From NCBI GenBank assembly GCA_005883405.1, contig VBGG01000136.1, positions 1 to 49,742 of the forward strand: DNA of 49,742 nt, given 5' to 3'. Below, one piece after another: positions 1 through 49,742 of the stretch. The notes below the pieces were generated by a model, which had not been told where the DNA came from, did not search any database, and worked only from the letters and a program-made list of their open reading frames with translations. The first letter of the stretch is position 1; the number at the start of each line of letters is the position of its first letter. The stretch comes from Chloroflexota bacterium (lineage in GTDB: Bacteria > Chloroflexota > UBA6077 > CF-72). Position numbers and translations under genes: made by a program.

Positions 1-161
1 CGCGCGTTCGCGCGTTCGCGCGTTCTGGCGTTCGCGCGTTCGCGCGTTCAGAGGGCGGAGCTTCAGCGGTGGCGCGTTGACGCCTTGGGCACGCGCCTCG
101 AGCGCCGCTACCCCTTCGCGTCGGGAACGTCAGAACGCGCGAACGCGCGAACGCGCGAACG
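1..161. repeat. Octamer-array inverted repeat. GCGCGTTC tandem units lie at 1-49 and their complement GAACGCGC at 133-161, around an ~83 nt unique core. The left arm may be cut by the window edge.
   Basis: Direct reading shows tandem 8-mers on one side and their reverse complement on the other. The same architecture recurs at 21581-21682. Confidence 0.85.
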
Positions 162-183
162 TATTGCTTGAACGCAAGTTGAC

Positions 184-3100
184 TTGTTACGGTCGCACAC
201 CGTGATCGCCGCGCGGAGCCGTGACTATCTCGCCGAGCTGCGGCAACGCGTGCTGGTGTTCGACGGATCCATGGGCGCCAATCTGCAGGCGCTCGACCTC
301 GGCGCCGAGGACTTCGGCGGGCCGCGCTACGAAGGGTGTATGGACGCGCTCTGCCTCACCCGTCCCGACGCGCCCGGGCGGCTGCATCGCGGCTTTCTGG
401 AGGCGGGCTGTGATGTGGTCGAGACCAACACGTTTCAAGCCAGCCGACTGCGGCTGAGCGAGTGGGGCCTGGCCGACAAGACATACGCGATCAACCGCGC
501 GGGCGCCGAGATTGCCCGTCGCGAATCCGACCAGTTCGAACAACGCGACGGGCGGCCACGCTTCGTGGCCGGTTCGATCGGCCCAACCGGCTTCCTTCCT
601 TCCTCGGACGATCCGACCCTGTCGAACATCGCCTTCGACACGCTCGTGGAGGTCTTCGAGGAACAGGCGCGAGGGCTGCTCGACGGCGGCGCGGACCTGA
701 TCATCATCGAAACCCAGCAGGACGTCCTGGAAACCAAAGCGGCCATGCTCGGCGCGCGGCGCTGTTTCGCGGCCGTCGGCCGAAGCGTGCCACTGCAAGT
801 GCAGGTCTCACTCGACACCAATGGCCGCATGCTGCTCGGCACGGACGTCAGCGCGACGCTGGCGATTCTGGAGGGCCTGGGCGCCGACGTGATCGGCCTC
901 AACTGTTCAACGGGGCCGGAGCACATGCGCGAGCCGATCCGCTATCTGGTCCAGAACACGCGCCGACCGATCAGCGTGATCCCGAACGCGGGGATCCCGA
1001 TCAATCTCGGCGGCGGCAAAGCGCTGTACCCGCTCGAGCCCGATGGGCTGGCCGAGGCGCTGGCCGAGTTCGTCCAGGACTTCGGCGTGAACGCGGTCGG
1101 CGGCTGCTGTGGCACGAGTTTCGAGCATCTGCAGCGCGTGTGCGGTCGCGTGGCGGGCCATGCGCCGCGCCCGCGTGTGGTCGCCGCTCCGAGGCCGCGC
1201 GCGGCGAGCTCGATCCGCGCGTTCGATCTGCGCCAGGATCCTCCGCCCACGCTCATCGGCGAACGCGTCAATACCCAGGGCAGCCGCAAAGTGAAGCGCC
1301 TGCTGCTGTCGGATGCGTACGACGACGTGCTCGGGGTTGCACGCGACCAGGTCGAAGGCGGCGCGCACCTGCTCGACGTCTGCGTGGCGCTCACCGAGCG
1401 CTCCGACGAAGCCCATCAGATGGTCGAAGTCGTCAAGCGCTTGAGGTCGTCGGTCGAGGCGCCACTGGTTCTCGACAGCACCGAGCGCGACGTGCTCGAA
1501 ACCGCGCTCAAGGCCTATCCGGGTCGGCCCGTGCTGAACTCGTTCAACCTCGAGAGCGGGCGCGAAAAAGCGGACTTCGTGCTCGGCCTGGCCAAGCAGC
1601 ACGGGGCGTACGTCGTGGCCATGACCATCGACGAGCAGGGCATGGCGCACACAGCCGACCGCAAATTCGAGATCGCCCAACGCATTCACGCGCTCGCCTG
1701 TGGTGAGCACGGGCTGCCGCCAGAGTCACTGATCTTCGACGTCCTGACATTTCCGGTCACCACGGGGCAGGAAGAGCTGCGCGACGACGCGCGCCAGACC
1801 ATCGAGGGCATCCGGCGCGTCAAGGCCGAGCTGCCAGGCGTTCTGACACTGCTCGGGCTGTCGAACGTCTCGTTCGGCATTTCGCTGGCCGCGCGCGGGG
1901 TGCTGAACTCGGCGTTCCTGTACCACTGCGTCCAGGCGGGTCTCGACCTGGCGATCGTCAATCCCGTCCATCTGACGCCGTACGCCGAGATCGATGCGGA
2001 GCATCGGGCACTGGCCGAGGATCTGATCTATAACCGCCGCGAAGATGCGTTGCCGCGGTTCCTGGCCGCGTTTGAAGGGGTGGACGTGCAGATGCACAAA
2101 GACGGCGCCGCGGACGACGCCGAAGCCAATCTGAGCGTCGACGAGCGGATTCATGCGCGCATCCTCCATCGGAAGAAAGAGGGCATCGAGGCGCTGCTCG
2201 ACGAGGCCATCGCCATTCGGCTTGGTAGCCCCCTGTCCGAGGCAAGCTCGGCGCAACGCTCCGCCGCGGCGGTAAGCGTCCTCAACGAGGTGCTGTTGCC
2301 CGCGATGAAGGACGTGGGCGACCGGTTTGGCGCAGGCGAGCTGATTCTGCCCTTCGTGCTGCAGAGCGCTGAAGTGATGAAGCGCGCGGTCAGTCACCTC
2401 GAGCAGTACCTCGAGAAACAGGCCGGCTACAGAAAGGGCAGCATCGTCGTCGCCACCGTGTATGGCGACGTCCACGACATCGGCAAATCGCTGCTGATCA
2501 CGATCCTGTCCAACAATGGCTACACGGTGCACGATCTCGGCAAACAGGTGCCGGTCAACACCATCGTCGAAGCGGCCCTGGATAAGCAGGCCGACGCAAT
2601 CGGCCTGTCCGCCTTGCTGGTGAGCACGTCGAAGCAAATGCCGTTGTGCATCCAGGAGCTCGACCGTCGCGGCGTTCACCTGCCGGTGCTCATCGGCGGC
2701 GCGGCGATCAATCGCGCGTTCGGTCGTCGCGCGGCGGTCCTGCCAGACGGACGCGTGTACGAGCCAGCCGTGTTCTATTGCAAGGACGTCTTCGAGGGCC
2801 TGGGCACGATGGACGTGCTCACCGAGCCTGCCGAGCGCGAAGGCTTCGTCCATCGGATCCGCCGCGAAATCGAGACCGAGCGCGACCGCAAAGAAGAGGC
2901 ACCCATGCCGCGCGTCACTCCGCGCCCTGGCGCAGGGCCTCGGCGAGACGTCAGCGTGCCTGTGCCACCGTTCTGGGGCCCGCGGCGGGTGACCGCCGAT
3001 CTCCGCGACGTCTGGCGCAACCTGGATCTCAACACCCTCTTCCGCCATCACTGGGGCGGTCACCGCGCCAGGGGAGCCGAGTACGAGCGCATCGTCCGCG

Positions 3101-3717
3101 AGATCTTCGAGCCCGAGTTGGCGGCGCTCAGCGATGACGCGCTCCAGGGTGGCTGGCTCGAGCCGCTCATCGTTTCGGGCTACTTCCCGTGCAACGCTCT
3201 GGGAGACCAGTTGATCGTGTTCGATCCCGACGGGTCTCAGACTGAGGTGGCGCGACTCGAGTTCCCTCGACAGCCCGATGGTGAACGGCTCTGCCTGTCG
3301 GACTACTTCCGGCCGCTCGATTCCGGCCAACGCGACGTTGTCGTCTTGCAGGCCGTGAGCGCGGGCAAGCGCGCGGGCGAGTACGTCGAGGAGCTGCAGC
3401 GGTCAGGCGACTACAGCCGCATGCTGTACGTGAACGGCCTCGCGTCGGGCACCGCCGAGGCGCTGGCCGACTATGCCCATAACCTCGCTCGGCGCGAGCT
3501 GGGATTGGCCGAAAACCAGGGGCTGCGATTCAGCTGGGGTTACGCCGCATGCCCAGACCTGGAGGAGCAGCGCAAAGTGCTGCCGCTACTGCGGGCCTCC
3601 GAGGAGATAGGCTTGACGCTCAGCCTGTCCAACAACCTGGATCCCGAGCACAGCACCGCGGCGATCGTGCTCCACCACCCCGAGGCGAAGTACTTCTCAG
3701 TCCGCTCGGCAGCGTAG
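184..3717 (+). CDS. metH: Cobalamin-dependent methionine synthase (Hcy-binding, pterin-binding, B12-binding and AdoMet-activation domains)
   Basis: 1177 aa ORF with a TTG start. It has the B12-binding motif GDVHDIGK, an N-terminal homocysteine S-methyltransferase-like region ending in GGCCGT, and MetH-typical length and domain order. Confidence 0.95.
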   Translation: MLRSHTVIAARSRDYLAELRQRVLVFDGSMGANLQALDLGAEDFGGPRYEGCMDALCLTRPDAPGRLHRGFLEAGCDVVETNTFQASRLRLSEWGLADKTYAINRAGAEIARRESDQFEQRDGRPRFVAGSIGPTGFLPSSDDPTLSNIAFDTLVEVFEEQARGLLDGGADLIIIETQQDVLETKAAMLGARRCFAAVGRSVPLQVQVSLDTNGRMLLGTDVSATLAILEGLGADVIGLNCSTGPEHMREPIRYLVQNTRRPISVIPNAGIPINLGGGKALYPLEPDGLAEALAEFVQDFGVNAVGGCCGTSFEHLQRVCGRVAGHAPRPRVVAAPRPRAASSIRAFDLRQDPPPTLIGERVNTQGSRKVKRLLLSDAYDDVLGVARDQVEGGAHLLDVCVALTERSDEAHQMVEVVKRLRSSVEAPLVLDSTERDVLETALKAYPGRPVLNSFNLESGREKADFVLGLAKQHGAYVVAMTIDEQGMAHTADRKFEIAQRIHALACGEHGLPPESLIFDVLTFPVTTGQEELRDDARQTIEGIRRVKAELPGVLTLLGLSNVSFGISLAARGVLNSAFLYHCVQAGLDLAIVNPVHLTPYAEIDAEHRALAEDLIYNRREDALPRFLAAFEGVDVQMHKDGAADDAEANLSVDERIHARILHRKKEGIEALLDEAIAIRLGSPLSEASSAQRSAAAVSVLNEVLLPAMKDVGDRFGAGELILPFVLQSAEVMKRAVSHLEQYLEKQAGYRKGSIVVATVYGDVHDIGKSLLITILSNNGYTVHDLGKQVPVNTIVEAALDKQADAIGLSALLVSTSKQMPLCIQELDRRGVHLPVLIGGAAINRAFGRRAAVLPDGRVYEPAVFYCKDVFEGLGTMDVLTEPAEREGFVHRIRREIETERDRKEEAPMPRVTPRPGAGPRRDVSVPVPPFWGPRRVTADLRDVWRNLDLNTLFRHHWGGHRARGAEYERIVREIFEPELAALSDDALQGGWLEPLIVSGYFPCNALGDQLIVFDPDGSQTEVARLEFPRQPDGERLCLSDYFRPLDSGQRDVVVLQAVSAGKRAGEYVEELQRSGDYSRMLYVNGLASGTAEALADYAHNLARRELGLAENQGLRFSWGYAACPDLEEQRKVLPLLRASEEIGLTLSLSNNLDPEHSTAAIVLHHPEAKYFSVRSAA

Positions 3718-3732
3718 GGCTGCGACGATGCG

Positions 3733-3841
3733 CCTCTCCCTCTGGGAGAGGCCGCGCGCAGCGCGGGTGAGGGTGGCATACGAGCACGAACGCTTCGGCT
3801 GTACGCCACCCTCACCCCTGCCCTCTCCCAGAGGGAGAGGG
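3733..3841. repeat. Compound palindromic intergenic element, family C copy 1
   Basis: CCTCTCCCTCTGGGAGAGG hairpin, then GGGTGAGGGTGGC, a variable core, GCCACCCTCACCC, then a CCCTCTCCCAGAGGGAGAGGG hairpin. Five further copies lie in the window. Confidence 0.9.
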
Positions 3842-4045
3842 AGGTCGCGCTTTCCGTAGCGCGAGCGCTCCCGCCAGAACAGCCAGCGGGACGTAGACCG
3901 CGTGGAGGCCGTCCTGCGCGGCGGGGGTGAGGAGCGAGCCACCGGTGAGCAGGCCGAAGAGGCCGACGAGCACGTGGCACGGGCAGATCACGCCGGTCGA
4001 CAGAAGGCTCAGCCCGAGAGTGCGGCTATGGCCGAAGAGCGTCAT
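3812..4045 (-). CDS. Small two-TM membrane protein with a CPCH motif, MerE-like
   Basis: 77 aa. The hydrophobic segment [19 protein letters not shown] resembles the LTCPCHLPIL region of MerE as I recall it. The last ~10 codons lie inside repeat copy C1, and only 23 nt separate it from divergent bcp. Confidence 0.45.
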
Positions 4046-4068
4046 GCCTCGCTGTTATCCTAGCCCGC

Positions 4069-4551
4069 GTGACCACGACCGATAACAGGCTGCCTGAAGT
4101 TGGGCAGCCCGCCCCGGACTTCACCCTGCCGTCCACTGACGACAAGGAGGTCCGCCTGTCGGACTTCAAGGGCAAGCAGGCCGTCGTGCTGTACTTCTAT
4201 CCGCGCGACGACACGCCGGGGTGTACGGCCGAAGCCTGCTCCTTCCGCGATCTCCGCGGCCTCTTCCACGAGCACGGTGCCGAGATCCTCGGCGTCAGCA
4301 CCGACACGGTCAAATCACACAAGAAGTTCCAGCAGAAATACCACCTGACGTTCCCGCTGCTCGCCGATGCGGATCACGCTGTGGCGGATCAATACGGTGT
4401 CTGGCAGCAGAAGAAGTTCATGGGGCGCGAGTACATGGGTATGGCTCGCACCACGTTTGTGATCGACGCCAACGGCACCATCAAGGCGGTCTTTCCCAAC
4501 GTCAAAGTCGAGGGCCACGCCGACAAGGTGCTCGAAGCGCTCAAAGGCTGA
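4069..4551 (+). CDS. bcp: Thiol peroxidase / peroxiredoxin, Bcp type
   Basis: 160 aa. Motifs [23 protein letters not shown] and GVSTD are typical of Bcp/PrxQ. GTG start. Confidence 0.9.
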
Positions 4552-5321
4552 TGGGCAAACTGCAGGGCCTGGTGGCCGTGATCACCGGCGCGGGCTCGGG
4601 TATCGGCCGTGCCTCGGCGCTGGCGTTTGCGGAGGAGGGCGCGTGCGTTCTGGCGGCCGACATTCGGGCTGCCAGCGCCGAGGAGACCGCCCAGCAGATT
4701 CAGTCCAGCGGCGCCTCCGCCGACGCAGCGCAGGTCGACGTAACGAAGGCCGATCAAGTTGAGAAGATGGTGCAGCGCGCGGTCGATCGCTTCGGTCGCA
4801 TCGACGTACTGTTCAACAATGCTGGCCTGCCGCAGGCCTTCACCCCGTTCGAAGATTCCACTGACGAGCTCTTCGACCGCATCCTCGACGTGAATCTCAG
4901 GGGTGTCTTCTACGGCTGTCGGGCGGCGATCCCGCGCATGAAGGCGCAAGGTGGCGGCGTGATCCTCAACACCGCCAGCACGGCGGGGATTCGCCCGCGT
5001 CCCGGTCTGGCTGTGTACAACGCCTCAAAGGCGGCGGTCATCACGCTCACCAAGACGCTGGCGGTCGAGCTGGCGCCGCACCGTATCCGCGTGGTCTCGA
5101 TTTGCCCGGTGGCCACCGACACGCCGATGCTGTCGAGCTTCATCGGCGTCGAGCAGGGCGCGGACGAGGCCGAGGGTCGCCGCCGCTTCATCAGCACCAT
5201 CCCCTGGGGTCGCCTGAACCGACCCGAGGATCTCGCCCGAGCGGCCGTGTTTCTGGCGTCGTCGGACGCCGAGATGGTCACGGGCACCGCGTTCGAGGTC
5301 GATGGCGGGCGCGACGTCTGA
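4551..5321 (+). CDS. Short-chain dehydrogenase/reductase (SDR)
   Basis: The ATG overlaps the bcp TGA by 1 nt. Motifs: TGAGSGIG cofactor motif, NNAG, and YNASKAA catalytic Tyr-x3-Lys. Confidence 0.9.
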   Translation: MGKLQGLVAVITGAGSGIGRASALAFAEEGACVLAADIRAASAEETAQQIQSSGASADAAQVDVTKADQVEKMVQRAVDRFGRIDVLFNNAGLPQAFTPFEDSTDELFDRILDVNLRGVFYGCRAAIPRMKAQGGGVILNTASTAGIRPRPGLAVYNASKAAVITLTKTLAVELAPHRIRVVSICPVATDTPMLSSFIGVEQGADEAEGRRRFISTIPWGRLNRPEDLARAAVFLASSDAEMVTGTAFEVDGGRDV

Positions 5322-5712
5322 CAGCCTGATCACGTTGGAGCTGCACGGCTTTCTGGCCGACCGCCTGTCGGAGCTCGGCCGCCGCCGCGGTACGCGCACG
5401 ATTGTTTCGGTGCCGATCGATCCCGAGGCGTCCGTCGCCACGCTCTTGACCGGCCTCGTGGCCGCCGACGCGCGCTATGGGCTCCTGTTCGAGCTCGACG
5501 CTCGTCGCCTCCCCGAGCACGTCGAGGCCGTCTTGAACGACCGCGTGCTCGATCTCCAGGGCGGCCTCGACGCTCCATTACACGCCGGCGACGTGCTCGC
5601 GTTCCTCCCCGCACACGCGGGCGGCACTACCGTACGCAGCTACGCAGGCTCGAGTCGGAATGTCGGGTGGTCGAGCGGATCGGGCAGCCGGTCGAATTGG
5701 GGGCGTGTCTGA
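5302..5712 (+). CDS. MoaD/ThiS-family ubiquitin-like sulfur-carrier protein with a 28 aa extension after the Gly-Gly
   Basis: HAGDVLAFLPAHAGG at residues ~94-108 matches the MoaD/ThiS C-terminus. The frame stays open after GG (5620-5625) until 5710-5712. Confidence 0.6.
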   Translation: MAGATSDSLITLELHGFLADRLSELGRRRGTRTIVSVPIDPEASVATLLTGLVAADARYGLLFELDARRLPEHVEAVLNDRVLDLQGGLDAPLHAGDVLAFLPAHAGGTTVRSYAGSSRNVGWSSGSGSRSNWGRV

Positions 5713-6041
5713 TTGCCCCACTTCTGCACATAGGCGGCGATGATCGGCGGCCGCTCGCTAACGGGGACTTCACCAGCGCGACAGTGCTGCTCCCGACCAT
5801 CAATCCTCAGCCAGCACTCGCCACTCACGCGGAGGTTGCGCGACCAGCCGGTCTCGCCGCGCGGCGAGGTCACATACCGCTGACCGCCCAGCTCGACGAT
5901 ATTGATGGGCGTCCTGATGAGCTTCCCGCTGCGCCGGCCACGTACGGCCAGGATGGGCATCGAGCCCGTGCGCAGGAAGATCGGATTCAAGATGTGTTGC
6001 ACGAACCAGGGCGCCTTCCCCCGTACGCGACTCTGGGGCAT
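5640..6041 (-). CDS. Deazaflavin (F420)-dependent nitroreductase family protein (DDN/DUF385-like)
   Basis: 133 aa. The ILAVRGRRSGKLIRTPIN...GGQRYVTSPRGETGWSRNLR pattern is typical of the family. Confidence 0.75.
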   Translation of the reverse strand: MPQSRVRGKAPWFVQHILNPIFLRTGSMPILAVRGRRSGKLIRTPINIVELGGQRYVTSPRGETGWSRNLRVSGECWLRIDGREQHCRAGEVPVSERPPIIAAYVQKWGNQTRPQFDRLPDPLDHPTFRLEPA

Positions 6042-6045
6042 CGCG

Positions 6046-6438
6046 CTAGCCCCGCATCGGCGGAAACTCGGTCACCGTGGTCTCGAGGCGCGTAATCCGG
6101 CCGTCGTGCAAGGTCAGCACGTCGAATCCGTGCATCGGTGCGTTGAACGCTGGCACTTCGCAGGTCCATTCCGAGCGCAAACGCTCGCCATCCATGTCCA
6201 GTCGATCGAGCGTAAGCCGCGCACCGCGCAGATGCTGCTCGAGCGCATTCTGGAAGAAGTCGCGGATCGCGGCTTTGCCAGAATGTACTTGTGGCTGGCC
6301 GCCAAACGGCTCCACATACACCGCGTCTTCCTCGAACAGCCCGACCAGGTCCTCCAGGCCGCCTGGGCCGGCCTGCATCCCAGCCATATAGCGCTCGACC
6401 ACGGAGCGGTCGCGAGTCTGAACGGTATTGATTGCCAT
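6046..6438 (-). CDS. SnoaL-like / NTF2-fold protein
   Basis: 130 aa. Size and pattern (VVERYMAGM..., DAVYVEPFG, ITRLE) fit the ketosteroid isomerase-like fold. Confidence 0.6.
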   Translation of the reverse strand: MAINTVQTRDRSVVERYMAGMQAGPGGLEDLVGLFEEDAVYVEPFGGQPQVHSGKAAIRDFFQNALEQHLRGARLTLDRLDMDGERLRSEWTCEVPAFNAPMHGFDVLTLHDGRITRLETTVTEFPPMRG

Positions 6439-6474
6439 TGAACGAATACCTCCTGTAGGGTTTCCGCCACCGCT

Positions 6475-6897
6475 GTGTCGCTGGACGTCGACATCGATCC
6501 GACGACGCTCGGACAGCTACGTGCCATGGTTCGCCAGCTTCAGGCGGCCAACTCGGATGGCACGTCGCTGGCCGAGGTGGTGAAGCTTGCTCGTGACGTG
6601 CAGCTGGAGTCGGGCATCACGGTCGACTTCGAAGCCACGCCCGACCTGGGCCAGCCACTGGTGGTGGTCCGCGTGCCGTCTGAGCCGCGGCAGCCAGGAG
6701 CCAGCCTGATGGCACTGACGCGGCGTGAGCGCGAGGTCGCCGTGCTCATTGCCGACGGCCTCTCGAACAAGCAGATCGCCCGCCGCCTGCGCATCACCCT
6801 TGGCACGGTGAAGCACTACGTCCACCAGATCCTCGAGAAGACTGGCCTGCCAGGTCGAGTAGCCATCGCCACCGAGGCTAGAGCGTCCGTTCGCTAG
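6475..6897 (+). CDS. LuxR-family transcriptional regulator (C-terminal HTH, uncharacterised N-terminal ~70 aa)
   Basis: LTRREREVAVLIADGLSNKQIARRLRITLGTVKHYVHQILEK is a canonical GerE/LuxR HTH. Confidence 0.85.
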   Translation: MSLDVDIDPTTLGQLRAMVRQLQAANSDGTSLAEVVKLARDVQLESGITVDFEATPDLGQPLVVVRVPSEPRQPGASLMALTRREREVAVLIADGLSNKQIARRLRITLGTVKHYVHQILEKTGLPGRVAIATEARASVR

Positions 6898-6929
6898 GCG
6901 CTATCTATCTTTGGATAGGGAGGAGTTGC

Positions 6930-7514
6930 TTAGCCTTCCGTCGCGCGGCCGTAAATGTCGTCGAGCGACAGCTCACCGCCGATGCACGGAAGGGGTATCA
7001 CGCCCTCGCCGACGATCAGTTCGAGTTGCCACTCGTCGCCGTCGCGCCAGTGTCGCTCGACGCGGCGCTGGTCTTGCGAGACGATCAGGTACGCCTCGAG
7101 CGAGGCTATTCGCGTGTAGGCTAAGAGCTTCTCACCACGGTCGATACGCTTGGTGCTGTCGGAGAGGACCTCGACGATAATGCACGGTCGCTCGCTGTAG
7201 CGTTCGTGTTGGTCAGTCCGGTCACAGACGATGTGGACGTCGGGGTAATAGCCAACTTCGCCAACTGCAGATGCAGCCTTGAGCAGCATGTCGCTCCCAT
7301 AGATGCGACATCCGTGTCCCACAGCTTCCTGCCCAAGACGGAGGAAGATGCTGGCCGCGACATCGTTGTGTCGGCGCCAGGCACCTGCCAGAGCGTAGAC
7401 GTATCCGTCCACATACTCGTACTTACGCTCGGCCACCTCCTCCAGAGCGAGGAATTCGTCGAAGCTCAGCGGTTCTTCAAAGCTCAGCGGTTCTTCGACG
7501 GCGGCAGTGCTCAT
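6930..7514 (-). CDS. Uma2-family (DUF820) putative restriction-endonuclease-like protein
   Basis: 194 aa from the ATG at 7514, which overlaps the fabF TGA. Pattern: YEYVDGYVY, PDVHIV, PCIIVEVLSDST, EKLLAYTRIASLEAYLIV. Confidence 0.75.
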   Translation of the reverse strand: MSTAAVEEPLSFEEPLSFDEFLALEEVAERKYEYVDGYVYALAGAWRRHNDVAASIFLRLGQEAVGHGCRIYGSDMLLKAASAVGEVGYYPDVHIVCDRTDQHERYSERPCIIVEVLSDSTKRIDRGEKLLAYTRIASLEAYLIVSQDQRRVERHWRDGDEWQLELIVGEGVIPLPCIGGELSLDDIYGRATEG

Positions 7515-8761
7515 CACGCTTCCTCCCACTTCTTGAACACGGCCACGCTGTTCTGGCCGCCGAAACCGAAGCCGTTCACGATGACGTTGCGGATCGGCAG
7601 CTTGCGGGGTTTCCATGGCACGTAGTCGAGGTCACACTCGGGATCTGGCGTGAACTGGTTGATGGTGGGCGGGATGCAACCCGTCTCCAGCGCTTTGATC
7701 GCCGCTACGGTGCTCAGCGCGCCGGCCGCGCCCAGCAGATGGCCGATCATCGACTTCACCGAGCTGACCGGAATGCGGTAGGCGTGCTCGCCGAGCGCAA
7801 GCTTCAACGCCTTCGTCTCGGTCGAGTCATTCAACGGTGTGCCCGTGCCGTGGGCGCACACGTAGTCGATCTCGTCGGGTCTAAGATCGGCGTCCTCGAT
7901 CGCCTTCGCGATCGCGCGTCTGGCGCTCTCACCGCTCGGCTCGGGCGCGCTGACGTGGAAGGCGTCACCCGTGATACTGCCGCCGCACAGTTCGGCGTAG
8001 ATCCGCGCGTCGCGCGCGCGGGCGTGCTCCAGCGTTTCGAGCACCAGGATCCCGGCGCCTTCGCCGAAGACAAAGCCATCGCGGTCCCTGTCGAACGGTC
8101 GACTGGCTGTCTGGGGATCATCGTTGCGCCGCGAAAGTGCGCCCGTGCGCGCCATCGAGATGAAGGCCAGCGGCAGTACGGCCGACTCCGTGCCGCCGGC
8201 CACGACCGCCGCCACGTCGCCACGTCGCAGAAAGTGCAGCGACTCGAACATCGAGTACACGCCCGCGGCGCAGGCGGCAGTGTTCGTGACGACGGGGCCT
8301 TTGATTCCATACGTCATCGACACCTGGCAGGAGGCCATGTTGGGAATCATCAGCGGCACCATCATCGGGCCGACGCGTTCCCAGCCCCTGGTCACCAGGG
8401 TCTCCATCTCGTCGGCCACGGCGCGGATGCCGCCGCCGCCGGTGGCGATGATGGCGCCGATGTCCCATGCGTTGGAATCGTTCACCTCGAGGCCGGCGTC
8501 AGCGAGGGCCTGACCGGCGGCGGCGATCGAGAACTGGGCGAAGCGCTCCATGCGCCGCGCCGCTTTGCGGTCCATGTAGTCGCCAGGATCGAAGCCCTTC
8601 ACCTCTGCCGCGATCTGGACGGGCAGGCCTTCGGGATCAAACGTCGTGATGCGACCCGCGCCCGACACGCCCGCTAGCAAGTTTTGCCAGTACTCGTCGA
8701 CCGACAGCCCGATCGGACTGATGCAGCCGAGGCCGGTAACGACGACGCGATTGCCGTACAT
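7514..8761 (-). CDS. fabF: 3-oxoacyl-ACP synthase II
   Basis: 415 aa. Cys-His-His triad contexts are NTAACAAG, CAHGTGTP and SMIGHLLGAAG. Canonical C-terminus NGFGFGGQNSVAVFKK. Confidence 0.92.
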   Translation of the reverse strand: MYGNRVVVTGLGCISPIGLSVDEYWQNLLAGVSGAGRITTFDPEGLPVQIAAEVKGFDPGDYMDRKAARRMERFAQFSIAAAGQALADAGLEVNDSNAWDIGAIIATGGGGIRAVADEMETLVTRGWERVGPMMVPLMIPNMASCQVSMTYGIKGPVVTNTAACAAGVYSMFESLHFLRRGDVAAVVAGGTESAVLPLAFISMARTGALSRRNDDPQTASRPFDRDRDGFVFGEGAGILVLETLEHARARDARIYAELCGGSITGDAFHVSAPEPSGESARRAIAKAIEDADLRPDEIDYVCAHGTGTPLNDSTETKALKLALGEHAYRIPVSSVKSMIGHLLGAAGALSTVAAIKALETGCIPPTINQFTPDPECDLDYVPWKPRKLPIRNVIVNGFGFGGQNSVAVFKKWEEA

Positions 8762-10090
8762 TCAGATCCGCGCTGCTCCGCGGTCGGGGCTGTCGGCGGC
8801 TGACGGGCGGAAGGCCGAGAGAGTGTGAGAGATGTCCGCCTTCGCCCTGACAAGCGAAGGGGTGGTCGGCGGCGCGAGGCCGAAGCTGTTGCTCATGGCC
8901 GCGCTGGGCGTCCAGCGCCGCGCCTTGTTCGGGACGTAGTCCAGGTCACACTCGGGATCGGGGTGTTCGTAGTTGATCGTCGGCGGCAGCCAGCCGGTCT
9001 CGATCGCCTTGACGCAGGCCAACGCCTCGATGGCGCCGGCGGCGCCGAACATGTGCCCGGTCATGCTCTTGGTCGACGAAACGGCCAACTGTCTGGCGTG
9101 CTCGCCGAAGACGTTGTTGATGGCCGCTGTTTCGAAGCGATCGTTGTACGGCGTCGACGTTCCGTGCGCGTTGATGTAGCCGATGTCGGCGGCCTGCAGG
9201 CCAACGCTCCGAGACGCGTCGCGCAGCGCCGCTCGCATGACCTTGGCCGCACCGGCGCCCTGGTCTCTCGGTTGGACCATATGGAACGCGTCGTTGCCGC
9301 TCCCGTAGCCGACGATCTCGCAGTACACCCGCGCGCCCCGCTGCGCCGCGTGTGCAGCTTCCTCGAGCACCAGCACGGCCGCGCCTTCGGAGATGACGAA
9401 GCCGTCGCGCTCCGCGTCGAATGGTCGACTCGCGCGTTTGGGCTCGTCGTTGCGCGCCGAAAGTGCCCGCATGTTGATGAATCCAGCGAAGATCACCGGC
9501 AGAATGCTGGCTTCGGTGCCGCCGGCGACCACGACATCTGCGTCGTCGCGCGCGATCGTCTTGAGCGCCTCGCCCACCGCATGGCTACCGGTGGCGCACG
9601 CGCTGGCCACGGCCATATTCGGCCCTTCGGCGCCCAGCGCAATGGCGAGCAGACCAGAGGCAGAGTCGGGCAGGAAGTGCGGCAAGAACATCGGCGAGAC
9701 GCGGTCGGGCCCGCGCTCGAGCAGAATCTGCTGCTGGGTGAGCATCTTCTCGACCCCGCCGGCGGCGGTGCCGAACACGACGCCCACCCGCTCCGGACAT
9801 TCGGCCGACATGTCCAGAGCTGCGTCGGCGACCGCTTCCTTGCCTGCCACCAGCGCGAACTTTGCACTGCGGTCCATATGCCGCAGCTCTTTGGACGAAA
9901 TGTGGTCTTCCGGCTTGAAGTTCTTGATTTCGCCGCCGATACGCACCCCGAAGCCGGTTGGATCGAACAGCGTGATGGTGTCGATGCCGGAGCAACCAGC
10001 GAGCAGGTTCGTCCAGCTCTCGGCGACGCAGTTGCCCACGGGCGTGACGGCGCCGAGGCCCGTCACCACGACGCGCCGCGGCTCAGGCAT
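8762..10090 (-). CDS. Second beta-ketoacyl-ACP synthase (KAS I/II family) with a divergent, extended C-terminus
   Basis: 442 aa. Triad contexts are ASACATGS, NAHGTSTP and SMTGHMFGAAG. The C-terminus reads NSFGLAPPTTPSLVRAKAD plus a 23 aa tail instead of GFGG.N..LVF. Its stop abuts the fabF ATG. Confidence 0.85.
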   Translation of the reverse strand: MPEPRRVVVTGLGAVTPVGNCVAESWTNLLAGCSGIDTITLFDPTGFGVRIGGEIKNFKPEDHISSKELRHMDRSAKFALVAGKEAVADAALDMSAECPERVGVVFGTAAGGVEKMLTQQQILLERGPDRVSPMFLPHFLPDSASGLLAIALGAEGPNMAVASACATGSHAVGEALKTIARDDADVVVAGGTEASILPVIFAGFINMRALSARNDEPKRASRPFDAERDGFVISEGAAVLVLEEAAHAAQRGARVYCEIVGYGSGNDAFHMVQPRDQGAGAAKVMRAALRDASRSVGLQAADIGYINAHGTSTPYNDRFETAAINNVFGEHARQLAVSSTKSMTGHMFGAAGAIEALACVKAIETGWLPPTINYEHPDPECDLDYVPNKARRWTPSAAMSNSFGLAPPTTPSLVRAKADISHTLSAFRPSAADSPDRGAARI

Positions 10091-10120
10091 ACAGCCTCAT
10101 TGTGGAGGAAACGCCGAGCA

Positions 10121-11125
10121 CTACTTGCCTGCGGCGTCCTCCCGCGGTCCGAGCAGCGCCACGACCGCGTCGTTGAGGCTGATCGCCTTGACGTCGCTGC
10201 TGATGCGACGAATCAGTCGCGACAGCACCTGGCCAGGCCCGATCTCGACGAACGTGTCCACCCCGTTGGCGACCATCTCGCGCACTGAGCCCACCCACTC
10301 GACCGGGGCCACCATCTGCGAGGCCAGCTCCGCGCGAATGTGCTCGGCGCTGGTGCGCACCTGGCCGGCGATGTTGGTGACCACGGGCACCTGCGGGTCT
10401 CGCAGCGGAGAGCGGTCGATGATCTCGGCCAGCCGCGAGGCCGCCTGCTGCATCAACGGCGAGTGCGACGCGATGCTGATGCGCAGGGGCACGACCGTCC
10501 GTGCGCCGGCTTCGCGGATCAGCTCGATGGCCCGGTTGAGCGCGGCAAGTTCGCCCGAGATGACGAACTGCTCGGGCGAATTGGCGTTCTCCACGCTGAC
10601 GATGCCGCCGGTTTCGCTGGACGCCTGCTCGCAAGTTTGCTCGAGGCACTGCCGCTCGAGGCCAATGACGGCCGCCATGCCGCCCGGTCGGTGATTGCCC
10701 TGCTCCTTCATCAGCCGTCCGCGCTCGCGGACGAGCCGCAGCGCGTCGCTGAACTCCAGCGAGCCGGCCGCGACCAGCGCCGTGTACTCGCCCAGGCTGT
10801 GGCCGGCCACGAAGCGCGGCGGCTGCCACTTCTGGCCCACCGCCTCGAGCCGTTCCCGCATCGCGGCCAGACAGGCCAGCGACACGGTCAAGATGGCCGG
10901 TTGCGCGTTGATCGTGTCTTCGAGCTCTTCGGCCGGTCCCTCGAAGCAGAGCTGAGACAACTCGAAGCCGAGGACTTCGTCGGCCTGTTGGAAGACCCGT
11001 CGCGCAGCGCTCGATGCGTCGTACAGGGCTTTGCCCATACCGACGTACTGTGATCCCTGTCCTGGGAACACGAACGCCAGCTTGTGGGCGTCCCGCCCGG
11101 TCACTTCAGCCGTAGCGACACTCAC
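10121..11125 (-). CDS. fabD: Malonyl-CoA:ACP transacylase
   Basis: FVFPGQGSQYVGMG and the GHSLGEY active-site motif. 334 aa. Confidence 0.92.
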   Translation of the reverse strand: MSVATAEVTGRDAHKLAFVFPGQGSQYVGMGKALYDASSAARRVFQQADEVLGFELSQLCFEGPAEELEDTINAQPAILTVSLACLAAMRERLEAVGQKWQPPRFVAGHSLGEYTALVAAGSLEFSDALRLVRERGRLMKEQGNHRPGGMAAVIGLERQCLEQTCEQASSETGGIVSVENANSPEQFVISGELAALNRAIELIREAGARTVVPLRISIASHSPLMQQAASRLAEIIDRSPLRDPQVPVVTNIAGQVRTSAEHIRAELASQMVAPVEWVGSVREMVANGVDTFVEIGPGQVLSRLIRRISSDVKAISLNDAVVALLGPREDAAGK

Positions 11126-11287
11126 GGTTACTCCTGGTTCTGCACGCTGGTGCGGGCGAAAATTTGGGTCGAATCAGCGCCGACCAGACCCATGCTGTGG
11201 ATCGCCGGGTGTGTTGGCCGACCAGTATACGCAAACTCAACCCAGGGGTTGAAGCGTTCTGAAGGGCGGGGTATTAACAATCGGCCT

Positions 11288-11788
11288 ATGCGAGAGGAGC
11301 CGTCACGGCGAACGCCGGCAGGCGCGCCAGCGCTCAAGAAGATCGACCTCACGATCGCCCGCTTGCGATTGCTCCTGGCGGACGTCTCGGCGCGCGAACG
11401 CGCCCTCGAAGACCAGCGGCGCACGTTCCGTGAGCAGCACAACAAGCTGATCACCTTCAGCATGTATGGCGACTCGACGCTGGATAGCGTGCTGGCGATG
11501 CTGGGCGACGTCCAGGAGCGCCTCAGTCACCTGGATGGCACGTCGCAATCGCTGGCCGCGATTCGCAAGCGCGCCGAGATCGAGCTCGAATCGCTGCAGC
11601 TGACCAAGGGCATAGAGGAAGCCAAAATCCTGCTTCAGGCGCTGCGGGCAAAACAAGCCGGCCCGTTCGATCCCGCCGACGCCCTCACCCCCGCGGAAAT
11701 ACAGGCAGAGATCGTCCGCCTCCAGTCCCTCATCAACGAGGCCAGCGAGCGCGCCGCCAAGACCATCGAGAAATCCACCCGTCGTTGA
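11288..11788 (+). CDS. Hypothetical coiled-coil protein
   Basis: 166 aa from the first ATG after the divergent fabD promoter region. It has heptad-like charged/Leu-rich sequence and no recognisable motif. Confidence 0.5.
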   Translation: MREEPSRRTPAGAPALKKIDLTIARLRLLLADVSARERALEDQRRTFREQHNKLITFSMYGDSTLDSVLAMLGDVQERLSHLDGTSQSLAAIRKRAEIELESLQLTKGIEEAKILLQALRAKQAGPFDPADALTPAEIQAEIVRLQSLINEASERAAKTIEKSTRR

Positions 11789-12000
11789 GCCCATCGAGTC
11801 GAGCGCCGGCCACGGTGGTGACGGCTCTGGCGCTGGCGCTGATCAACGTGGGCCTGGCGGCGCTGGTCGTGGACGCGGTGGGGGCGCCCAGCTTCGCCCC
11901 TCCATGGGTAGCGCTGGTGCTGCTGGTGACCGGCGTCCTGGCCGGCATCGGCGCGGTGATGCTGTGGCGGCAATACCTCACCGCGGCGCGTGGACGCTGA
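11785..12000 (+). CDS. Small hydrophobic protein with two predicted TM helices
   Basis: 71 aa. The TTG start overlaps the upstream stop (TTGA). There are two long Ala/Val/Leu stretches. Confidence 0.4.
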   Translation: MSPSSRAPATVVTALALALINVGLAALVVDAVGAPSFAPPWVALVLLVTGVLAGIGAVMLWRQYLTAARGR

Positions 12001-12046
12001 CGCGGCGAAAGAAAACGCTTCCGGTACACTCCGCGACCGTCATCTC

Positions 12047-13717
12047 ATGCCGCGACCTGTCGCGTACCTGGTGGTCTTCGTTTCGAGCTGCTGCACGCTG
12101 ATCCTGGAACTGGTGGCGGGGCGCATTCTGGCTCCGTTCATCGGCGTATCGCTGTACACGTGGACGAGCATCATCGGCGTCGTCCTGGCGGGTATCTCGT
12201 TGGGCAACTACCTCGGCGGTCGCGCCGCCGATCGCTGGCCGCAACGCCGCACGCTGGGCATCCTGCTGGTCGCCGGCGGTCTGGCCAGCCTGGCGATCTT
12301 GCCGCTGATCACCATCGCCACGTCGATCCCCACCGGCGACCTGGTCGACCCGAACAACCGCCTTGGCGGGTTGTTGCCGCTCGATCGCGCCGCGCTGCTG
12401 ATCCTGCGCATCGTACTGATCACGACGCTGATCTTCCTTCCGCCCAGCTTCATCCTGGGCATGGTCTCACCCGTGGTCATCAAGCTGACGTTGCGCGACC
12501 TGGCGCACAGCGGTGGCCTGGTCGGCAAGGTGTACGCGCTGTCGACGTTGGGCAGCATTCTGGGTACCTTCGCCACGGGCTTCGTCCTGGTGCAGCTGTT
12601 GGGCACACGCATGATCGTGCTCGGCGTCGGCATCGTCCTGCTGGCGATGGCCGCCCTGTTCGGCGACCTGGTGCGCGTCGGCCGGGCAGCCGCGCCGATT
12701 GCCGCCGGTGTGTTGCTGGTGGGGCTGCTGGTGCCGGCGCGCAACGTCAAAGCGTACGGCTGCCTCGACGGAGTCGGCCTCGAGATGGACTGCGTACAGC
12801 GCTCCGTCAAGGACGGCTGGGATCAGGCGACCAGCACGGGCTGTCTGCACGAGACCGCCTACTACTGCATCCGCGTCGCCGACAATCCGGCGGCCTCGGA
12901 CCATCAGACGGTGAAGGAGCTGATCCTCGATCACCTGGTCCACAGCTACAACTCGCTCGAGGACCCCAACTTCCTCGAGTACGGCTACATCAAGGTGTAC
13001 GCCGAAGTCGCTGAGTACCTCGCCCAGCGTGTGCCCGACCAGGCGATTCGGGTGTTGTACGTCGGCGGCGGAGGCTACACGCTGGCGCGGCACATCGAGG
13101 CGACCTACCCCAACGCTCGCCAGGAAATCATGGAGATCGATCCCGGCGTGACCCAGACGGTGTATGAGCAGCTAGGTGTCGAACGTTCCAGGACAAACAT
13201 CACGACCTACAACGTGGACGGGCGGCTGATGATCAATCAGCTCCTGGTGCGCAACGGCGGCCAGTACGACCTGATCATCGGCGACGCGTTCAACGACCTG
13301 TCGATCCCGTATCACCTGACCACGCTCGAGTTCGACCAGGACCTCAAGCGGCTGCTCAAGCCGGATGGCTTCTACCTGGCTCTGGTGATCGACAAGCTGC
13401 GCGGTGGCAAGTTCATGCCGGCCTACACGGATACGGTGCTGCGGGTGTGGCCAGCGGTCCAGGTGCTTTCGGATAGTGAGCCATGGGAAAGCTCGGCGCC
13501 AAGCACGTACGTCGTCGCCGCGGGAAACGCCGCGGTGGCGCCGGACCGCCTCGCGGGCCTCCATGGTCAGGGCCAGAATGGCAGTGTGGTGACCCACATC
13601 ATGCCCGGCGAGCTGATGCACCAGTGGCTCGACTACGCCCAGGCGCCGATCCTGACGGACGACTACGCGCCGGTCGACAATCTCATCGCGCCCGTTTTCG
13701 CCGAACGCGGTATCTGA
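12047..13717 (+). CDS. Fused membrane domain / spermidine-synthase-like (polyamine aminopropyltransferase family) protein
   Basis: An N-terminal ~230 aa multi-TM region (LILELVAGRILAPFIG...) is followed by a methyltransferase-fold region (VLYVGGGGYTLARH, EIDPGV, IIGDAF). Confidence 0.8.
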   Translation: MPRPVAYLVVFVSSCCTLILELVAGRILAPFIGVSLYTWTSIIGVVLAGISLGNYLGGRAADRWPQRRTLGILLVAGGLASLAILPLITIATSIPTGDLVDPNNRLGGLLPLDRAALLILRIVLITTLIFLPPSFILGMVSPVVIKLTLRDLAHSGGLVGKVYALSTLGSILGTFATGFVLVQLLGTRMIVLGVGIVLLAMAALFGDLVRVGRAAAPIAAGVLLVGLLVPARNVKAYGCLDGVGLEMDCVQRSVKDGWDQATSTGCLHETAYYCIRVADNPAASDHQTVKELILDHLVHSYNSLEDPNFLEYGYIKVYAEVAEYLAQRVPDQAIRVLYVGGGGYTLARHIEATYPNARQEIMEIDPGVTQTVYEQLGVERSRTNITTYNVDGRLMINQLLVRNGGQYDLIIGDAFNDLSIPYHLTTLEFDQDLKRLLKPDGFYLALVIDKLRGGKFMPAYTDTVLRVWPAVQVLSDSEPWESSAPSTYVVAAGNAAVAPDRLAGLHGQGQNGSVVTHIMPGELMHQWLDYAQAPILTDDYAPVDNLIAPVFAERGI

Positions 13718-13820
13718 GACGTTTTCGCAATGCCCGGTACTTCCCGGGCTCTGGTTGCGTTGTTGCTCCTGAACCATACTTGCCCGCCCCCGATCGGAAG
13801 CCCAGGAGCTAACTGCCAAC

Positions 13821-15134
13821 ATGCGCGTAACTGACCTCCTTCGCACGATGGACATCTTCGAGGCGATCCCCTCTGAAGAGCTCGAGACCATCGCTCAACT
13901 GCTGCGCGAGCGCCGGTTGGCCGAGGCAGAGGTCCTCTGCCGCCAGGGAGATCCCGGCGACGCGCTCTTCATCGTGACCGGCGGCCGCATTCGCCTGTCG
14001 ACCAGCGACCCCAGCGGCAACGAGAAGGTCCTCACCTACTTCACCGACGGCCAGTTCTTCGGTGAGATGTCGTTGCTCACCGGCGCGCCGCGTTCGGCCA
14101 CGGCGACCGCCGAGACCGACAGTCAGCTGCTGGTGCTCGACAAGGGTTCCTTCGACGAGCTGCTCGCCAGCCACCCCGAAATCATGCGCGAGATGCTCAA
14201 GGTCGTCTCGCAGCGCACGCTCCAGACCAACCAGCAGCTACTGGCCGATGAGCCGGGCAGCGCCGTGACGGTCGGTGCGGGCCACGTGTACGCCATCTTT
14301 TCACCTCGTGGCGGCGCGGGCAAGACCATGCTGGCGATCAACATGGCCGTCAGGCAGGCGAAGGAGCAGCCGGAGCGGACCGCGCTTCTGGATCTCAGCC
14401 TGACCTTCGGCCACGCCGCCGCGCTGCTCGGTTTGAAACCCGAGACCTCGCTGGCCGCGGTTCCCGCCGAGAGCCTTTCGGACTTCGATCGCCGTACGCT
14501 TGGCCAGTACCTGGTCGAGCACCCCACCGGACTGCAGGTCCTGGTGGCAGGCACCCGCCCCGAAGAGGGTGAGGTGGTTACGGCAGCGCACGTCCGCGCG
14601 GCGCTCGGCACCATGAAGCGCCAGTTCAGCGCCACGTTCGTCGACTGCGGCAGCACCTTCGATGAGCCGACGATCGCCGCGCTCGAGATGGCCGACCGCA
14701 TCCTGGTCGTGTGTACGCCCGAACTGAACACCCTGCGGGACGTACGCGAGTGCCAGCGAGTGTTCGGCGAGATCATCCACCTGGACGGGAAGCGGGTCAA
14801 CTTCATCTTCAACCACAACCAGCCCTTCTCGGTGCTGGCGCGAGAGCAATTCGAGTCGGCGCTCGAGCAGGAGATGAGTTTCGAGCTACCCCACGCGGGC
14901 GAAGCCGCCTACAAGGCTGCCAACCGCGGTGAGCCGCTGGTGCTCAGCCACGGCGGGTCACCCTACAGCAAGGCTGTGGAGAAGATCGTCCAGGCCATCG
15001 TCCCCGCCGAGCCCAAGGGGAAGAAGCGCTCACTCAACGTCATCCATCATGCGACAGCAGCCAGGCCTGCCAGGACGGGTCCCCGCCCGGCGGGTGGACT
15101 GCTCGGCGTTCTGCGCGGCAAGCGCGCCAGTTAG
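13821..15134 (+). CDS. Cyclic-nucleotide-binding domain fused to a ParA/MinD/CpaE-like P-loop ATPase (copy 1)
   Basis: N-terminal cNMP-binding pattern (GDPGDALFIV..G, FFGEMSLLTGAPRSATA). Walker A is SPRGGAGKT (Lys codon 14322-14324). No HTH domain. Confidence 0.8.
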   Translation: MRVTDLLRTMDIFEAIPSEELETIAQLLRERRLAEAEVLCRQGDPGDALFIVTGGRIRLSTSDPSGNEKVLTYFTDGQFFGEMSLLTGAPRSATATAETDSQLLVLDKGSFDELLASHPEIMREMLKVVSQRTLQTNQQLLADEPGSAVTVGAGHVYAIFSPRGGAGKTMLAINMAVRQAKEQPERTALLDLSLTFGHAAALLGLKPETSLAAVPAESLSDFDRRTLGQYLVEHPTGLQVLVAGTRPEEGEVVTAAHVRAALGTMKRQFSATFVDCGSTFDEPTIAALEMADRILVVCTPELNTLRDVRECQRVFGEIIHLDGKRVNFIFNHNQPFSVLAREQFESALEQEMSFELPHAGEAAYKAANRGEPLVLSHGGSPYSKAVEKIVQAIVPAEPKGKKRSLNVIHHATAARPARTGPRPAGGLLGVLRGKRAS

Positions 15135-15148
15135 GAGGCCCCCAAGCT

Positions 15149-16372
15149 ATGCCGTCGCGAGTGCTCGAGCTGCTGCGCTCGATGGATCTGTTCACCGAGC
15201 TTGACGACCACGAGCTGGGCAAGATCACCCGTCTGCTCAAGGAGCTCAAGATCGCTGAGAACGAGGTGATCTTCAATCAGGGTGACCCTGGCGACGCCCT
15301 GTACATCGTGTTGCAGGGTCGTGTGCGCATCGCCACCACCGACAGTTTTGGTCGCGAACGCGTGCTGGCCTTCTACGGGCCGGGCGAGTTCTTCGGCGAT
15401 ATGGCGGTGCTGACGGGCGACCCGCGTTCGGCGACCGCCGGCGCGTCATCCGATGTACGCCTGCTGCAGCTGCGCAAGGACGACTTCGATGTGCTGGTGG
15501 CCACCAACATCGGCGTCATGCGCGGCATGATGCGGGTGATGGTCGAACGCCAGGCGGCACTCAACACGCGCCTGACGCAAGAGGTCGGCGCCACCCAGGG
15601 CGACGTGCGCGGCCAGGTGACGGTCGTCTTCTCTCCGCGCGGTGGCGCGGGCCAGACCGTGCTGACCACCAACCTCGCCGCCGCGCTGGCGCAGCTCACG
15701 CCTGACCGCGTCGTGGCCGTTGATCTGGATCTGCTGTTCGGACACATGCCGATGCTGCTGGATCTGGTGCCGCGCACCGCGCTAGCCGCCATTACCCCGG
15801 CCGCGATTCGGGCGCTCGACCGCGACAGCCTTGCCTACTACCTCACCAAGCACGCCGAGTCGTCGCTGCGCGTGCTGGCGGGTACGCTGCGACCCGAGGA
15901 GAGCGAGCTGGTCACTGGCGAGCACGTGCGCGCCATCCTCGAGCAGCTGCGTCGACAGTTCGTCCACATCGTCGTCGACGCGGGCTCGCGGTTTTCGGAG
16001 CCGTGTCTGGCGGCGCTCGAGGCGGCTGACCAGGTCATCGTGCTGAGCACGCCCGAGGCAGGTGCCGCTCACGCCACCCAGGAGACCCAGCGCGTACTGC
16101 GCGACCTGCTGGCGGTGCCCGCTGAGCGCGTCCGCTTCGTCCAGAATCAGCCGCGGCCGTACGGCAAACTGTGCGCCAACGAGCTGGCATTTCAGGTTGG
16201 TAGCGACCGTGTCCTCGAGGTCCCCTTCGGTGGCGAAGAGGTGAGCAAAGCGGGTCTGACCGGCTTCCCGCTGGTGATGAGCCGCACCGGCAATCCCACC
16301 ACCAAAGCGATCATGCGCCTGGCTCGGGACCTGGAAGAGAGCAGTCGCGAGCTGCTCGCGCTCTCGCGTTAA
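15149..16372 (+). CDS. Cyclic-nucleotide-binding domain fused to a ParA/MinD/CpaE-like domain (copy 2, Walker A Lys replaced by Gln)
   Basis: Same architecture as copy 1 (GDPGDALYIV, FFGDMAVLTGDPRSATA). Walker A is SPRGGAGQT (CAG 15653-15655). An AGGAGG SD overlaps the copy 1 stop. Confidence 0.8.
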   Translation: MPSRVLELLRSMDLFTELDDHELGKITRLLKELKIAENEVIFNQGDPGDALYIVLQGRVRIATTDSFGRERVLAFYGPGEFFGDMAVLTGDPRSATAGASSDVRLLQLRKDDFDVLVATNIGVMRGMMRVMVERQAALNTRLTQEVGATQGDVRGQVTVVFSPRGGAGQTVLTTNLAAALAQLTPDRVVAVDLDLLFGHMPMLLDLVPRTALAAITPAAIRALDRDSLAYYLTKHAESSLRVLAGTLRPEESELVTGEHVRAILEQLRRQFVHIVVDAGSRFSEPCLAALEAADQVIVLSTPEAGAAHATQETQRVLRDLLAVPAERVRFVQNQPRPYGKLCANELAFQVGSDRVLEVPFGGEEVSKAGLTGFPLVMSRTGNPTTKAIMRLARDLEESSRELLALSR

Positions 16373-16380
16373 AACCCACC

Positions 16381-16491
16381 CCCTCTCCCTCTGGGAGAGG
16401 GCTGGGGCGAGGGGTGCGTATTTTTCGCGAACGCTAGATCTCGTACGCACCCCTCACCCGCGCTACGCGCGGCCTCTCCCAGAGGGAGAGG
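16381..16491. repeat. Compound palindromic intergenic element, family C copy 2
   Basis: Same terminal hairpins and GGGTG-type inner stem as copy 1. It lies between convergent gene ends. Confidence 0.9.
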
Positions 16492-16497
16492 CGGATC

Positions 16498-17058
16498 TCA
16501 CTTCTTCTTCGTTTTCTTCGCGCGCTTCGGGGGCTCGACGTTCATCGCCTCGGCAACCGACGCCGAGACGGGCTCGTCCCAGTCCACTTCGGGGAAGAGC
16601 TTCTCGACGCCTTCGGCGAAGCGCTCGGAGTCGACGATGGTCAGCACGTACTGCGGATCTTCGGCCAACGGGTCTTGCGGGAACTTCAGCTCCGCCCAAC
16701 CCTCGTCGATGCCGCGGATCATCAGCCGCGTGACCATGTTCCTGAAGATGTCGTAGTTGGTGTACTTGGGCCCGACGCCGGCGTACAGCCGCTCGCCCTG
16801 TCCGTTGGCGGTCCACAGCCGCTCGACCAGATACGGCACGTTGGGCTTGACCAGGTCAGCCCGCGAACGACGTGGCTCCCACCACCGCGCCAGCAGCTGA
16901 TCAAGTTGAGCGACCTTGCCGAGCGTCTGGCGGCACGCCGGGCAATTGCGCGTTTCGCCCGCGCGCGCGACAGAGATGATCACGCCGCAGTGCGGGCAGC
17001 TGAAGTCGAGTTCCGCGTTCCGCGTTCCGCGTTGTTCTTTCCTGGAAGCAGCCATCAT
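16498..17058 (-). CDS. Hypothetical protein with an N-terminal CxxC...CxxC zinc ribbon and a Lys-rich C-terminus
   Basis: 186 aa. CPHCG...CPACR. Residues ~8-16 (QRGTRNAEL) are encoded by a heptamer repeat arm. Confidence 0.55.
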   Translation of the reverse strand: MMAASRKEQRGTRNAELDFSCPHCGVIISVARAGETRNCPACRQTLGKVAQLDQLLARWWEPRRSRADLVKPNVPYLVERLWTANGQGERLYAGVGPKYTNYDIFRNMVTRLMIRGIDEGWAELKFPQDPLAEDPQYVLTIVDSERFAEGVEKLFPEVDWDEPVSASVAEAMNVEPPKRAKKTKKK

Positions 17059-17113
17059 CGGGAGCCGGAGCGTACATCACCCGAGCTTCAACGCGGAACC
17101 CGGAACGCGGAAC
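17010..17113. repeat. Heptamer-array inverted repeat (family B). The GTTCCGC array at 17010-17033 pairs with GCGGAAC-type units at 17091-17113.
   Basis: Direct reading. The loop contains the start codon (17058) of the zinc-ribbon gene. Confidence 0.8.
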
Positions 17114-17117
17114 AGAG

Positions 17118-18389
17118 CTATACGTCGTCGAACCGATACAGATCGTAGCGGTCCATCAAACCGATCAGCTTGCTGGCGTACGACGGGTCGGTCGCGTAGC
17201 CGGCGCGGTTGACTTCGCGGGCGAACTGTTGCGGGTCGGTCTTGACGGACATCGCGCGCGTGTAGCGGGAATTCTCGACAAAAAAGAGCCCGTGGTCGAC
17301 GAATGATTCGGAGATGGTGTGATAGGCGCGGAATGCCTGGGTCTGCATGATGCTGCGCCCACCGATGACCTCCCACACGTCGAACCAGATCGAGCCCGCC
17401 GAACCGCCACGCGTCTGGGCTTTGATGCCGAAATAGTTGTTCGCCTCGCGGGCGAGTCGACTCGAGCCCCAGTAGCTCTCGAGGATTGCCTGGGCGATGG
17501 TAACGCTGGCGGGAACGCCCGTCTGATCAGCCGTGGTGACTGCGGCTTCGGCGATCGATGCGATGAACTGTTCCTGCGGCGTGTTGCCAAGCACAGGCAG
17601 CTTGTGGGCGGGCGCGGTATTGATCACTGCCGCCACCTGGTCGTCGTTGTTGCCAGGCGGCGCCTGGACGGTATCGGGCACGGGCGCGACGACAACCCTG
17701 GTCGGGAGCGGCCGATAGCCGCCTGGGACCGCCAGTTTCTGGCCGACAACGATGATGTACGGATCGACCAGCTTGTTGGCGTTGATCACGTCCTGAATCA
17801 GCGCGTCATAGGCATTGGCCACGCTGGCGACCGTGTCGCCCGGGCTGACCACGTGGATCAGGCCAGAAAACGGCAGGATGTGCAGCTCCTGGCCCACGTG
17901 CAGGATGTCAGGATCGGTCAGGTCGTTCTCCCAGATGATGGTCTCGTTGGTGACGCTGAACTGCCGGGCGATCGTGCGCACGGAATCGCCGTCTTCGACG
18001 ACGTACGTGCGCATCGCCAGCTCCGCGTCAGGGCGGGAGGGCGTGGCAGCGTTCGCCGAGGGACGCTCATCGACCACCACCGTCGGTGCCGACTCTGCCT
18101 GAGCAGGCGCCTCGCGCGGCACGACCGTGGGCGGTGTCGTGAGGCTCCCCACATCGAGCGCGCGCAACGCCTGCGAGCTGGGGCGCAGGGCCGCTGTCTG
18201 TGTCTGGATTGAGACGCCGATCAGACCGCTGGCCAGGATCGCGCCGCAAGCGCCCAGGTGAAGGATCGGTCGCCGCCAGCGATCGACCAGCTCAGAAGCG
18301 CGCAGCGGCAGGGCTGTCCATCTCCCGACGGCGCATCTTACGCATAATGGCCGCGTGTCTGGCAATGGGGGCCGCCTGCCCCGCGACAC
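17118..18389 (-). CDS. Secreted/anchored peptidoglycan hydrolase with two LysM domains plus a C-terminal glucosaminidase (FlgJ/mannosyl-glycoprotein endo-beta-N-acetylglucosaminidase-like) domain
   Basis: LysM patterns are YVVEDGDSVRTIARQF...VGQELHI and HVVSPGDTVASVANAY...VGQKLAV. Glucosaminidase motif is TIAQAILESYWGSSRLAREANNYFGIKA. There is an N-terminal hydrophobic anchor. Confidence 0.85.
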   Translation of the reverse strand: MSRGRRPPLPDTRPLCVRCAVGRWTALPLRASELVDRWRRPILHLGACGAILASGLIGVSIQTQTAALRPSSQALRALDVGSLTTPPTVVPREAPAQAESAPTVVVDERPSANAATPSRPDAELAMRTYVVEDGDSVRTIARQFSVTNETIIWENDLTDPDILHVGQELHILPFSGLIHVVSPGDTVASVANAYDALIQDVINANKLVDPYIIVVGQKLAVPGGYRPLPTRVVVAPVPDTVQAPPGNNDDQVAAVINTAPAHKLPVLGNTPQEQFIASIAEAAVTTADQTGVPASVTIAQAILESYWGSSRLAREANNYFGIKAQTRGGSAGSIWFDVWEVIGGRSIMQTQAFRAYHTISESFVDHGLFFVENSRYTRAMSVKTDPQQFAREVNRAGYATDPSYASKLIGLMDRYDLYRFDDV

Positions 18390-18426
18390 CGCGCAACAGG
18401 ATGAGCGTCATCCACCAGCGCCGTTC

Positions 18427-19227
18427 ATGCCCGGTGAGCTCGCGCTCCTGCTGGATCCAGACGGCAAGCGCTTCCTGGTACGGCTCGCGGAGCTGGACAG
18501 CCTGCACCACCACCGCGGCGCTGTTCGCCACGCGGACGTCATCGGCCAGCCAGAAGGCGCACAGGTGCGATCGAGCCAGGGGCGACTGTTCACGGCGGTG
18601 CGGCCGCGATTGATCGACTACGTCCTGGACATGCCGCGCAAGAGCGGCATCGTCTACCCCAAAGACGCCGCCAACCTGGTCGCCTGGGCAGACGTGGCAC
18701 CCGGCCAGCGCGTGCTCGAGTCGGGCGTTGGTTCGGGCGCGCTGACGCTTGCCTTGCTACGCGCGGTAGGCGATCGCGGCCAGGTGATCGGCTATGAAGC
18801 CCGCGCCGATTTCATCGAGCTGGCGCTGTCGAACGTCCACGCGTTTGCGGGCGGGCCGGCGGGCAATCTTCTCATACGCGAGCGCGACGTCTACGCAGGC
18901 CTGATCGATACCGAGCTGGATCGCATGGTGCTCGACCTGCCTGAGCCATGGCGCGTGCTGCCGCATGTGCCGAGCGCATTGCGGCCAGGGGGTTGGATCG
19001 CCGCGTATACCCCGTCCATCGTCCAGGCCAGCCAGTTCGTCGAGGCGACGCGCGCCGCCCGCCAGTACGTGCAGGTCGAAACGCATGAGGTGCTGCTGCG
19101 CGCCTGGCACATCCGGGATCAGGCGGTACGGCCCGAGCAGCAGATGGTCGGCCACACGGGGTTTGTGAGCGTGGCACGCTTCGTCTGCGACGCTCGTGAA
19201 CGTGGCAGCCGAACGCACCTTGCGTGA
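18427..19227 (+). CDS. trmI: tRNA (adenine-N1)-methyltransferase, TrmI/GCD14 family
   Basis: Start taken at ATG 18427 to avoid overlap with the divergent gene. Pattern: IVYPKDA, VLESGVGSGALTLAL, DLPEPW. Confidence 0.8.
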   Translation: MPGELALLLDPDGKRFLVRLAELDSLHHHRGAVRHADVIGQPEGAQVRSSQGRLFTAVRPRLIDYVLDMPRKSGIVYPKDAANLVAWADVAPGQRVLESGVGSGALTLALLRAVGDRGQVIGYEARADFIELALSNVHAFAGGPAGNLLIRERDVYAGLIDTELDRMVLDLPEPWRVLPHVPSALRPGGWIAAYTPSIVQASQFVEATRAARQYVQVETHEVLLRAWHIRDQAVRPEQQMVGHTGFVSVARFVCDARERGSRTHLA

Positions 19228-19319
19228 TAGAATCGTTGGGCACTTGGGCCCGCCGGTGAGGGTGGTGTGGCTCCCGCGCGGGACTTGCCCGCACTCCGGA
19301 TGCCCTGAAAGGATGCCCT

Positions 19320-19706
19320 GTGACGCAGACCAAGAATACGCAGAGTGATTCGGACGGCGCGCGCGCGGGGCTGAATCGTGACCAGGCCCGTCGGGGGTCG
19401 ACGCTGGGCGCCAGCAACCGTGCGCGCGGGGCGGCAGTGGTCAGCGGGACCGCACCGGCGCGTCCGGCCATGCCGCTCGCCGGCGCTGGCGGTCGACGCG
19501 GCCGGGGTAATCCACTCGATTTCATCCGCGACGTCCGTTCGGAGCTGCGTAAGGTGGCCTGGCCGTCCCAGCGCGAGACGATCAACCTGACTGCCGTCGT
19601 CATTGCCTTTTCTGTCGCCGTGGGTCTGTTTCTGGGCGGTATCGACTACGTTTTCCAGGAGCTCTTCCGTTTGCTGCTCGGGATCGGCCAGGGCGGGGGC
19701 CTCTGA
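19320..19706 (+). CDS. secE: Preprotein translocase subunit SecE with a long basic N-terminal extension (start uncertain)
   Basis: C-terminal FIRDVRSELRKVAWPSQRETINLTAVVIAFSVAV is the conserved SecE TM region. It lies directly upstream of nusG. Confidence 0.8.
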   Translation: MTQTKNTQSDSDGARAGLNRDQARRGSTLGASNRARGAAVVSGTAPARPAMPLAGAGGRRGRGNPLDFIRDVRSELRKVAWPSQRETINLTAVVIAFSVAVGLFLGGIDYVFQELFRLLLGIGQGGGL

Positions 19707-20282
19707 GTGGTCGATCAGATGAGCGTGACGGACAGCAGCAACGGCGCTGCCGACCAGGACCGCAAGTGGTACGTGATTCACACGTACTCGGGCTACGAGA
19801 ACAAGGTCAAGACCAACCTCGAGCACCGCATCGAGTCCATGGGCGTGCAAGACAAGATCTTTCAGGTGGTCATTCCCGCTGAGGAAGAGATCGAGATCAA
19901 AGACGGCCAGCGCCGCACGGTCCAGAAGAAGGTTTACCCGGGCTACGTCATGGTCGAAATGGCCATGGACGACGACGCGTGGTATGTCGTGCGCAATACG
20001 CCAGGCGTGACTGGCTTCGTGGGCACCACCACACGCCCTTCGCCGCTGCAGGACGAGGAAGTCAAAAAGATCCTCAAGAAGATCGGCCAGGAGCCGCCCA
20101 AGGTCAAGGTCAGCTTCACCAAGGGCGAGCGCGTCAAGGTGGTCGATGGCCCGTTTACCGACTTCATCGGTGTGGTCGACGACATCAACCCAGAAAAGGG
20201 CAAAGTCCGCGTGTTGGTGTCCTTCTTCGGCCGCGAAACGCCCGTCGAACTCGACTTTCTCCAGGTTCAGAGGATCGTCTAA
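19707..20282 (+). CDS. nusG: Transcription termination/antitermination factor NusG
   Basis: KWYVIHTYSGYENKV NGN start and a KOW region (GERVKVVDGPFTDFIGVV). Start is GTG 19707 or ATG 19719. Confidence 0.93.
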   Translation: MVDQMSVTDSSNGAADQDRKWYVIHTYSGYENKVKTNLEHRIESMGVQDKIFQVVIPAEEEIEIKDGQRRTVQKKVYPGYVMVEMAMDDDAWYVVRNTPGVTGFVGTTTRPSPLQDEEVKKILKKIGQEPPKVKVSFTKGERVKVVDGPFTDFIGVVDDINPEKGKVRVLVSFFGRETPVELDFLQVQRIV

Positions 20283-20288
20283 GGCTCT

Positions 20289-20714
20289 ATGGCCAAAAAA
20301 GTAAAAGCGGTCATCACGCTCCAGTTGCCGGCTGGCAAAGCCACGCCTGCCCCGCCCGTCGGCCCGGCGTTGGGCCAGCACGGCATCAACATGATGGCGT
20401 TCCTCAAGGAGTACAACGAGCGCACCGCCAGCCAGGCGGGCATGGTGATCCCGGCGCTGATCACGATCTTCGAGGATCGCTCGTTCAACTTCGTCACCAA
20501 GACGCCGCCGGCCGCCGACCTGATCAAAAAGGCTGCCAACATCGATAAGGGCAGCGGCACGCCAGGCCGCGCTACAGCCGGCACCATCCGCCGCGCCAAG
20601 GTACGCGAGATCGCCGAGCTCAAGATGAAGGATTTGAACGCCAAGGACATCGAAGGCGCCATGCGCATGATCGAAGGCGCTGCCCGCAGCATGGGCGTGG
20701 CCGTTCAGGAGTGA
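20289..20714 (+). CDS. rplK: 50S ribosomal protein L11 (uL11)
   Basis: 141 aa. [25 protein letters not shown] is highly conserved L11 sequence. Confidence 0.97.
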
Positions 20715-20765
20715 CGTTCAGCAACACAGGGAGAGTGGTCCGCGCCAGCGGCTCCTAAGAAAAAG

Positions 20766-21479
20766 ATGGCAAGACGAGGAAAGAAGTACCGCGCCGCTTC
20801 CGAAAAGGTCGACCCCCTCAAGCAGTACGCGCCCGACGAAGGCGTCAAGCTGGTCAAAGAGACCGCGTTCGCCAAATTCGACGAGTCCGTCGAGCTGCAC
20901 ATTCGCACGGGTCTGGATCCGAAGCATGCCGATCAGCAGGTGCGTGGCTCAGCGGTCCTGCCAGCGGGGACCGGACGCACGCAGCGCGTGGTGGCCTTCG
21001 CCCAGGGCGACAAGGCCCGCGAGGCCGAAGCTGCCGGGGCAGACATCGTCGGTGCCGAAGAGTTGGTGCAACGCGTGCAAGGCGGCTGGACAGACTTCGA
21101 TGTGGCCGTAGCCACGCCCGACATGATGGGCATGGTCGGTCGGCTGGGTAAAGTCCTCGGGCCACGTGGCCTGATGCCCAATCCGCGCTCAGGCACGGTC
21201 ACGCCTGACATCGGGCGCGCCATCCGCGAGATCAAGGGTGGTCGTGTCGAGTTCCGCGTGGACCGCACGGGTGTGATCCACGCGCCCATCGGCAAGGTCA
21301 GCTTCTCGGAAGACAAGATCATGCAGAACCTGGGCGCGCTCGTGGATGCCATCGTGCGCGCCAAGCCGAGTGGCGCCAAGGGCCAGTACATCCGCACGCT
21401 GAACATCGCTTCGACGATGGGTCCAGGCGTCAACCTCGACCAGCAGGCCACATTGGCGCTGGCCAGCTCGGAAACATAA
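20766..21479 (+). CDS. rplA: 50S ribosomal protein L1 (uL1)
   Basis: 237 aa. Typical L1 sequence ([37 protein letters not shown]). Confidence 0.97.
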
Positions 21480-21580
21480 ACTTCATCACACCAACTGCAT
21501 AGCCGAAGACCGCCGGTCGCTCCCGTGAGTCGGGAGCCGAAGCGCTGGTTGTCCGACCAGCGACCTGCCGAGGCGACGTC

Positions 21581-21682
21581 CGTTCACGCGTTCGCGCGTT
21601 CGCGCGTTCCGGTGTGTAACCTCCGTCCCTCCCCAGGTCGGAGGTTTTTTCATGAACGCGAGAACGCGCGAACGCGTGAACG
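21581..21682. repeat. Octamer-array inverted repeat (family A) in the rplJ leader, with arms at 21581-21610 and 21654-21682
   Basis: CGTTCACGCGTTCGCGCGTTCGCGCGTTCC faces GAACGCGAGAACGCGCGAACGCGTGAACG. The arms enclose the terminator hairpin. Confidence 0.85.
21619..21650 (+). terminator. Intrinsic terminator/attenuator hairpin in the rplJ leader
   Basis: ACCTCCG stem, 13-nt loop, CGGAGGT stem, followed by TTTTTT. It sits 49 nt upstream of the rplJ ATG. Confidence 0.7.
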
Positions 21683-21698
21683 TTAAGAAAGGAGCGCG

Positions 21699-22262
21699 AT
21701 GGCCAAAAGTCGCGTAAAAGCTCGGGCCGAAAAGGATTCGGCCATCGACGACCTTGCCACTCGTCTCGGCCGCGCTGAGATCGCCGTACTCACCGAGTAC
21801 CGCGGGCTCAGCGTGTCCGAGCTGCAGGATCTGCGCGGTCGGCTGCGACCACTCGGAGTGGACTACGTCGTCGCCAAGAACACGCTGACCCGCTTCGCCG
21901 CCGAGCGCAGCGGCCGCACTGGCATCGTCGACGACCTGGTCGGCCCGACCGCCATCGCCTTCGGCGCTGACCCGGTAGCCACCGCCAAGGCGCTGCAAGA
22001 CTACACACGCGTCAATCGCGTGTTCGTGCTCAAGGCGGGGCTGCTGGGCGACCGGCGGATCGACCGCAAAGAGGTCGAGCAGCTAGCGAGCCTGCCGCCC
22101 GCCGAGCAGCTGCGGGGTCGCGTCTTCGGCATGATCGTTGGGCCGCTGCAGCGGACGGTCAGCGTGCTGTCCGCGCCGCTCGCCGGTATGGCGCGACTGA
22201 TCGACGCGCGCCGTCAACAACTTGAAGAGACTGGCGGCGAGGCCGCAGCAGGAGGTGGAGAT
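21699..22262 (+). CDS. rplJ: 50S ribosomal protein L10 (uL10). It has no stop codon of its own and the frame continues into rplL.
   Basis: L10-like sequence through ...[22 protein letters not shown]. The next codon is the rplL ATG in the same frame (single 317 aa ORF in the track). Confidence 0.85.
22250..22257 (+). promoter_or_regulatory. Shine-Dalgarno sequence AGGAGGTG for rplL, embedded in the rplJ reading frame
   Basis: It lies 5 nt upstream of ATG 22263. Confidence 0.75.
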
Positions 22263-22652
22263 ATGGCATCGGTTGACGAGCTGGTAGAAAACTTGAGTGA
22301 TCTGAAGGTGCTCGATCTGGCGAATCTGGTCAAGCGCCTCGAAGAGGCCTGGGGTGTGTCCGCGGCTGCTGTCGCGGCGCCAGTCGCGGTCGGCGCGGGC
22401 CCGGCGACCGACGGCGCGGCGGCTGCGCCCGTCGAAGCGCAAACCGAGTTCGACGTGGTCTTGAAGGACTTCGGCGCAAAGAAGATCGAAGTCATCAAGG
22501 TCGTGCGCGAGTTGACCAACCTGGGTTTGAAAGAGGCCAAGGATCTGGTCGAAGCAGCGCCCAAGCCAGTCCTGGAGAGCGTTGCCAAGGACGCGGCCGA
22601 CGCCGCCGCGGGCAAGCTCCGCGACGCGGGCGCCACAGTAGACGTAACGTAG
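22263..22652 (+). CDS. rplL: 50S ribosomal protein L7/L12 (bL12)
   Basis: 129 aa. An N-terminal dimerisation helix, an Ala/Pro hinge and the C-terminal domain [35 protein letters not shown]. Confidence 0.95.
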
Positions 22653-22658
22653 CCTGGC

Positions 22659-24260
22659 TCAGGTGTTCAGCGGGAGCCGCACGACAAAGCGGCTCCCGCC
22701 GTCCATCGGAAACTCTGCACAGATGCTGCCGCCGTGCATCTCTACGATCTGGCGGCTGACGTAGAGCCCCAGCCCGAGGCCGCTGCGGCTGCCACTGCCG
22801 TGGGCCTGGTAGAAACGCTCGAAGATGTCAGCCCGCTTCTCGGGCGGAATGCCGAGCCCATGGTCGCGCACTGACAGCTCGGCGTGCTCATCGTCGCCGC
22901 GCGCCAGGACCACCTGGATGTCGCCACCATTGGGGCTGTACTTCACGGCGTTGTCGAGCAGGTTGGTGATGACCTGCTCCACACGGAGCGCATCGACGTA
23001 TGCTTCGAGTGACTCCGGCAGTTCCAGATCGATCGTGTGCCACGCACAGGTCGCCTGGGTGTTGGCCACCAGCTGATCGACGAGCGGTACCAGGTCCGTC
23101 GTCTCGCGTTCGAGCTCGAGCTTGCCAGTCTCCAGGCGCGAGACGTCGAGCAGCTGGTGGACGAGCCGAGACAGCCTGGCGGCCTGACCGTTGACCACGC
23201 CGAACGCCTCCTGGATACGCAACGCGTCGACATCGCCGCGGTGCGCCCTGCGCGTCATCAGCTGCGCTTGCACCTGAAGGGTGGCGATCGGCGTCCTGAG
23301 CTCGTGCGACGCGATCGACAGGAACTCATCCCGCAAGCGCAGCGCTTCCTCCACTTCGCGTCGAGCGCGGACCAGCTCGGTCACTTCGACGGCGTGCGCA
23401 AGCAGCAGCTGGCCCCGATCGTCGCTGAGCGGCTGGCAGATGAAATTGAAGAAGCGGGCAAGCTGTCCGTCCGGACAGCCGATGCGCAGCTCGCGGGCGG
23501 AAACCGGCTGACCGGTCGAAAGCACCTGATCGAAGATGGCCTGGCTCACCTCGGCGAACTCGGCGAAAACCTCTCGGAACGGCTTGCCGAGCGCGTCGGT
23601 GTTTCCGCCAGTCAACGCCTGGGCAACCGGATTCAAGAACTCGATCGTGTGCTCTGGCCCGCGCAGCAGCGTGATGGCCGCTGGTAAGCCAGAAAGGATC
23701 TCGCGCAATCGATCGCGCTCGCGGTCGGCCTCGGCGCGCGCGGCCTGCTCACGGATCAGCTCTTCGTGCGCCTCGCGCGCCCGATATTGGTCGGACACGT
23801 CGAAGCCGACACCCTGCAGGAACAGGAGCTGTCCCTCCTCGTCGCGCACAAGGCGTGCCTCGGCGTGCACCCACACCGTCTCACCACCGCGCGTCATGAC
23901 GCGGACGACGTCGCGGAAGGGCGCGCCCGTCAAACACAGCGCGCCGAACTTCTGACTCACTCGATCCCTATCGTCGGGGTGCGTCTGGCGATACCACAGC
24001 ACGGGATCGCTGACCCACTCTTCCTGCGTGAAGCCCAGCAGCGACTCGATCTGTGGGCTGACGTAGATCTCATTCTTCCCACCAGACAACGAGGCCAGGA
24101 ACGTGACCGCGGGTATCTGCTCGATGAGCGTTCGATAACGGACTGCAGCCAGGAGACGGCTCTGTTCGAGCGGTTCGTCCGCACGGGTGTTGCTTGCACC
24201 CAGCTGAACGCCGACTGATGCAAGCGATGCGAGCGTGGCCAGACCGTCTTCTATCGTCAC
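22659..24260 (-). CDS. Soluble sensor histidine kinase (PAS-PAS-HisKA-HATPase_c)
   Basis: H-box SIASHELRTPIATL, N-box DNAVKYSP, G-boxes DHGLGIP and GLGLGLYVSRQIV. No TM segments. The GTG start at 24260 overlaps the hydrogenase stop (GTGA); the alternative ATG at 24344 lies inside the hydrogenase gene. Confidence 0.88.
   Translation of the reverse strand: MTIEDGLATLASLASVGVQLGASNTRADEPLEQSRLLAAVRYRTLIEQIPAVTFLASLSGGKNEIYVSPQIESLLGFTQEEWVSDPVLWYRQTHPDDRDRVSQKFGALCLTGAPFRDVVRVMTRGGETVWVHAEARLVRDEEGQLLFLQGVGFDVSDQYRAREAHEELIREQAARAEADRERDRLREILSGLPAAITLLRGPEHTIEFLNPVAQALTGGNTDALGKPFREVFAEFAEVSQAIFDQVLSTGQPVSARELRIGCPDGQLARFFNFICQPLSDDRGQLLLAHAVEVTELVRARREVEEALRLRDEFLSIASHELRTPIATLQVQAQLMTRRAHRGDVDALRIQEAFGVVNGQAARLSRLVHQLLDVSRLETGKLELERETTDLVPLVDQLVANTQATCAWHTIDLELPESLEAYVDALRVEQVITNLLDNAVKYSPNGGDIQVVLARGDDEHAELSVRDHGLGIPPEKRADIFERFYQAHGSGSRSGLGLGLYVSRQIVEMHGGSICAEFPMDGGSRFVVRLPLNT
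22670..22699 (+). terminator. Possible rplL terminator hairpin lying inside the 3' end of the convergent kinase gene
   Basis: 11-bp GC stem GCGGGAGCCGC / GCGGCTCCCGC with an 8-nt loop, 18 nt after the rplL stop. No U-tract. Confidence 0.35.
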
Positions 24261-26026
24261 CGCTGCGCGCCGACTGTCGGCGAATGTCGCCGTTCCACCA
24301 CGCGGCCGTCGCCAACGTACATGTGCACGCCGCACGGGAGGCACGGGTCGAAGCTACGCACCGTGCGCATGATGTCGATGCCCGTGAACGAGTCCGGCCC
24401 GTTCTCCTCGAACAGCGGCGTGTTCTGGATAGCGTCCTCGTAGGGCCCGGGGGCGCCGAACGAGTCGCGCGGACTGGCATTCCAGGCGGTTGGCGGATAC
24501 GGGTGATAGTTGGCGATCTTGCCGTTTTGAATCACCGCGTGGTGGGATAATCCGCCGCGTACGGCTTCGTGGAATCCGCAGCCGATGGCCTCATCCGGCA
24601 CGCTGAAGCTGGACCAGGTGTCGGTGCGGCCCGCGTACAGCTCACTCAGGCCCTGTTCGGCAAAGTACAGGGCGGCCGCAGCGGCGTACGCCTGGAAGTA
24701 CGAGCGTGCCCGATCCCGTTCGAGCGTATTGGCCCAGCGCGGAATCCGCCACTCGAGCTCGGCTTCGGGCAGATTGGCAGTCTTCGGCAAGCCGATGCTG
24801 ACTTTGCCGTCGGCAGCCTTGATCGAGCCGAAATCGACGCGTTCGGCGAGCGCCGTGGCCCACAGGCGAGCCAGCGGTCCGCCGCCCGTGTCGAGCGCCA
24901 GCAGTGACTGCGAGCGAACGTCAAACCAGCGCGGCGACATGACCCACGTGTAGCGGCCGCTGAAGTCGCGGTTCTGCGGTTTGGGCAGCGTCGTCTGGTT
25001 CCATGGGTGGCGTTTGTCGATCGGGTTGCCGAGCGGGTCCCTGTCCACGAACGTCTGTTGCTCCTGCCAGTCGTCGTAGAAGGAGCTGCCGAGCAAGATG
25101 CGGATGCCCAGGTTGATCTCGACCAGGTCGGTGGTGATCAGCTGGCCGTCGACGACGATGCCCGGTGTGACGTGCATGTTGCGGCCCCAATTGCTCATCG
25201 TCTCGTAGCGGAAGTCGCATGCTTCGGGGTCCTGAAAAGCGCCCATGCACGCTAGCAGCACACGACGCTGTCCGACCGCCTCGTAGCCAGGCAGGGCCTG
25301 GTAGAAGAAGTCGAACAGGTCATCGTGGAGCGGGACCATCCTCTTGATGAACTCGATGTACCTGGTGAGGCGGACGATGTACTCCGAGAAGAGCTGCACG
25401 CTCGGCACCGTGCCGACGCCGCCCGGATAGAGCGTCGACGGATGCACGTGCCGTCCTTCCATCAGACAGAACATTTCGCGCGCCAGGCGGCTCATCTGCA
25501 GTGCTTCGCGGTACAGCGCCCCTTCGAACGGGTTGAGCGCACGCATGATGTCGGCGATGGTTCGATAGCCGTGCCACTCGACGTGTGGAGCCGCGGTGTT
25601 CTCCGCGCGACCGAGGACGCCCGGGTTGGTTTCCCGCACCATCTGCTCGCAGAAGTCCACGCCGACCATGTTGTCCTGGAAGAGGTTGTGGTCGAACATG
25701 TACTCGGCCGCTTCACCGCAGTTGATGATCCACTCGGCGAGTGCAGGCGGTCGCACATTGAATGCCATGTTCTGCGTGTACACCGCGCAGGTGGCGTGGT
25801 TATCGCCGCAAATCCCGCAGATTCGACTGGTGATGAAGTGCGCGTCGCGCGGATCTTTGCCGCGCATGAAGACGCTATAGCCGCGGAAGATGGATGACGT
25901 CGTACGGCAGTCGGCCACCTGGCGATTGGCGAAATCGATTCGGGTGTGTACGCCGAGACTGCCGATGACCCGCGTGATCGGATCCCACGACATCTCGACC
26001 AGGCCGCTGCCGTTGTCGTGCGACAC
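24257..26026 (-). CDS. hhyL: [NiFe]-hydrogenase large subunit, group 1h (formerly group 5, high-affinity) type
   Basis: 589 aa. The N-terminal Ni-Fe ligand motif is TSRICGICGDNHA. The C-terminal motif is SFDPCLPCGVH followed by a 21 aa tail. Confidence 0.85.
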   Translation of the reverse strand: MSHDNGSGLVEMSWDPITRVIGSLGVHTRIDFANRQVADCRTTSSIFRGYSVFMRGKDPRDAHFITSRICGICGDNHATCAVYTQNMAFNVRPPALAEWIINCGEAAEYMFDHNLFQDNMVGVDFCEQMVRETNPGVLGRAENTAAPHVEWHGYRTIADIMRALNPFEGALYREALQMSRLAREMFCLMEGRHVHPSTLYPGGVGTVPSVQLFSEYIVRLTRYIEFIKRMVPLHDDLFDFFYQALPGYEAVGQRRVLLACMGAFQDPEACDFRYETMSNWGRNMHVTPGIVVDGQLITTDLVEINLGIRILLGSSFYDDWQEQQTFVDRDPLGNPIDKRHPWNQTTLPKPQNRDFSGRYTWVMSPRWFDVRSQSLLALDTGGGPLARLWATALAERVDFGSIKAADGKVSIGLPKTANLPEAELEWRIPRWANTLERDRARSYFQAYAAAAALYFAEQGLSELYAGRTDTWSSFSVPDEAIGCGFHEAVRGGLSHHAVIQNGKIANYHPYPPTAWNASPRDSFGAPGPYEDAIQNTPLFEENGPDSFTGIDIMRTVRSFDPCLPCGVHMYVGDGRVVERRHSPTVGAQR

Positions 26027-26035
26027 GCGTGGCCT

Positions 26036-27073
26036 CTACGTCGGGTCCGTGATCTCGGGTTCTTCGGCTCGCGGCTGGCGGTGTCCCGCGCAGCGTTCTG
26101 GCTCTCGGTTCATTGAAGCCAGCGTGAATTGACGTAATGAGCGAACGGTCTTGCCGTAAACGTTCACGGCGGCCGTCGACATGTGTGCGCCCGGCGGCTC
26201 GTCCATGAACGGAACGAACTTGTCGGGGAAGCCGGGCATGGTGCAGCCAATGCATACGCCGCCCACATTGGGGCAGCCGCCGATGCCGTTGATCCAGCCC
26301 CGCTTGGCCACATTGCACTGCACGACGGGCCCCCAGCAGCCCAGCTTGACGATGCACGACCTGGCGCCGTAGCTCGCGGCAAAGTCAGCCTGCTCGTAGT
26401 AGCCGCCACGGTCGCACCCCTCGTGTACCGTGTCGGTGAACAGCCACGTCGGTCGGAGCATCGCGTCGAGCGGGATCATGGGCGCAGCGCCGGTCGCCTG
26501 ACGCAGCAGATAGTACAGGACTTCCATGAAATTGTCGGGTTGGATCGGGCAGCCCGGTACGCACACGATCGGCAGTCCGCCGGACGACGTCCACGACCAG
26601 CCGAGATAATCGGGCAGACCCATGCAGCCCGTTGGATTGCCAGCCATGGCGTGGATACCGCCGTAGGTCGCGCAGGTGCCTGCGCCGACCGCCGCCCACG
26701 CCCGCGGCGCGAGCCGGTCGATCCATTCGCAGGTCGTGATTGGCTGACCGCTCTCCGGATCGGTGCCGATGGCGGCCCAGTAGCCCTCGGCTTTATTCCG
26801 TTCGTCAGGGATGGAGCCCTCGACGACGAGGATGAATGGGCCGAGCTCACCCGAGGCGGCACGCTCGAGGATACGCACGAAGTTGCAGCCGACCTCGTAG
26901 GCCAGGACGGGATTGTGCAGGTGGACCTTCGGCAGCCCGGGCAACGCACCGCTCAACACGTCCTCGATGCTCGGGTTGGTGGCCGCCGTCATGGCGATGG
27001 TGTCGCCGTCGCACCCCAGCCCCGCCGTCAGCCAGACGATGTGCATCTCGGCGATCTCGGTGTCCCCTTGCAT
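26036..27073 (-). CDS. hhyS: [NiFe]-hydrogenase small subunit without a Tat signal, group 1h type
   Basis: 345 aa. It starts MQGDTEIAEMHIVWLTAGLGCDGD with no RRxF leader. Multiple Cys clusters (GCPIQPD, CWGPVVQCN, CIGCTMPGFPD). It lies 9 nt upstream of the large subunit. Confidence 0.85.
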   Translation of the reverse strand: MQGDTEIAEMHIVWLTAGLGCDGDTIAMTAATNPSIEDVLSGALPGLPKVHLHNPVLAYEVGCNFVRILERAASGELGPFILVVEGSIPDERNKAEGYWAAIGTDPESGQPITTCEWIDRLAPRAWAAVGAGTCATYGGIHAMAGNPTGCMGLPDYLGWSWTSSGGLPIVCVPGCPIQPDNFMEVLYYLLRQATGAAPMIPLDAMLRPTWLFTDTVHEGCDRGGYYEQADFAASYGARSCIVKLGCWGPVVQCNVAKRGWINGIGGCPNVGGVCIGCTMPGFPDKFVPFMDEPPGAHMSTAAVNVYGKTVRSLRQFTLASMNREPERCAGHRQPRAEEPEITDPT

Positions 27074-27120
27074 GCCCGCCTCGAGACCATCTTACGCTTA
27101 TGCCGGCCGAAACTTGACTC

Positions 27121-27235
27121 CCTCTACCTCTGGGAGAGGCTTTATCCAGGGGTGAGGGTGGCGTACATGCACGAACGCTCTCGCCCCTTAGCCACCCTCA
27201 CCCGCGCTGCGCGCGGCCTCTCCCAGAGGGAGAGG
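27121..27235. repeat. Compound palindromic intergenic element, family C copy 3
   Basis: Same modules as copy 1. Left linker is CTTTATCCAG and right linker GCGCTGCGCGCGG. It lies between the tyrA stop and the hhyS start. Confidence 0.9.
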
Positions 27236-27251
27236 CGGCCCCCCTTGGGAA

Positions 27252-28208
27252 CTACTTCTCCTTCTCCCGACCGAAGCGGCCGAAGAGGCTGCCGGTGAGC
27301 ATGGAGCGGGTGGTCGGCAGGGGGTTTTCGCCTTCGGCAGGCTGACCCTGGGCGCGACCGGCCAGCCAGTCCTGGTGCAGGCTCCGCGCCTGGTCGAACT
27401 GCGCCTTGAGCTCGGGGCTGTCCGCCTGGATCGCGTCGCGCAGCGTCGAAAGTTCGGCGATGTACAGGTCCAGACGACGGGCAATATTGTCGCGATTGGT
27501 CCGCACGATGTCCGCAAACATGCGCGGGTCGCTCTCGCTGAGGTGCGTCGCGTAGGCGAAGCCGCCCGCCGCGACCGACGCCGTTTCGCGCCAGCTACGC
27601 TCGCGTCCGAGGTGACCGATCAATGCCACCGACATCAGATACGGCAGGTGGCTCACGGAGGCGACGAGTCCGTCGTGCTCGTCGGGATCGAGGAAGTACG
27701 GCGAGGCGCCGAGGGTCTCCACCAGCCGAACCGCCTCGTCGATGGCGTCGCGTTCGGTGGTCGGCAGCGGCGCCAGACACCACACGGCCCCCTGGAACAG
27801 CCTGGCATCTGCCGCATCCGGACCCGTTTCCGTCTTGCCCGCCATCGGGTGGCCACCAACAAACCGCACGCCTCTCGGCAGCAGCTCGGCCGCCCAGCTC
27901 AGCACGGTGGCCTTGGTGCTGCCAGTATCCACCACCAGCGCGTGCACGGGCAGAAGCGGGGAGATCTCTTCGAAGAGCGCCTTCATGGCTCCGACAGGCG
28001 TCGAGACGATCACCAGGTCCGCATCGGCCAGCGCGTCGCGCAGCGAGGCACGCCGATCGATGGCCTTGACTGCCTGGGCGCGGCGCAAGTTGTCGCCCGA
28101 GGCGTCGTAGCCGGCGATCTGCGTCTGCGGCCGGCTCACCTTGAGCGCCAGGCCGATCGAGGCGCCGATCAGCCCCGTCCCGAGAATCGCCACCCGGTTA
28201 TGCGCCAC
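27252..28208 (-). CDS. tyrA: Prephenate dehydrogenase
   Basis: N-terminal Rossmann motif VAILGTGLIGASIGLALK and GGHPMAGKTETG, typical of TyrA. Confidence 0.88.
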   Translation of the reverse strand: MAHNRVAILGTGLIGASIGLALKVSRPQTQIAGYDASGDNLRRAQAVKAIDRRASLRDALADADLVIVSTPVGAMKALFEEISPLLPVHALVVDTGSTKATVLSWAAELLPRGVRFVGGHPMAGKTETGPDAADARLFQGAVWCLAPLPTTERDAIDEAVRLVETLGASPYFLDPDEHDGLVASVSHLPYLMSVALIGHLGRERSWRETASVAAGGFAYATHLSESDPRMFADIVRTNRDNIARRLDLYIAELSTLRDAIQADSPELKAQFDQARSLHQDWLAGRAQGQPAEGENPLPTTRSMLTGSLFGRFGREKEK

Positions 28209-28974
28209 TGGCCAGCACCCCCAGGAAGTTGTTGACGATCTCCCGTCCGCCGTTCAGGTAGGCATCGACCACCGGCCGCGCGCCTGGCAGGAAGAGTACG
28301 GCGAGCAGGATCAGCGGCCCGTACCGCTGCAGCGGCAGCAGCGCCACTTTGACCGGCCGCGGCGAGAGCCCGAACAGGAATCCGAACCCGTCGAGCGGCG
28401 GCACAGGCAGCAGGTTGAAGACCGCCAGCAACACGTTGATGTTGATGAATGCCTGCACGTAGGGGAAGACGGCGCGGTCCAGGCCGAGGCTGGTGTACGA
28501 GACGATGACGACCATTACTGCCGCGACCAGCACGTTCGACACGGGCCCAGCCAGCGACGACAACGCCCATCCCAGATTGGGGTTGCGCATGTGGCCAGGA
28601 TTGATGGGCATCGGTCTGCCCCAGCCGATCGGACCGATCAGGATCATCAGCGTGCCGAGCGGATCGAGGTGCTTCAGCGGGTTCAGCGTGAGGCGGCCGA
28701 CGCGACGCGGAAGGTCGTCGCCGAACAAGGTCGCCACGAACCCGTGGCTGAACTCGTGCACCGTGATGGCCAGGATGAGCGCGACGAAGAACGGCAAGCG
28801 CGCGGTGAGCCCGCCCAGCCCGCCTTGGGCACCGGTGAGCAGGCCCATCTGGTTGAGCAGCAGCAGCACCAGTACCGCCAGACCGACCCACTGGATGGGA
28901 GTAATGCCCGGCTGTTTACGCGGCGGCCCCGGCGGCGGTGCGCCGGAGCTATCGACGGCGGTCTGGGCGCACAC
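28198..28974 (-). CDS. Site-2 protease family (peptidase M50) membrane metalloprotease (start uncertain)
   Basis: HEFSHG zinc motif in a TM helix, NPLKHLDPLGT, and multiple TM segments. GTG 28974 is the first start downstream of the repeat elements. Confidence 0.8.
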   Translation of the reverse strand: MCAQTAVDSSGAPPPGPPRKQPGITPIQWVGLAVLVLLLLNQMGLLTGAQGGLGGLTARLPFFVALILAITVHEFSHGFVATLFGDDLPRRVGRLTLNPLKHLDPLGTLMILIGPIGWGRPMPINPGHMRNPNLGWALSSLAGPVSNVLVAAVMVVIVSYTSLGLDRAVFPYVQAFININVLLAVFNLLPVPPLDGFGFLFGLSPRPVKVALLPLQRYGPLILLAVLFLPGARPVVDAYLNGGREIVNNFLGVLASGA

Positions 28975-28989
28975 GGCTGGATCATACGG

Positions 28990-29019
28990 GGTTCCGCGTT
29001 CCGGGTTCCGCGTTCCGCG
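28990..29019. repeat. Heptamer array (family B), single arm: GTTCCGC/GTTCCGG units
   Basis: GGTTCCGCGTTCCGGGTTCCGCGTTCCGCG read directly. It abuts family C copy 4. Confidence 0.75.
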
Positions 29020-29027
29020 CTTGAACT

Positions 29028-29135
29028 CCTTCTCCGTCTGGGAGAGGGTCGGGGTGAGGGAGCCATACGAGCGGAAGCGTTCGCGCTCGTGCGCCACCCT
29101 CACCCCTGGATAAAGCCTCTCCCAGAGGGAGAGGG
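29028..29135. repeat. Compound palindromic intergenic element, family C copy 4
   Basis: Same modules. The right linker CTGGATAAAG is the complement of the copy 3 left linker. It lies between the divergent M50 gene and argC. Confidence 0.9.
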
Positions 29136-29166
29136 AGTTCAACCCGGACCGTATACTTCCTACCCA

Positions 29167-30150
29167 ATGTCCAGCCGAAAACGGGTCGGCGTCGTCGGCG
29201 TGTCGGGCTATGGGGGCGGCGAGATCCTGCGCTTGTGCGCCGCCCATCCATGTGTCCAGCTGGTCTACGCGGCGGGCGAGACCAGCGCCGGGCAGCGCCT
29301 GGGCGAACGCTACCCGGGCCTCGGCGGCGCGTTGGCCGACCTGACCATCCAGGCCTTCGATCGGCACCGCTTGCCCGACCTGGACCTGCTGTTCCTGTCG
29401 CTGCCGACAGGCCAATCACGCACGGTGTCAGCAGGCTTACCCCAGGAGTTGAAGGTGATCGACGTCGGCGGCGACCATCGCTTCGTCGACGGCTGGACCT
29501 ACGGCCTGACAGAGGTCACCGGTCCGGCGACCATCGCCGAGTCAAGCCGCGTCGCCGACCCTGGCTGCTTCCCGGCCGCCGCCCTACTGGCGCTTGCCCC
29601 GCTGGTGGGTCGTGGTCTGGTCCAGCCCACGGGCATCATCATCGACGCCAAGACGGGCATCAGCGGCGCTGGCCGTGGCGGCGGCTCGACGTTTGGCTAT
29701 GCCGATGTGAACGAAGACGTCTCGGCCTACAACCTGTTCAAGCACGCTCACGCGCCCGAGATGCGCCACGCGCTCTCGCGCATGGCCGGCGGCGCGCCCG
29801 CGTCGCTGGTGTTCGCGCCGCACCTTGTACCGATGACCCGTGGCATCCTGGCCACCTGCTACGCGCATGGTCGCCTCACCACCGACCAGGCACTGCGCGC
29901 CGCCCGTGAGTTTTACGCCGAAGCCGCGTTCGTGCGCGTCTCCGATAACCCGCCGCACTCGAAGTGGCCACAGGGTACGAACCTCGCGTTCGTGTCGTAT
30001 GCCGCCGACCCTGAGACCGAGACGGTGATCGCCCTCGGCGCGATCGACAATCTCGGCAAAGGCGCGGCGGGCCAAGCGGTGCAGAACATGAACCTGATGC
30101 TTGGCTTTGCCGAGCAGCTCGGGCTCGAGATGGTGCCGATGATGCCATGA
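29167..30150 (+). CDS. argC: N-acetyl-gamma-glutamyl-phosphate reductase
   Basis: 327 aa. VGVVGVSGYGGGEILRL and the active-site region ADPGCFPAAALLAL. Confidence 0.92.
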   Translation: MSSRKRVGVVGVSGYGGGEILRLCAAHPCVQLVYAAGETSAGQRLGERYPGLGGALADLTIQAFDRHRLPDLDLLFLSLPTGQSRTVSAGLPQELKVIDVGGDHRFVDGWTYGLTEVTGPATIAESSRVADPGCFPAAALLALAPLVGRGLVQPTGIIIDAKTGISGAGRGGGSTFGYADVNEDVSAYNLFKHAHAPEMRHALSRMAGGAPASLVFAPHLVPMTRGILATCYAHGRLTTDQALRAAREFYAEAAFVRVSDNPPHSKWPQGTNLAFVSYAADPETETVIALGAIDNLGKGAAGQAVQNMNLMLGFAEQLGLEMVPMMP

Positions 30151-31373
30151 CCACCTCGCTCTCGAAACCGTTCGCCATGCTCAAAGACGGCTCGTCGACG
30201 TCGGCCAGAGGCTTTCGCGCGGGCGCGGTGGCAGCCGGTATCAAAGCCTCGGGCAACCCCGACCTCGGCATGTGGGCTTCCGAGGCTCCGTGTGTCGCCG
30301 TGGCGACGTTCACCCAGAACAGCTTTCCGGCCGCGCCGGTCATCCTCAGCCGCGACCGGCTCAGGACGCATCCGACGGCGCACGCAGTGGTCTTCAATGC
30401 TGGCAACGCCAACGCGTGCAACGGCTCGACGGGACTTGACGATGCCCGTGAGATGTCCGAGCTGGCGGCCCAGGCGCTCGGCATCGCGCCCGAGCTGATC
30501 CTGGTCGCCTCGACTGGCATCATCGGCCACCGATTGCCGATGGACCTCGTTCGAACCGGCATCCCGCGCATCCAGCTCAGTCCCGACGGCGGCCACGCGG
30601 CGGCGCTTGCCATCATGACCACCGACACGCGGCCCAAGGAGTGCGCCGTCTCGCTCGAGATCGATGGTCGCGAAGTACGCATCGGCGCGATGACGAAAGG
30701 TGTGGGCATGATCCACCCCAACATGGCGACGATGTTGGCCTTCATCGGCACCGATGCCCGCCTGGAGCCACGCTTCGCTGCCACCGCGCTCAAGCACGCC
30801 GTCGATCGCACCTTCAACATGACCACGGTGGACGGCGACACCAGCACCAACGACTCGTGCTTTCTGCTGGCCAACGGTCTGTCGGGTGCGCCGACGCTCG
30901 TCGGCGGGAGCGCCAAAGCGGAGCGGTTCGTCGTCGCGCTGGAGGCGGTCTGCACCGATCTGGCCCGCAAGATGGCCGCGGATGGCGAGGGAGCCTCCAA
31001 GCTCCTGCAGGTGGACGTGACTGGCGCGGCCAGCGAAGCCGATGCACGCGCCGCCGCCCGCGCCGTAGTCGGCTCGAGTCTGGTCAAGGCGGCCCTCCAC
31101 GGGGAGGACCCGAACTGGGGCCGCGTGTTCGCCGCGGTGGGTAACTCCGCCGCCCGTGTCGACACCACCCGTGCCGCGTTGTGGATCGGCTCGATCCAGG
31201 TCGCCCGCGACGGTGGCGGCACGGGCGTCTCGAAGGACGAGGCGCGCGCGCAGATGCACGCTTCCGAGGTCACCATGCGCGTCGACCTCGGCCTCGGCAG
31301 CGCGTCCGCTCGCGCATGGGGCTGTGACCTCACCGAAGCCTACGTGGTCGAAAACAGCGCCTACTCAACGTGA
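30147..31373 (+). CDS. argJ: Bifunctional ornithine acetyltransferase / N-acetylglutamate synthase
   Basis: 408 aa. Autoprocessing-site context HPNMATMLAFIGTDA. ATGA overlap with argC. Confidence 0.92.
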   Translation: MTTSLSKPFAMLKDGSSTSARGFRAGAVAAGIKASGNPDLGMWASEAPCVAVATFTQNSFPAAPVILSRDRLRTHPTAHAVVFNAGNANACNGSTGLDDAREMSELAAQALGIAPELILVASTGIIGHRLPMDLVRTGIPRIQLSPDGGHAAALAIMTTDTRPKECAVSLEIDGREVRIGAMTKGVGMIHPNMATMLAFIGTDARLEPRFAATALKHAVDRTFNMTTVDGDTSTNDSCFLLANGLSGAPTLVGGSAKAERFVVALEAVCTDLARKMAADGEGASKLLQVDVTGAASEADARAAARAVVGSSLVKAALHGEDPNWGRVFAAVGNSAARVDTTRAALWIGSIQVARDGGGTGVSKDEARAQMHASEVTMRVDLGLGSASARAWGCDLTEAYVVENSAYST

Positions 31374-32314
31374 CGCTGGCGCACCTTTCGACAGATCAGA
31401 AGACCGCGGCCCTGATCGAGGCGCTGCCGTACATCTGCGAGTACGTCGGCAAGACGATCGTGGTCAAGGTCGGCGGATCGGTGGGCGAGGAGGGTACCGT
31501 CCTGGACGATGTCGTCTGGCTCAAGCGCCTGGGCATCAACCCGGTGCTGGTGCACGGCGGCGGCCCGCAGATCTCGGATCGCCTGAGCCAGCTGGGCGTC
31601 GAGACGCGCTTCGTCGAGGGTAGGCGCTTTACCGACGAGCAGACCCTGGAAGTCGTCCACGAAGTCCTGATGCGCATCAACGGCGACTTCGTGTCCTAGC
31701 TCAACGGTCACAAGATCCCGGCCTGGGATTGCAATGGGTTGGATGGTCAGATGCTGCAGGCGCGACTGCGCGACGAACGCCTCGGCCTGGTCGGCGAAGT
31801 TGCCGCGGTGAACCTGCGCCCGATCAAGTCACTGGTCGAGCAGGGCTACGTCGTGGTCATCGCGCCGCTTGCGGCTGGCCCCGACTCGCAGCCGCTCAAC
31901 GTGAATGCCGACACCGTGGCTGGCGAAGTGGCTCGGGCGTTAGGCGCCGAGAAGCTGGTGCTGTTCACCGACGTGCCAGGTGTGCTCGACCGCGAGGGCG
32001 CTGTCCTGCCCGAGCTGAGCCGCGAGCAGGTCGAGCGCATGCTCGACGATGGCACGATCCGGGGCGGCATGATCCCGAAGATTCAGGCCTGCCTGCGCGC
32101 ACTCGAAACGGTGCCACGCGTCCACGTCCTGGATGGGCGTGTGCCACACGCGTTGATTCGCGAACTGTTCACCACCGAGGGTGTCGGTACCATGCTGACT
32201 TCGTTCCGGGTTCCGGGTTCCGAGTTCCGAGTTGAGAGCGCCACCTCAATGGACAACGCGGAACGCGGAACGCGGAACGCGGAACAAGCTACCGGGAAAG
32301 GAACCAGCGTCTGA
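31370..32314 (+). pseudogene. argB: Acetylglutamate kinase interrupted by one in-frame TAG (31697-31699). The C-terminal ~36 aa are encoded by a heptamer repeat.
   Basis: The two track ORFs (31370-31699 and 31739-32314) are in the same frame. Together they give a full-length ArgB (KVGGS, HGGGPQI, NVNADTVAG, GGMIPK). GTGA overlap with argJ and ATGA overlap with argD. Confidence 0.8.
32203..32285. repeat. Heptamer-array inverted repeat (family B) inside the 3' end of argB, with arms at 32203-32233 and 32257-32285
   Basis: GTTCCGGGTTCCGGGTTCCGAGTTCCGAG faces GCGGAACGCGGAACGCGGAACGCGGAAC. Confidence 0.85.
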
Positions 32315-33555
32315 TGACCACCACGTCCGCCCGCCCAAAGTCCAGCGCCGACTGGATCGCCATCGAGCAAGCCACGTTCTTTCCGAACCTGCGTCCGCCG
32401 ATGGTCATCGAGCGTGGACAGGGCAGCCGGGTGTGGGATGTCGAAGGGCGCGAGTACCTGGACCTGATCGCCGGGATCGCCGTCGTGTCGCTCGGCCACG
32501 CCAGCCCGGTCGTGCAGCGAGCGCTCGCCGAGCAATCCGCGAAGCTGATCCACACCTCCAACCTCTTCTACACGATCCCGCAGCTGCAATTGGCGAAGCT
32601 GCTGACCGAGCACTCGCCGTTCGATCGCGTCTTCTTCTGCAACAGCGGCGCCGAGGCCAACGAGGCCGCCATCAAGCTTGCGCGCAAATGGGGCAAGCGC
32701 CATCGTGACGGCGCGTACGCCATCATCTCCGCTGAGCACGCGTTCCACGGACGCACGCTAGCGACGGTGACCGCGACTGGCAAAGAGAACTACACCCGAT
32801 CGTTCACGCCGCTCCCCGACGGCTTCCCGCACGTGCCCTTCAACGACATGGACGCGCTGGAGCGGGCGGTCGACGCCACGACCGCCGCCGTGCTGCTCGA
32901 GCCGATCCAGGGCGAAGGCGGCGTGCACGTAGCCACGGAGAACTACCTGCGCGATGTGCGGGACTTTTGTCGTGACAAGAACCTGCTATTCATGGTCGAC
33001 GAGGTCCAGACCGGCGTCGGTCGACTCGGCACGCTGTGGGGATTCGAGCGTTGGGGCGTGGAGCCCGACGTGATGACGCTGGCCAAAGGGCTCGGCGGTG
33101 GCGTGCCCATCGGGGCGGTTCTGGCCAACGAATCGGCCGCGGTGTTCGAGCCTGGGGATCACGGCTCCACCTTCGGCGGCAATCCGCTGATGTGCGCGGT
33201 GGCGTACGACGTGGTCAGGTACATCCTCGACAACGACGTCCTGGGCAACGTCAATCGCGTTGGCGGCGTCTTGAAGCGCGGCCTGGAGCACATGGCTGCC
33301 GAGCAGCCGCTGATTCAATCCGTGCGGGGCGAGGGCTTGCTGCTGGCGATCGAGCTGACGGTGGAACACGCCCCCGATGTCGTCCGTCTGGGCCACGACG
33401 AAGGCGTGTTGCTCAACGCCACAGGGCCCACGACGATCCGCCTCGCGCCACCCCTGACGCTGACCGAGGCCGAGGCCAAAGAGGGCCTCGCCAAGCTCAG
33501 GCGCGCCCTCGACCGCCTGGACGTACCCGAGCTCACCCAGCCAGCCGCGAGCTGA
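32314..33555 (+). CDS. argD: Acetylornithine aminotransferase
   Basis: 413 aa class-III aminotransferase. SGAEANEAAIKLARK, DEVQTGVGRLG, and the PLP Lys context TLAKGLGGG. Confidence 0.92.
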   Translation: MTTTSARPKSSADWIAIEQATFFPNLRPPMVIERGQGSRVWDVEGREYLDLIAGIAVVSLGHASPVVQRALAEQSAKLIHTSNLFYTIPQLQLAKLLTEHSPFDRVFFCNSGAEANEAAIKLARKWGKRHRDGAYAIISAEHAFHGRTLATVTATGKENYTRSFTPLPDGFPHVPFNDMDALERAVDATTAAVLLEPIQGEGGVHVATENYLRDVRDFCRDKNLLFMVDEVQTGVGRLGTLWGFERWGVEPDVMTLAKGLGGGVPIGAVLANESAAVFEPGDHGSTFGGNPLMCAVAYDVVRYILDNDVLGNVNRVGGVLKRGLEHMAAEQPLIQSVRGEGLLLAIELTVEHAPDVVRLGHDEGVLLNATGPTTIRLAPPLTLTEAEAKEGLAKLRRALDRLDVPELTQPAAS

Positions 33556-33565
33556 GCCCTCCGCG

Positions 33566-34435
33566 TCACATCAGGCTGACGTGCAGTACGCGGTCGTAGC
33601 CACCCGCGTCGCGGCGGATGGTTACCGCGGCGGATGGGTAGAGCTGGCGGGCCAGCGCGGCCATCGGCTCGGCCTGGGCCTGTTCGTCGAGTTCGAGGCA
33701 CAACTCGGCGCCTGGCGCGAGTAACGGGCGCGCTTCCTGGAGCAGGCGCTCGAGCAGCTCGGTGCCGCGCTCGCCGCCGAAGAGCGCCAGCGGGGGCTCG
33801 TACTCGCCGACGTCCGGCGGGAGCTTTCGCTGGGACGGAACGTATGGCAGGTTGGCGAGCACGACGTGCAGTGGCCCGCGCAGGCCTGCGAGCAGGTCGG
33901 TTTGCACCAGGCGCGCTGCAATATGCTGGTGGAAAGCGTTTTCCCTGGCAAGCAGCAGGGCTTGCAGAGACCAATCCGTGGCAAGCACGCCCACGCCGCA
34001 CTCGGCCGCCAGGCTGACGGCGATGGCCCCCGAGCCCGTTCCGACGTCCACCACCACGGGCTCGACCCCGCGCGACCTCCAGCGTGTCACCGCCGTTTTG
34101 CCCAGGTCGACGAGCAGCTCGGTCTCGGGCCGCGGGATGAGCGCGCGCCGGTCGACCTTGAAGCATCGCCCGTAAAACTCGCGCTCCCCGGTGAGGTAGG
34201 CGATCGGCTCGTTGGCGGCGCGCCGCGTCACCAGCTCTTGGAAAGCGCTTTCCGCTTGTGCCAGGACTGGTCGTTCTGGGTGTGCGAGCAGCTCTTCGCG
34301 GCTCCAGCCCGTTACGTGGCACAACAGCACCTGCGCGTCCAGCCGCGGGCTCGGCGATCCGGCCGCCCTCAGCCGCCGCGCCGCCGCTTCGATCACCTCG
34401 CCCGCGGTCGCCGTCAGTTGATAAGCCACCCTCAC
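33566..34435 (-). CDS. prmC: Release-factor glutamine N5-methyltransferase (start inside a repeat half-element)
   Basis: DVGTGSGAIAV SAM motif and an NLPYV (NPPY-type) motif. It lies downstream of prfA. The GTG start at 34435 is within family C copy 5. Confidence 0.85.
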   Translation of the reverse strand: MRVAYQLTATAGEVIEAAARRLRAAGSPSPRLDAQVLLCHVTGWSREELLAHPERPVLAQAESAFQELVTRRAANEPIAYLTGEREFYGRCFKVDRRALIPRPETELLVDLGKTAVTRWRSRGVEPVVVDVGTGSGAIAVSLAAECGVGVLATDWSLQALLLARENAFHQHIAARLVQTDLLAGLRGPLHVVLANLPYVPSQRKLPPDVGEYEPPLALFGGERGTELLERLLQEARPLLAPGAELCLELDEQAQAEPMAALARQLYPSAAVTIRRDAGGYDRVLHVSLM

Positions 34436-34469
34436 CCGCGCTGCGCGCGGCCTCTCCCAGAGGGAGAGG
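34425..34469. repeat. Family C half-element (copy 5): GCCACCCTCACCC, then linker GCGCTGCGCGCGG, then the CCTCTCCCAGAGGGAGAGG hairpin
   Basis: It is identical to the right half of copy 3. The left half is absent. Confidence 0.85.
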
Positions 34470-34486
34470 CGGGCGCGACTGTCTTC

Positions 34487-35558
<1,072 letters not shown>

Positions 35559-35575
<17 letters not shown>

Positions 35576-36896
35576 CGGAGCAGCCCGCTGACAGGACTCG
35601 CACCAGGTCGCCGCTCGGCACGCGGCGTTGCTCGCCGCCACGCAGGTCTTTGAGCTCGACCGATTCGCCCGCGCCGGAATCCTCGTCGACTACGACCGCG
35701 TAGCGCGCACCCGCCCGGTCCGCCGCGCTGAATTGCTTGCGCAGCGCCCTGTCGCCGAAAGCCATGTCCGCGGAGATGCCGTGTGATCGCAGAGACTCGA
35801 CCAGTCGAAAGGCGATCCGTTTACCGCCCTCGTTCCGATAGACGAAGAATGCGCAGGGCGTGCCAACCGGCGGCACCGCGACGTGCTGGTCCTTCAGCTC
35901 CAGGATGATGCGCTCGATGCCCGTGGCGAAGCCGACGCCAGGTGTCGGACGACCGCCGAGCTGCTCAGCCAGGCCGTCGTAGCGTCCGCCACCGCCGATC
36001 GTGCTCTGTGCGCCCACCACCGGCGGCCACACCTCCCAGACCGAGCGCGTGTAGTAGTCGAGCCCGCGCACGAGCCGCGGATTGATCTCAAACGGGATAC
36101 CGGCCCCCTCGACATAACCGAGCCACGCCTCGAAGTGGGCCCGACACTCGACGCACAGGTGGTCGGCGCTGCGCGGCGCACCCTCGAGCACCGCCTGACA
36201 CTCGGGCTTCTTCTCGTCGAGCAACCGCAACGGGTTGGTCTCGAGCCGGCGCTGGCACTCGGGGCAGAGGCCCGAAAGGTGCTCGCGAAAGTATTCGGCG
36301 AGTTTGGCCACATACGCCGGGCGGCAGACACTATCGCCGATGCTGTTGACTTGCAGGCTGAGGTTGCGCAAGGCGAGATCGGCATACAGCCGCCACTGCA
36401 GAGCCACCAGCTCCGCGTCGATTAATGGATCGGACTCACCGATGGCTTCGAAATCGATCTGGTTGAACTCGCGGAAGCGCCCCTTTTGCGGCTTGTCATA
36501 ACGAAACGTGGTCAGAAACATGAACAGCTTCACTGGTTGCGGCCGGCTGGCCATGCCTCGCTGGAGGTAGGCGCGCACGATGCCAGCCGTCGCCTCGGGG
36601 CGCAGCGTCATGCTGTCGCCCCCCTTGTCGGGGAACGTGTACATCTCCTTTTCGACGATGTCTGTGGTCGCGCCGACGCCGCGCTGGAAGACCCCCGTCT
36701 CTTCGAAGGTCGGCGTCCGGATCTCGCCGTAGCCGGCCAGGCGTGCCTGTCGACGCGTCTCGTTCTCGACGAGCGTCCAGTAGGGTGCGTCTTCGGGCAG
36801 GATGTCCTGCGTCCCGCGCGGAGCTTGAAACTGAGGAGAGGCCACGGTCGACGTGACATGATACGTCCAATGTTGCGGCTGGCCGTTCTTGCCCAT
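35559..36896 (-). CDS. hisS: Histidine--tRNA ligase (start is ATG 36896 or GTG 36845)
   Basis: QAPRGTQDILP at the N-terminus, class II motifs (FRYDKPQKGRFREFNQ, GGGRYDGL) and a C-terminal anticodon-binding domain. Confidence 0.9.
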
Positions 36897-37130
36897 CCCG
36901 CCGCGCGCGTCGAGCGCGTTGAGCTTCTCGATGATGGCAGCCTCGGTGTGTGGGTTCGCGCGCGTCCCGTCGAGGGTCAGGCCAACGTCGCCATCGAGCG
37001 GGCGATCGCCCTGGCACTGGGTCTGAGGTCGGCCCAGCCGAGCCGTGCTCGAGGATCGCCTCGGAACGCGGCCGACTACGTGAAGCATGCCTCGGAGAGT
37101 CTCGGTGGCCGGGTTGCGAGACAAGCCTGA
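36858..37130 (+). CDS. Possible DUF167/YggU-family small protein
   Basis: 90 aa. LAVLAHPAARVERVELLDDGSLGVWVRARPVEGQANVAIERAIALALGL resembles the DUF167 core (..P.eGkAN..). The C-terminal part is poorly conserved, and it overlaps or abuts the divergent hisS start. Confidence 0.4.
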   Translation: MIRPMLRLAVLAHPAARVERVELLDDGSLGVWVRARPVEGQANVAIERAIALALGLRSAQPSRARGSPRNAADYVKHASESLGGRVARQA

Positions 37131-37164
37131 TGGCATATGGGTTGCGAGGCGACTGACTCCCGCC

Positions 37165-37776
37165 ATGGCTATCGCTGACCGTGACACCGTTGCTGCCGGA
37201 CCGCGCACCCGGGTACGACCGTTCACGCGCGCGGACGTGGATGCCTGGCAGGCCTGGCCCGATTATTCCGAGAAGCTCCTGGTCGGCACGAGCCCAAGGC
37301 GGATGTCGCCGGAGCAGCGCTCGCGCTGGCTCGAGGACATCATCCAGCGCCAGCGGCAGATCCCCTTCGCGGTCGAGGACGAATCGGGTGACATGATCGG
37401 CCGCATTTTCTTGCGGCACGTGCGTCGCGAAGAGCGCTCAGCCGTGCTGGGCATCGACCTGCATCCGGACTACCTCGGCCAGGGCTACGGTAGCGAGTCG
37501 CTGGGCGCCTTTCTGTACCACTACTTCGACGACATGGCGTTCGAGCGCATGCTGCTCAGCGTCGCCGCCCACAACATACGCGCCCGACGGTGCTATGAGT
37601 CACTTGGCTTCGCCACCGTCGGCTCGCACTGGGACGCGCACATCGGCCCGGATGTCAGTGCCGAGGCCAGCTATGCGCCGGTGCGCCACCTGTTTCGACG
37701 CGGGCCGCTCGGGCTCGAGAGCCTCTTCTACGACATGCGCCTCGAAGGCGCCGGGTGGCGAACGCGCGCCAGCTAG
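37165..37776 (+). CDS. GNAT-family N-acetyltransferase (RimJ/RimL-like)
   Basis: RVRPFTRADVDAW, GRIFLRH...LGIDLHPDYLGQGYGSE, and AHNIRARRCYESLGF. Confidence 0.8.
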   Translation: MAIADRDTVAAGPRTRVRPFTRADVDAWQAWPDYSEKLLVGTSPRRMSPEQRSRWLEDIIQRQRQIPFAVEDESGDMIGRIFLRHVRREERSAVLGIDLHPDYLGQGYGSESLGAFLYHYFDDMAFERMLLSVAAHNIRARRCYESLGFATVGSHWDAHIGPDVSAEASYAPVRHLFRRGPLGLESLFYDMRLEGAGWRTRAS

Positions 37777-37894
37777 AAGCTCGGCCGACAAGCCGGCTTT
37801 CGGCGCAAGTCGCCGTCGGCCGAACTTCGATCAGCAGATTGGACGAGAGGGGCGATCAATGCCAGAAGACTTTTTCGGCTGCCCCTCTAGTGCA

Positions 37895-38146
37895 TCAGAG
37901 CAGGTGCGGGAGCGATTGCTGCAGGAAGCTGATCACCAGAAACGCGGCCAGCGGCGACAGGTCGAACATGCCGATGCGCGGGATGACCCGGCGGAATGGC
38001 GCCAGGATGGGCTCGGTGACGTCCCACACGATGCGGATGATCGGGTTGGACGGGTCCACCGGGAACCACGACAGGATGACACGCACCAGAATCGCCAACC
38101 ACAGGATCTGGAGCAGCAGACCGAGAAACGTAAGGAGGAAAGCCAT
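37895..38146 (-). CDS. yggT: YggT-family membrane protein (YlmG)
   Basis: 83 aa. LVRVILSWFP....NPI......TEPILAPFRR.IP..G.FDLSP is the family signature. Confidence 0.88.
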   Translation of the reverse strand: MAFLLTFLGLLLQILWLAILVRVILSWFPVDPSNPIIRIVWDVTEPILAPFRRVIPRIGMFDLSPLAAFLVISFLQQSLPHLL

Positions 38147-38155
38147 TTTGTGTGT

Positions 38156-38848
38156 TTAGAACCTCGGCTTCCGTGGGCCGAACAGAGCGGTACCGATGCG
38201 AACCTCAGTCGAGCCCTCGTCGATGGCCAACTGGTAGTCGTCGCTCATGCCCATGGATAGCACGCCGAAGTTTACACGCGGGAACGATTCAGAGAGGGTA
38301 ACTTTCAGGTCGCGGACGCGGATGAACGCGGCGCGCGCGTCCGCGTCGAGCGGCGCCACAGTCATCAGACCCTCGACCCGCAGACGCGGCACCTCGAGCA
38401 CGCGGCCGACGGTTTCGACAAGCTGATCGGGACGCACGCCAGGCCGGCTCGGATCGTTTCCGACGTAGACCTCGATCAGCACTGGTAGCTCCCGCGGACC
38501 GTCGAGACGCCGACTGAGCGCCTGCGCCAGCTTCAAGCTGTCGACAGAGTCGACACGATCGAACAGCCCGACTGCACTACCGGCTTTGTTGGTCTGCAGG
38601 TGGCCGATCATGTGGAACACCGGCGCGGCATCGCCACTTAGCAGTTGCCGAACTGTGGGAAACTTCTCGGCTGCCTCCTGAACGCGGTTTTCGCCGACGT
38701 GACGCAGGCCAGCGCCAATCGCCGCGACGATCGCCTCAGGCGCGTGCGTCTTCGAGACACCGACGAGCGTGATCTCCTCAGGCCGCCGCCCGACGTGGAG
38801 CGCGGCTTCGGCGAGATTCTCGGCGATGCTGCGCTCGGTGCCGATCAT
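38156..38848 (-). CDS. yggS: YggS-family pyridoxal-phosphate homeostasis protein (YlmE)
   Basis: 230 aa. LVGVSKTHAPE (PLP Lys), HVGENRVQE, and LSMGMSDDYQLAIDEGSTEVRIGTALFG. Confidence 0.9.
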   Translation of the reverse strand: MIGTERSIAENLAEAALHVGRRPEEITLVGVSKTHAPEAIVAAIGAGLRHVGENRVQEAAEKFPTVRQLLSGDAAPVFHMIGHLQTNKAGSAVGLFDRVDSVDSLKLAQALSRRLDGPRELPVLIEVYVGNDPSRPGVRPDQLVETVGRVLEVPRLRVEGLMTVAPLDADARAAFIRVRDLKVTLSESFPRVNFGVLSMGMSDDYQLAIDEGSTEVRIGTALFGPRKPRF

Positions 38849-39585
38849 GCGATCCTGATGAGACCGGCGAAGCGGCCGGCTGGCTGTCCACCGTTGGCGC
38901 GATGCGAGAAGAAGCGGTCCGACTCGCACTGGGTGCAGATGCCCGCCACTTCGATGTGCTCGGCGCGCACGCCAGCCTCGCGCAGCGCCTGACGATTGGC
39001 CTCCCACAGATCGAGCTTTCCCGCGGCGATCAGCTCGGGCCGATCGGCGAACACCTCGACCACCTCGGGCCCTACCGTATAGCAACACGGGCCGATGGCC
39101 GGCCCGATCCCTGCCACGAGATCAGCGGCGTCGGATCCGAACGCGTCGCTCAGGGCTGCCACCGCGGCGCCAGCAGCGCGGAGGGCGCTGCCGCGCCAAC
39201 CCGCGTGTACCACGCCGACAACGCGGCGCCGGGGATCGGCAAGGAGCACTGGCGTACAGTCGGCAAAGCGCAGCATCAACGTCTTTTCGGGCGACCTGGT
39301 GATCAGAACATCGCAACGTGGGCGGGGCTCGGTATCGGCTTCAACCGCGGTCACGGCGCGCCCGTGGACCTGATAGGCGGCAAACAGATCCACTTTGCGT
39401 ACCCCAATGGCTTCCGAAACCCGACGGAGATTCTCGTCGACGTTCTCGGTCGGGTCGCCGACCGAGTAGCTGACGTTGAGCGACTCGCAGCGTTCAGCAC
39501 TCACCCCACCCGAGCGCGTGGTGATGGCGTGGACGATGCCTGGCACCCGCGACAGGTTTTCGAACGTCAAGAGCTCCAGGCTCAC
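38845..39585 (-). CDS. pgeF: Peptidoglycan editing factor / laccase-domain protein (YfiH, YlmD, DUF152)
   Basis: 246 aa from a GTG overlapping the upstream stop. Motifs: HAITTRSGGVS, FADCTPVLL, HAGWRG, CTQC...FFSHR. Confidence 0.88.
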   Translation of the reverse strand: MSLELLTFENLSRVPGIVHAITTRSGGVSAERCESLNVSYSVGDPTENVDENLRRVSEAIGVRKVDLFAAYQVHGRAVTAVEADTEPRPRCDVLITRSPEKTLMLRFADCTPVLLADPRRRVVGVVHAGWRGSALRAAGAAVAALSDAFGSDAADLVAGIGPAIGPCCYTVGPEVVEVFADRPELIAAGKLDLWEANRQALREAGVRAEHIEVAGICTQCESDRFFSHRANGGQPAGRFAGLIRIA

Positions 39586-41381
39586 GCCGCGGAACCGGCG
39601 AGCCGCGCAGCCTCGACCACCGCGGCCGCCTTCGGGGGCAGGTCGAGCATGGGAATCTCCTGGCCGCCGAGCCCGCGCGCACGGCCGAACTCCTGCTTCA
39701 GGTACCACTCCGGCACTCCGGTCGAAACAAGCGACCACGGCATGATGCCGTTGGGATCCATCGAGCCAAGATAGAAGTCGGGGTCGAGCCCGTGTTTGCG
39801 CAGGTTCAGCTCGAACTGCTGCAAACGCTGGGTGTCGAGCAGAACCGGCGCCAGCCGCCGATCGCCGCGGGCGAGGATGGCTTGAACGCGCTGCGCGGCG
39901 GGCGCTTCGAACCGCACGTCGATGCCCAACGGTCCGAGCGCGCGCTGCACGAGCTTGATGCGCTGGGTGCTCGTCTCGACGTTTTCCATAGCCTCCCACT
40001 GGAAGGCTGTTTGGGCTTTGGGTACGTGCGGCGACAGGTTGACCGCGACGCGCGCGCCGCGGTGGTGCTCTCGCGCGCGCTCGAGAATCTCCGCGGACAG
40101 CGCCGCCAGCTCGCGCACATCGTCGTCCGTCTCGCCAGGCAGGCCGACGATAAAGTACAGCTTGATCCGCGGTATGCCGCCGCGGCCCGCCAACTCAGCT
40201 GCGTGCACGATCTGCTCATGGGTGAGCCGCTTGTTGATCACGTCACGCATGCGCTGGCTGCCCGCCTCGGGGGCCAGGGTGATGGTTCGGGTGCCGCTGC
40301 GCACGAGCGCTTCGACCAGAAATGGGCTGATGCGGTCGATCCGCAGCGAAGACAGCGACACGTCCGCGCCAACCTCGAGCATGCGCGCCAGCAGCTGTTC
40401 GAGCTGCGGATGATCGGAGGTGGCCGCGGAGATCAAACCGATGCGCTTTCGGAGCCGGCGGCCTTGCTCTACCGCCTCGATCAGATGGTCGACGTGGCGG
40501 TGGCGCACCGGCAGCGAGGTGTAACCCGCCAGGCAGAACCGACAGCCCCGCGCGCAGCCGCGCGTCATCTCGACCAGGAACATGTCGCCAAGCTCGATGT
40601 CCGGGCTCAGCACCGCCGACATCGTGTGGAAGTCGTTCACGTTTCTGGCGTTCAGGCGCGCGACGGGCAGCGCTACCTCGGGATCGGCCGGAGTGACCCG
40701 CTCGATGGTCCCGTCTGGCGCGTAGCCGATGGCGTAATTGGCCGGGATGTACACGCCGGGCAAGCGCGCGAGTCTGGCCAGCTGATCGGCTCGGCTACCA
40801 CCGCCGAGGAACACCTCTTGCAGGCCTGCCACGATCGGCTCGACCTCGCCGACCACAACGGCATCGAGCATCGGGGCGACCGGCTCCGGGTTGCCGGAAA
40901 CGGCCGGACCACCAGCGATGATGATCGGATCAGTCTCCACGCGATCGGCCGCCAGCGGGGCGATGCCTGCTCGACGTAAGACGTCGCCGATATTGAAGTA
41001 GTCCAGCTCGAACGAAAGGCTGAACGCCACGACCGAGAAGTCGCCCAGCGGACGCTGCGACTCTACAGACAGTGGCTCGCCGAGTGCCTCCAGGCGGCCT
41101 TCGATACGATAGCTGTCGTCGCCAGTCCAGTCGCCCCGTCCCGCCGAGCGACTGCCGATGAGCACGGGCTCGGCGAAGACACGTTCGCACACAAACTGTC
41201 GGGCCGAGTTGAACAGGCTGTAGACGCTCTGGAAGCCGAGATTGCACATGCCGATCGCGTACGAGTTCGGATAGCACAGCGCGATCGGCAGGCGCCCACC
41301 CCAGTCCTTGCGGATGGTGCCCTGCTCGCGGGCCAGGCGCTTGCGCTGGATCTCGATGTCTTGCCGCCGAATTCGCCCCAT
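39582..41381 (-). CDS. Radical SAM protein with an N-terminal B12-binding-like domain (uncharacterised family)
   Basis: 599 aa. CxxxCxxC in VEMTRGCARGCRFCLAGY. An N-terminal Rossmann-like region precedes it. Confidence 0.8.
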   Translation of the reverse strand: MGRIRRQDIEIQRKRLAREQGTIRKDWGGRLPIALCYPNSYAIGMCNLGFQSVYSLFNSARQFVCERVFAEPVLIGSRSAGRGDWTGDDSYRIEGRLEALGEPLSVESQRPLGDFSVVAFSLSFELDYFNIGDVLRRAGIAPLAADRVETDPIIIAGGPAVSGNPEPVAPMLDAVVVGEVEPIVAGLQEVFLGGGSRADQLARLARLPGVYIPANYAIGYAPDGTIERVTPADPEVALPVARLNARNVNDFHTMSAVLSPDIELGDMFLVEMTRGCARGCRFCLAGYTSLPVRHRHVDHLIEAVEQGRRLRKRIGLISAATSDHPQLEQLLARMLEVGADVSLSSLRIDRISPFLVEALVRSGTRTITLAPEAGSQRMRDVINKRLTHEQIVHAAELAGRGGIPRIKLYFIVGLPGETDDDVRELAALSAEILERAREHHRGARVAVNLSPHVPKAQTAFQWEAMENVETSTQRIKLVQRALGPLGIDVRFEAPAAQRVQAILARGDRRLAPVLLDTQRLQQFELNLRKHGLDPDFYLGSMDPNGIMPWSLVSTGVPEWYLKQEFGRARGLGGQEIPMLDLPPKAAAVVEAARLAGSAA

Positions 41382-41408
41382 ACGTGCCGGCCGAAGTCTA
41401 ACGAATTT

Positions 41409-41446
41409 GAGTCGGAGCTCCAGGCGGCTTCCCGGAGCTCCGACTC
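41409..41446 (-). terminator. Perfect 13-bp stem-loop after the secreted-protein gene, possibly a terminator
   Basis: GAGTCGGAGCTCC, a 12-nt loop, then GGAGCTCCGACTC, 11 nt downstream of the stop at 41457. No clear U-tract. Confidence 0.35.
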
Positions 41447-41456
41447 GTGAACGCGT

Positions 41457-42425
41457 TTAGTGGCCGCTGTGGAACTGGTCGGCGCTGAAGAAGAGGAAGA
41501 AGTTGGTCTGGATGTCGCCGCCGAAGATCTTGCCCGCGGCCTGGGCGCTGCGCATAGCCTGAACCGACGTCAGGCAGCCGCTGTGCGCCGGGCAGTCACC
41601 GTTGGCGTCTGGCCAGACGCTCGGGTCGACCACCAGCTCGACGATGACCTTCCACCACACCAGGTCGTACGAGTTGTTTTCGATGATGTGGCTATGGTTG
41701 GGCGTGGGCAACCGTACCGGCCCCGTGAGGCCGAGCACTGAGCCAACTACCCGTGAGAGATCGACGGTGTTGGTGTGTGTAGTGCAGGTGCCGAACGTCC
41801 CCGTGAACGCTGTCAGCGGTGGTCCTGGTTCGGGGCACTGGACGGGCGCGACCTTCGTCGGCTGGCCTGGTGTGGGCACCTTGAACGCGTCAGGCACGAT
41901 GCCCGTGCCATCAGCACGCTTGAGACCCAGCTTGGCCGTCAGACTCTGCAGCGTCGGTCCCAGACTGTCGCACGGGATCGTCAGATAGCGCAGCGTGACG
42001 AGGGCGGCGATGTTGCCGAAGCCCGGTTGGCAGTCAGGGTTGGTCGCGGCAGGGACGGTCGCGTTGGTCTCGAAGAATGGGACGATGACGAAAAGCGGTG
42101 CCGTATCCGCGCTAGCGTCACCCGCGGGATCCAGTCTCGACGTGCCGCCGGCCACGCATTTGGGCCCGTTCGCCTCGATGGGATCTTGCTGGGACTTGAT
42201 GCCATTCTGGTCCAGATCATCGGCGGGACCGTCGACGCAGTCGAAGCTCTGTTGATAGGTGAAGACGATCACCTGGCCTTCGCCATAGGCGTCGGTCTGG
42301 TTGGCGGCGATCTGGACGTTGGGTCGGCCGACGGCCGCGCCGGCGCCAACTACCACGAGCATCGAAAGACCGAATGCCGCGGTCAACGCGACCTGCGCGC
42401 GCAAACGGTGAACACGGTGAACCAT
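41457..42425 (-). CDS. Secreted hypothetical protein with a signal peptide and eight cysteines in the mature part
   Basis: 322 aa from ATG 42425. The N-terminus MVHRVHRLRAQVALTAAFGLSMLVVVGAGAAVG is signal-like. I recognise no family motif. Confidence 0.6.
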   Translation of the reverse strand: MVHRVHRLRAQVALTAAFGLSMLVVVGAGAAVGRPNVQIAANQTDAYGEGQVIVFTYQQSFDCVDGPADDLDQNGIKSQQDPIEANGPKCVAGGTSRLDPAGDASADTAPLFVIVPFFETNATVPAATNPDCQPGFGNIAALVTLRYLTIPCDSLGPTLQSLTAKLGLKRADGTGIVPDAFKVPTPGQPTKVAPVQCPEPGPPLTAFTGTFGTCTTHTNTVDLSRVVGSVLGLTGPVRLPTPNHSHIIENNSYDLVWWKVIVELVVDPSVWPDANGDCPAHSGCLTSVQAMRSAQAAGKIFGGDIQTNFFLFFSADQFHSGH

Positions 42426-42523
42426 GCTCTGAAGTTCCCCTCTCTCTGTGCGTGAGCTCGCCCGCTTCGGGGCGCACCTCAACTACGTCACTGCCGAGGG
42501 GTTGGATCACCGAGTTATCTTCG

Positions 42524-42632
42524 CCTCTCCCTTTGGGAGAGGCCGCGCGCAGCGCGGGTGAGGGGTGCGCACGACTTCAAACGTTTGCGGCTACACGCAC
42601 CCCTCACCCGGCCCTCTCCCAGAGGGAGAGGG
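42524..42632. repeat. Compound palindromic intergenic element, family C copy 6
   Basis: Same modules as copy 1 (left linker CCGCGCGCAGCGCG). It lies immediately after the ftsZ stop. Confidence 0.9.
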
Positions 42633-42640
42633 AGGATTAG

Positions 42641-43870
42641 CTAGCGACGTCTGCCACCGCGCAGGAAGGGTGGGATGTCCAGATCGTCGTCGGAGTCCGG
42701 GAAGACCGGCTCGGGCAGGCTGGCACCAATGGTGCCGACACGGATCGGACCCTGTTCGCGCTCGGGCGGGCGGTCGCGGTCGCGCTCTTCGACGGGCAGC
42801 CCTCGATCGCGGCCGGTGGCCGGCGACTCTGGTGGAGGGGCGCTCTTCTCGGGTGGATTGAAAGCCGGCCGCGACAGTCGACCACGGTGACCAGGCGACC
42901 GTTGTCGCTCGCCGACCTCGAAGCCGGTCGCGATCACGGTGATCCTGACTTCGTTCTCGATCCTCGGATCGATCACGGCGCCGAAGATGATGCTGGCCTC
43001 GGGATCTGCGGCCTGCGCCACAACATCTGCCGCGTCACTGATCTCGCTCAGGGCCAGGTCATTGCCGCCGGTGATGTTCAGCAAAACGCCTTTCGCGCCA
43101 TCCATGCTGATGTCGAGCAGCGGACTCGAGATCGCCAACCGCGCCGCGTCCTGGGCGCGTGTCTCGCCCGTGCCGCGACCGATGGCCATCAACGCACCGC
43201 CCGAGTCCGACATGATCGCCTTGACGTCGGCGAAATCGAGATTGATGAGGCCGGGCTCGGTGATGAGCTCGCTAATCCCCTGGATGCCCTGGCGCAAGAC
43301 GTCGTCGACTTCCATGAACGCTTGCTCGAGCGTCGTCTTGCGGTCGATCACATCGAGCAACCGATCGTTGGGAATGGTGATCAGCGTATCGACGCGCTCG
43401 CGCAGCTGCACGATGCCCTCGTCGGCGTTCTTGGCCCGCTGGCGGCCTTCGAAGCTGAACGGCTTGGTCACCACGCCCACCGTCAGCGCGCCCTGCTCCT
43501 TCGAGATCTGCGCGATCACCGGCGCTGCACCGGTGCCCGTGCCGCCGCCCATGCCCGCGGCGATGAACACCATGTCGGCATTGCGCACCATCTGAGCGAT
43601 CTCTTCGGCGCTCTCTTCGGCAGCCTTTTCACCCGTATTGGGGTTGCCACCCGCGCCCAGGCCGCGCGTCAATTTCTCCCCGATGTGCAGGCGAGTAGGT
43701 GCTTCACACCGCGCCAATGCTTGGGTGTCGGTATTGATCGCGATGAACTCGACACCTCGTACACCCGACTGAATCATTCGATTGACGGCGTTGCTGCCGC
43801 CGCCGCCGACGCCGAGAACGACGATTCGCGCGGCACCTTCCAGGCTGGCATATCCGTTCATTGTCAACAC
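42641..43870 (-). CDS. ftsZ: Cell division protein FtsZ
   Basis: [13 protein letters not shown] and the tubulin signature [12 protein letters not shown]-terminal [10 protein letters not shown] peptide. Confidence 0.97.
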
Positions 43871-43885
43871 CGTTCCCCCCGCATT

Positions 43886-45115
43886 CTAAGGCAGAAAGTT
43901 CCGCAACCAATTCGTCACCGCGCTGCCGATGCCTGAAAGGGGCAATCCGCCGCGTGCAGCCGCTGGTTCGAACTCCTGGTCGAGGCCCCACTTCAACAAC
44001 CCGACACTGGTTGCAAACGCTGGTGTAGAGATCTGATCGGTCAGCCCGTAGATGCCTGTCGGCGTGCCGATGCGGACAGGCGCCCTGAATACCTCCGCCG
44101 CCAGACGCCTGATGCCCCCCAGCTGCGCCGTTCCACCACACAGCACCACACCCGCGGGCAAGCCGCGCAGGCCAGCCTTGTCCAGCTGCTCGACGATCAG
44201 CTCGAACGTCTCCTCCAGCCGCGGTTCGATAATCTCGCTGACCTGGCGTCGCGATACCGGCCGACCGTCGCCCGTGTCGAAGGCCGAGACGTCGATCGTC
44301 CGGTCGTCTTCGAGCAGCTCTGGGAGCGCGTACCCGTGCCGAATCTTGATCTCCTCCGCGGCGGCGAACGGCGTGCGCAGGCCCACTGCCAGATCGTTGC
44401 TGACCTGGAAGCCGCCGACTGGCAACACGCACGCGTAGACCAGCGCGCCCTCGACGAAGATGCCCGCGTCCGTGGTGCCGCTGCCAATGTCGATGAGCGT
44501 CACCCCGATCTCGCGCTCCGCTTCAGTCAGCACCGCTTCGCCCGCCGCGACAGGCTGCAGCACCAGCGAATCGATGCCGATCCCGGCGCGTTCCACGCAG
44601 CGCACCAGGTTGCTGACCGACGTCATCGCGCCCGCCACGATCGTCGTCTGAACCTCGATGCGGTGCCCGAGCATGCCGATCGGATTCTTAATGCCGTCCT
44701 GGCCATCGACGACGTAGTGCCTGGGCAGGACGTGGACGATCTCGCGGTCATTGGGCACGTTCACCACACGCGCCGCCTCGAGCGCGCGCTGCACGTCGTC
44801 GGGTGAGATCTGCCGATCGGGGTGACGCACGGCTACCACGCCCTGGCTCGTCTGCGTGCTGATGTGGGCGCCGGAGATGCCCACGAACGCGCTGACGATC
44901 TTGAAGCCGGACTGTTGCTCGGCCTTGCTGACCGCGCTGACGATCGATTCGATAACCTCCTCGGGGTTGACCACGACTGCTTTCTTCAGGCCGCGCGATG
45001 GCACGATGCCCGTGCCGATCACCTCCAGGTGGTCGTCCTCGGAGACCTCGGCGATCAGCGCACAGACTTTGGTGGTACCCACGTCGATGCCGACGACGAT
45101 CCGGTCGTTGCTCAT
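43886..45115 (-). CDS. ftsA: Cell division protein FtsA
   Basis: 409 aa actin-like ATPase (VGIDVGTTKVCALI, DIGSGTTD). It lies between ftsQ and ftsZ. Confidence 0.95.
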   Translation of the reverse strand: MSNDRIVVGIDVGTTKVCALIAEVSEDDHLEVIGTGIVPSRGLKKAVVVNPEEVIESIVSAVSKAEQQSGFKIVSAFVGISGAHISTQTSQGVVAVRHPDRQISPDDVQRALEAARVVNVPNDREIVHVLPRHYVVDGQDGIKNPIGMLGHRIEVQTTIVAGAMTSVSNLVRCVERAGIGIDSLVLQPVAAGEAVLTEAEREIGVTLIDIGSGTTDAGIFVEGALVYACVLPVGGFQVSNDLAVGLRTPFAAAEEIKIRHGYALPELLEDDRTIDVSAFDTGDGRPVSRRQVSEIIEPRLEETFELIVEQLDKAGLRGLPAGVVLCGGTAQLGGIRRLAAEVFRAPVRIGTPTGIYGLTDQISTPAFATSVGLLKWGLDQEFEPAAARGGLPLSGIGSAVTNWLRNFLP

Positions 45116-45957
45116 CGGAAATACGGCCGGTCGCGAAAACGAACGTCGATGAGCTCGGCGGCGGCGCGGGTGCGCGCGAGCTCGTCACGCACTGCGCGCA
45201 ACGATGCGACCTGCTGTTCGACATTGCCCACGTCGTCGAAGCGTGCGCGCCAGCCGTCGCGCGTCGGCACTTCGAGTCCGATCTCGCGGCTCCATTCGAA
45301 ACCAAGTGGCTGCACGCCGACCGTCGGCAACAGCGCGGCCAGGCGCGCCGAGGTCGCCAATGCGCCGGCGTCAACTCGATCCCCGGGCGTCAGCGGCTGG
45401 CCGTCCAACTGAGCCACTGTCGGCAGCGGCGCCAGGCGCGGATCGCACGGCTGCCCCGCGCAGGCACGAGCCTGTTGAGTCTCGGCGTCTACGGGCTTTA
45501 GAATAACTCCCTCGCCATCAACCAGAAAACTCTGGTCGCCGCTCACCCAGAAAGCGGCTGGTTGGCGCTCGACGATCGATATCTCCACTGTATCCGGCAA
45601 CGTGGCGCCGACCTCGACCTGCTGCACGAGCGGCAGCGCGCGGACTCGGGCGCCGACCTGTCCCCGGTCGACCCAGAAGACGTTTGCGCCGATCACCGCG
45701 GCCACGTTTTCGACCTCCGCCCGGCTCAGGAGCACATTGCCCTGTACGCGCACGGAGTGCACCTGAAAGCGATCGGACGAACCGCAATCGTACACGAGCC
45801 AGCCAGCACCGACGAGCAGGGCCAGCGCCAGCACGCGACCGACGACCCAGCCGAGAAAGCCTGGCGGCAGCCAGGGCTCGCGGTCGGTCGCTGCTCGCAC
45901 CGCGCGGTCGGCTGCCGGGTTGTGCCCGTACGACGGCCGGTGGGCTGCTCTAGCCAT
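45112..45957 (-). CDS. ftsQ: Cell division protein FtsQ/DivIB (single TM plus POTRA)
   Basis: 281 aa from ATG 45957. A TM helix (VVGRVLALALLVGAGWLV) is followed by a POTRA-like region (FQVHSVRVQGNVLLSRAEV). ATGA overlap with ftsA. Confidence 0.85.
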   Translation of the reverse strand: MARAAHRPSYGHNPAADRAVRAATDREPWLPPGFLGWVVGRVLALALLVGAGWLVYDCGSSDRFQVHSVRVQGNVLLSRAEVENVAAVIGANVFWVDRGQVGARVRALPLVQQVEVGATLPDTVEISIVERQPAAFWVSGDQSFLVDGEGVILKPVDAETQQARACAGQPCDPRLAPLPTVAQLDGQPLTPGDRVDAGALATSARLAALLPTVGVQPLGFEWSREIGLEVPTRDGWRARFDDVGNVEQQVASLRAVRDELARTRAAAELIDVRFRDRPYFR

Positions 45958-47074
45958 GCGCCGCGACCTGGTGGTCCGCGCACGGGGCACTCTGAGGAGG
46001 CGAACAACCCTCAGAAGGTGTCGATTCGCTTCGTGCGGGTCGCCGAGCGCCCGGCAGCGAAGAACCGCCCCTGGAAGGTGTCGATTCGCATCGTGCGGGT
46101 CGCGGGGCGTTCGAAGGAGGCGAGGAACCCTCCCCAAGAGGAGTCCTTTCGCCTGGTTCGGGTCGCCGAGGGCCTTCGAGCGCCACGCGTTCCTCAAGAC
46201 TCCAACGGCCTAGCAGCTCGATCTCGGCCCGCAGCCACGTCCCCGTTCGCTCGAAGACAACATCCTGCGCTCGGCGCATGAGCGCGTAGACGTCGCGCGC
46301 GGTCGCACCACCAGGGTTCACGATGAAGTTCGCGTGCTGCTCCGAAATACGCGCCGCCCCCGCGCGCGATCCCTTCAAGCCGGCCTCTTCGATCAGCTTT
46401 CCCGAGAACGTGCCCTCGGGGTTGGCAAAGACGCTGCCCGCGCTCAGGATGCGCGGCTGGGTTCGCATGCGCTGCGCGTTGAACTCCTTGACCAGCCCGT
46501 CGGCGCGTTCGGGCGTGCTGACCTGCAGCCGCAGCTCGACGCGATCGACGGCCACGTCGCCCAGTTCACGGCGCTTGAGCGCGCTGGTGCGATACGCGTA
46601 GCCCAGGTCACTGGAGTTCAGGCAGAACGTCCGATCAACCGCGACGAGGCGTACCGACAGCAAACATGACGCCGTGTCGCCGCCGAACGCACCCGCGTTG
46701 TTGACGGCGGCGCCGCCGACAGTACCCGGGACGTTCGCCGCCCATTCCAGCCCGCCGAAGCCCTGTTTGGCCAGGCGGCGTGCCTGGTTGGCAAGGTTGG
46801 CGCCTGCCTCGGCGATCAGTACCGGCTGCCCGTGGCGATCTTCTACTTGCGTGCGCGCGTAGGCCGCCTTCACGATCAGTCCCGTGACCCCCGCGTCGGC
46901 TACCAGCAGATTGGACCCACCGCCGATGACATGCACCGGCAGGTCGCGCTCGCGTGCCCAACGCAGCGCTTCGGCCGCCTCTTCGGCCGAGGTTGCCAGC
47001 ACAAAGTGATCGGCCGCACCTCCAACGCGCAGCGACGTATGTGGCGCCAGGCTCACGCCCCGCTCGAGCTTCAT
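45950..47074 (-). CDS. murB: UDP-N-acetylenolpyruvoylglucosamine reductase with an 83 aa Pro/Ser/Arg-rich tail encoded by the tandem repeat
   Basis: FAD-binding N-terminus (GGGSNLLV). The conserved domain ends near ...AEIELLGRW (~46202). There is no in-frame stop until 45950. Confidence 0.88.
45991..46197. repeat. Three-plus tandem copies of a 60-64 bp unit at the murB/ftsQ junction
   Basis: Units start at 46014, 46074 and 46138 (GAAGGTGTCGATTCGC.TCGTGCGGGTCGC...), with a partial unit upstream. The third copy is degenerate. Confidence 0.85.
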
Positions 47075-48450
47075 CGGCCGAGGGCCTCCACCAGGCGCTC
47101 CGACAGGACCGTGACGTCGCCCGCGCCAATGGTGATGACCATGTCGCCTGGCCTGGCTTCTCGCTGGACAACCTCCTCAGCGGCGTCGAACGTCTCAACC
47201 AGGCGCACGTCGGCATGTCCCGCGGCGCTGATCGCGGCCACCAGGTCTTCAGAACTGACCGCGCGCGCGGCGAGCTCACGGCCGCTCGGACGATAGATGG
47301 GCAAGATCAGCGCGTGCGAGGCATCTCGAAACGAGGTCGCGAACTGCTCGAGCAGAGCCGCGGTGCGATTGCTCGTGTGCGGCTGGAACAGCGCCCAGAC
47401 GTTGCCTTCAGCGACTGCGACCGCGGCGCGCAGCACGGCGGCCACTTCGGTGGGGTGGTGCGCGTAATCGTCCAACACCCAGATGCCGCTCGGTCGGCCT
47501 CGGGTCTCGAAGCGGCGCCGCGGCCCCTCGAACGACACGATGGCGGCCAGCGCGGCGCTGAGCCCGACGCCGAAGTAATCGGCAGCCGCGATAGCAGCGG
47601 AGACGTTGCGCGCATTGTGCTCGCCGATCAGCGGCGACTGCACCGGCCACGCGCGACCCGCGTTGCGCAGCGTGAAGCGTGAGCCGCGACCGCCCTCTGC
47701 AACGTAGTCGGCGATGTACCAGTCGGCGTCGGCGGCGAACCCGTAGGTCTCACGCCGCGCAGGCGAGTCGAGCGCTGCCGCGCACGGGTCGTCGGCACAC
47801 ACGACCAGCCTTCCGTGCGCTGGCAGGCGTTCGACCAGCGATTGGAACGCCGCCTGGATCTCGGCGAGGTCGCGATAGTAGTCGAGGTGGTCCGCCTCGA
47901 TGCTGGTGACGATGGCGACCTCCGGCCAGTAGTTCAGGAAGCGCCGGTCGTACTCGTCGGCCTCGACGACCATCGGTCCGTCACCCGCTCGCGCGCCGAG
48001 GCGAAAGGCTGGCGTATCGGCGCCGATCAGCGCGAGCGGATCGACACCACCCTGCTGGAGCAACCAGGCCACCAGCGCGGTGGTAGTGGTTTTGCCGTGC
48101 GTGCCCGCCACCGCGACGCCGCTTCGGTCGCGCATCAGCTCGCCAACCGCTTCGGCCAGCTTTCTGGTCGGCAGGCGTCGCCGTTGGGCTTCGACGACCT
48201 CGGGGTTGTCCGCCGCGATCGCCGACGAGCGCACCACGTAGTCGGCGTCGCCGAGATTCGCGGCGGAGTGCGCGGCGTACACCGTTGCGCCAGCCTTGCA
48301 CAAGAGCTCGGTGGTTGCCGAACGGGAGACGTCACTCCCGCTGACCTGCTTACCCATCTCCAGCAGCAGGCTGGCGAGCGCACCCATGCCCGACCCGCCG
48401 ATCCCGACCAGGTGGACTCGCCGCGCTTGTGCCAGCGTCAGCTCAGACAC
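47071..48450 (-). CDS. murC: UDP-N-acetylmuramate--L-alanine ligase
   Basis: 459 aa. VHLVGIGGSGMGALA and the P-loop VAGTHGKTTTTAL. Confidence 0.95.
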   Translation of the reverse strand: MSELTLAQARRVHLVGIGGSGMGALASLLLEMGKQVSGSDVSRSATTELLCKAGATVYAAHSAANLGDADYVVRSSAIAADNPEVVEAQRRRLPTRKLAEAVGELMRDRSGVAVAGTHGKTTTTALVAWLLQQGGVDPLALIGADTPAFRLGARAGDGPMVVEADEYDRRFLNYWPEVAIVTSIEADHLDYYRDLAEIQAAFQSLVERLPAHGRLVVCADDPCAAALDSPARRETYGFAADADWYIADYVAEGGRGSRFTLRNAGRAWPVQSPLIGEHNARNVSAAIAAADYFGVGLSAALAAIVSFEGPRRRFETRGRPSGIWVLDDYAHHPTEVAAVLRAAVAVAEGNVWALFQPHTSNRTAALLEQFATSFRDASHALILPIYRPSGRELAARAVSSEDLVAAISAAGHADVRLVETFDAAEEVVQREARPGDMVITIGAGDVTVLSERLVEALGR

Positions 48451-48468
48451 GCCGCGTGCCTGGTTGTT

Positions 48469-49683
48469 TCATGCGCACAGGCGCCGGCCGAGTCGGCGCG
48501 TGACGGTAGTGCTCGACCCTCGCAATGCGTGAGCGGGAGATGATCTCGGCTCGACGTCAACCGCGGCGGCTGGCAGGCGCGAGATGTTGAGCAACAAGCC
48601 GATGGCGACCAGCGAGATGACCGTGGACGAACCGCCGAACGACAGGAGCGGCAGCGTCACGCCCGTGTACGGCAGCGAATTGGTCACCACCGCCACGTTG
48701 ACCAGCGTCTGCACGGCCAGCATGCACGTCAGGCCAGTCGCGAACAGGCGCGCAAAGGCGTCTGGCGCGCGCCAGGCGATCAGGAATCCGCGCCAGAACA
48801 GGATGCCGAACAGCATGAGCACGCCGACACACCCGACGAATCCCAGCTCCTCGCCGATGATCGCGAAGATCGCGTCGGTGTGCGCGTTGGGCACCCAGTA
48901 GAACTTCTGCAGGCCGTTGCCCAAGCCGTGGCCGAACAGGCCGCCCGAGCCGACAGCGATGAGTCCCTGGGCGGTATGCCAGCCGCTGCCCTGGATGTCG
49001 CTCCAGGGGTCGAGGAAGGCGCGGATGCGCTCGAGCTGGTAGCCGCTCAGGTGCGCCAGCAGCGCCACGCCTGCGCAGGCGCCCGCCAGATACAGCAGCG
49101 CGATCTGCAGCAGGTTTGCGCCGCCGACGAAGAAGATGCACGCCGAAACACCGACCACGATCGCGGTCGTGCCCAGATCAGGTTGCACCGCGATCAACGC
49201 CGCGACGATGGCGACGATGATCGCGAACGGCAGCAATCCCTTGAAAAACTCGCCGACGATGGGTCCCCGCCGCGCCAGCCAATCGGCAAGGTATAGCGTG
49301 ACCGCCAGCTTGGCGATCTCGCTGGGTTGGATCTGCAGCGGGCCCAGCTTGATCCAGCGCACCGCGCCGTAGTTGCTGGCGCCGATGCCCGGGACCAACA
49401 CGAGCACCAGCAGCCCGATACAGGCCAGCATGATCGGCAGCGAGAGTAGCCGCCAGCGCCGATAATCCAGGCGCATCGCCAGCAGCATCCCGATCGCACC
49501 CAACCCGATCCAGGCCAGCTGGCGCACCAGGAAGTACGCGTCGTCGTTGAATTCGTTGTGGGCGACGACGAAGCTGGCGCTGTAGACCATCAGGGTGCCG
49601 AGCACCAGCAGGGCGATAGTGCTGGCCATCAGCAGGTAATCCGGACGGCGCGCTTGGAGCTTGTCGACTGGCAAATGAGTCAT
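48469..49683 (-). CDS. ftsW: FtsW/RodA/SpoVE (SEDS) family protein, FtsW by context
   Basis: 404 aa polytopic membrane protein with SEDS motifs (QPSEIAKL, HTDAIFAIIGEELGF). It lies between murD and murC. Confidence 0.88.
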   Translation of the reverse strand: MTHLPVDKLQARRPDYLLMASTIALLVLGTLMVYSASFVVAHNEFNDDAYFLVRQLAWIGLGAIGMLLAMRLDYRRWRLLSLPIMLACIGLLVLVLVPGIGASNYGAVRWIKLGPLQIQPSEIAKLAVTLYLADWLARRGPIVGEFFKGLLPFAIIVAIVAALIAVQPDLGTTAIVVGVSACIFFVGGANLLQIALLYLAGACAGVALLAHLSGYQLERIRAFLDPWSDIQGSGWHTAQGLIAVGSGGLFGHGLGNGLQKFYWVPNAHTDAIFAIIGEELGFVGCVGVLMLFGILFWRGFLIAWRAPDAFARLFATGLTCMLAVQTLVNVAVVTNSLPYTGVTLPLLSFGGSSTVISLVAIGLLLNISRLPAAAVDVEPRSSPAHALRGSSTTVTRRLGRRLCA

Positions 49684-49742
49684 CGCGGCAGCTCGGCGAC
49701 CGCCCGAGCGAAGTCTCGCCCGCGCTCTTCGAAGTCGCGGTA
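49680..49742 (-). CDS. murD: 3' end of UDP-N-acetylmuramoylalanine--D-glutamate ligase (partial, runs off the window)
   Basis: The last 20 aa, YRDFEERGRDFARAVAELPR, match the typical MurD C-terminus (..F.nyE.RG..F...). ATGA overlap with ftsW. Confidence 0.6.
   Translation of the reverse strand, partial: YRDFEERGRDFARAVAELPR

Follow-up and report, generated by a model that had tools for sequence, protein, structure and literature searches.

Two adjacent genes of the 49.7-kb window (the whole stretch of DNA that was analysed) encode paralogous P-loop proteins, each joined to a cyclic-nucleotide sensor, and one of the two carries a glutamine in place of the Walker A lysine. The locus raises the question of which family these proteins belong to, what the altered residue means and which cellular machine such a pair might serve. 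A sequence-only reading had described them as ParA/MinD/CpaE-like proteins with a possible positioning or scaffolding role.

Layout of the gene pair and its sensor domains

The genes are co-oriented on the + strand, copy 1 at positions 13821-15134 (437 aa) and copy 2 at 15149-16372 (407 aa), and share one architecture, a cyclic-nucleotide-binding (cNMP-binding) domain followed by a P-loop domain of TadZ/CpaE type. The copy 1 TAG stop (15132-15134) is separated from the copy 2 ATG at 15149 by an intergenic gap of 14 nt. The AGGAGG Shine-Dalgarno sequence of copy 2 (15133..15138, + strand) overlaps this stop and stands 10 nt before the ATG, an arrangement that, like the gene coordinates, agrees with the sequence-only reading. 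A nested inverted repeat at 16379..16494, between convergent genes, is probably a bidirectional terminator closing a two-gene operon; upstream of copy 1, no promoter was found in a scan limited to sigma-70 consensus sites. GC3 values of 0.86 (copy 1) and 0.84 (copy 2) are typical for real genes in this window of 66% GC, and both genes are under purifying selection, with a dN/dS of 0.15-0.23 for copy 2 against close relatives. Aligned over 391 residues (E 4e-108), the two proteins share 43% identity, and their AlphaFold2 models have a mean pLDDT of 87 for copy 1 and of 88, with a pTM of 0.82, for copy 2.

The N-terminal cNMP domain that had been claimed for both proteins was recovered by Pfam (PF00027) at residues 31-118 of copy 1 (13911..14174, + strand; E 6.4e-27) and residues 34-120 of copy 2 (15248..15508, + strand; E 2.6e-27), and the predicted N-terminal fold matches CRP and CNB domains. 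Within this domain, the phosphate-binding cassette (PBC) reads FFGEMSLLTGAPRSATA in copy 1 (~14055-14105, + strand) and FFGDMAVLTGDPRSATA in copy 2 (~15389-15439, + strand). The PBC pattern Gly-Glu...Arg-[ST]-Ala is present as GE...RSA in copy 1 and GD...RSA in copy 2, the key arginine being kept in both and the glutamate being replaced by aspartate in copy 2. Furthermore, glutamate and arginine are both kept in 38/38 copy-1-type sequences, and the arginine in 76/77 copy-2-type sequences, where the glutamate position is Asp in 44 and Glu in 33. The possibility, raised earlier, that the N-terminal domain lacks the residues needed for binding is not borne out; judged by these residues the cNMP-binding site is intact in both proteins, each of which is a predicted sensor of cAMP or cGMP. 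Pfam and NCBIfam profile searches found no HTH domain in either protein, and the C-terminal half has the fold of a P-loop domain, consistent with the earlier view that these are not CRP/FNR regulators.

Placement of the P-loop domain

Pfam gave weaker matches to ParA, AAA_31 and CbiA over residues ~155-310 of both proteins, and both the ParA/MinD-like domain and the Walker A codons named earlier were confirmed. The Walker A motif is SPRGGAGKT in copy 1 (14301..14327, + strand), with Lys168 encoded by AAG at 14322-14324, and SPRGGAGQT in copy 2 (15632..15658, + strand), with Gln169 encoded by CAG at 15653-15655; the position of the MinD 'signature lysine' is occupied by arginine in both (Arg163 and Arg164, respectively). 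Switch I reads D191-L-S193 in copy 1 (14391..14399, + strand), with a serine at the place of the catalytic Asp40 of MinD, and D192-L-D194 in copy 2 (15722..15730, + strand), where it belongs to the DLDLxFG motif typical of TadZ/CpaE. Among copy-1-type sequences, the residue equivalent to Asp40 is Ser in 23, Asp in 8 and Asn in 5. Because Ser193 replaces this catalytic aspartate, copy 1 too may be a slow ATPase.

The superfamily assignment of the sequence-only reading stood, and was narrowed to TadZ/CpaE by hhalign and by a plasmid search. The family profile matched positional TadZ proteins with E values of 4.6e-30 (score 217) and 9.4e-20, as against 5.6e-13 (score 95) for E. coli MinD, and the alignment showed motifs shared with the pair in the TadZ proteins of Arthrobacter (KGGVGKT...DLDLQFG) and Rhodobacter (RGGVGAT...DLDLQFG). 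When the copy 1 P-loop domain was compared by tblastn with 72,556 plasmids, 153 records were obtained at E<=1e-5; among the 30 listed, the annotated matches were all TadZ/CpaE, 'pilus assembly/fimbrial protein' or 'AAA family ATPase', with no ParA. Two of the plasmid 'AAA family ATPase' matches were examined, and both lie exactly between cpaB and cpaF. The closest solved structure was PDB 3ea0, both by profile (E 8.9e-30, with MinD at 1.4e-20) and by fold (TM 0.89, rmsd 2.3 Å); 3FKQ, the E. rectale TadZ, was not among the top sequence or fold matches. On these profile and motif comparisons, the P-loop domain of both copies is assigned to the TadZ/CpaE branch and not to MinD or ParA.

A pilus-independent explanation must be weighed here, in which the pair, resembling MinD or Ssd and gated by cNMP, would regulate septum placement or the remodelling of the cell wall, copy 1 binding the membrane by its tail and positioning a division or peptidoglycan-hydrolase factor. 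The top NCBIfam scores of the P-loop part do go to minD_arch and minD_bact (54-62 bits) and the Ssd/CpaE_hom_Actino model gives 25-40 bits, but all are far under the cut-offs of 154-213 bits (54-57 against 213 for minD_bact; 40 and 25 against 154 for TIGR03815 CpaE_hom_Actino), and positional TadZ proteins score below the MinD thresholds in a pattern equal to that of the pair. Two positional TadZ proteins also fail the TIGR03815 cut-off (27 and 59 bits), which indicates that this model does not cover the TadZ/CpaE family.

The copy 1 tail bears on the same question. Following a linker (residues ~394-424) that is variable and predicted to be disordered, the protein ends in a strongly conserved hydrophobic and basic motif, GGLLGVLRGKRAS (15093..15131, + strand), with a composition like that of the MinD membrane-targeting sequence. 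AlphaFold2 gave the tail a pLDDT <50 and no helix, and a hydrophobic-moment test for a possible membrane-targeting helix was uninformative, 2694/5000 shuffles equalling or exceeding the observed value.

Likewise, the surroundings of the pair in its own clade can be read in more than one way. Searches of the window (Pfam on ~40 ORFs; tblastn with Tad and cyclase proteins) turned up neither tad, cpa, par, min or flagellar genes nor a cyclase gene, extending to 49.7 kb the earlier observation that no tad/cpa, par, min or flagellar genes are adjacent; minC, minE and parB were not found in the window either, and in seven loci of the close clade neither tad or flp genes nor a cyclase gene came within 10 kb of the pair. 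A LysM-glucosaminidase gene is two genes from the pair in the window and in locus L003, one gene from it in L091, and separated from it by three further genes in L001; this proximity, together with the absence of tad linkage, would suit a role in the cell wall. The close-clade synteny, however, runs fabF/fabD ... MFS-spermidine synthase ... pair ... LysM-glucosaminidase ... trmI, and the proximity is unspecific because it is part of this long, conserved housekeeping block. With a profile much nearer to TadZ than to E. coli MinD, and no minC or minE nearby, we consider a MinD/Ssd-like regulator improbable.

Relatives of the pair: the Walker lysine and linkage to Tad loci

Conservation of the tandem arrangement in homologues was checked, and the order is kept in 13 loci (L001-L008, L085 and L088-L091), with the genes 5-43 nt apart or overlapping by 11 nt. 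The GTDB genome scan contributed 80 loci, 75 of them unrelated cNMP proteins because the alignment-derived search patterns fell in the cNMP domain, and the useful ones are L005-L009 only. In a neighbour-joining tree, copy 1 and copy 2 form distinct clades, each with Tad-linked and window-type members; the duplication is old and its tandem order conserved.

The catalytic residues of the two copies have met asymmetric fates. In relatives of copy 1, the Walker A lysine is kept in 116/117 sequences and the signature-position arginine in 117/117. Among the relatives of copy 2, represented by 119 cluster representatives at >=71% identity, the glutamine on which the sequence-only reading had built its proposal of a possible obligate asymmetric heterodimer is found in 112, lysine in 4 and glutamate in 3, and the signature position drifts among orthologues (R66, Q21, V9, M9 and others). 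Deeper copy 2 orthologues outside the clade of the window retain the lysine or carry threonine or valine. The copy 2 lineage has lost the Walker lysine several times, with glutamine as the derived state of one subclade. A pseudogene or a sequencing error is ruled out as the origin of the glutamine by its presence in the 112 cluster representatives and by the dN/dS of ~0.15-0.23.

The sequence-only reading had reckoned that a dispensable lysine, combined with single genes in relatives, would speak against it. The first half holds, in that the lysine is dispensable in TadZ/CpaE: according to PMC10482377, citing Xu 2012, the E. rectale TadZ is reportedly active without both lysines, and the Walker A motif of the positional Rhodobacter TadZ has none. 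As to the second half, the tandem pair is conserved, and single-copy relatives, which have no tad neighbours, exist at greater distance (L009 and L086). As canonical TadZ proteins tolerate loss of the Walker lysine, the label of a 'dead protomer' is unproven for copy 2.

Orthologous pairs elsewhere provide the link to pili. The pairs L088, L089, L090 and L085, orthologous at ~50% identity, are divergent from adjoining cpaB-like and T2SSE/T2SSF/TadE/Tad genes, and these Tad-linked loci have the content cpaB-tadA-tadB-tadC-tadE, with no tadZ of their own in the usual slot. In L090, with proteins 51% and 50% identical to the copies of the window, a class III cyclase, a response regulator and a hybrid histidine kinase are also encoded beside the pair. 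Chloroflexota use Tad pili, with the genes arranged as rcpC-tadZABC (PMC7332563). The positioning or scaffolding role proposed earlier is, because of the Tad linkage of these orthologous pairs, most likely to be understood as organisation of the Tad pilus.

Moreover, the Tad-linked clade shows reciprocal losses, copy-1-type proteins losing the PBC arginine and copy-2-type proteins the Walker lysine, which points to a division of labour. The paralogues might accordingly work separately, copy 1 as an ATPase and copy 2 as a non-catalytic cNMP receptor or buffer, or as an adaptor for another partner; both the Walker lysine and the trans-acting signature residue are lost in copy 2, and single-copy relatives exist. 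Reciprocal degeneration is, however, also expected of an obligate complex for which one working sensor and one working P-loop are required, every tandem locus shows tight translational coupling or gene overlap, and both proteins have been retained together across ~50% sequence divergence, so that we hold separate action to be unlikely. ParA-type ATPases partitioning DNA or cargo, or CRP-like transcription factors, as which the weak Pfam ParA and CbiA matches and the CRP-like cNMP domain might be taken, are rejected as highly improbable identities, given the lack of an HTH domain and of parB in the window, the absence of plasmid ParA from the tblastn matches listed, and a ParA_partition score that, at ~38 bits, stays far short of the cut-off of 180.

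Proposed mechanism and comparison with known systems

TadZ/CpaE proteins dock and localise the Tad (Flp) pilus machine and so decide where it is built, and in Chloroflexota the Tad pili are candidate organelles of motility and adhesion. To our knowledge, the control of TadZ/CpaE is poorly understood, and we know of no input for its receiver-like domain.

The reading that we favour, and to which we give slightly better than even chances, is a translationally coupled operon of paralogous TadZ/CpaE-type proteins that form a cNMP-gated nucleotide-sandwich hetero-oligomer controlling the Tad machine, or another envelope machine. In both, a CAP-type cNMP-binding domain stands in place of the usual N-terminal receiver-like domain. 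Copy 2 would still bind nucleotide, as suggested by the conservation of Thr170, Asp192, Asp277 and Asn333, with its hydrolysis impaired, and would combine with copy 1 in the nucleotide sandwich. A cAMP or cGMP signal, passing through a long helix from the sensor to the P-loop domain, would gate this assembly, and the second messenger would thereby set, post-translationally, where or whether the Tad pilus machine assembles; in the lineage of the window, the controlled cargo may be another envelope complex. A narrower version, which we regard as possible and rather doubtful, makes the pair an obligate heterodimer of a catalytic and a pseudo-ATPase TadZ, each sensing cNMP, through which a two-component-controlled class III cyclase would signal to the assembly or positioning of the Tad machine; in the lineage of the window it would be unlinked from pilus genes, perhaps with other cargo.

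A TadZ lineage with a recognisable cAMP/cGMP sensor offers a directly testable link from signal to pilus, to which one locus adds a cyclase and a two-component system. For the MinD/ParA superfamily, the paralogue pair also amounts to a natural experiment on how pseudo-ATPases evolve. If true, the heterodimer would give Tad pili a post-translational switch operated by a second messenger, of a kind not described so far.

Literature searches gave no relevant report of a cNMP-TadZ or cNMP-CpaE fusion, nor a characterised system with this arrangement, of which the sequence-only reading had known none. TadZ/CpaE-type proteins with a cAMP/cGMP-sensor domain for the receiver-like domain are an undescribed variant. 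With CRP/FNR and other CAP-domain effectors (e.g. the cNMP-EAL protein Bd1971), the pair shares the sensor domain, the kind of PBC and a long C-helix leading to the output domain, but its output is a P-loop scaffolding domain rather than an HTH or enzyme domain. MinD, FlhG(FleN) and the mycobacterial Ssd resemble it in fold and in the proposed logic of the nucleotide-sandwich dimer; they have regulatory partners, and MinD has a C-terminal membrane-targeting peptide. The similarity to these proteins is much weaker than to TadZ, MinC/MinE or flagellar partners are missing from the window, and the signature lysine is arginine or variable; compared with the deviant Walker A of MinD, KGGxGK[ST], the pair has Arg for the signature Lys and copy 2 has Gln for the Walker Lys. 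PDB 3ea0, a 'ParA family ATPase' of Chlorobium tepidum, also has no Walker lysine (KGGDGGS) and its switch I is D-I-S, as in copy 1, whereas the solved chain, of 245 residues, lacks a cNMP domain, shares only ~21% identity and is of uncharacterised function.

The closest likeness is to TadZ/CpaE itself (A. actinomycetemcomitans TadZ, C. crescentus CpaE and E. rectale TadZ), which has a domain of MinD/ParA fold with an atypical Walker A and a DLDLxFG switch I, a Walker lysine dispensable in some members, and a two-domain layout in which a sensor-like N-terminus precedes the P-loop domain; orthologous pairs, moreover, lie beside tad loci that lack another tadZ. The pair differs in that its N-terminus is a CAP-type cNMP-binding domain (PF00027) instead of a receiver-like ARD, and in that copy 1 has a conserved C-terminal tail motif. 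The tadZ/cpaE genes usually lie between cpaB/rcpC and tadA/cpaF, whereas the orthologous pairs are divergent from the tad operon and the pair of the window is unlinked. Finally, unlike TadZ/CpaE, the pair is a conserved tandem with asymmetric catalytic residues.

Organization and domains of the gene pair

The two paralogous genes lie on the forward strand of a chromosomal segment (GC content of the window, 66%), copy 1 at 13821-15134 (437 aa, GC3 0.86) and copy 2 at 15149-16372 (407 aa, GC3 0.84). Reading of the codons gave the Walker A motif SPRGGAGKT in copy 1, with Lys168 encoded by AAG (14322-14324), and SPRGGAGQT in copy 2, with Gln169 encoded by CAG (15653-15655). The TAG stop of copy 1 (15132-15134), 14 nt 5' of the copy 2 ATG, overlaps the AGGAGG at 15133-15138. 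On these frames, codons, overlap and spacing the earlier sequence-only reading was correct in every detail. In the GTDB species-representative genome collection, the closest full-length matches to copy 1 were Chloroflexota MAGs (63-83% identity).

Pfam analysis identified a cNMP_binding domain in each copy (E about 1e-27), with weak ParA, AAA_31 and CbiA matches C-terminal to it, and neither Pfam nor NCBIfam indicated an HTH domain in either copy, in agreement with the two-domain architecture proposed earlier. The copies are 43% identical over 391 residues. Confident AlphaFold2 models (mean pLDDT 87 for copy 1 and 88 for copy 2) each place a helix of ~25-28 residues between a CAP-like beta-roll and a MinD-like alpha/beta domain. 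Copy 1 has Ser at the MinD-Asp40 position and, C-terminal to a variable disordered linker, the terminal motif GGLL[GAS][AV]LRGKRAS, which is strongly conserved and could serve in membrane or partner binding; in an amphipathicity test the hydrophobic moment of this tail was no better than that of shuffled sequences (2694/5000 shuffles reach it).

Affiliation of the P-loop domain

The P-loop had been described as ParA/MinD/CpaE-like, which holds at the level of the superfamily and can be narrowed. NCBIfam scores were sub-threshold (minD_arch 62 bits, minD_bact 54-57, CpaE_hom_Actino 25-40) and do not separate the families, since two proteins from the TadZ slot of canonical tad loci, of Arthrobacter and Rhodobacter, give the same pattern. 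Four discriminating tests, by profile, plasmid survey, structure and motif, all point to TadZ/CpaE. The family profile scored 217 (E 4.6e-30) and 145 (9.4e-20) against these positional TadZ proteins and 95 (5.6e-13) against E. coli MinD. A tblastn search with the copy 1 P-loop domain, run against 72,556 plasmids, in which ParA genes abound, matched 153 records; among the 30 listed, the annotated matches were all 'TadZ/CpaE', 'CpaE family', 'pilus assembly/fimbrial protein' or 'AAA family ATPase', and the two of the last kind that were inspected both lay between cpaB and cpaF. The best solved relative was 3ea0, both by profile (8.9e-30, with archaeal MinD behind at 1.4e-20) and by fold (TM 0.89); it has KGGDGGS at the P-loop and D-I-S in switch I. 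The positional TadZ proteins share with the window family a DLDLxFG motif and an RGG/KGG start of the P-loop, and that of Rhodobacter, with RGGVGAT, naturally lacks the Walker Lys.

This assignment bears on the expectation that loss of the Lys abolishes hydrolysis. According to PMC10482377, which cites Xu et al. 2012, E. rectale TadZ retains ATPase activity though both lysines are lost, and the Lys is known to be dispensable in TadZ/CpaE; the asymmetry between the copies nevertheless stands.

Conservation of the tandem and of the Walker residues

At E<=1e-10 there were 287 and 335 relatives of the two copies. Almost all came from metagenomes, of soil or otherwise, and those few that bear a source name were Chloroflexota. 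Gln occupies the Walker Lys position in 112 of 119 scorable copy-2-type representatives at >=71% identity (Lys in 4, Glu in 3), and the site of the MinD signature lysine (Arg163 in copy 1, Arg164 in copy 2) drifts in the same set (R66, Q21, V9, M9, others). Among 117 copy-1-type representatives, the Walker Lys is kept in 116 and the signature Arg in all. Deeper copy 2 orthologues in two loci (L001, L008; 53-56% identity) keep Lys; Thr is present instead in another large subclade, and Val, Ala or Arg in smaller ones. The tandem order, proposed for survey in the earlier reading, is kept in all close loci fetched (L001-L008, L091) and in four distant ones (L085, L088, L089, L090), with the genes 5-43 nt apart or overlapping by 11 nt. 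The pair and its asymmetry are both real and conserved.

In a neighbour-joining tree, all copy-1-type sequences formed one clade and all copy-2-type sequences another, each holding window-type and Tad-linked members. The duplication is therefore older than these lineages, and loss of the Lys, confined to the copy 2 line, happened more than once; because the tree carries no support values, the number of losses is approximate. Purifying selection acts on both genes (in comparisons with relatives 72-83% identical, dN/dS was 0.10-0.17 in copy 1 and 0.15-0.23 in copy 2, with dS near saturation), which rules out decay or sequencing error as the source of the Gln and marks it as a selected state. More widely, a search of 1.84 billion representatives gave ~60 full-length 50%-identity clusters with the same overall layout and K, R, T, V, Q, E, G or N at the Lys position. 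Distant single-copy relatives have TGGAGVS (L009) and RGGAGVT (L086), with no tad neighbours at either locus.

Genomic setting and possible function

The pair sits amid housekeeping synteny in the window. On its 5' side lie, in order, metH, an ahpC-like gene, two fabF-like genes, fabD and a fused MFS/spermidine-synthase gene; directly 3' are a 186-aa ORF, convergent to the pair and without family match, a LysM-glucosaminidase gene and trmI, then nusG-rplK-rplA-rplJL, a PAS kinase, NiFe hydrogenase, arg genes, prfA/prmC, hisS and finally the division and cell-wall (dcw) genes ftsZ, ftsA, ftsQ, murB, murC and ftsW. As noticed earlier for the adjacent genes, no tad, cpa, min, par or flagellar gene, nor any cyclase gene, occurs in the 49.7-kb window; tblastn with CpaB, TadA, TadB, TadC, TadE, TadG and class III cyclase queries found no match there or <=10 kb from the pair at seven close-clade loci. 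Between the convergent genes at the pair's 3' end, a nested inverted repeat (16379-16494; outer arms 22 nt, 95% complementary, each itself a hairpin; inner arms 16 nt, 94%) may terminate transcription in both directions or else be a small palindromic repeat element.

Several features of the surroundings were observed in passing. The MFS/spermidine-synthase gene (11990-13717, +; 575 aa; NF037959, 364 bits) is inverted relative to L001 7910-9859, L003 7859-9907 and L091 6572-8524, relatives in which a 72-83-aa transmembrane ORF, absent from the window, separates it from copy 1. Two adjacent beta-ketoacyl synthase paralogues (7514-8761 and 8762-10090, -) adjoin a fabD-like acyltransferase gene (10121-11125, -), an arrangement also kept in relatives. 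Ribosomal_L10, L12_N and L12_C fall in one 317-aa ORF (21699-22652, +), an apparent rplJ/rplL fusion; as the same fused gene (318 aa) is called in a relative at ~75% identity (L003 17633-18589), this seems to be a trait of the lineage and not an error. Acetylglutamate kinase (AA_kinase) is split into ORFs 31370-31699 and 31739-32314 (+), matching N- and C-terminal family parts, which could reflect a frameshift, a pseudogene or misassembly.

Orthologous pairs lie beside, and divergent from, tad genes in L085 (1960-4408), L088 (8698-11260), L089 (8755-11299) and L090 (8469-11287), the L090 proteins being 51% and 50% identical to copies 1 and 2. These loci carry a CpaB-like gene, recognised by TIGR03177 (56 bits) or by a SAF domain, two T2SSF genes (TadB, TadC), of which the truncated L085 contig has one, and TadE and TadG-type (Pfam Tad) genes, with T2SSE (TadA) in L088 and L090; none has a tadZ between cpaB and tadA. 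In L089 (5747-8555) and L085 (5-1829) the T2SSF genes directly follow the CpaB-like gene, with no TadA/CpaF (T2SSE) in the fetched stretch. Chloroflexales normally have the order rcpC-tadZABC, with Tad pili as the candidate motility organelle (PMC7332563). Signalling genes accompany the pairs: a class III nucleotidyl cyclase, a response regulator and a hybrid kinase directly adjoin that of L090, a GerE-type response regulator that of L085, and a GerE-type response regulator and hybrid kinase that of L089; in L088 a histidine kinase lies at the far end of the tad genes. In all four, copy-1-type proteins have lost the Arg of the phosphate-binding cassette (His, Gln or Ala) and kept the Walker Lys, and copy-2-type proteins have kept the cassette Arg with Thr for the Walker Lys; the degeneration is reciprocal.

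The pair thus comprises co-expressed, anciently duplicated cNMP-sensor/TadZ-type proteins with asymmetric catalytic residues, linked genetically in other lineages both with Tad machines and with a cyclase. MinD, ParA and TadZ proteins form nucleotide-sandwich dimers. By analogy, copy 1 (Lys168, Arg163) would be the nucleotide-competent partner; copy 2, because Thr170, Asp192, Asp277 and Asn333 are kept, probably still binds nucleotide, would be impaired in hydrolysis and would supply no trans-acting basic residue. Binding of cNMP at the N-terminal domains may be signalled through the long connecting helix, equivalent to the CRP C-helix, and control complex assembly, through which cargo would be docked or positioned. 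With Ser at the MinD-Asp40 position of copy 1, a slow switch or scaffold is likelier than a fast oscillator. Of the positioning or scaffolding role suggested previously, Tad-pilus organisation is the likely form, given the linkage in the four loci, rather than a novel positioning system. A cNMP-TadZ fusion had no description in the limited literature collection searched.

Follow-up and report, generated by a model that had tools for sequence, protein, structure and literature searches.

Three contiguous genes on the minus strand of the window (the whole 49.7-kb stretch of DNA analysed here, from a soil member of the Chloroflexota) encode the small and large subunits of a [NiFe]-hydrogenase, HhyS and HhyL, and a soluble sensor histidine kinase (Table 1), whose reading frames, read off the sequence, lie where an earlier note on this DNA had placed them. 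Its account of the flanks, tyrA and a convergent rplL, likewise agrees with our ORF and Pfam reading; tyrA lies upstream in the orientation of the trio, the stop codons of the convergent kinase and rplL genes are 6 bp apart, and rplL is here fused in frame to rplJ. Another gene of the window, argB, contains an in-frame TAG, a probable error or the mark of a pseudogene. The 3' end of hhyL reads CAG CGG TGA, and four bases, GTGA, are shared with the kinase frame. The earlier note had named GTG 24260, in this overlap, and an ATG at 24344 as kinase start candidates, both overlapping hhyL; the former and the overlap stand, the codon at 24344 is a GTG, not an ATG, and GTG 24335 is a third in-frame candidate. 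As the next one, TTG 24089, already falls within the first PAS domain (PAS1), every plausible kinase start overlaps hhyL. The start in the GTGA overlap, which gives 533 residues, is the gene caller's choice on near-identical contigs (P0001, L081), and the NCBI annotation has a 561-aa start.

Table 1. Coordinates of the features of the hydrogenase-kinase locus in the window.
Feature	Position	Strand	Description	Basis
hhyS	26036..27073	minus	group 1h [NiFe]-hydrogenase small subunit, 345 aa	Pfam Oxidored_q6 + NiFe_hyd_SSU_C
hhyL	24257..26026	minus	group 1h large subunit, 589 aa	Pfam NiFeSe_Hases
Kinase gene	22659..24260	minus	soluble sensor histidine kinase, 533 aa from GTG 24260	Pfam PAS_3, PAS_4, HisKA, HATPase_c
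GTGA overlap	24257..24260	minus	kinase GTG (24260-24258) over hhyL stop TGA (24259-24257)	sequence read
N-terminal amphipathic helix	24213..24254	minus	kinase residues 3-16, IEDGLATLASLASV	alignment + AlphaFold2 helix
PAS1 + N-cap helix	23799..24173	minus	residues 30-154, hydrogenase-linked input domain	
PAS2	23385..23678	minus	residues 195-292, generic PAS_4 domain	Pfam + AlphaFold2
Kinase core	22671..23381	minus	DHp/HisKA residues 294-378; CA/HATPase_c residues 386-530	Pfam, alignment, AlphaFold2
tyrA-hhyS intergenic region	27074..27251	.	one dispersed palindromic REP-like copy at 27121-27235	

The REP-like repeat between tyrA and hhyS (22 matches versus 0.27 expected) has a fold energy of -102 kcal/mol (z-score -4.7) and could serve, in front of hhyS, to terminate or insulate transcription. 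This intergenic region showed no sigma-70-like promoter, and no signal on the relevant strand exceeded chance when 22400-28400 was scanned for promoters and terminators. As had been claimed, the 49.7 kb hold no hyp, hycI/hupD protease or receiver genes, either in the Pfam reading of nearly all long ORFs or by tblastn, in which HypA/B/C/D/E, HycI and REC queries from related operons reached a best E of 0.15; genes for HhyE/NifU-like, DUF5947, DUF6084 and ~354-aa proteins, and any receiver domain that could mark a cognate response regulator, were also sought in the window and not found.

The L1 and L2 motifs, together with an Asp in the proximal-cluster motif, mark group 1h (formerly group 5) hydrogenases. 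HhyL carries both as described in the earlier note, L1 as TSRICGICGDNHA (test pattern [ST]SRICGICGDNH) and L2 as SFDPCLPCGVH, aligned with those of HofG of R. eutropha and with exactly 21 residues after His568; HhyS, with the N-terminus MQGDTEIAEMHIVWLTAGLGCDGD, has the GCDGD motif, no RRxFxK twin-arginine leader, and all 11 invariant Cys columns. Against the solved 1h structure, HhyL scores 1044.5 bits (HofG, 5AA5_C) and HhyS 547 bits (HofK, 5AA5_A), while for HhyL the next-best solved hydrogenase reaches 151.8 bits, group 1a, 1b, 1d and 1e structures at most that, and the group 2a Huc 120 bits; the large subunit is therefore of group 1h and not a group 2 sensor, as judged against solved structures of groups 1a, 1b, 1d, 1e, 1h, and 2a. 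Among the matches listed in a scan of genome contigs, HhyL is 72-78% identical to at least 80 1h loci. An exact-sequence look-up of HhyL gave no match, whereas other proteins of the window correspond to those of a Chloroflexota MAG contig at NCBI (TMF03272-TMF03304). Its tail is of a type common to all 1h sequences compared and would be the part that a maturation protease removes. Sensor-type changes in HhyL, such as tail loss or non-conservative changes in the active site or channel, were sought, but HhyL departs from its canonical counterparts by conservative substitutions only. Given full catalytic motifs, a tail of the processed type, and full hyp sets in relatives, nothing marks a dedicated low-activity sensor, and the window hydrogenase is probably still catalytic; high-affinity, O2-insensitive H2 oxidation, a 1h trait, would be expected of it from its class.

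The third product is a PAS-PAS-HisKA-HATPase kinase, as first read, assigned by Pfam and soluble in that its AlphaFold2 model (mean pLDDT 81.8) has no membrane segment. Its motifs are intact, with the phospho-acceptor His319 in SHELRTP and with H319, N437, and G494/G496/G498 invariant, and its catalytic core is most like HK853 in a Foldseek search with the model. No NCBIfam kinase equivalog scored above its cut-off, and the matches from Foldseek (with the kinase model) and from a PDB sequence search (with PAS1) were generic PAS kinases that offered no clue to a cofactor.

Conservation of the pairing and its PAS1 input module

The adjacency from which the earlier note had started is conserved, in that a [NiFe]-hydrogenase operon has the kinase gene at its 3' end in all ten relatives with readable contigs, which represent five or more distinct gene contexts. 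The order tyrA-hhyS-hhyL-kinase-rplJL, with its 4-bp overlap, is kept at 99% and 70% kinase identity (L081-L083), and at 43-58% identity (L084-L091) the kinase gene is last or second-to-last in a hydrogenase operon in unrelated genomic contexts, overlapping whichever gene stands before it, in L087 and L088 by the same 4 bp. It comes after hycI, hypA, and hypB in most relatives. Since distant relatives have hyp and protease genes inside the same operon as the kinase, it is a derived trait of the window lineage to lack maturation genes, and in this lineage small subunit, large subunit, and kinase genes remain contiguous and overlapping even with hyp and accessory genes separated. In L087 and L091 the gene after that of the kinase encodes a stand-alone receiver with no DNA-binding domain, in Acidobacteriota a NarL-type regulator separates the kinase from canonical hhySL, and the order in L078 is regulator, tail-less hhyS, hhyL, PAS kinase, and then canonical hhySL with all accessory genes.

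By tblastn, the input module (PAS1) of the kinase occurs at 36-56% identity in 52 of the 80 unrelated 1h loci listed. These 80 loci, on which the neighborhood statistics given here rest, are the matches listed, mostly from Acidobacteriota and with the source genome absent; the PAS1-bearing ones among them belong to Acidobacteriota, Planctomycetota, Myxococcota, Binatota, and others. When 56 hydrogenase-linked proteins, diverse in their outputs, are aligned, a helix with the motif L-x-E-A-x-x-x-L-x-x-L-A, which residues 3-16 of the window kinase match, precedes PAS1, whose own motif is YRxLxEQIPAVxF...YVSPQIExLLGFxQxEWxxDPxxWYxQxHPxDR. The outputs fused to this module are HisKA, HisKA_3, HWE-type, and hybrid kinases and PP2C phosphatases, and such exchange behind one module is what conserved input domains typically show. 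An HMM of PAS1 from which the window lineage was left out gave the window kinase 192.6 bits, whereas the second PAS domains of the near-identical relatives L084 and L085 scored below 0 bits and the window's own PAS2 gave no domain match. With this HMM, tandem PAS_3 proteins reach 109-156 bits and hydrogenase-linked proteins 167-237 bits, and one of the tandem PAS_3 proteins, P0066, is not near any hydrogenase. The idea that PAS1 is exclusive to hydrogenase loci was dropped, as scores separate cleanly within the fetched loci (at least 150 versus below 50 bits) but database matches form a continuum. The best solved PAS structure matched PAS1 with an E of only 4e-10 in a PDB sequence search; PAS1 shows no recognizable cofactor-binding signature, and the solved domains that come closest to it are of the PAS_3 type, with no known ligand.

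Small subunits linked to PAS1 are a distinct 1h subtype. They share TIA25-27 (after GCDGD), Asn93, Cys171, and Ser320, with Cys115 also among the subtype residues seen in the window HhyS, and they end without the KWRH...LTTGY C-terminus; among the copies examined from the loci listed, the LTTGY tail is present in 0 of 57 PAS-linked copies versus 73 of 75 canonical ones. Cys171 is an additional Cys near the proximal cluster. In a small-subunit tree, built by neighbor-joining only, the PAS-linked sequences, that of the window included, fall on one side of a split with 50% bootstrap support as an exact split and 94% with two taxa free to move. At least 44 of the loci listed have an extra small-subunit gene immediately 5' of the gene for the PAS protein. 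Loss of the LTTGY tail as a by-product of HhyE loss was rejected, since L013, L058, and L060 have tail-less small subunits with PAS1 and yet keep HhyE-like genes: tail loss tracks the presence of PAS1, not the absence of the HhyE partner.

A candidate hydrogenase-kinase signaling module

On balance we favor, with some reserve, the reading that the window trio is a signaling module of the 1h lineage, analogous to the group 2b HoxBC-HoxJ. A cytoplasmic HhyS and HhyL and a dedicated soluble kinase would share a single transcript, on which translation of the kinase is coupled to that of hhyL. The N-terminal helix and PAS1 of the kinase would bind the hydrogenase, and the likely site is the small subunit, from which the LTTGY tail is missing in all kinase-linked versions. 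Oxidation of H2 at the Ni-Fe site would reduce the iron-sulfur chain of the small subunit, and the kinase may read this redox state and alter its autophosphorylation at His319. The phosphoryl group would then pass to a response regulator encoded elsewhere in the genome (in relatives the acceptor may be the stand-alone receiver or, in Acidobacteriota, the NarL-type regulator), which would adjust hydrogenase expression or persistence metabolism. This logic would be that of the HoxBC-HoxJ and HupUV-HupT H2 sensors, built within the atmospheric-H2 1h lineage, and we infer that the window module might sense H2 directly. The suggestion of an H2/redox-sensing module made in the earlier note is strengthened by the hydrogenase-linked PAS input module and the matching small-subunit subtype. 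Neither of the two refuting outcomes of that note that were examined here, a large subunit of another group and a kinase that does not accompany the hydrogenase in relatives, occurred. Against the signaling-module reading stand the catalytic motifs and processed-type tail of HhyL with the hyp sets of relatives, the lack of a cofactor signature in PAS1, the kin of PAS1 outside hydrogenase loci, and the absence of a response regulator gene from the window. More tentatively, group 1h may contain its own, independently evolved H2 sensing, in which the tail-less subtype, its proximal-cluster surroundings altered by Cys171 and Cys115, docks the helix-PAS1 module, and this module couples the H2-dependent redox state of the enzyme to four kinase classes and PP2C phosphatases as outputs in at least five phyla.

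The main competing view, which we consider rather unlikely, is that the kinase is an ordinary PAS sensor of another cue, such as O2, cellular redox or energy state, or carbon starvation, with no physical or redox link to the enzyme, that it sits in the operon only as a regulator of the hydrogenase genes, and that the tail-less HhyS is an isoform that serves another electron partner. Carbon limitation and stationary phase induce the enzymes of group 1h, and H2 is not known to do so (PMC8027828; 10.1101/457697; PMC13098282); PAS1 is of the generic PAS_3 family, with relatives outside hydrogenase loci; regulator genes often adjoin their targets; and the acidobacterial NarL-type regulator stands between kinase and canonical hhySL. 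Such a view, however, leaves without reason the strict pairing with one small-subunit subtype (57 of 57 tail-less) and the extra small-subunit gene right before the PAS protein in at least 44 loci listed, as well as the persistence of a contiguous, overlapping trio after the hyp and accessory genes separated and of the input module while outputs were exchanged.

We give still less credence to the kinase or PAS module acting on the hydrogenase itself, as an assembly or maturation checkpoint or in post-translational control of its activity or localization. The place of the kinase gene amid maturation genes in most relatives, the PP2C outputs in L013 and L060 (such phosphatases act on proteins), and the receivers of L087 and L091 would suit such a role; against it are the complete, conserved HisKA/HATPase core of HK853 type, which normally signals to a receiver, and the pairing of acidobacterial versions with a DNA-binding regulator, and the known steps of hydrogenase maturation through the Hyp pathway require no histidine kinase. 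Incidental adjacency, with an unrelated kinase downstream of hhyL in a metagenome-assembled genome or an artefact of assembly, might be suspected in a metagenome-assembled contig with an in-frame TAG in argB, but is effectively refuted by the independent assembly of the same arrangement from several samples, at 99%, 70%, and 43-58% kinase identity, and by the enrichment of the input module in 1h loci across phyla among the matches listed.

The oxidation of H2 from air by enzymes of groups 1h and 2a is the largest biological sink of this gas and a major survival strategy of soil bacteria. A kinase hard-wired to a 1h enzyme is a concrete candidate for its missing sensor and, given that the pairing and the special small-subunit subtype recur in at least five phyla (Chloroflexota, Acidobacteriota, Planctomycetota, Myxococcota, and Binatota), may be that of the process at large. 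If the wider, more tentative reading is right, many atmospheric-H2 oxidizers would sense H2 or electron flux via the scavenging enzyme itself, hydrogenase-based H2 sensing would have a second, independent origin beside group 2b, and the window would show the smallest version of the system, three genes, with a single enzyme serving as catalyst and as sensor. The mutual exclusivity of LTTGY tail and PAS module provides, moreover, a specific structural hypothesis for partner docking on 1h enzymes, and the idea is directly testable since Acidobacteriaceae KBS 83 and P. methylaliphatogenes, which carry the related system, are in culture.

Comparison with known systems

With canonical 1h enzymes (R. 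eutropha HofKG, PDB 5AA5; M. smegmatis Hhy), the window pair shares the L1/L2 motifs, the Asp motif GCDGD, a cytoplasmic location without a Tat leader, and a C-terminal tail on the large subunit. It differs in its HhyS, which lacks the KWRH...LTTGY C-terminus and has TIA, Asn93, and Cys171 where canonical small subunits, HofK among them, have SVS, Ile, and Asn, in the translational coupling of a kinase to hhyL, and in the absence from the window of HhyE, DUF5947, DUF6084, protease, and hyp genes, which are found in at least 75 of the 80 canonical loci listed. HhyE is also absent from Thermomicrobium (PMC6883350). The canonical operon partners are typical of group 1h and not strictly defining.

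Group 2b sensor large subunits are not known to carry a C-terminal tail, whereas the window large subunit is of group 1h with 21 residues after His568. The group 2b systems (R. eutropha HoxBC-HoxJ-HoxA; Rhodobacter HupUV-HupT-HupR) resemble the window in the order of small subunit, large subunit, and PAS-containing soluble kinase, in the lack of a Tat leader, and, if our proposal holds, in the use of a hydrogenase as the H2-sensing input of a two-component system, a role for which 2b enzymes are listed (HydDB table, PMC5037454; PMC13098282). The regulator-S-L-kinase set of L078, 5' of a catalytic operon, matches the order hoxA-hoxB-hoxC-hoxJ. In the window, by contrast, no NtrC-type regulator adjoins the kinase, and the hydrogenase is probably still catalytic.

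We found no analysis of a comparable system in the literature on 1h enzymes with a kinase, PAS domain, or sensor. In Acidobacteria, an orphan hhyS homologue has been described as "in a putative two-component system" (Giguere et al. 2020, SI-2, PMC8027828, citing Greening et al. 2015), a remark made in a single sentence with no analysis. The same source reports that the extra hhyS homologue of E. aggregans is not expressed (PMC8027828, SI-2), which counts against the signaling-module reading. The acidobacterial system has the same small-subunit subtype and the same helix-PAS1 module on the adjoining kinase, but its small subunit is an orphan that lacks a large-subunit partner, its kinase is of HisKA_3 type and adjoins a NarL-type regulator, and a complete canonical operon follows the set; the window has a full S-L pair to which a HisKA-type kinase is coupled, and neither a regulator nor accessory genes in the vicinity. 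Further afield, the putative sensory hydrogenases that HydDB lists, group C [FeFe] (kinase-, chemotaxis-, and phosphatase-linked) and group 2c [NiFe] (diguanylate-cyclase-linked), are unrelated enzyme families whose signaling domains accompany another hydrogenase class (PMC5037454), yet they have in common with the PAS1-linked systems the use of interchangeable outputs.

A group 1h hydrogenase overlapping a kinase gene

By its sequence, the hydrogenase of the window is a group 1h enzyme, as the earlier note had proposed. Against solved structures, the large subunit (HhyL) scores 1044.5 bits with R. eutropha HofG (5AA5_C), the archetypal group 1h enzyme, versus 151.8 for the next best and 120 for group 2a Huc, and the small subunit (HhyS) scores 547.5 bits with HofK (5AA5_A) versus 138 and 105-106, a margin that leaves little room for another assignment within a compared set that holds no 2b sequence. 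HhyL is 72-78% identical to at least 80 group 1h loci from species-representative genomes. The motifs described earlier are present: HhyS begins with MQGDTEIAEMHIVWLTAGLGCDGD, a start in which no twin-arginine motif can be read, and HhyL carries TSRICGICGDNHA and SFDPCLPCGVH, the latter followed by 21 residues. Window-group HhyL clusters with the large subunits of L060, L013, L058 and the first pair of L078 (other 1h loci), and is distinguished from canonical HhyL by conservative changes only, with a C-terminal tail of the same kind in all. Nothing in HhyL suggests a sensor that has lost activity, and in several relatives one small-large subunit pair is accompanied by all the maturation genes; the window hydrogenase is therefore probably also catalytic.

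At the junction with the kinase gene, hhyL ends ...GCG CAG CGG TGA, and a kinase-frame GTG (24260-24258) overlaps this stop as GTGA. Ahead of the first PAS domain (PAS1), the kinase frame offers only three ATG, GTG or TTG codons, GTG 24344, GTG 24335 and GTG 24260, the next candidate, TTG 24089, falling within PAS1; the claim that every kinase start overlaps hhyL is thereby upheld, save that the codon at 24344, given as ATG, is GTG and that GTG 24335 had been missed. On a contig of 99% identity (P0001, L081), the 533-aa start at GTGA is the one picked by gene callers; for the window itself, the NCBI annotation (TMF03275.1, 22659-24344) uses a 561-aa start. Direct reading shows hhyS and hhyL each to be preceded, at 6 nt, by a GAGG-like Shine-Dalgarno motif and the kinase start by none, so that coupling of the kinase to hhyL by termination-reinitiation would fit. 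As regards annotation, NCBI TMF03276.1 misnames the window small subunit 'hydrogenase expression protein HypE', and in a sister MAG the kinase is called only as a 296-aa 'HAMP domain-containing histidine kinase' (TME36152.1).

The window is a complete contig of 49,742 bp (NCBI proteins TMF03272-TMF03304) with housekeeping genes around the hydrogenase and kinase, in the order metH, ahpC, fabF, fabF, fabD, two cNMP-binding proteins, LysM glucosaminidase, trmI, secE, nusG, rplK, rplA, rplJ-rplL, kinase, hhyL, hhyS, tyrA, M50 peptidase, argC, argJ, argB, argD, prmC, prfA, hisS, ftsZ, ftsA, ftsQ, murC and ftsW. The flanks are thus those named earlier, tyrA and a convergent rplL that is part of rplJ-rplL. 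The reported lack of maturation and response regulator genes was borne out: Pfam scans covering nearly every long ORF detected no hyp, protease or receiver gene in the 49.7 kb, and tblastn of the window with queries from related operons (HypA/B/C/D/E, HycI, REC, HhyE, DUF5947, DUF6084 and the ~354-aa accessory protein) produced no hit better than E 0.15.

Several neighbouring features merit record. The ribosomal genes rplJ (L10) and rplL (L7/L12) form one stop-free ORF, inside which a strong Shine-Dalgarno sequence, AGGAGGTGGAGAT, stands ahead of the L12 ATG, so that free L12 and the L10-L12 fusion could both be made. The fusion is kept in relatives (317 aa in L081; 327 aa in L082/L083, with the same internal Shine-Dalgarno), and an identical protein on 16 contigs shows that it is not an assembly error. 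Only 6 bp separate the convergent rplJL and kinase stops (22652-22659; 6 bp also in L081, 39 bp in L082) and no terminator-like structure lies between them, hence the convergent transcripts must overlap. In argB, an in-frame TAG falls between two stretches of the Pfam AA_kinase domain (1-77 and 106-233) where L082, a relative with a 70%-identical kinase, has Tyr (FVS*LNGH vs FVSYLNGH); it reflects a single-base nonsense change, an error of sequencing or assembly, or a pseudogene. Two adjoining genes joining cyclic-nucleotide-binding to ParA/AAA_31-like ATPase domains are kept beside the same ribosomal cluster in L082. Finally, a dispersed intergenic palindromic element, consisting of paired CTCTCCCNNNGGGAGAGG hairpins ~90 bp apart that flank a second GC-rich stem (22 pattern matches observed vs 0.27 expected), resembles a repeat of the REP/MITE type, with a possible terminator or insulator role; its tyrA-hhyS copy has a folding energy of -102 kcal/mol (z-score -4.7).

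Coordinates of features in the window and in related loci (kinase domains from an AlphaFold2 model, mean pLDDT 81.8)
Feature	Position	Strand	Remarks
hhyS	26036-27073	minus	345-aa ORF; Pfam Oxidored_q6, NiFe_hyd_SSU_C
hhyL	24257-26026	minus	589-aa ORF; Pfam NiFeSe_Hases
kinase ORF	end at 22659	minus	head to tail with hhyS, hhyL; Pfam PAS_3, PAS_4, HisKA, HATPase_c
kinase N-terminal helix	residues 3-16
kinase disordered linker	residues 17-29
kinase N-cap helix	residues 30-47
kinase PAS1	residues 52-154
kinase coiled coil	residues 156-190
kinase PAS2	residues 195-292
kinase DHp	residues 294-378
kinase CA	residues 386-530
rplJL fusion	21699-22652	plus	317 aa; L10 residues 8-174, L12 residues 189-316
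L12 ATG	22264	plus
argB	31370-32314	plus	in-frame TAG 31697-31699
cyclic-nucleotide-binding/ATPase gene pair	13773-16369	plus
palindromic element, five copies	3733-3840, 16382-16491, 27121-27235, 29029-29134, 42524-42631
palindromic element, single arm	34451-34469
L004 canonical hhyS	8847-9917
L013 PAS1-phosphatase	15219-17798
L060 PAS1-phosphatase	14348-16183
L078 tandem 1h pairs	8231-21755		Candidatus Binataceae MAG
L084 DUF6390 gene	5303-6052
L084 ~354-381-aa protein gene	8890-10023

Conservation of the kinase adjacency

A search of 5.8 billion proteins returned full-length kinase orthologues in a graded series (99, 82, 73...41% identity), among them P0027 (59%), named Candidatus Limnocylindria. 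Each orthologue with a readable contig sits in a [NiFe]-hydrogenase operon, so that the kinase has a conserved place at the end of such operons, and the adjacency that the earlier note had put up for checking is kept at 99%, 70% and 43-59% identity. Two 910-aa hybrid kinases, which have only the first PAS region in common with the window kinase (55% identity), likewise lie amid hyp and hydrogenase genes. The window lineage is a derived minimal form, in which small subunit, large subunit and kinase genes stand together and overlap, and the accessory genes have moved elsewhere.

Hydrogenase operons around kinase orthologues
Contig	Kinase identity	Arrangement
L081	99%	tyrA-hhyS-hhyL-kinase / rplJL synteny as in the window, same 4-bp overlap
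L082, L083	70%	synteny and 4-bp overlap as in the window
L084-L086	58-59%	hycI-hypA-hypC-DUF6390-hhyS-hhyL-377aa-kinase; other genomic place
L087	43%	hypCDE-hhyS-hhyL-354aa-hycI-hypA-58aa-kinase-REC
L088	47%	DUF6390-x-hypC-hhyS-hhyL-381aa-hycI-hypA-kinase
L090	44%	hypF-C-D-x-E-hhyS-hhyL-364aa-hycI-hypA-hypB-kinase
L091	49%	DUF6390-hypC-hhyS-hhyL-371aa-hycI-hypA-kinase-REC

In operons of the wider lineage (L084, L086-L088, L090, L091), a DUF6390 protein replaces the canonical HhyE/DUF5947/DUF6084 set. The ~354-381-aa protein, homologous to its canonical-operon counterpart (35-52% identity), is kept there directly 3' of hhyL and is absent from the window.

A shared input module and a distinct small-subunit subtype

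Kinase residues ~41-167, which span PAS1, match 52 of 80 unrelated 1h loci by tblastn (36-56% identity, E 1e-34 to 1e-46), these 80 being among the matches listed, mostly from Acidobacteriota and with some heuristic ORF starts. Where PAS1 is N-terminal, an amphipathic helix conserved as L-x-E-A-x-x-x-L-x-x-L-A stands in front of it (IEDGLATLASLASV in the window kinase). The outputs attached to this module are diverse: in Acidobacteriota (L004), PAS-PAS-HisKA_3 kinases with a REC-GerE regulator after them; in L078 (Binataceae), an HWE/HisKA_2-type kinase; in L058 (Planctomycetota), a hybrid kinase; in L001 (Gemmataceae), a HisKA kinase; and in L013 and L060 (Myxococcota), PP2C/SpoIIE phosphatases. 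In these last two, helix and PAS1 are fused to the phosphatase at the operon end, which would make them a phosphatase-linked version of the system. A module HMM built without the window lineage gives 192.6 bits for the window kinase, 167-237 for hydrogenase-linked proteins and below 10 for the PAS domains in second position in these proteins. Hydrogenase loci are not the module's only setting: tandem PAS_3 proteins without the helix score 109-156 bits per repeat in a large database, one of them (P0066, Actinomycetota) with no hydrogenase nearby. Solved relatives of PAS1 offered no cofactor clue, the best being PAS_3 domains of unknown ligand (E 4e-10).

Directly 5' of the PAS protein gene, 44 loci among the matches listed have a second small-subunit gene, which lies ~3.6 kb 5' of the canonical hhyS-hhyL pair; another two extra copies are frameshifted. 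When 132 small subunits are placed in a neighbour-joining tree (identity-based distances), one split sets these extra copies, the window group and the sequences from L078 pair 1, L058 and L001 apart from 77 canonical ones, with bootstrap values of 50% for the exact split, 94% with L058 and L001 free to move, and 98% for the window group alone. Common to window group and extra copies (window numbering), versus a canonical set that includes the characterised HofK, are TIA for SVS at 25-27, directly after the proximal GCDGD, Asn for Ile at 93, Cys for Asn at 171, four residues before Cys175 of PGCP (presumably a proximal-cluster ligand), Ser for Thr at 320, and Cys at 115 in 88-93% versus 19%. 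All 11 invariant Cys columns are kept in the PAS-linked subunits, so the clusters should still bind.

The subtype is most clearly told apart by its C-terminus. The canonical ending, ...EPKWRHxxxxLTTGY, occurs in 73 of 75 sequences from several phyla among the matches listed (e.g. in L004), while LTTGY is found in none of the 57 PAS-linked sequences listed (44 extra copies, nine of the window group, and those of L078 pair 1, L058, L013 and L060), a strict absence which suggests that the motif may be a partner-docking element. Tail loss follows the presence of the PAS module. That it might be a consequence of HhyE loss was rejected, since L013, L058 and L060 are tail-less yet keep HhyE-like genes.

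Hydrogenase and signalling protein as a unit

The data show that hydrogenase and signalling protein form a conserved functional unit. Direct coupling between them is the favoured reading, given that one input module is retained while outputs are swapped, that this module strictly co-occurs with a subtype altered at its C-terminus and around the proximal cluster, that the genes are directly adjacent or overlapping, and that the gene order of L078 resembles that of group 2b sensors. In the main rival, the kinase does no more than regulate the operon in response to some unrelated cue (oxygen, redox state, starvation). This reading agrees with the induction of 1h enzymes on starvation (PMC8027828; 10.1101/457697) and is a real, if less probable, alternative.

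HydDB assigns 1h a respiratory, H2-scavenging role and confines sensory function to groups 2b, 2c and [FeFe] group C (PMC5037454); according to a 2026 paper, it is not yet known which sensors control the oxidation of atmospheric H2 (PMC13098282). The extra hhyS of Acidobacteria was already known: in KBS 83 it rose 13-fold in stationary phase, and in E. aggregans it was not expressed (PMC8027828, main text and SI-2). No published description was found in the literature of a full 1h pair coupled to a kinase, of the shared PAS module or of the tail-less subtype.

Among the loci found, L078 would offer the clearest sensor-plus-enzyme layout, with two tandem 1h pairs: a first set of NarL-type regulator, tail-less hhyS, hhyL and PAS-HWE kinase, and a second of canonical hhySL with a NifU-like gene, DUF5947, DUF6084, a 354-aa protein and a protease. 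The order regulator-small subunit-large subunit-kinase of the first set follows the same scheme as hoxA-hoxB-hoxC-hoxJ in group 2b sensors. The window kinase probably works with an orphan receiver encoded in another part of the genome; stand-alone receivers directly follow the kinase in L087 and L091, and the closest match to the window kinase core in a structure model comparison is T. maritima HK853 (36% identity, TM-score 0.85), whose partner is a stand-alone receiver.
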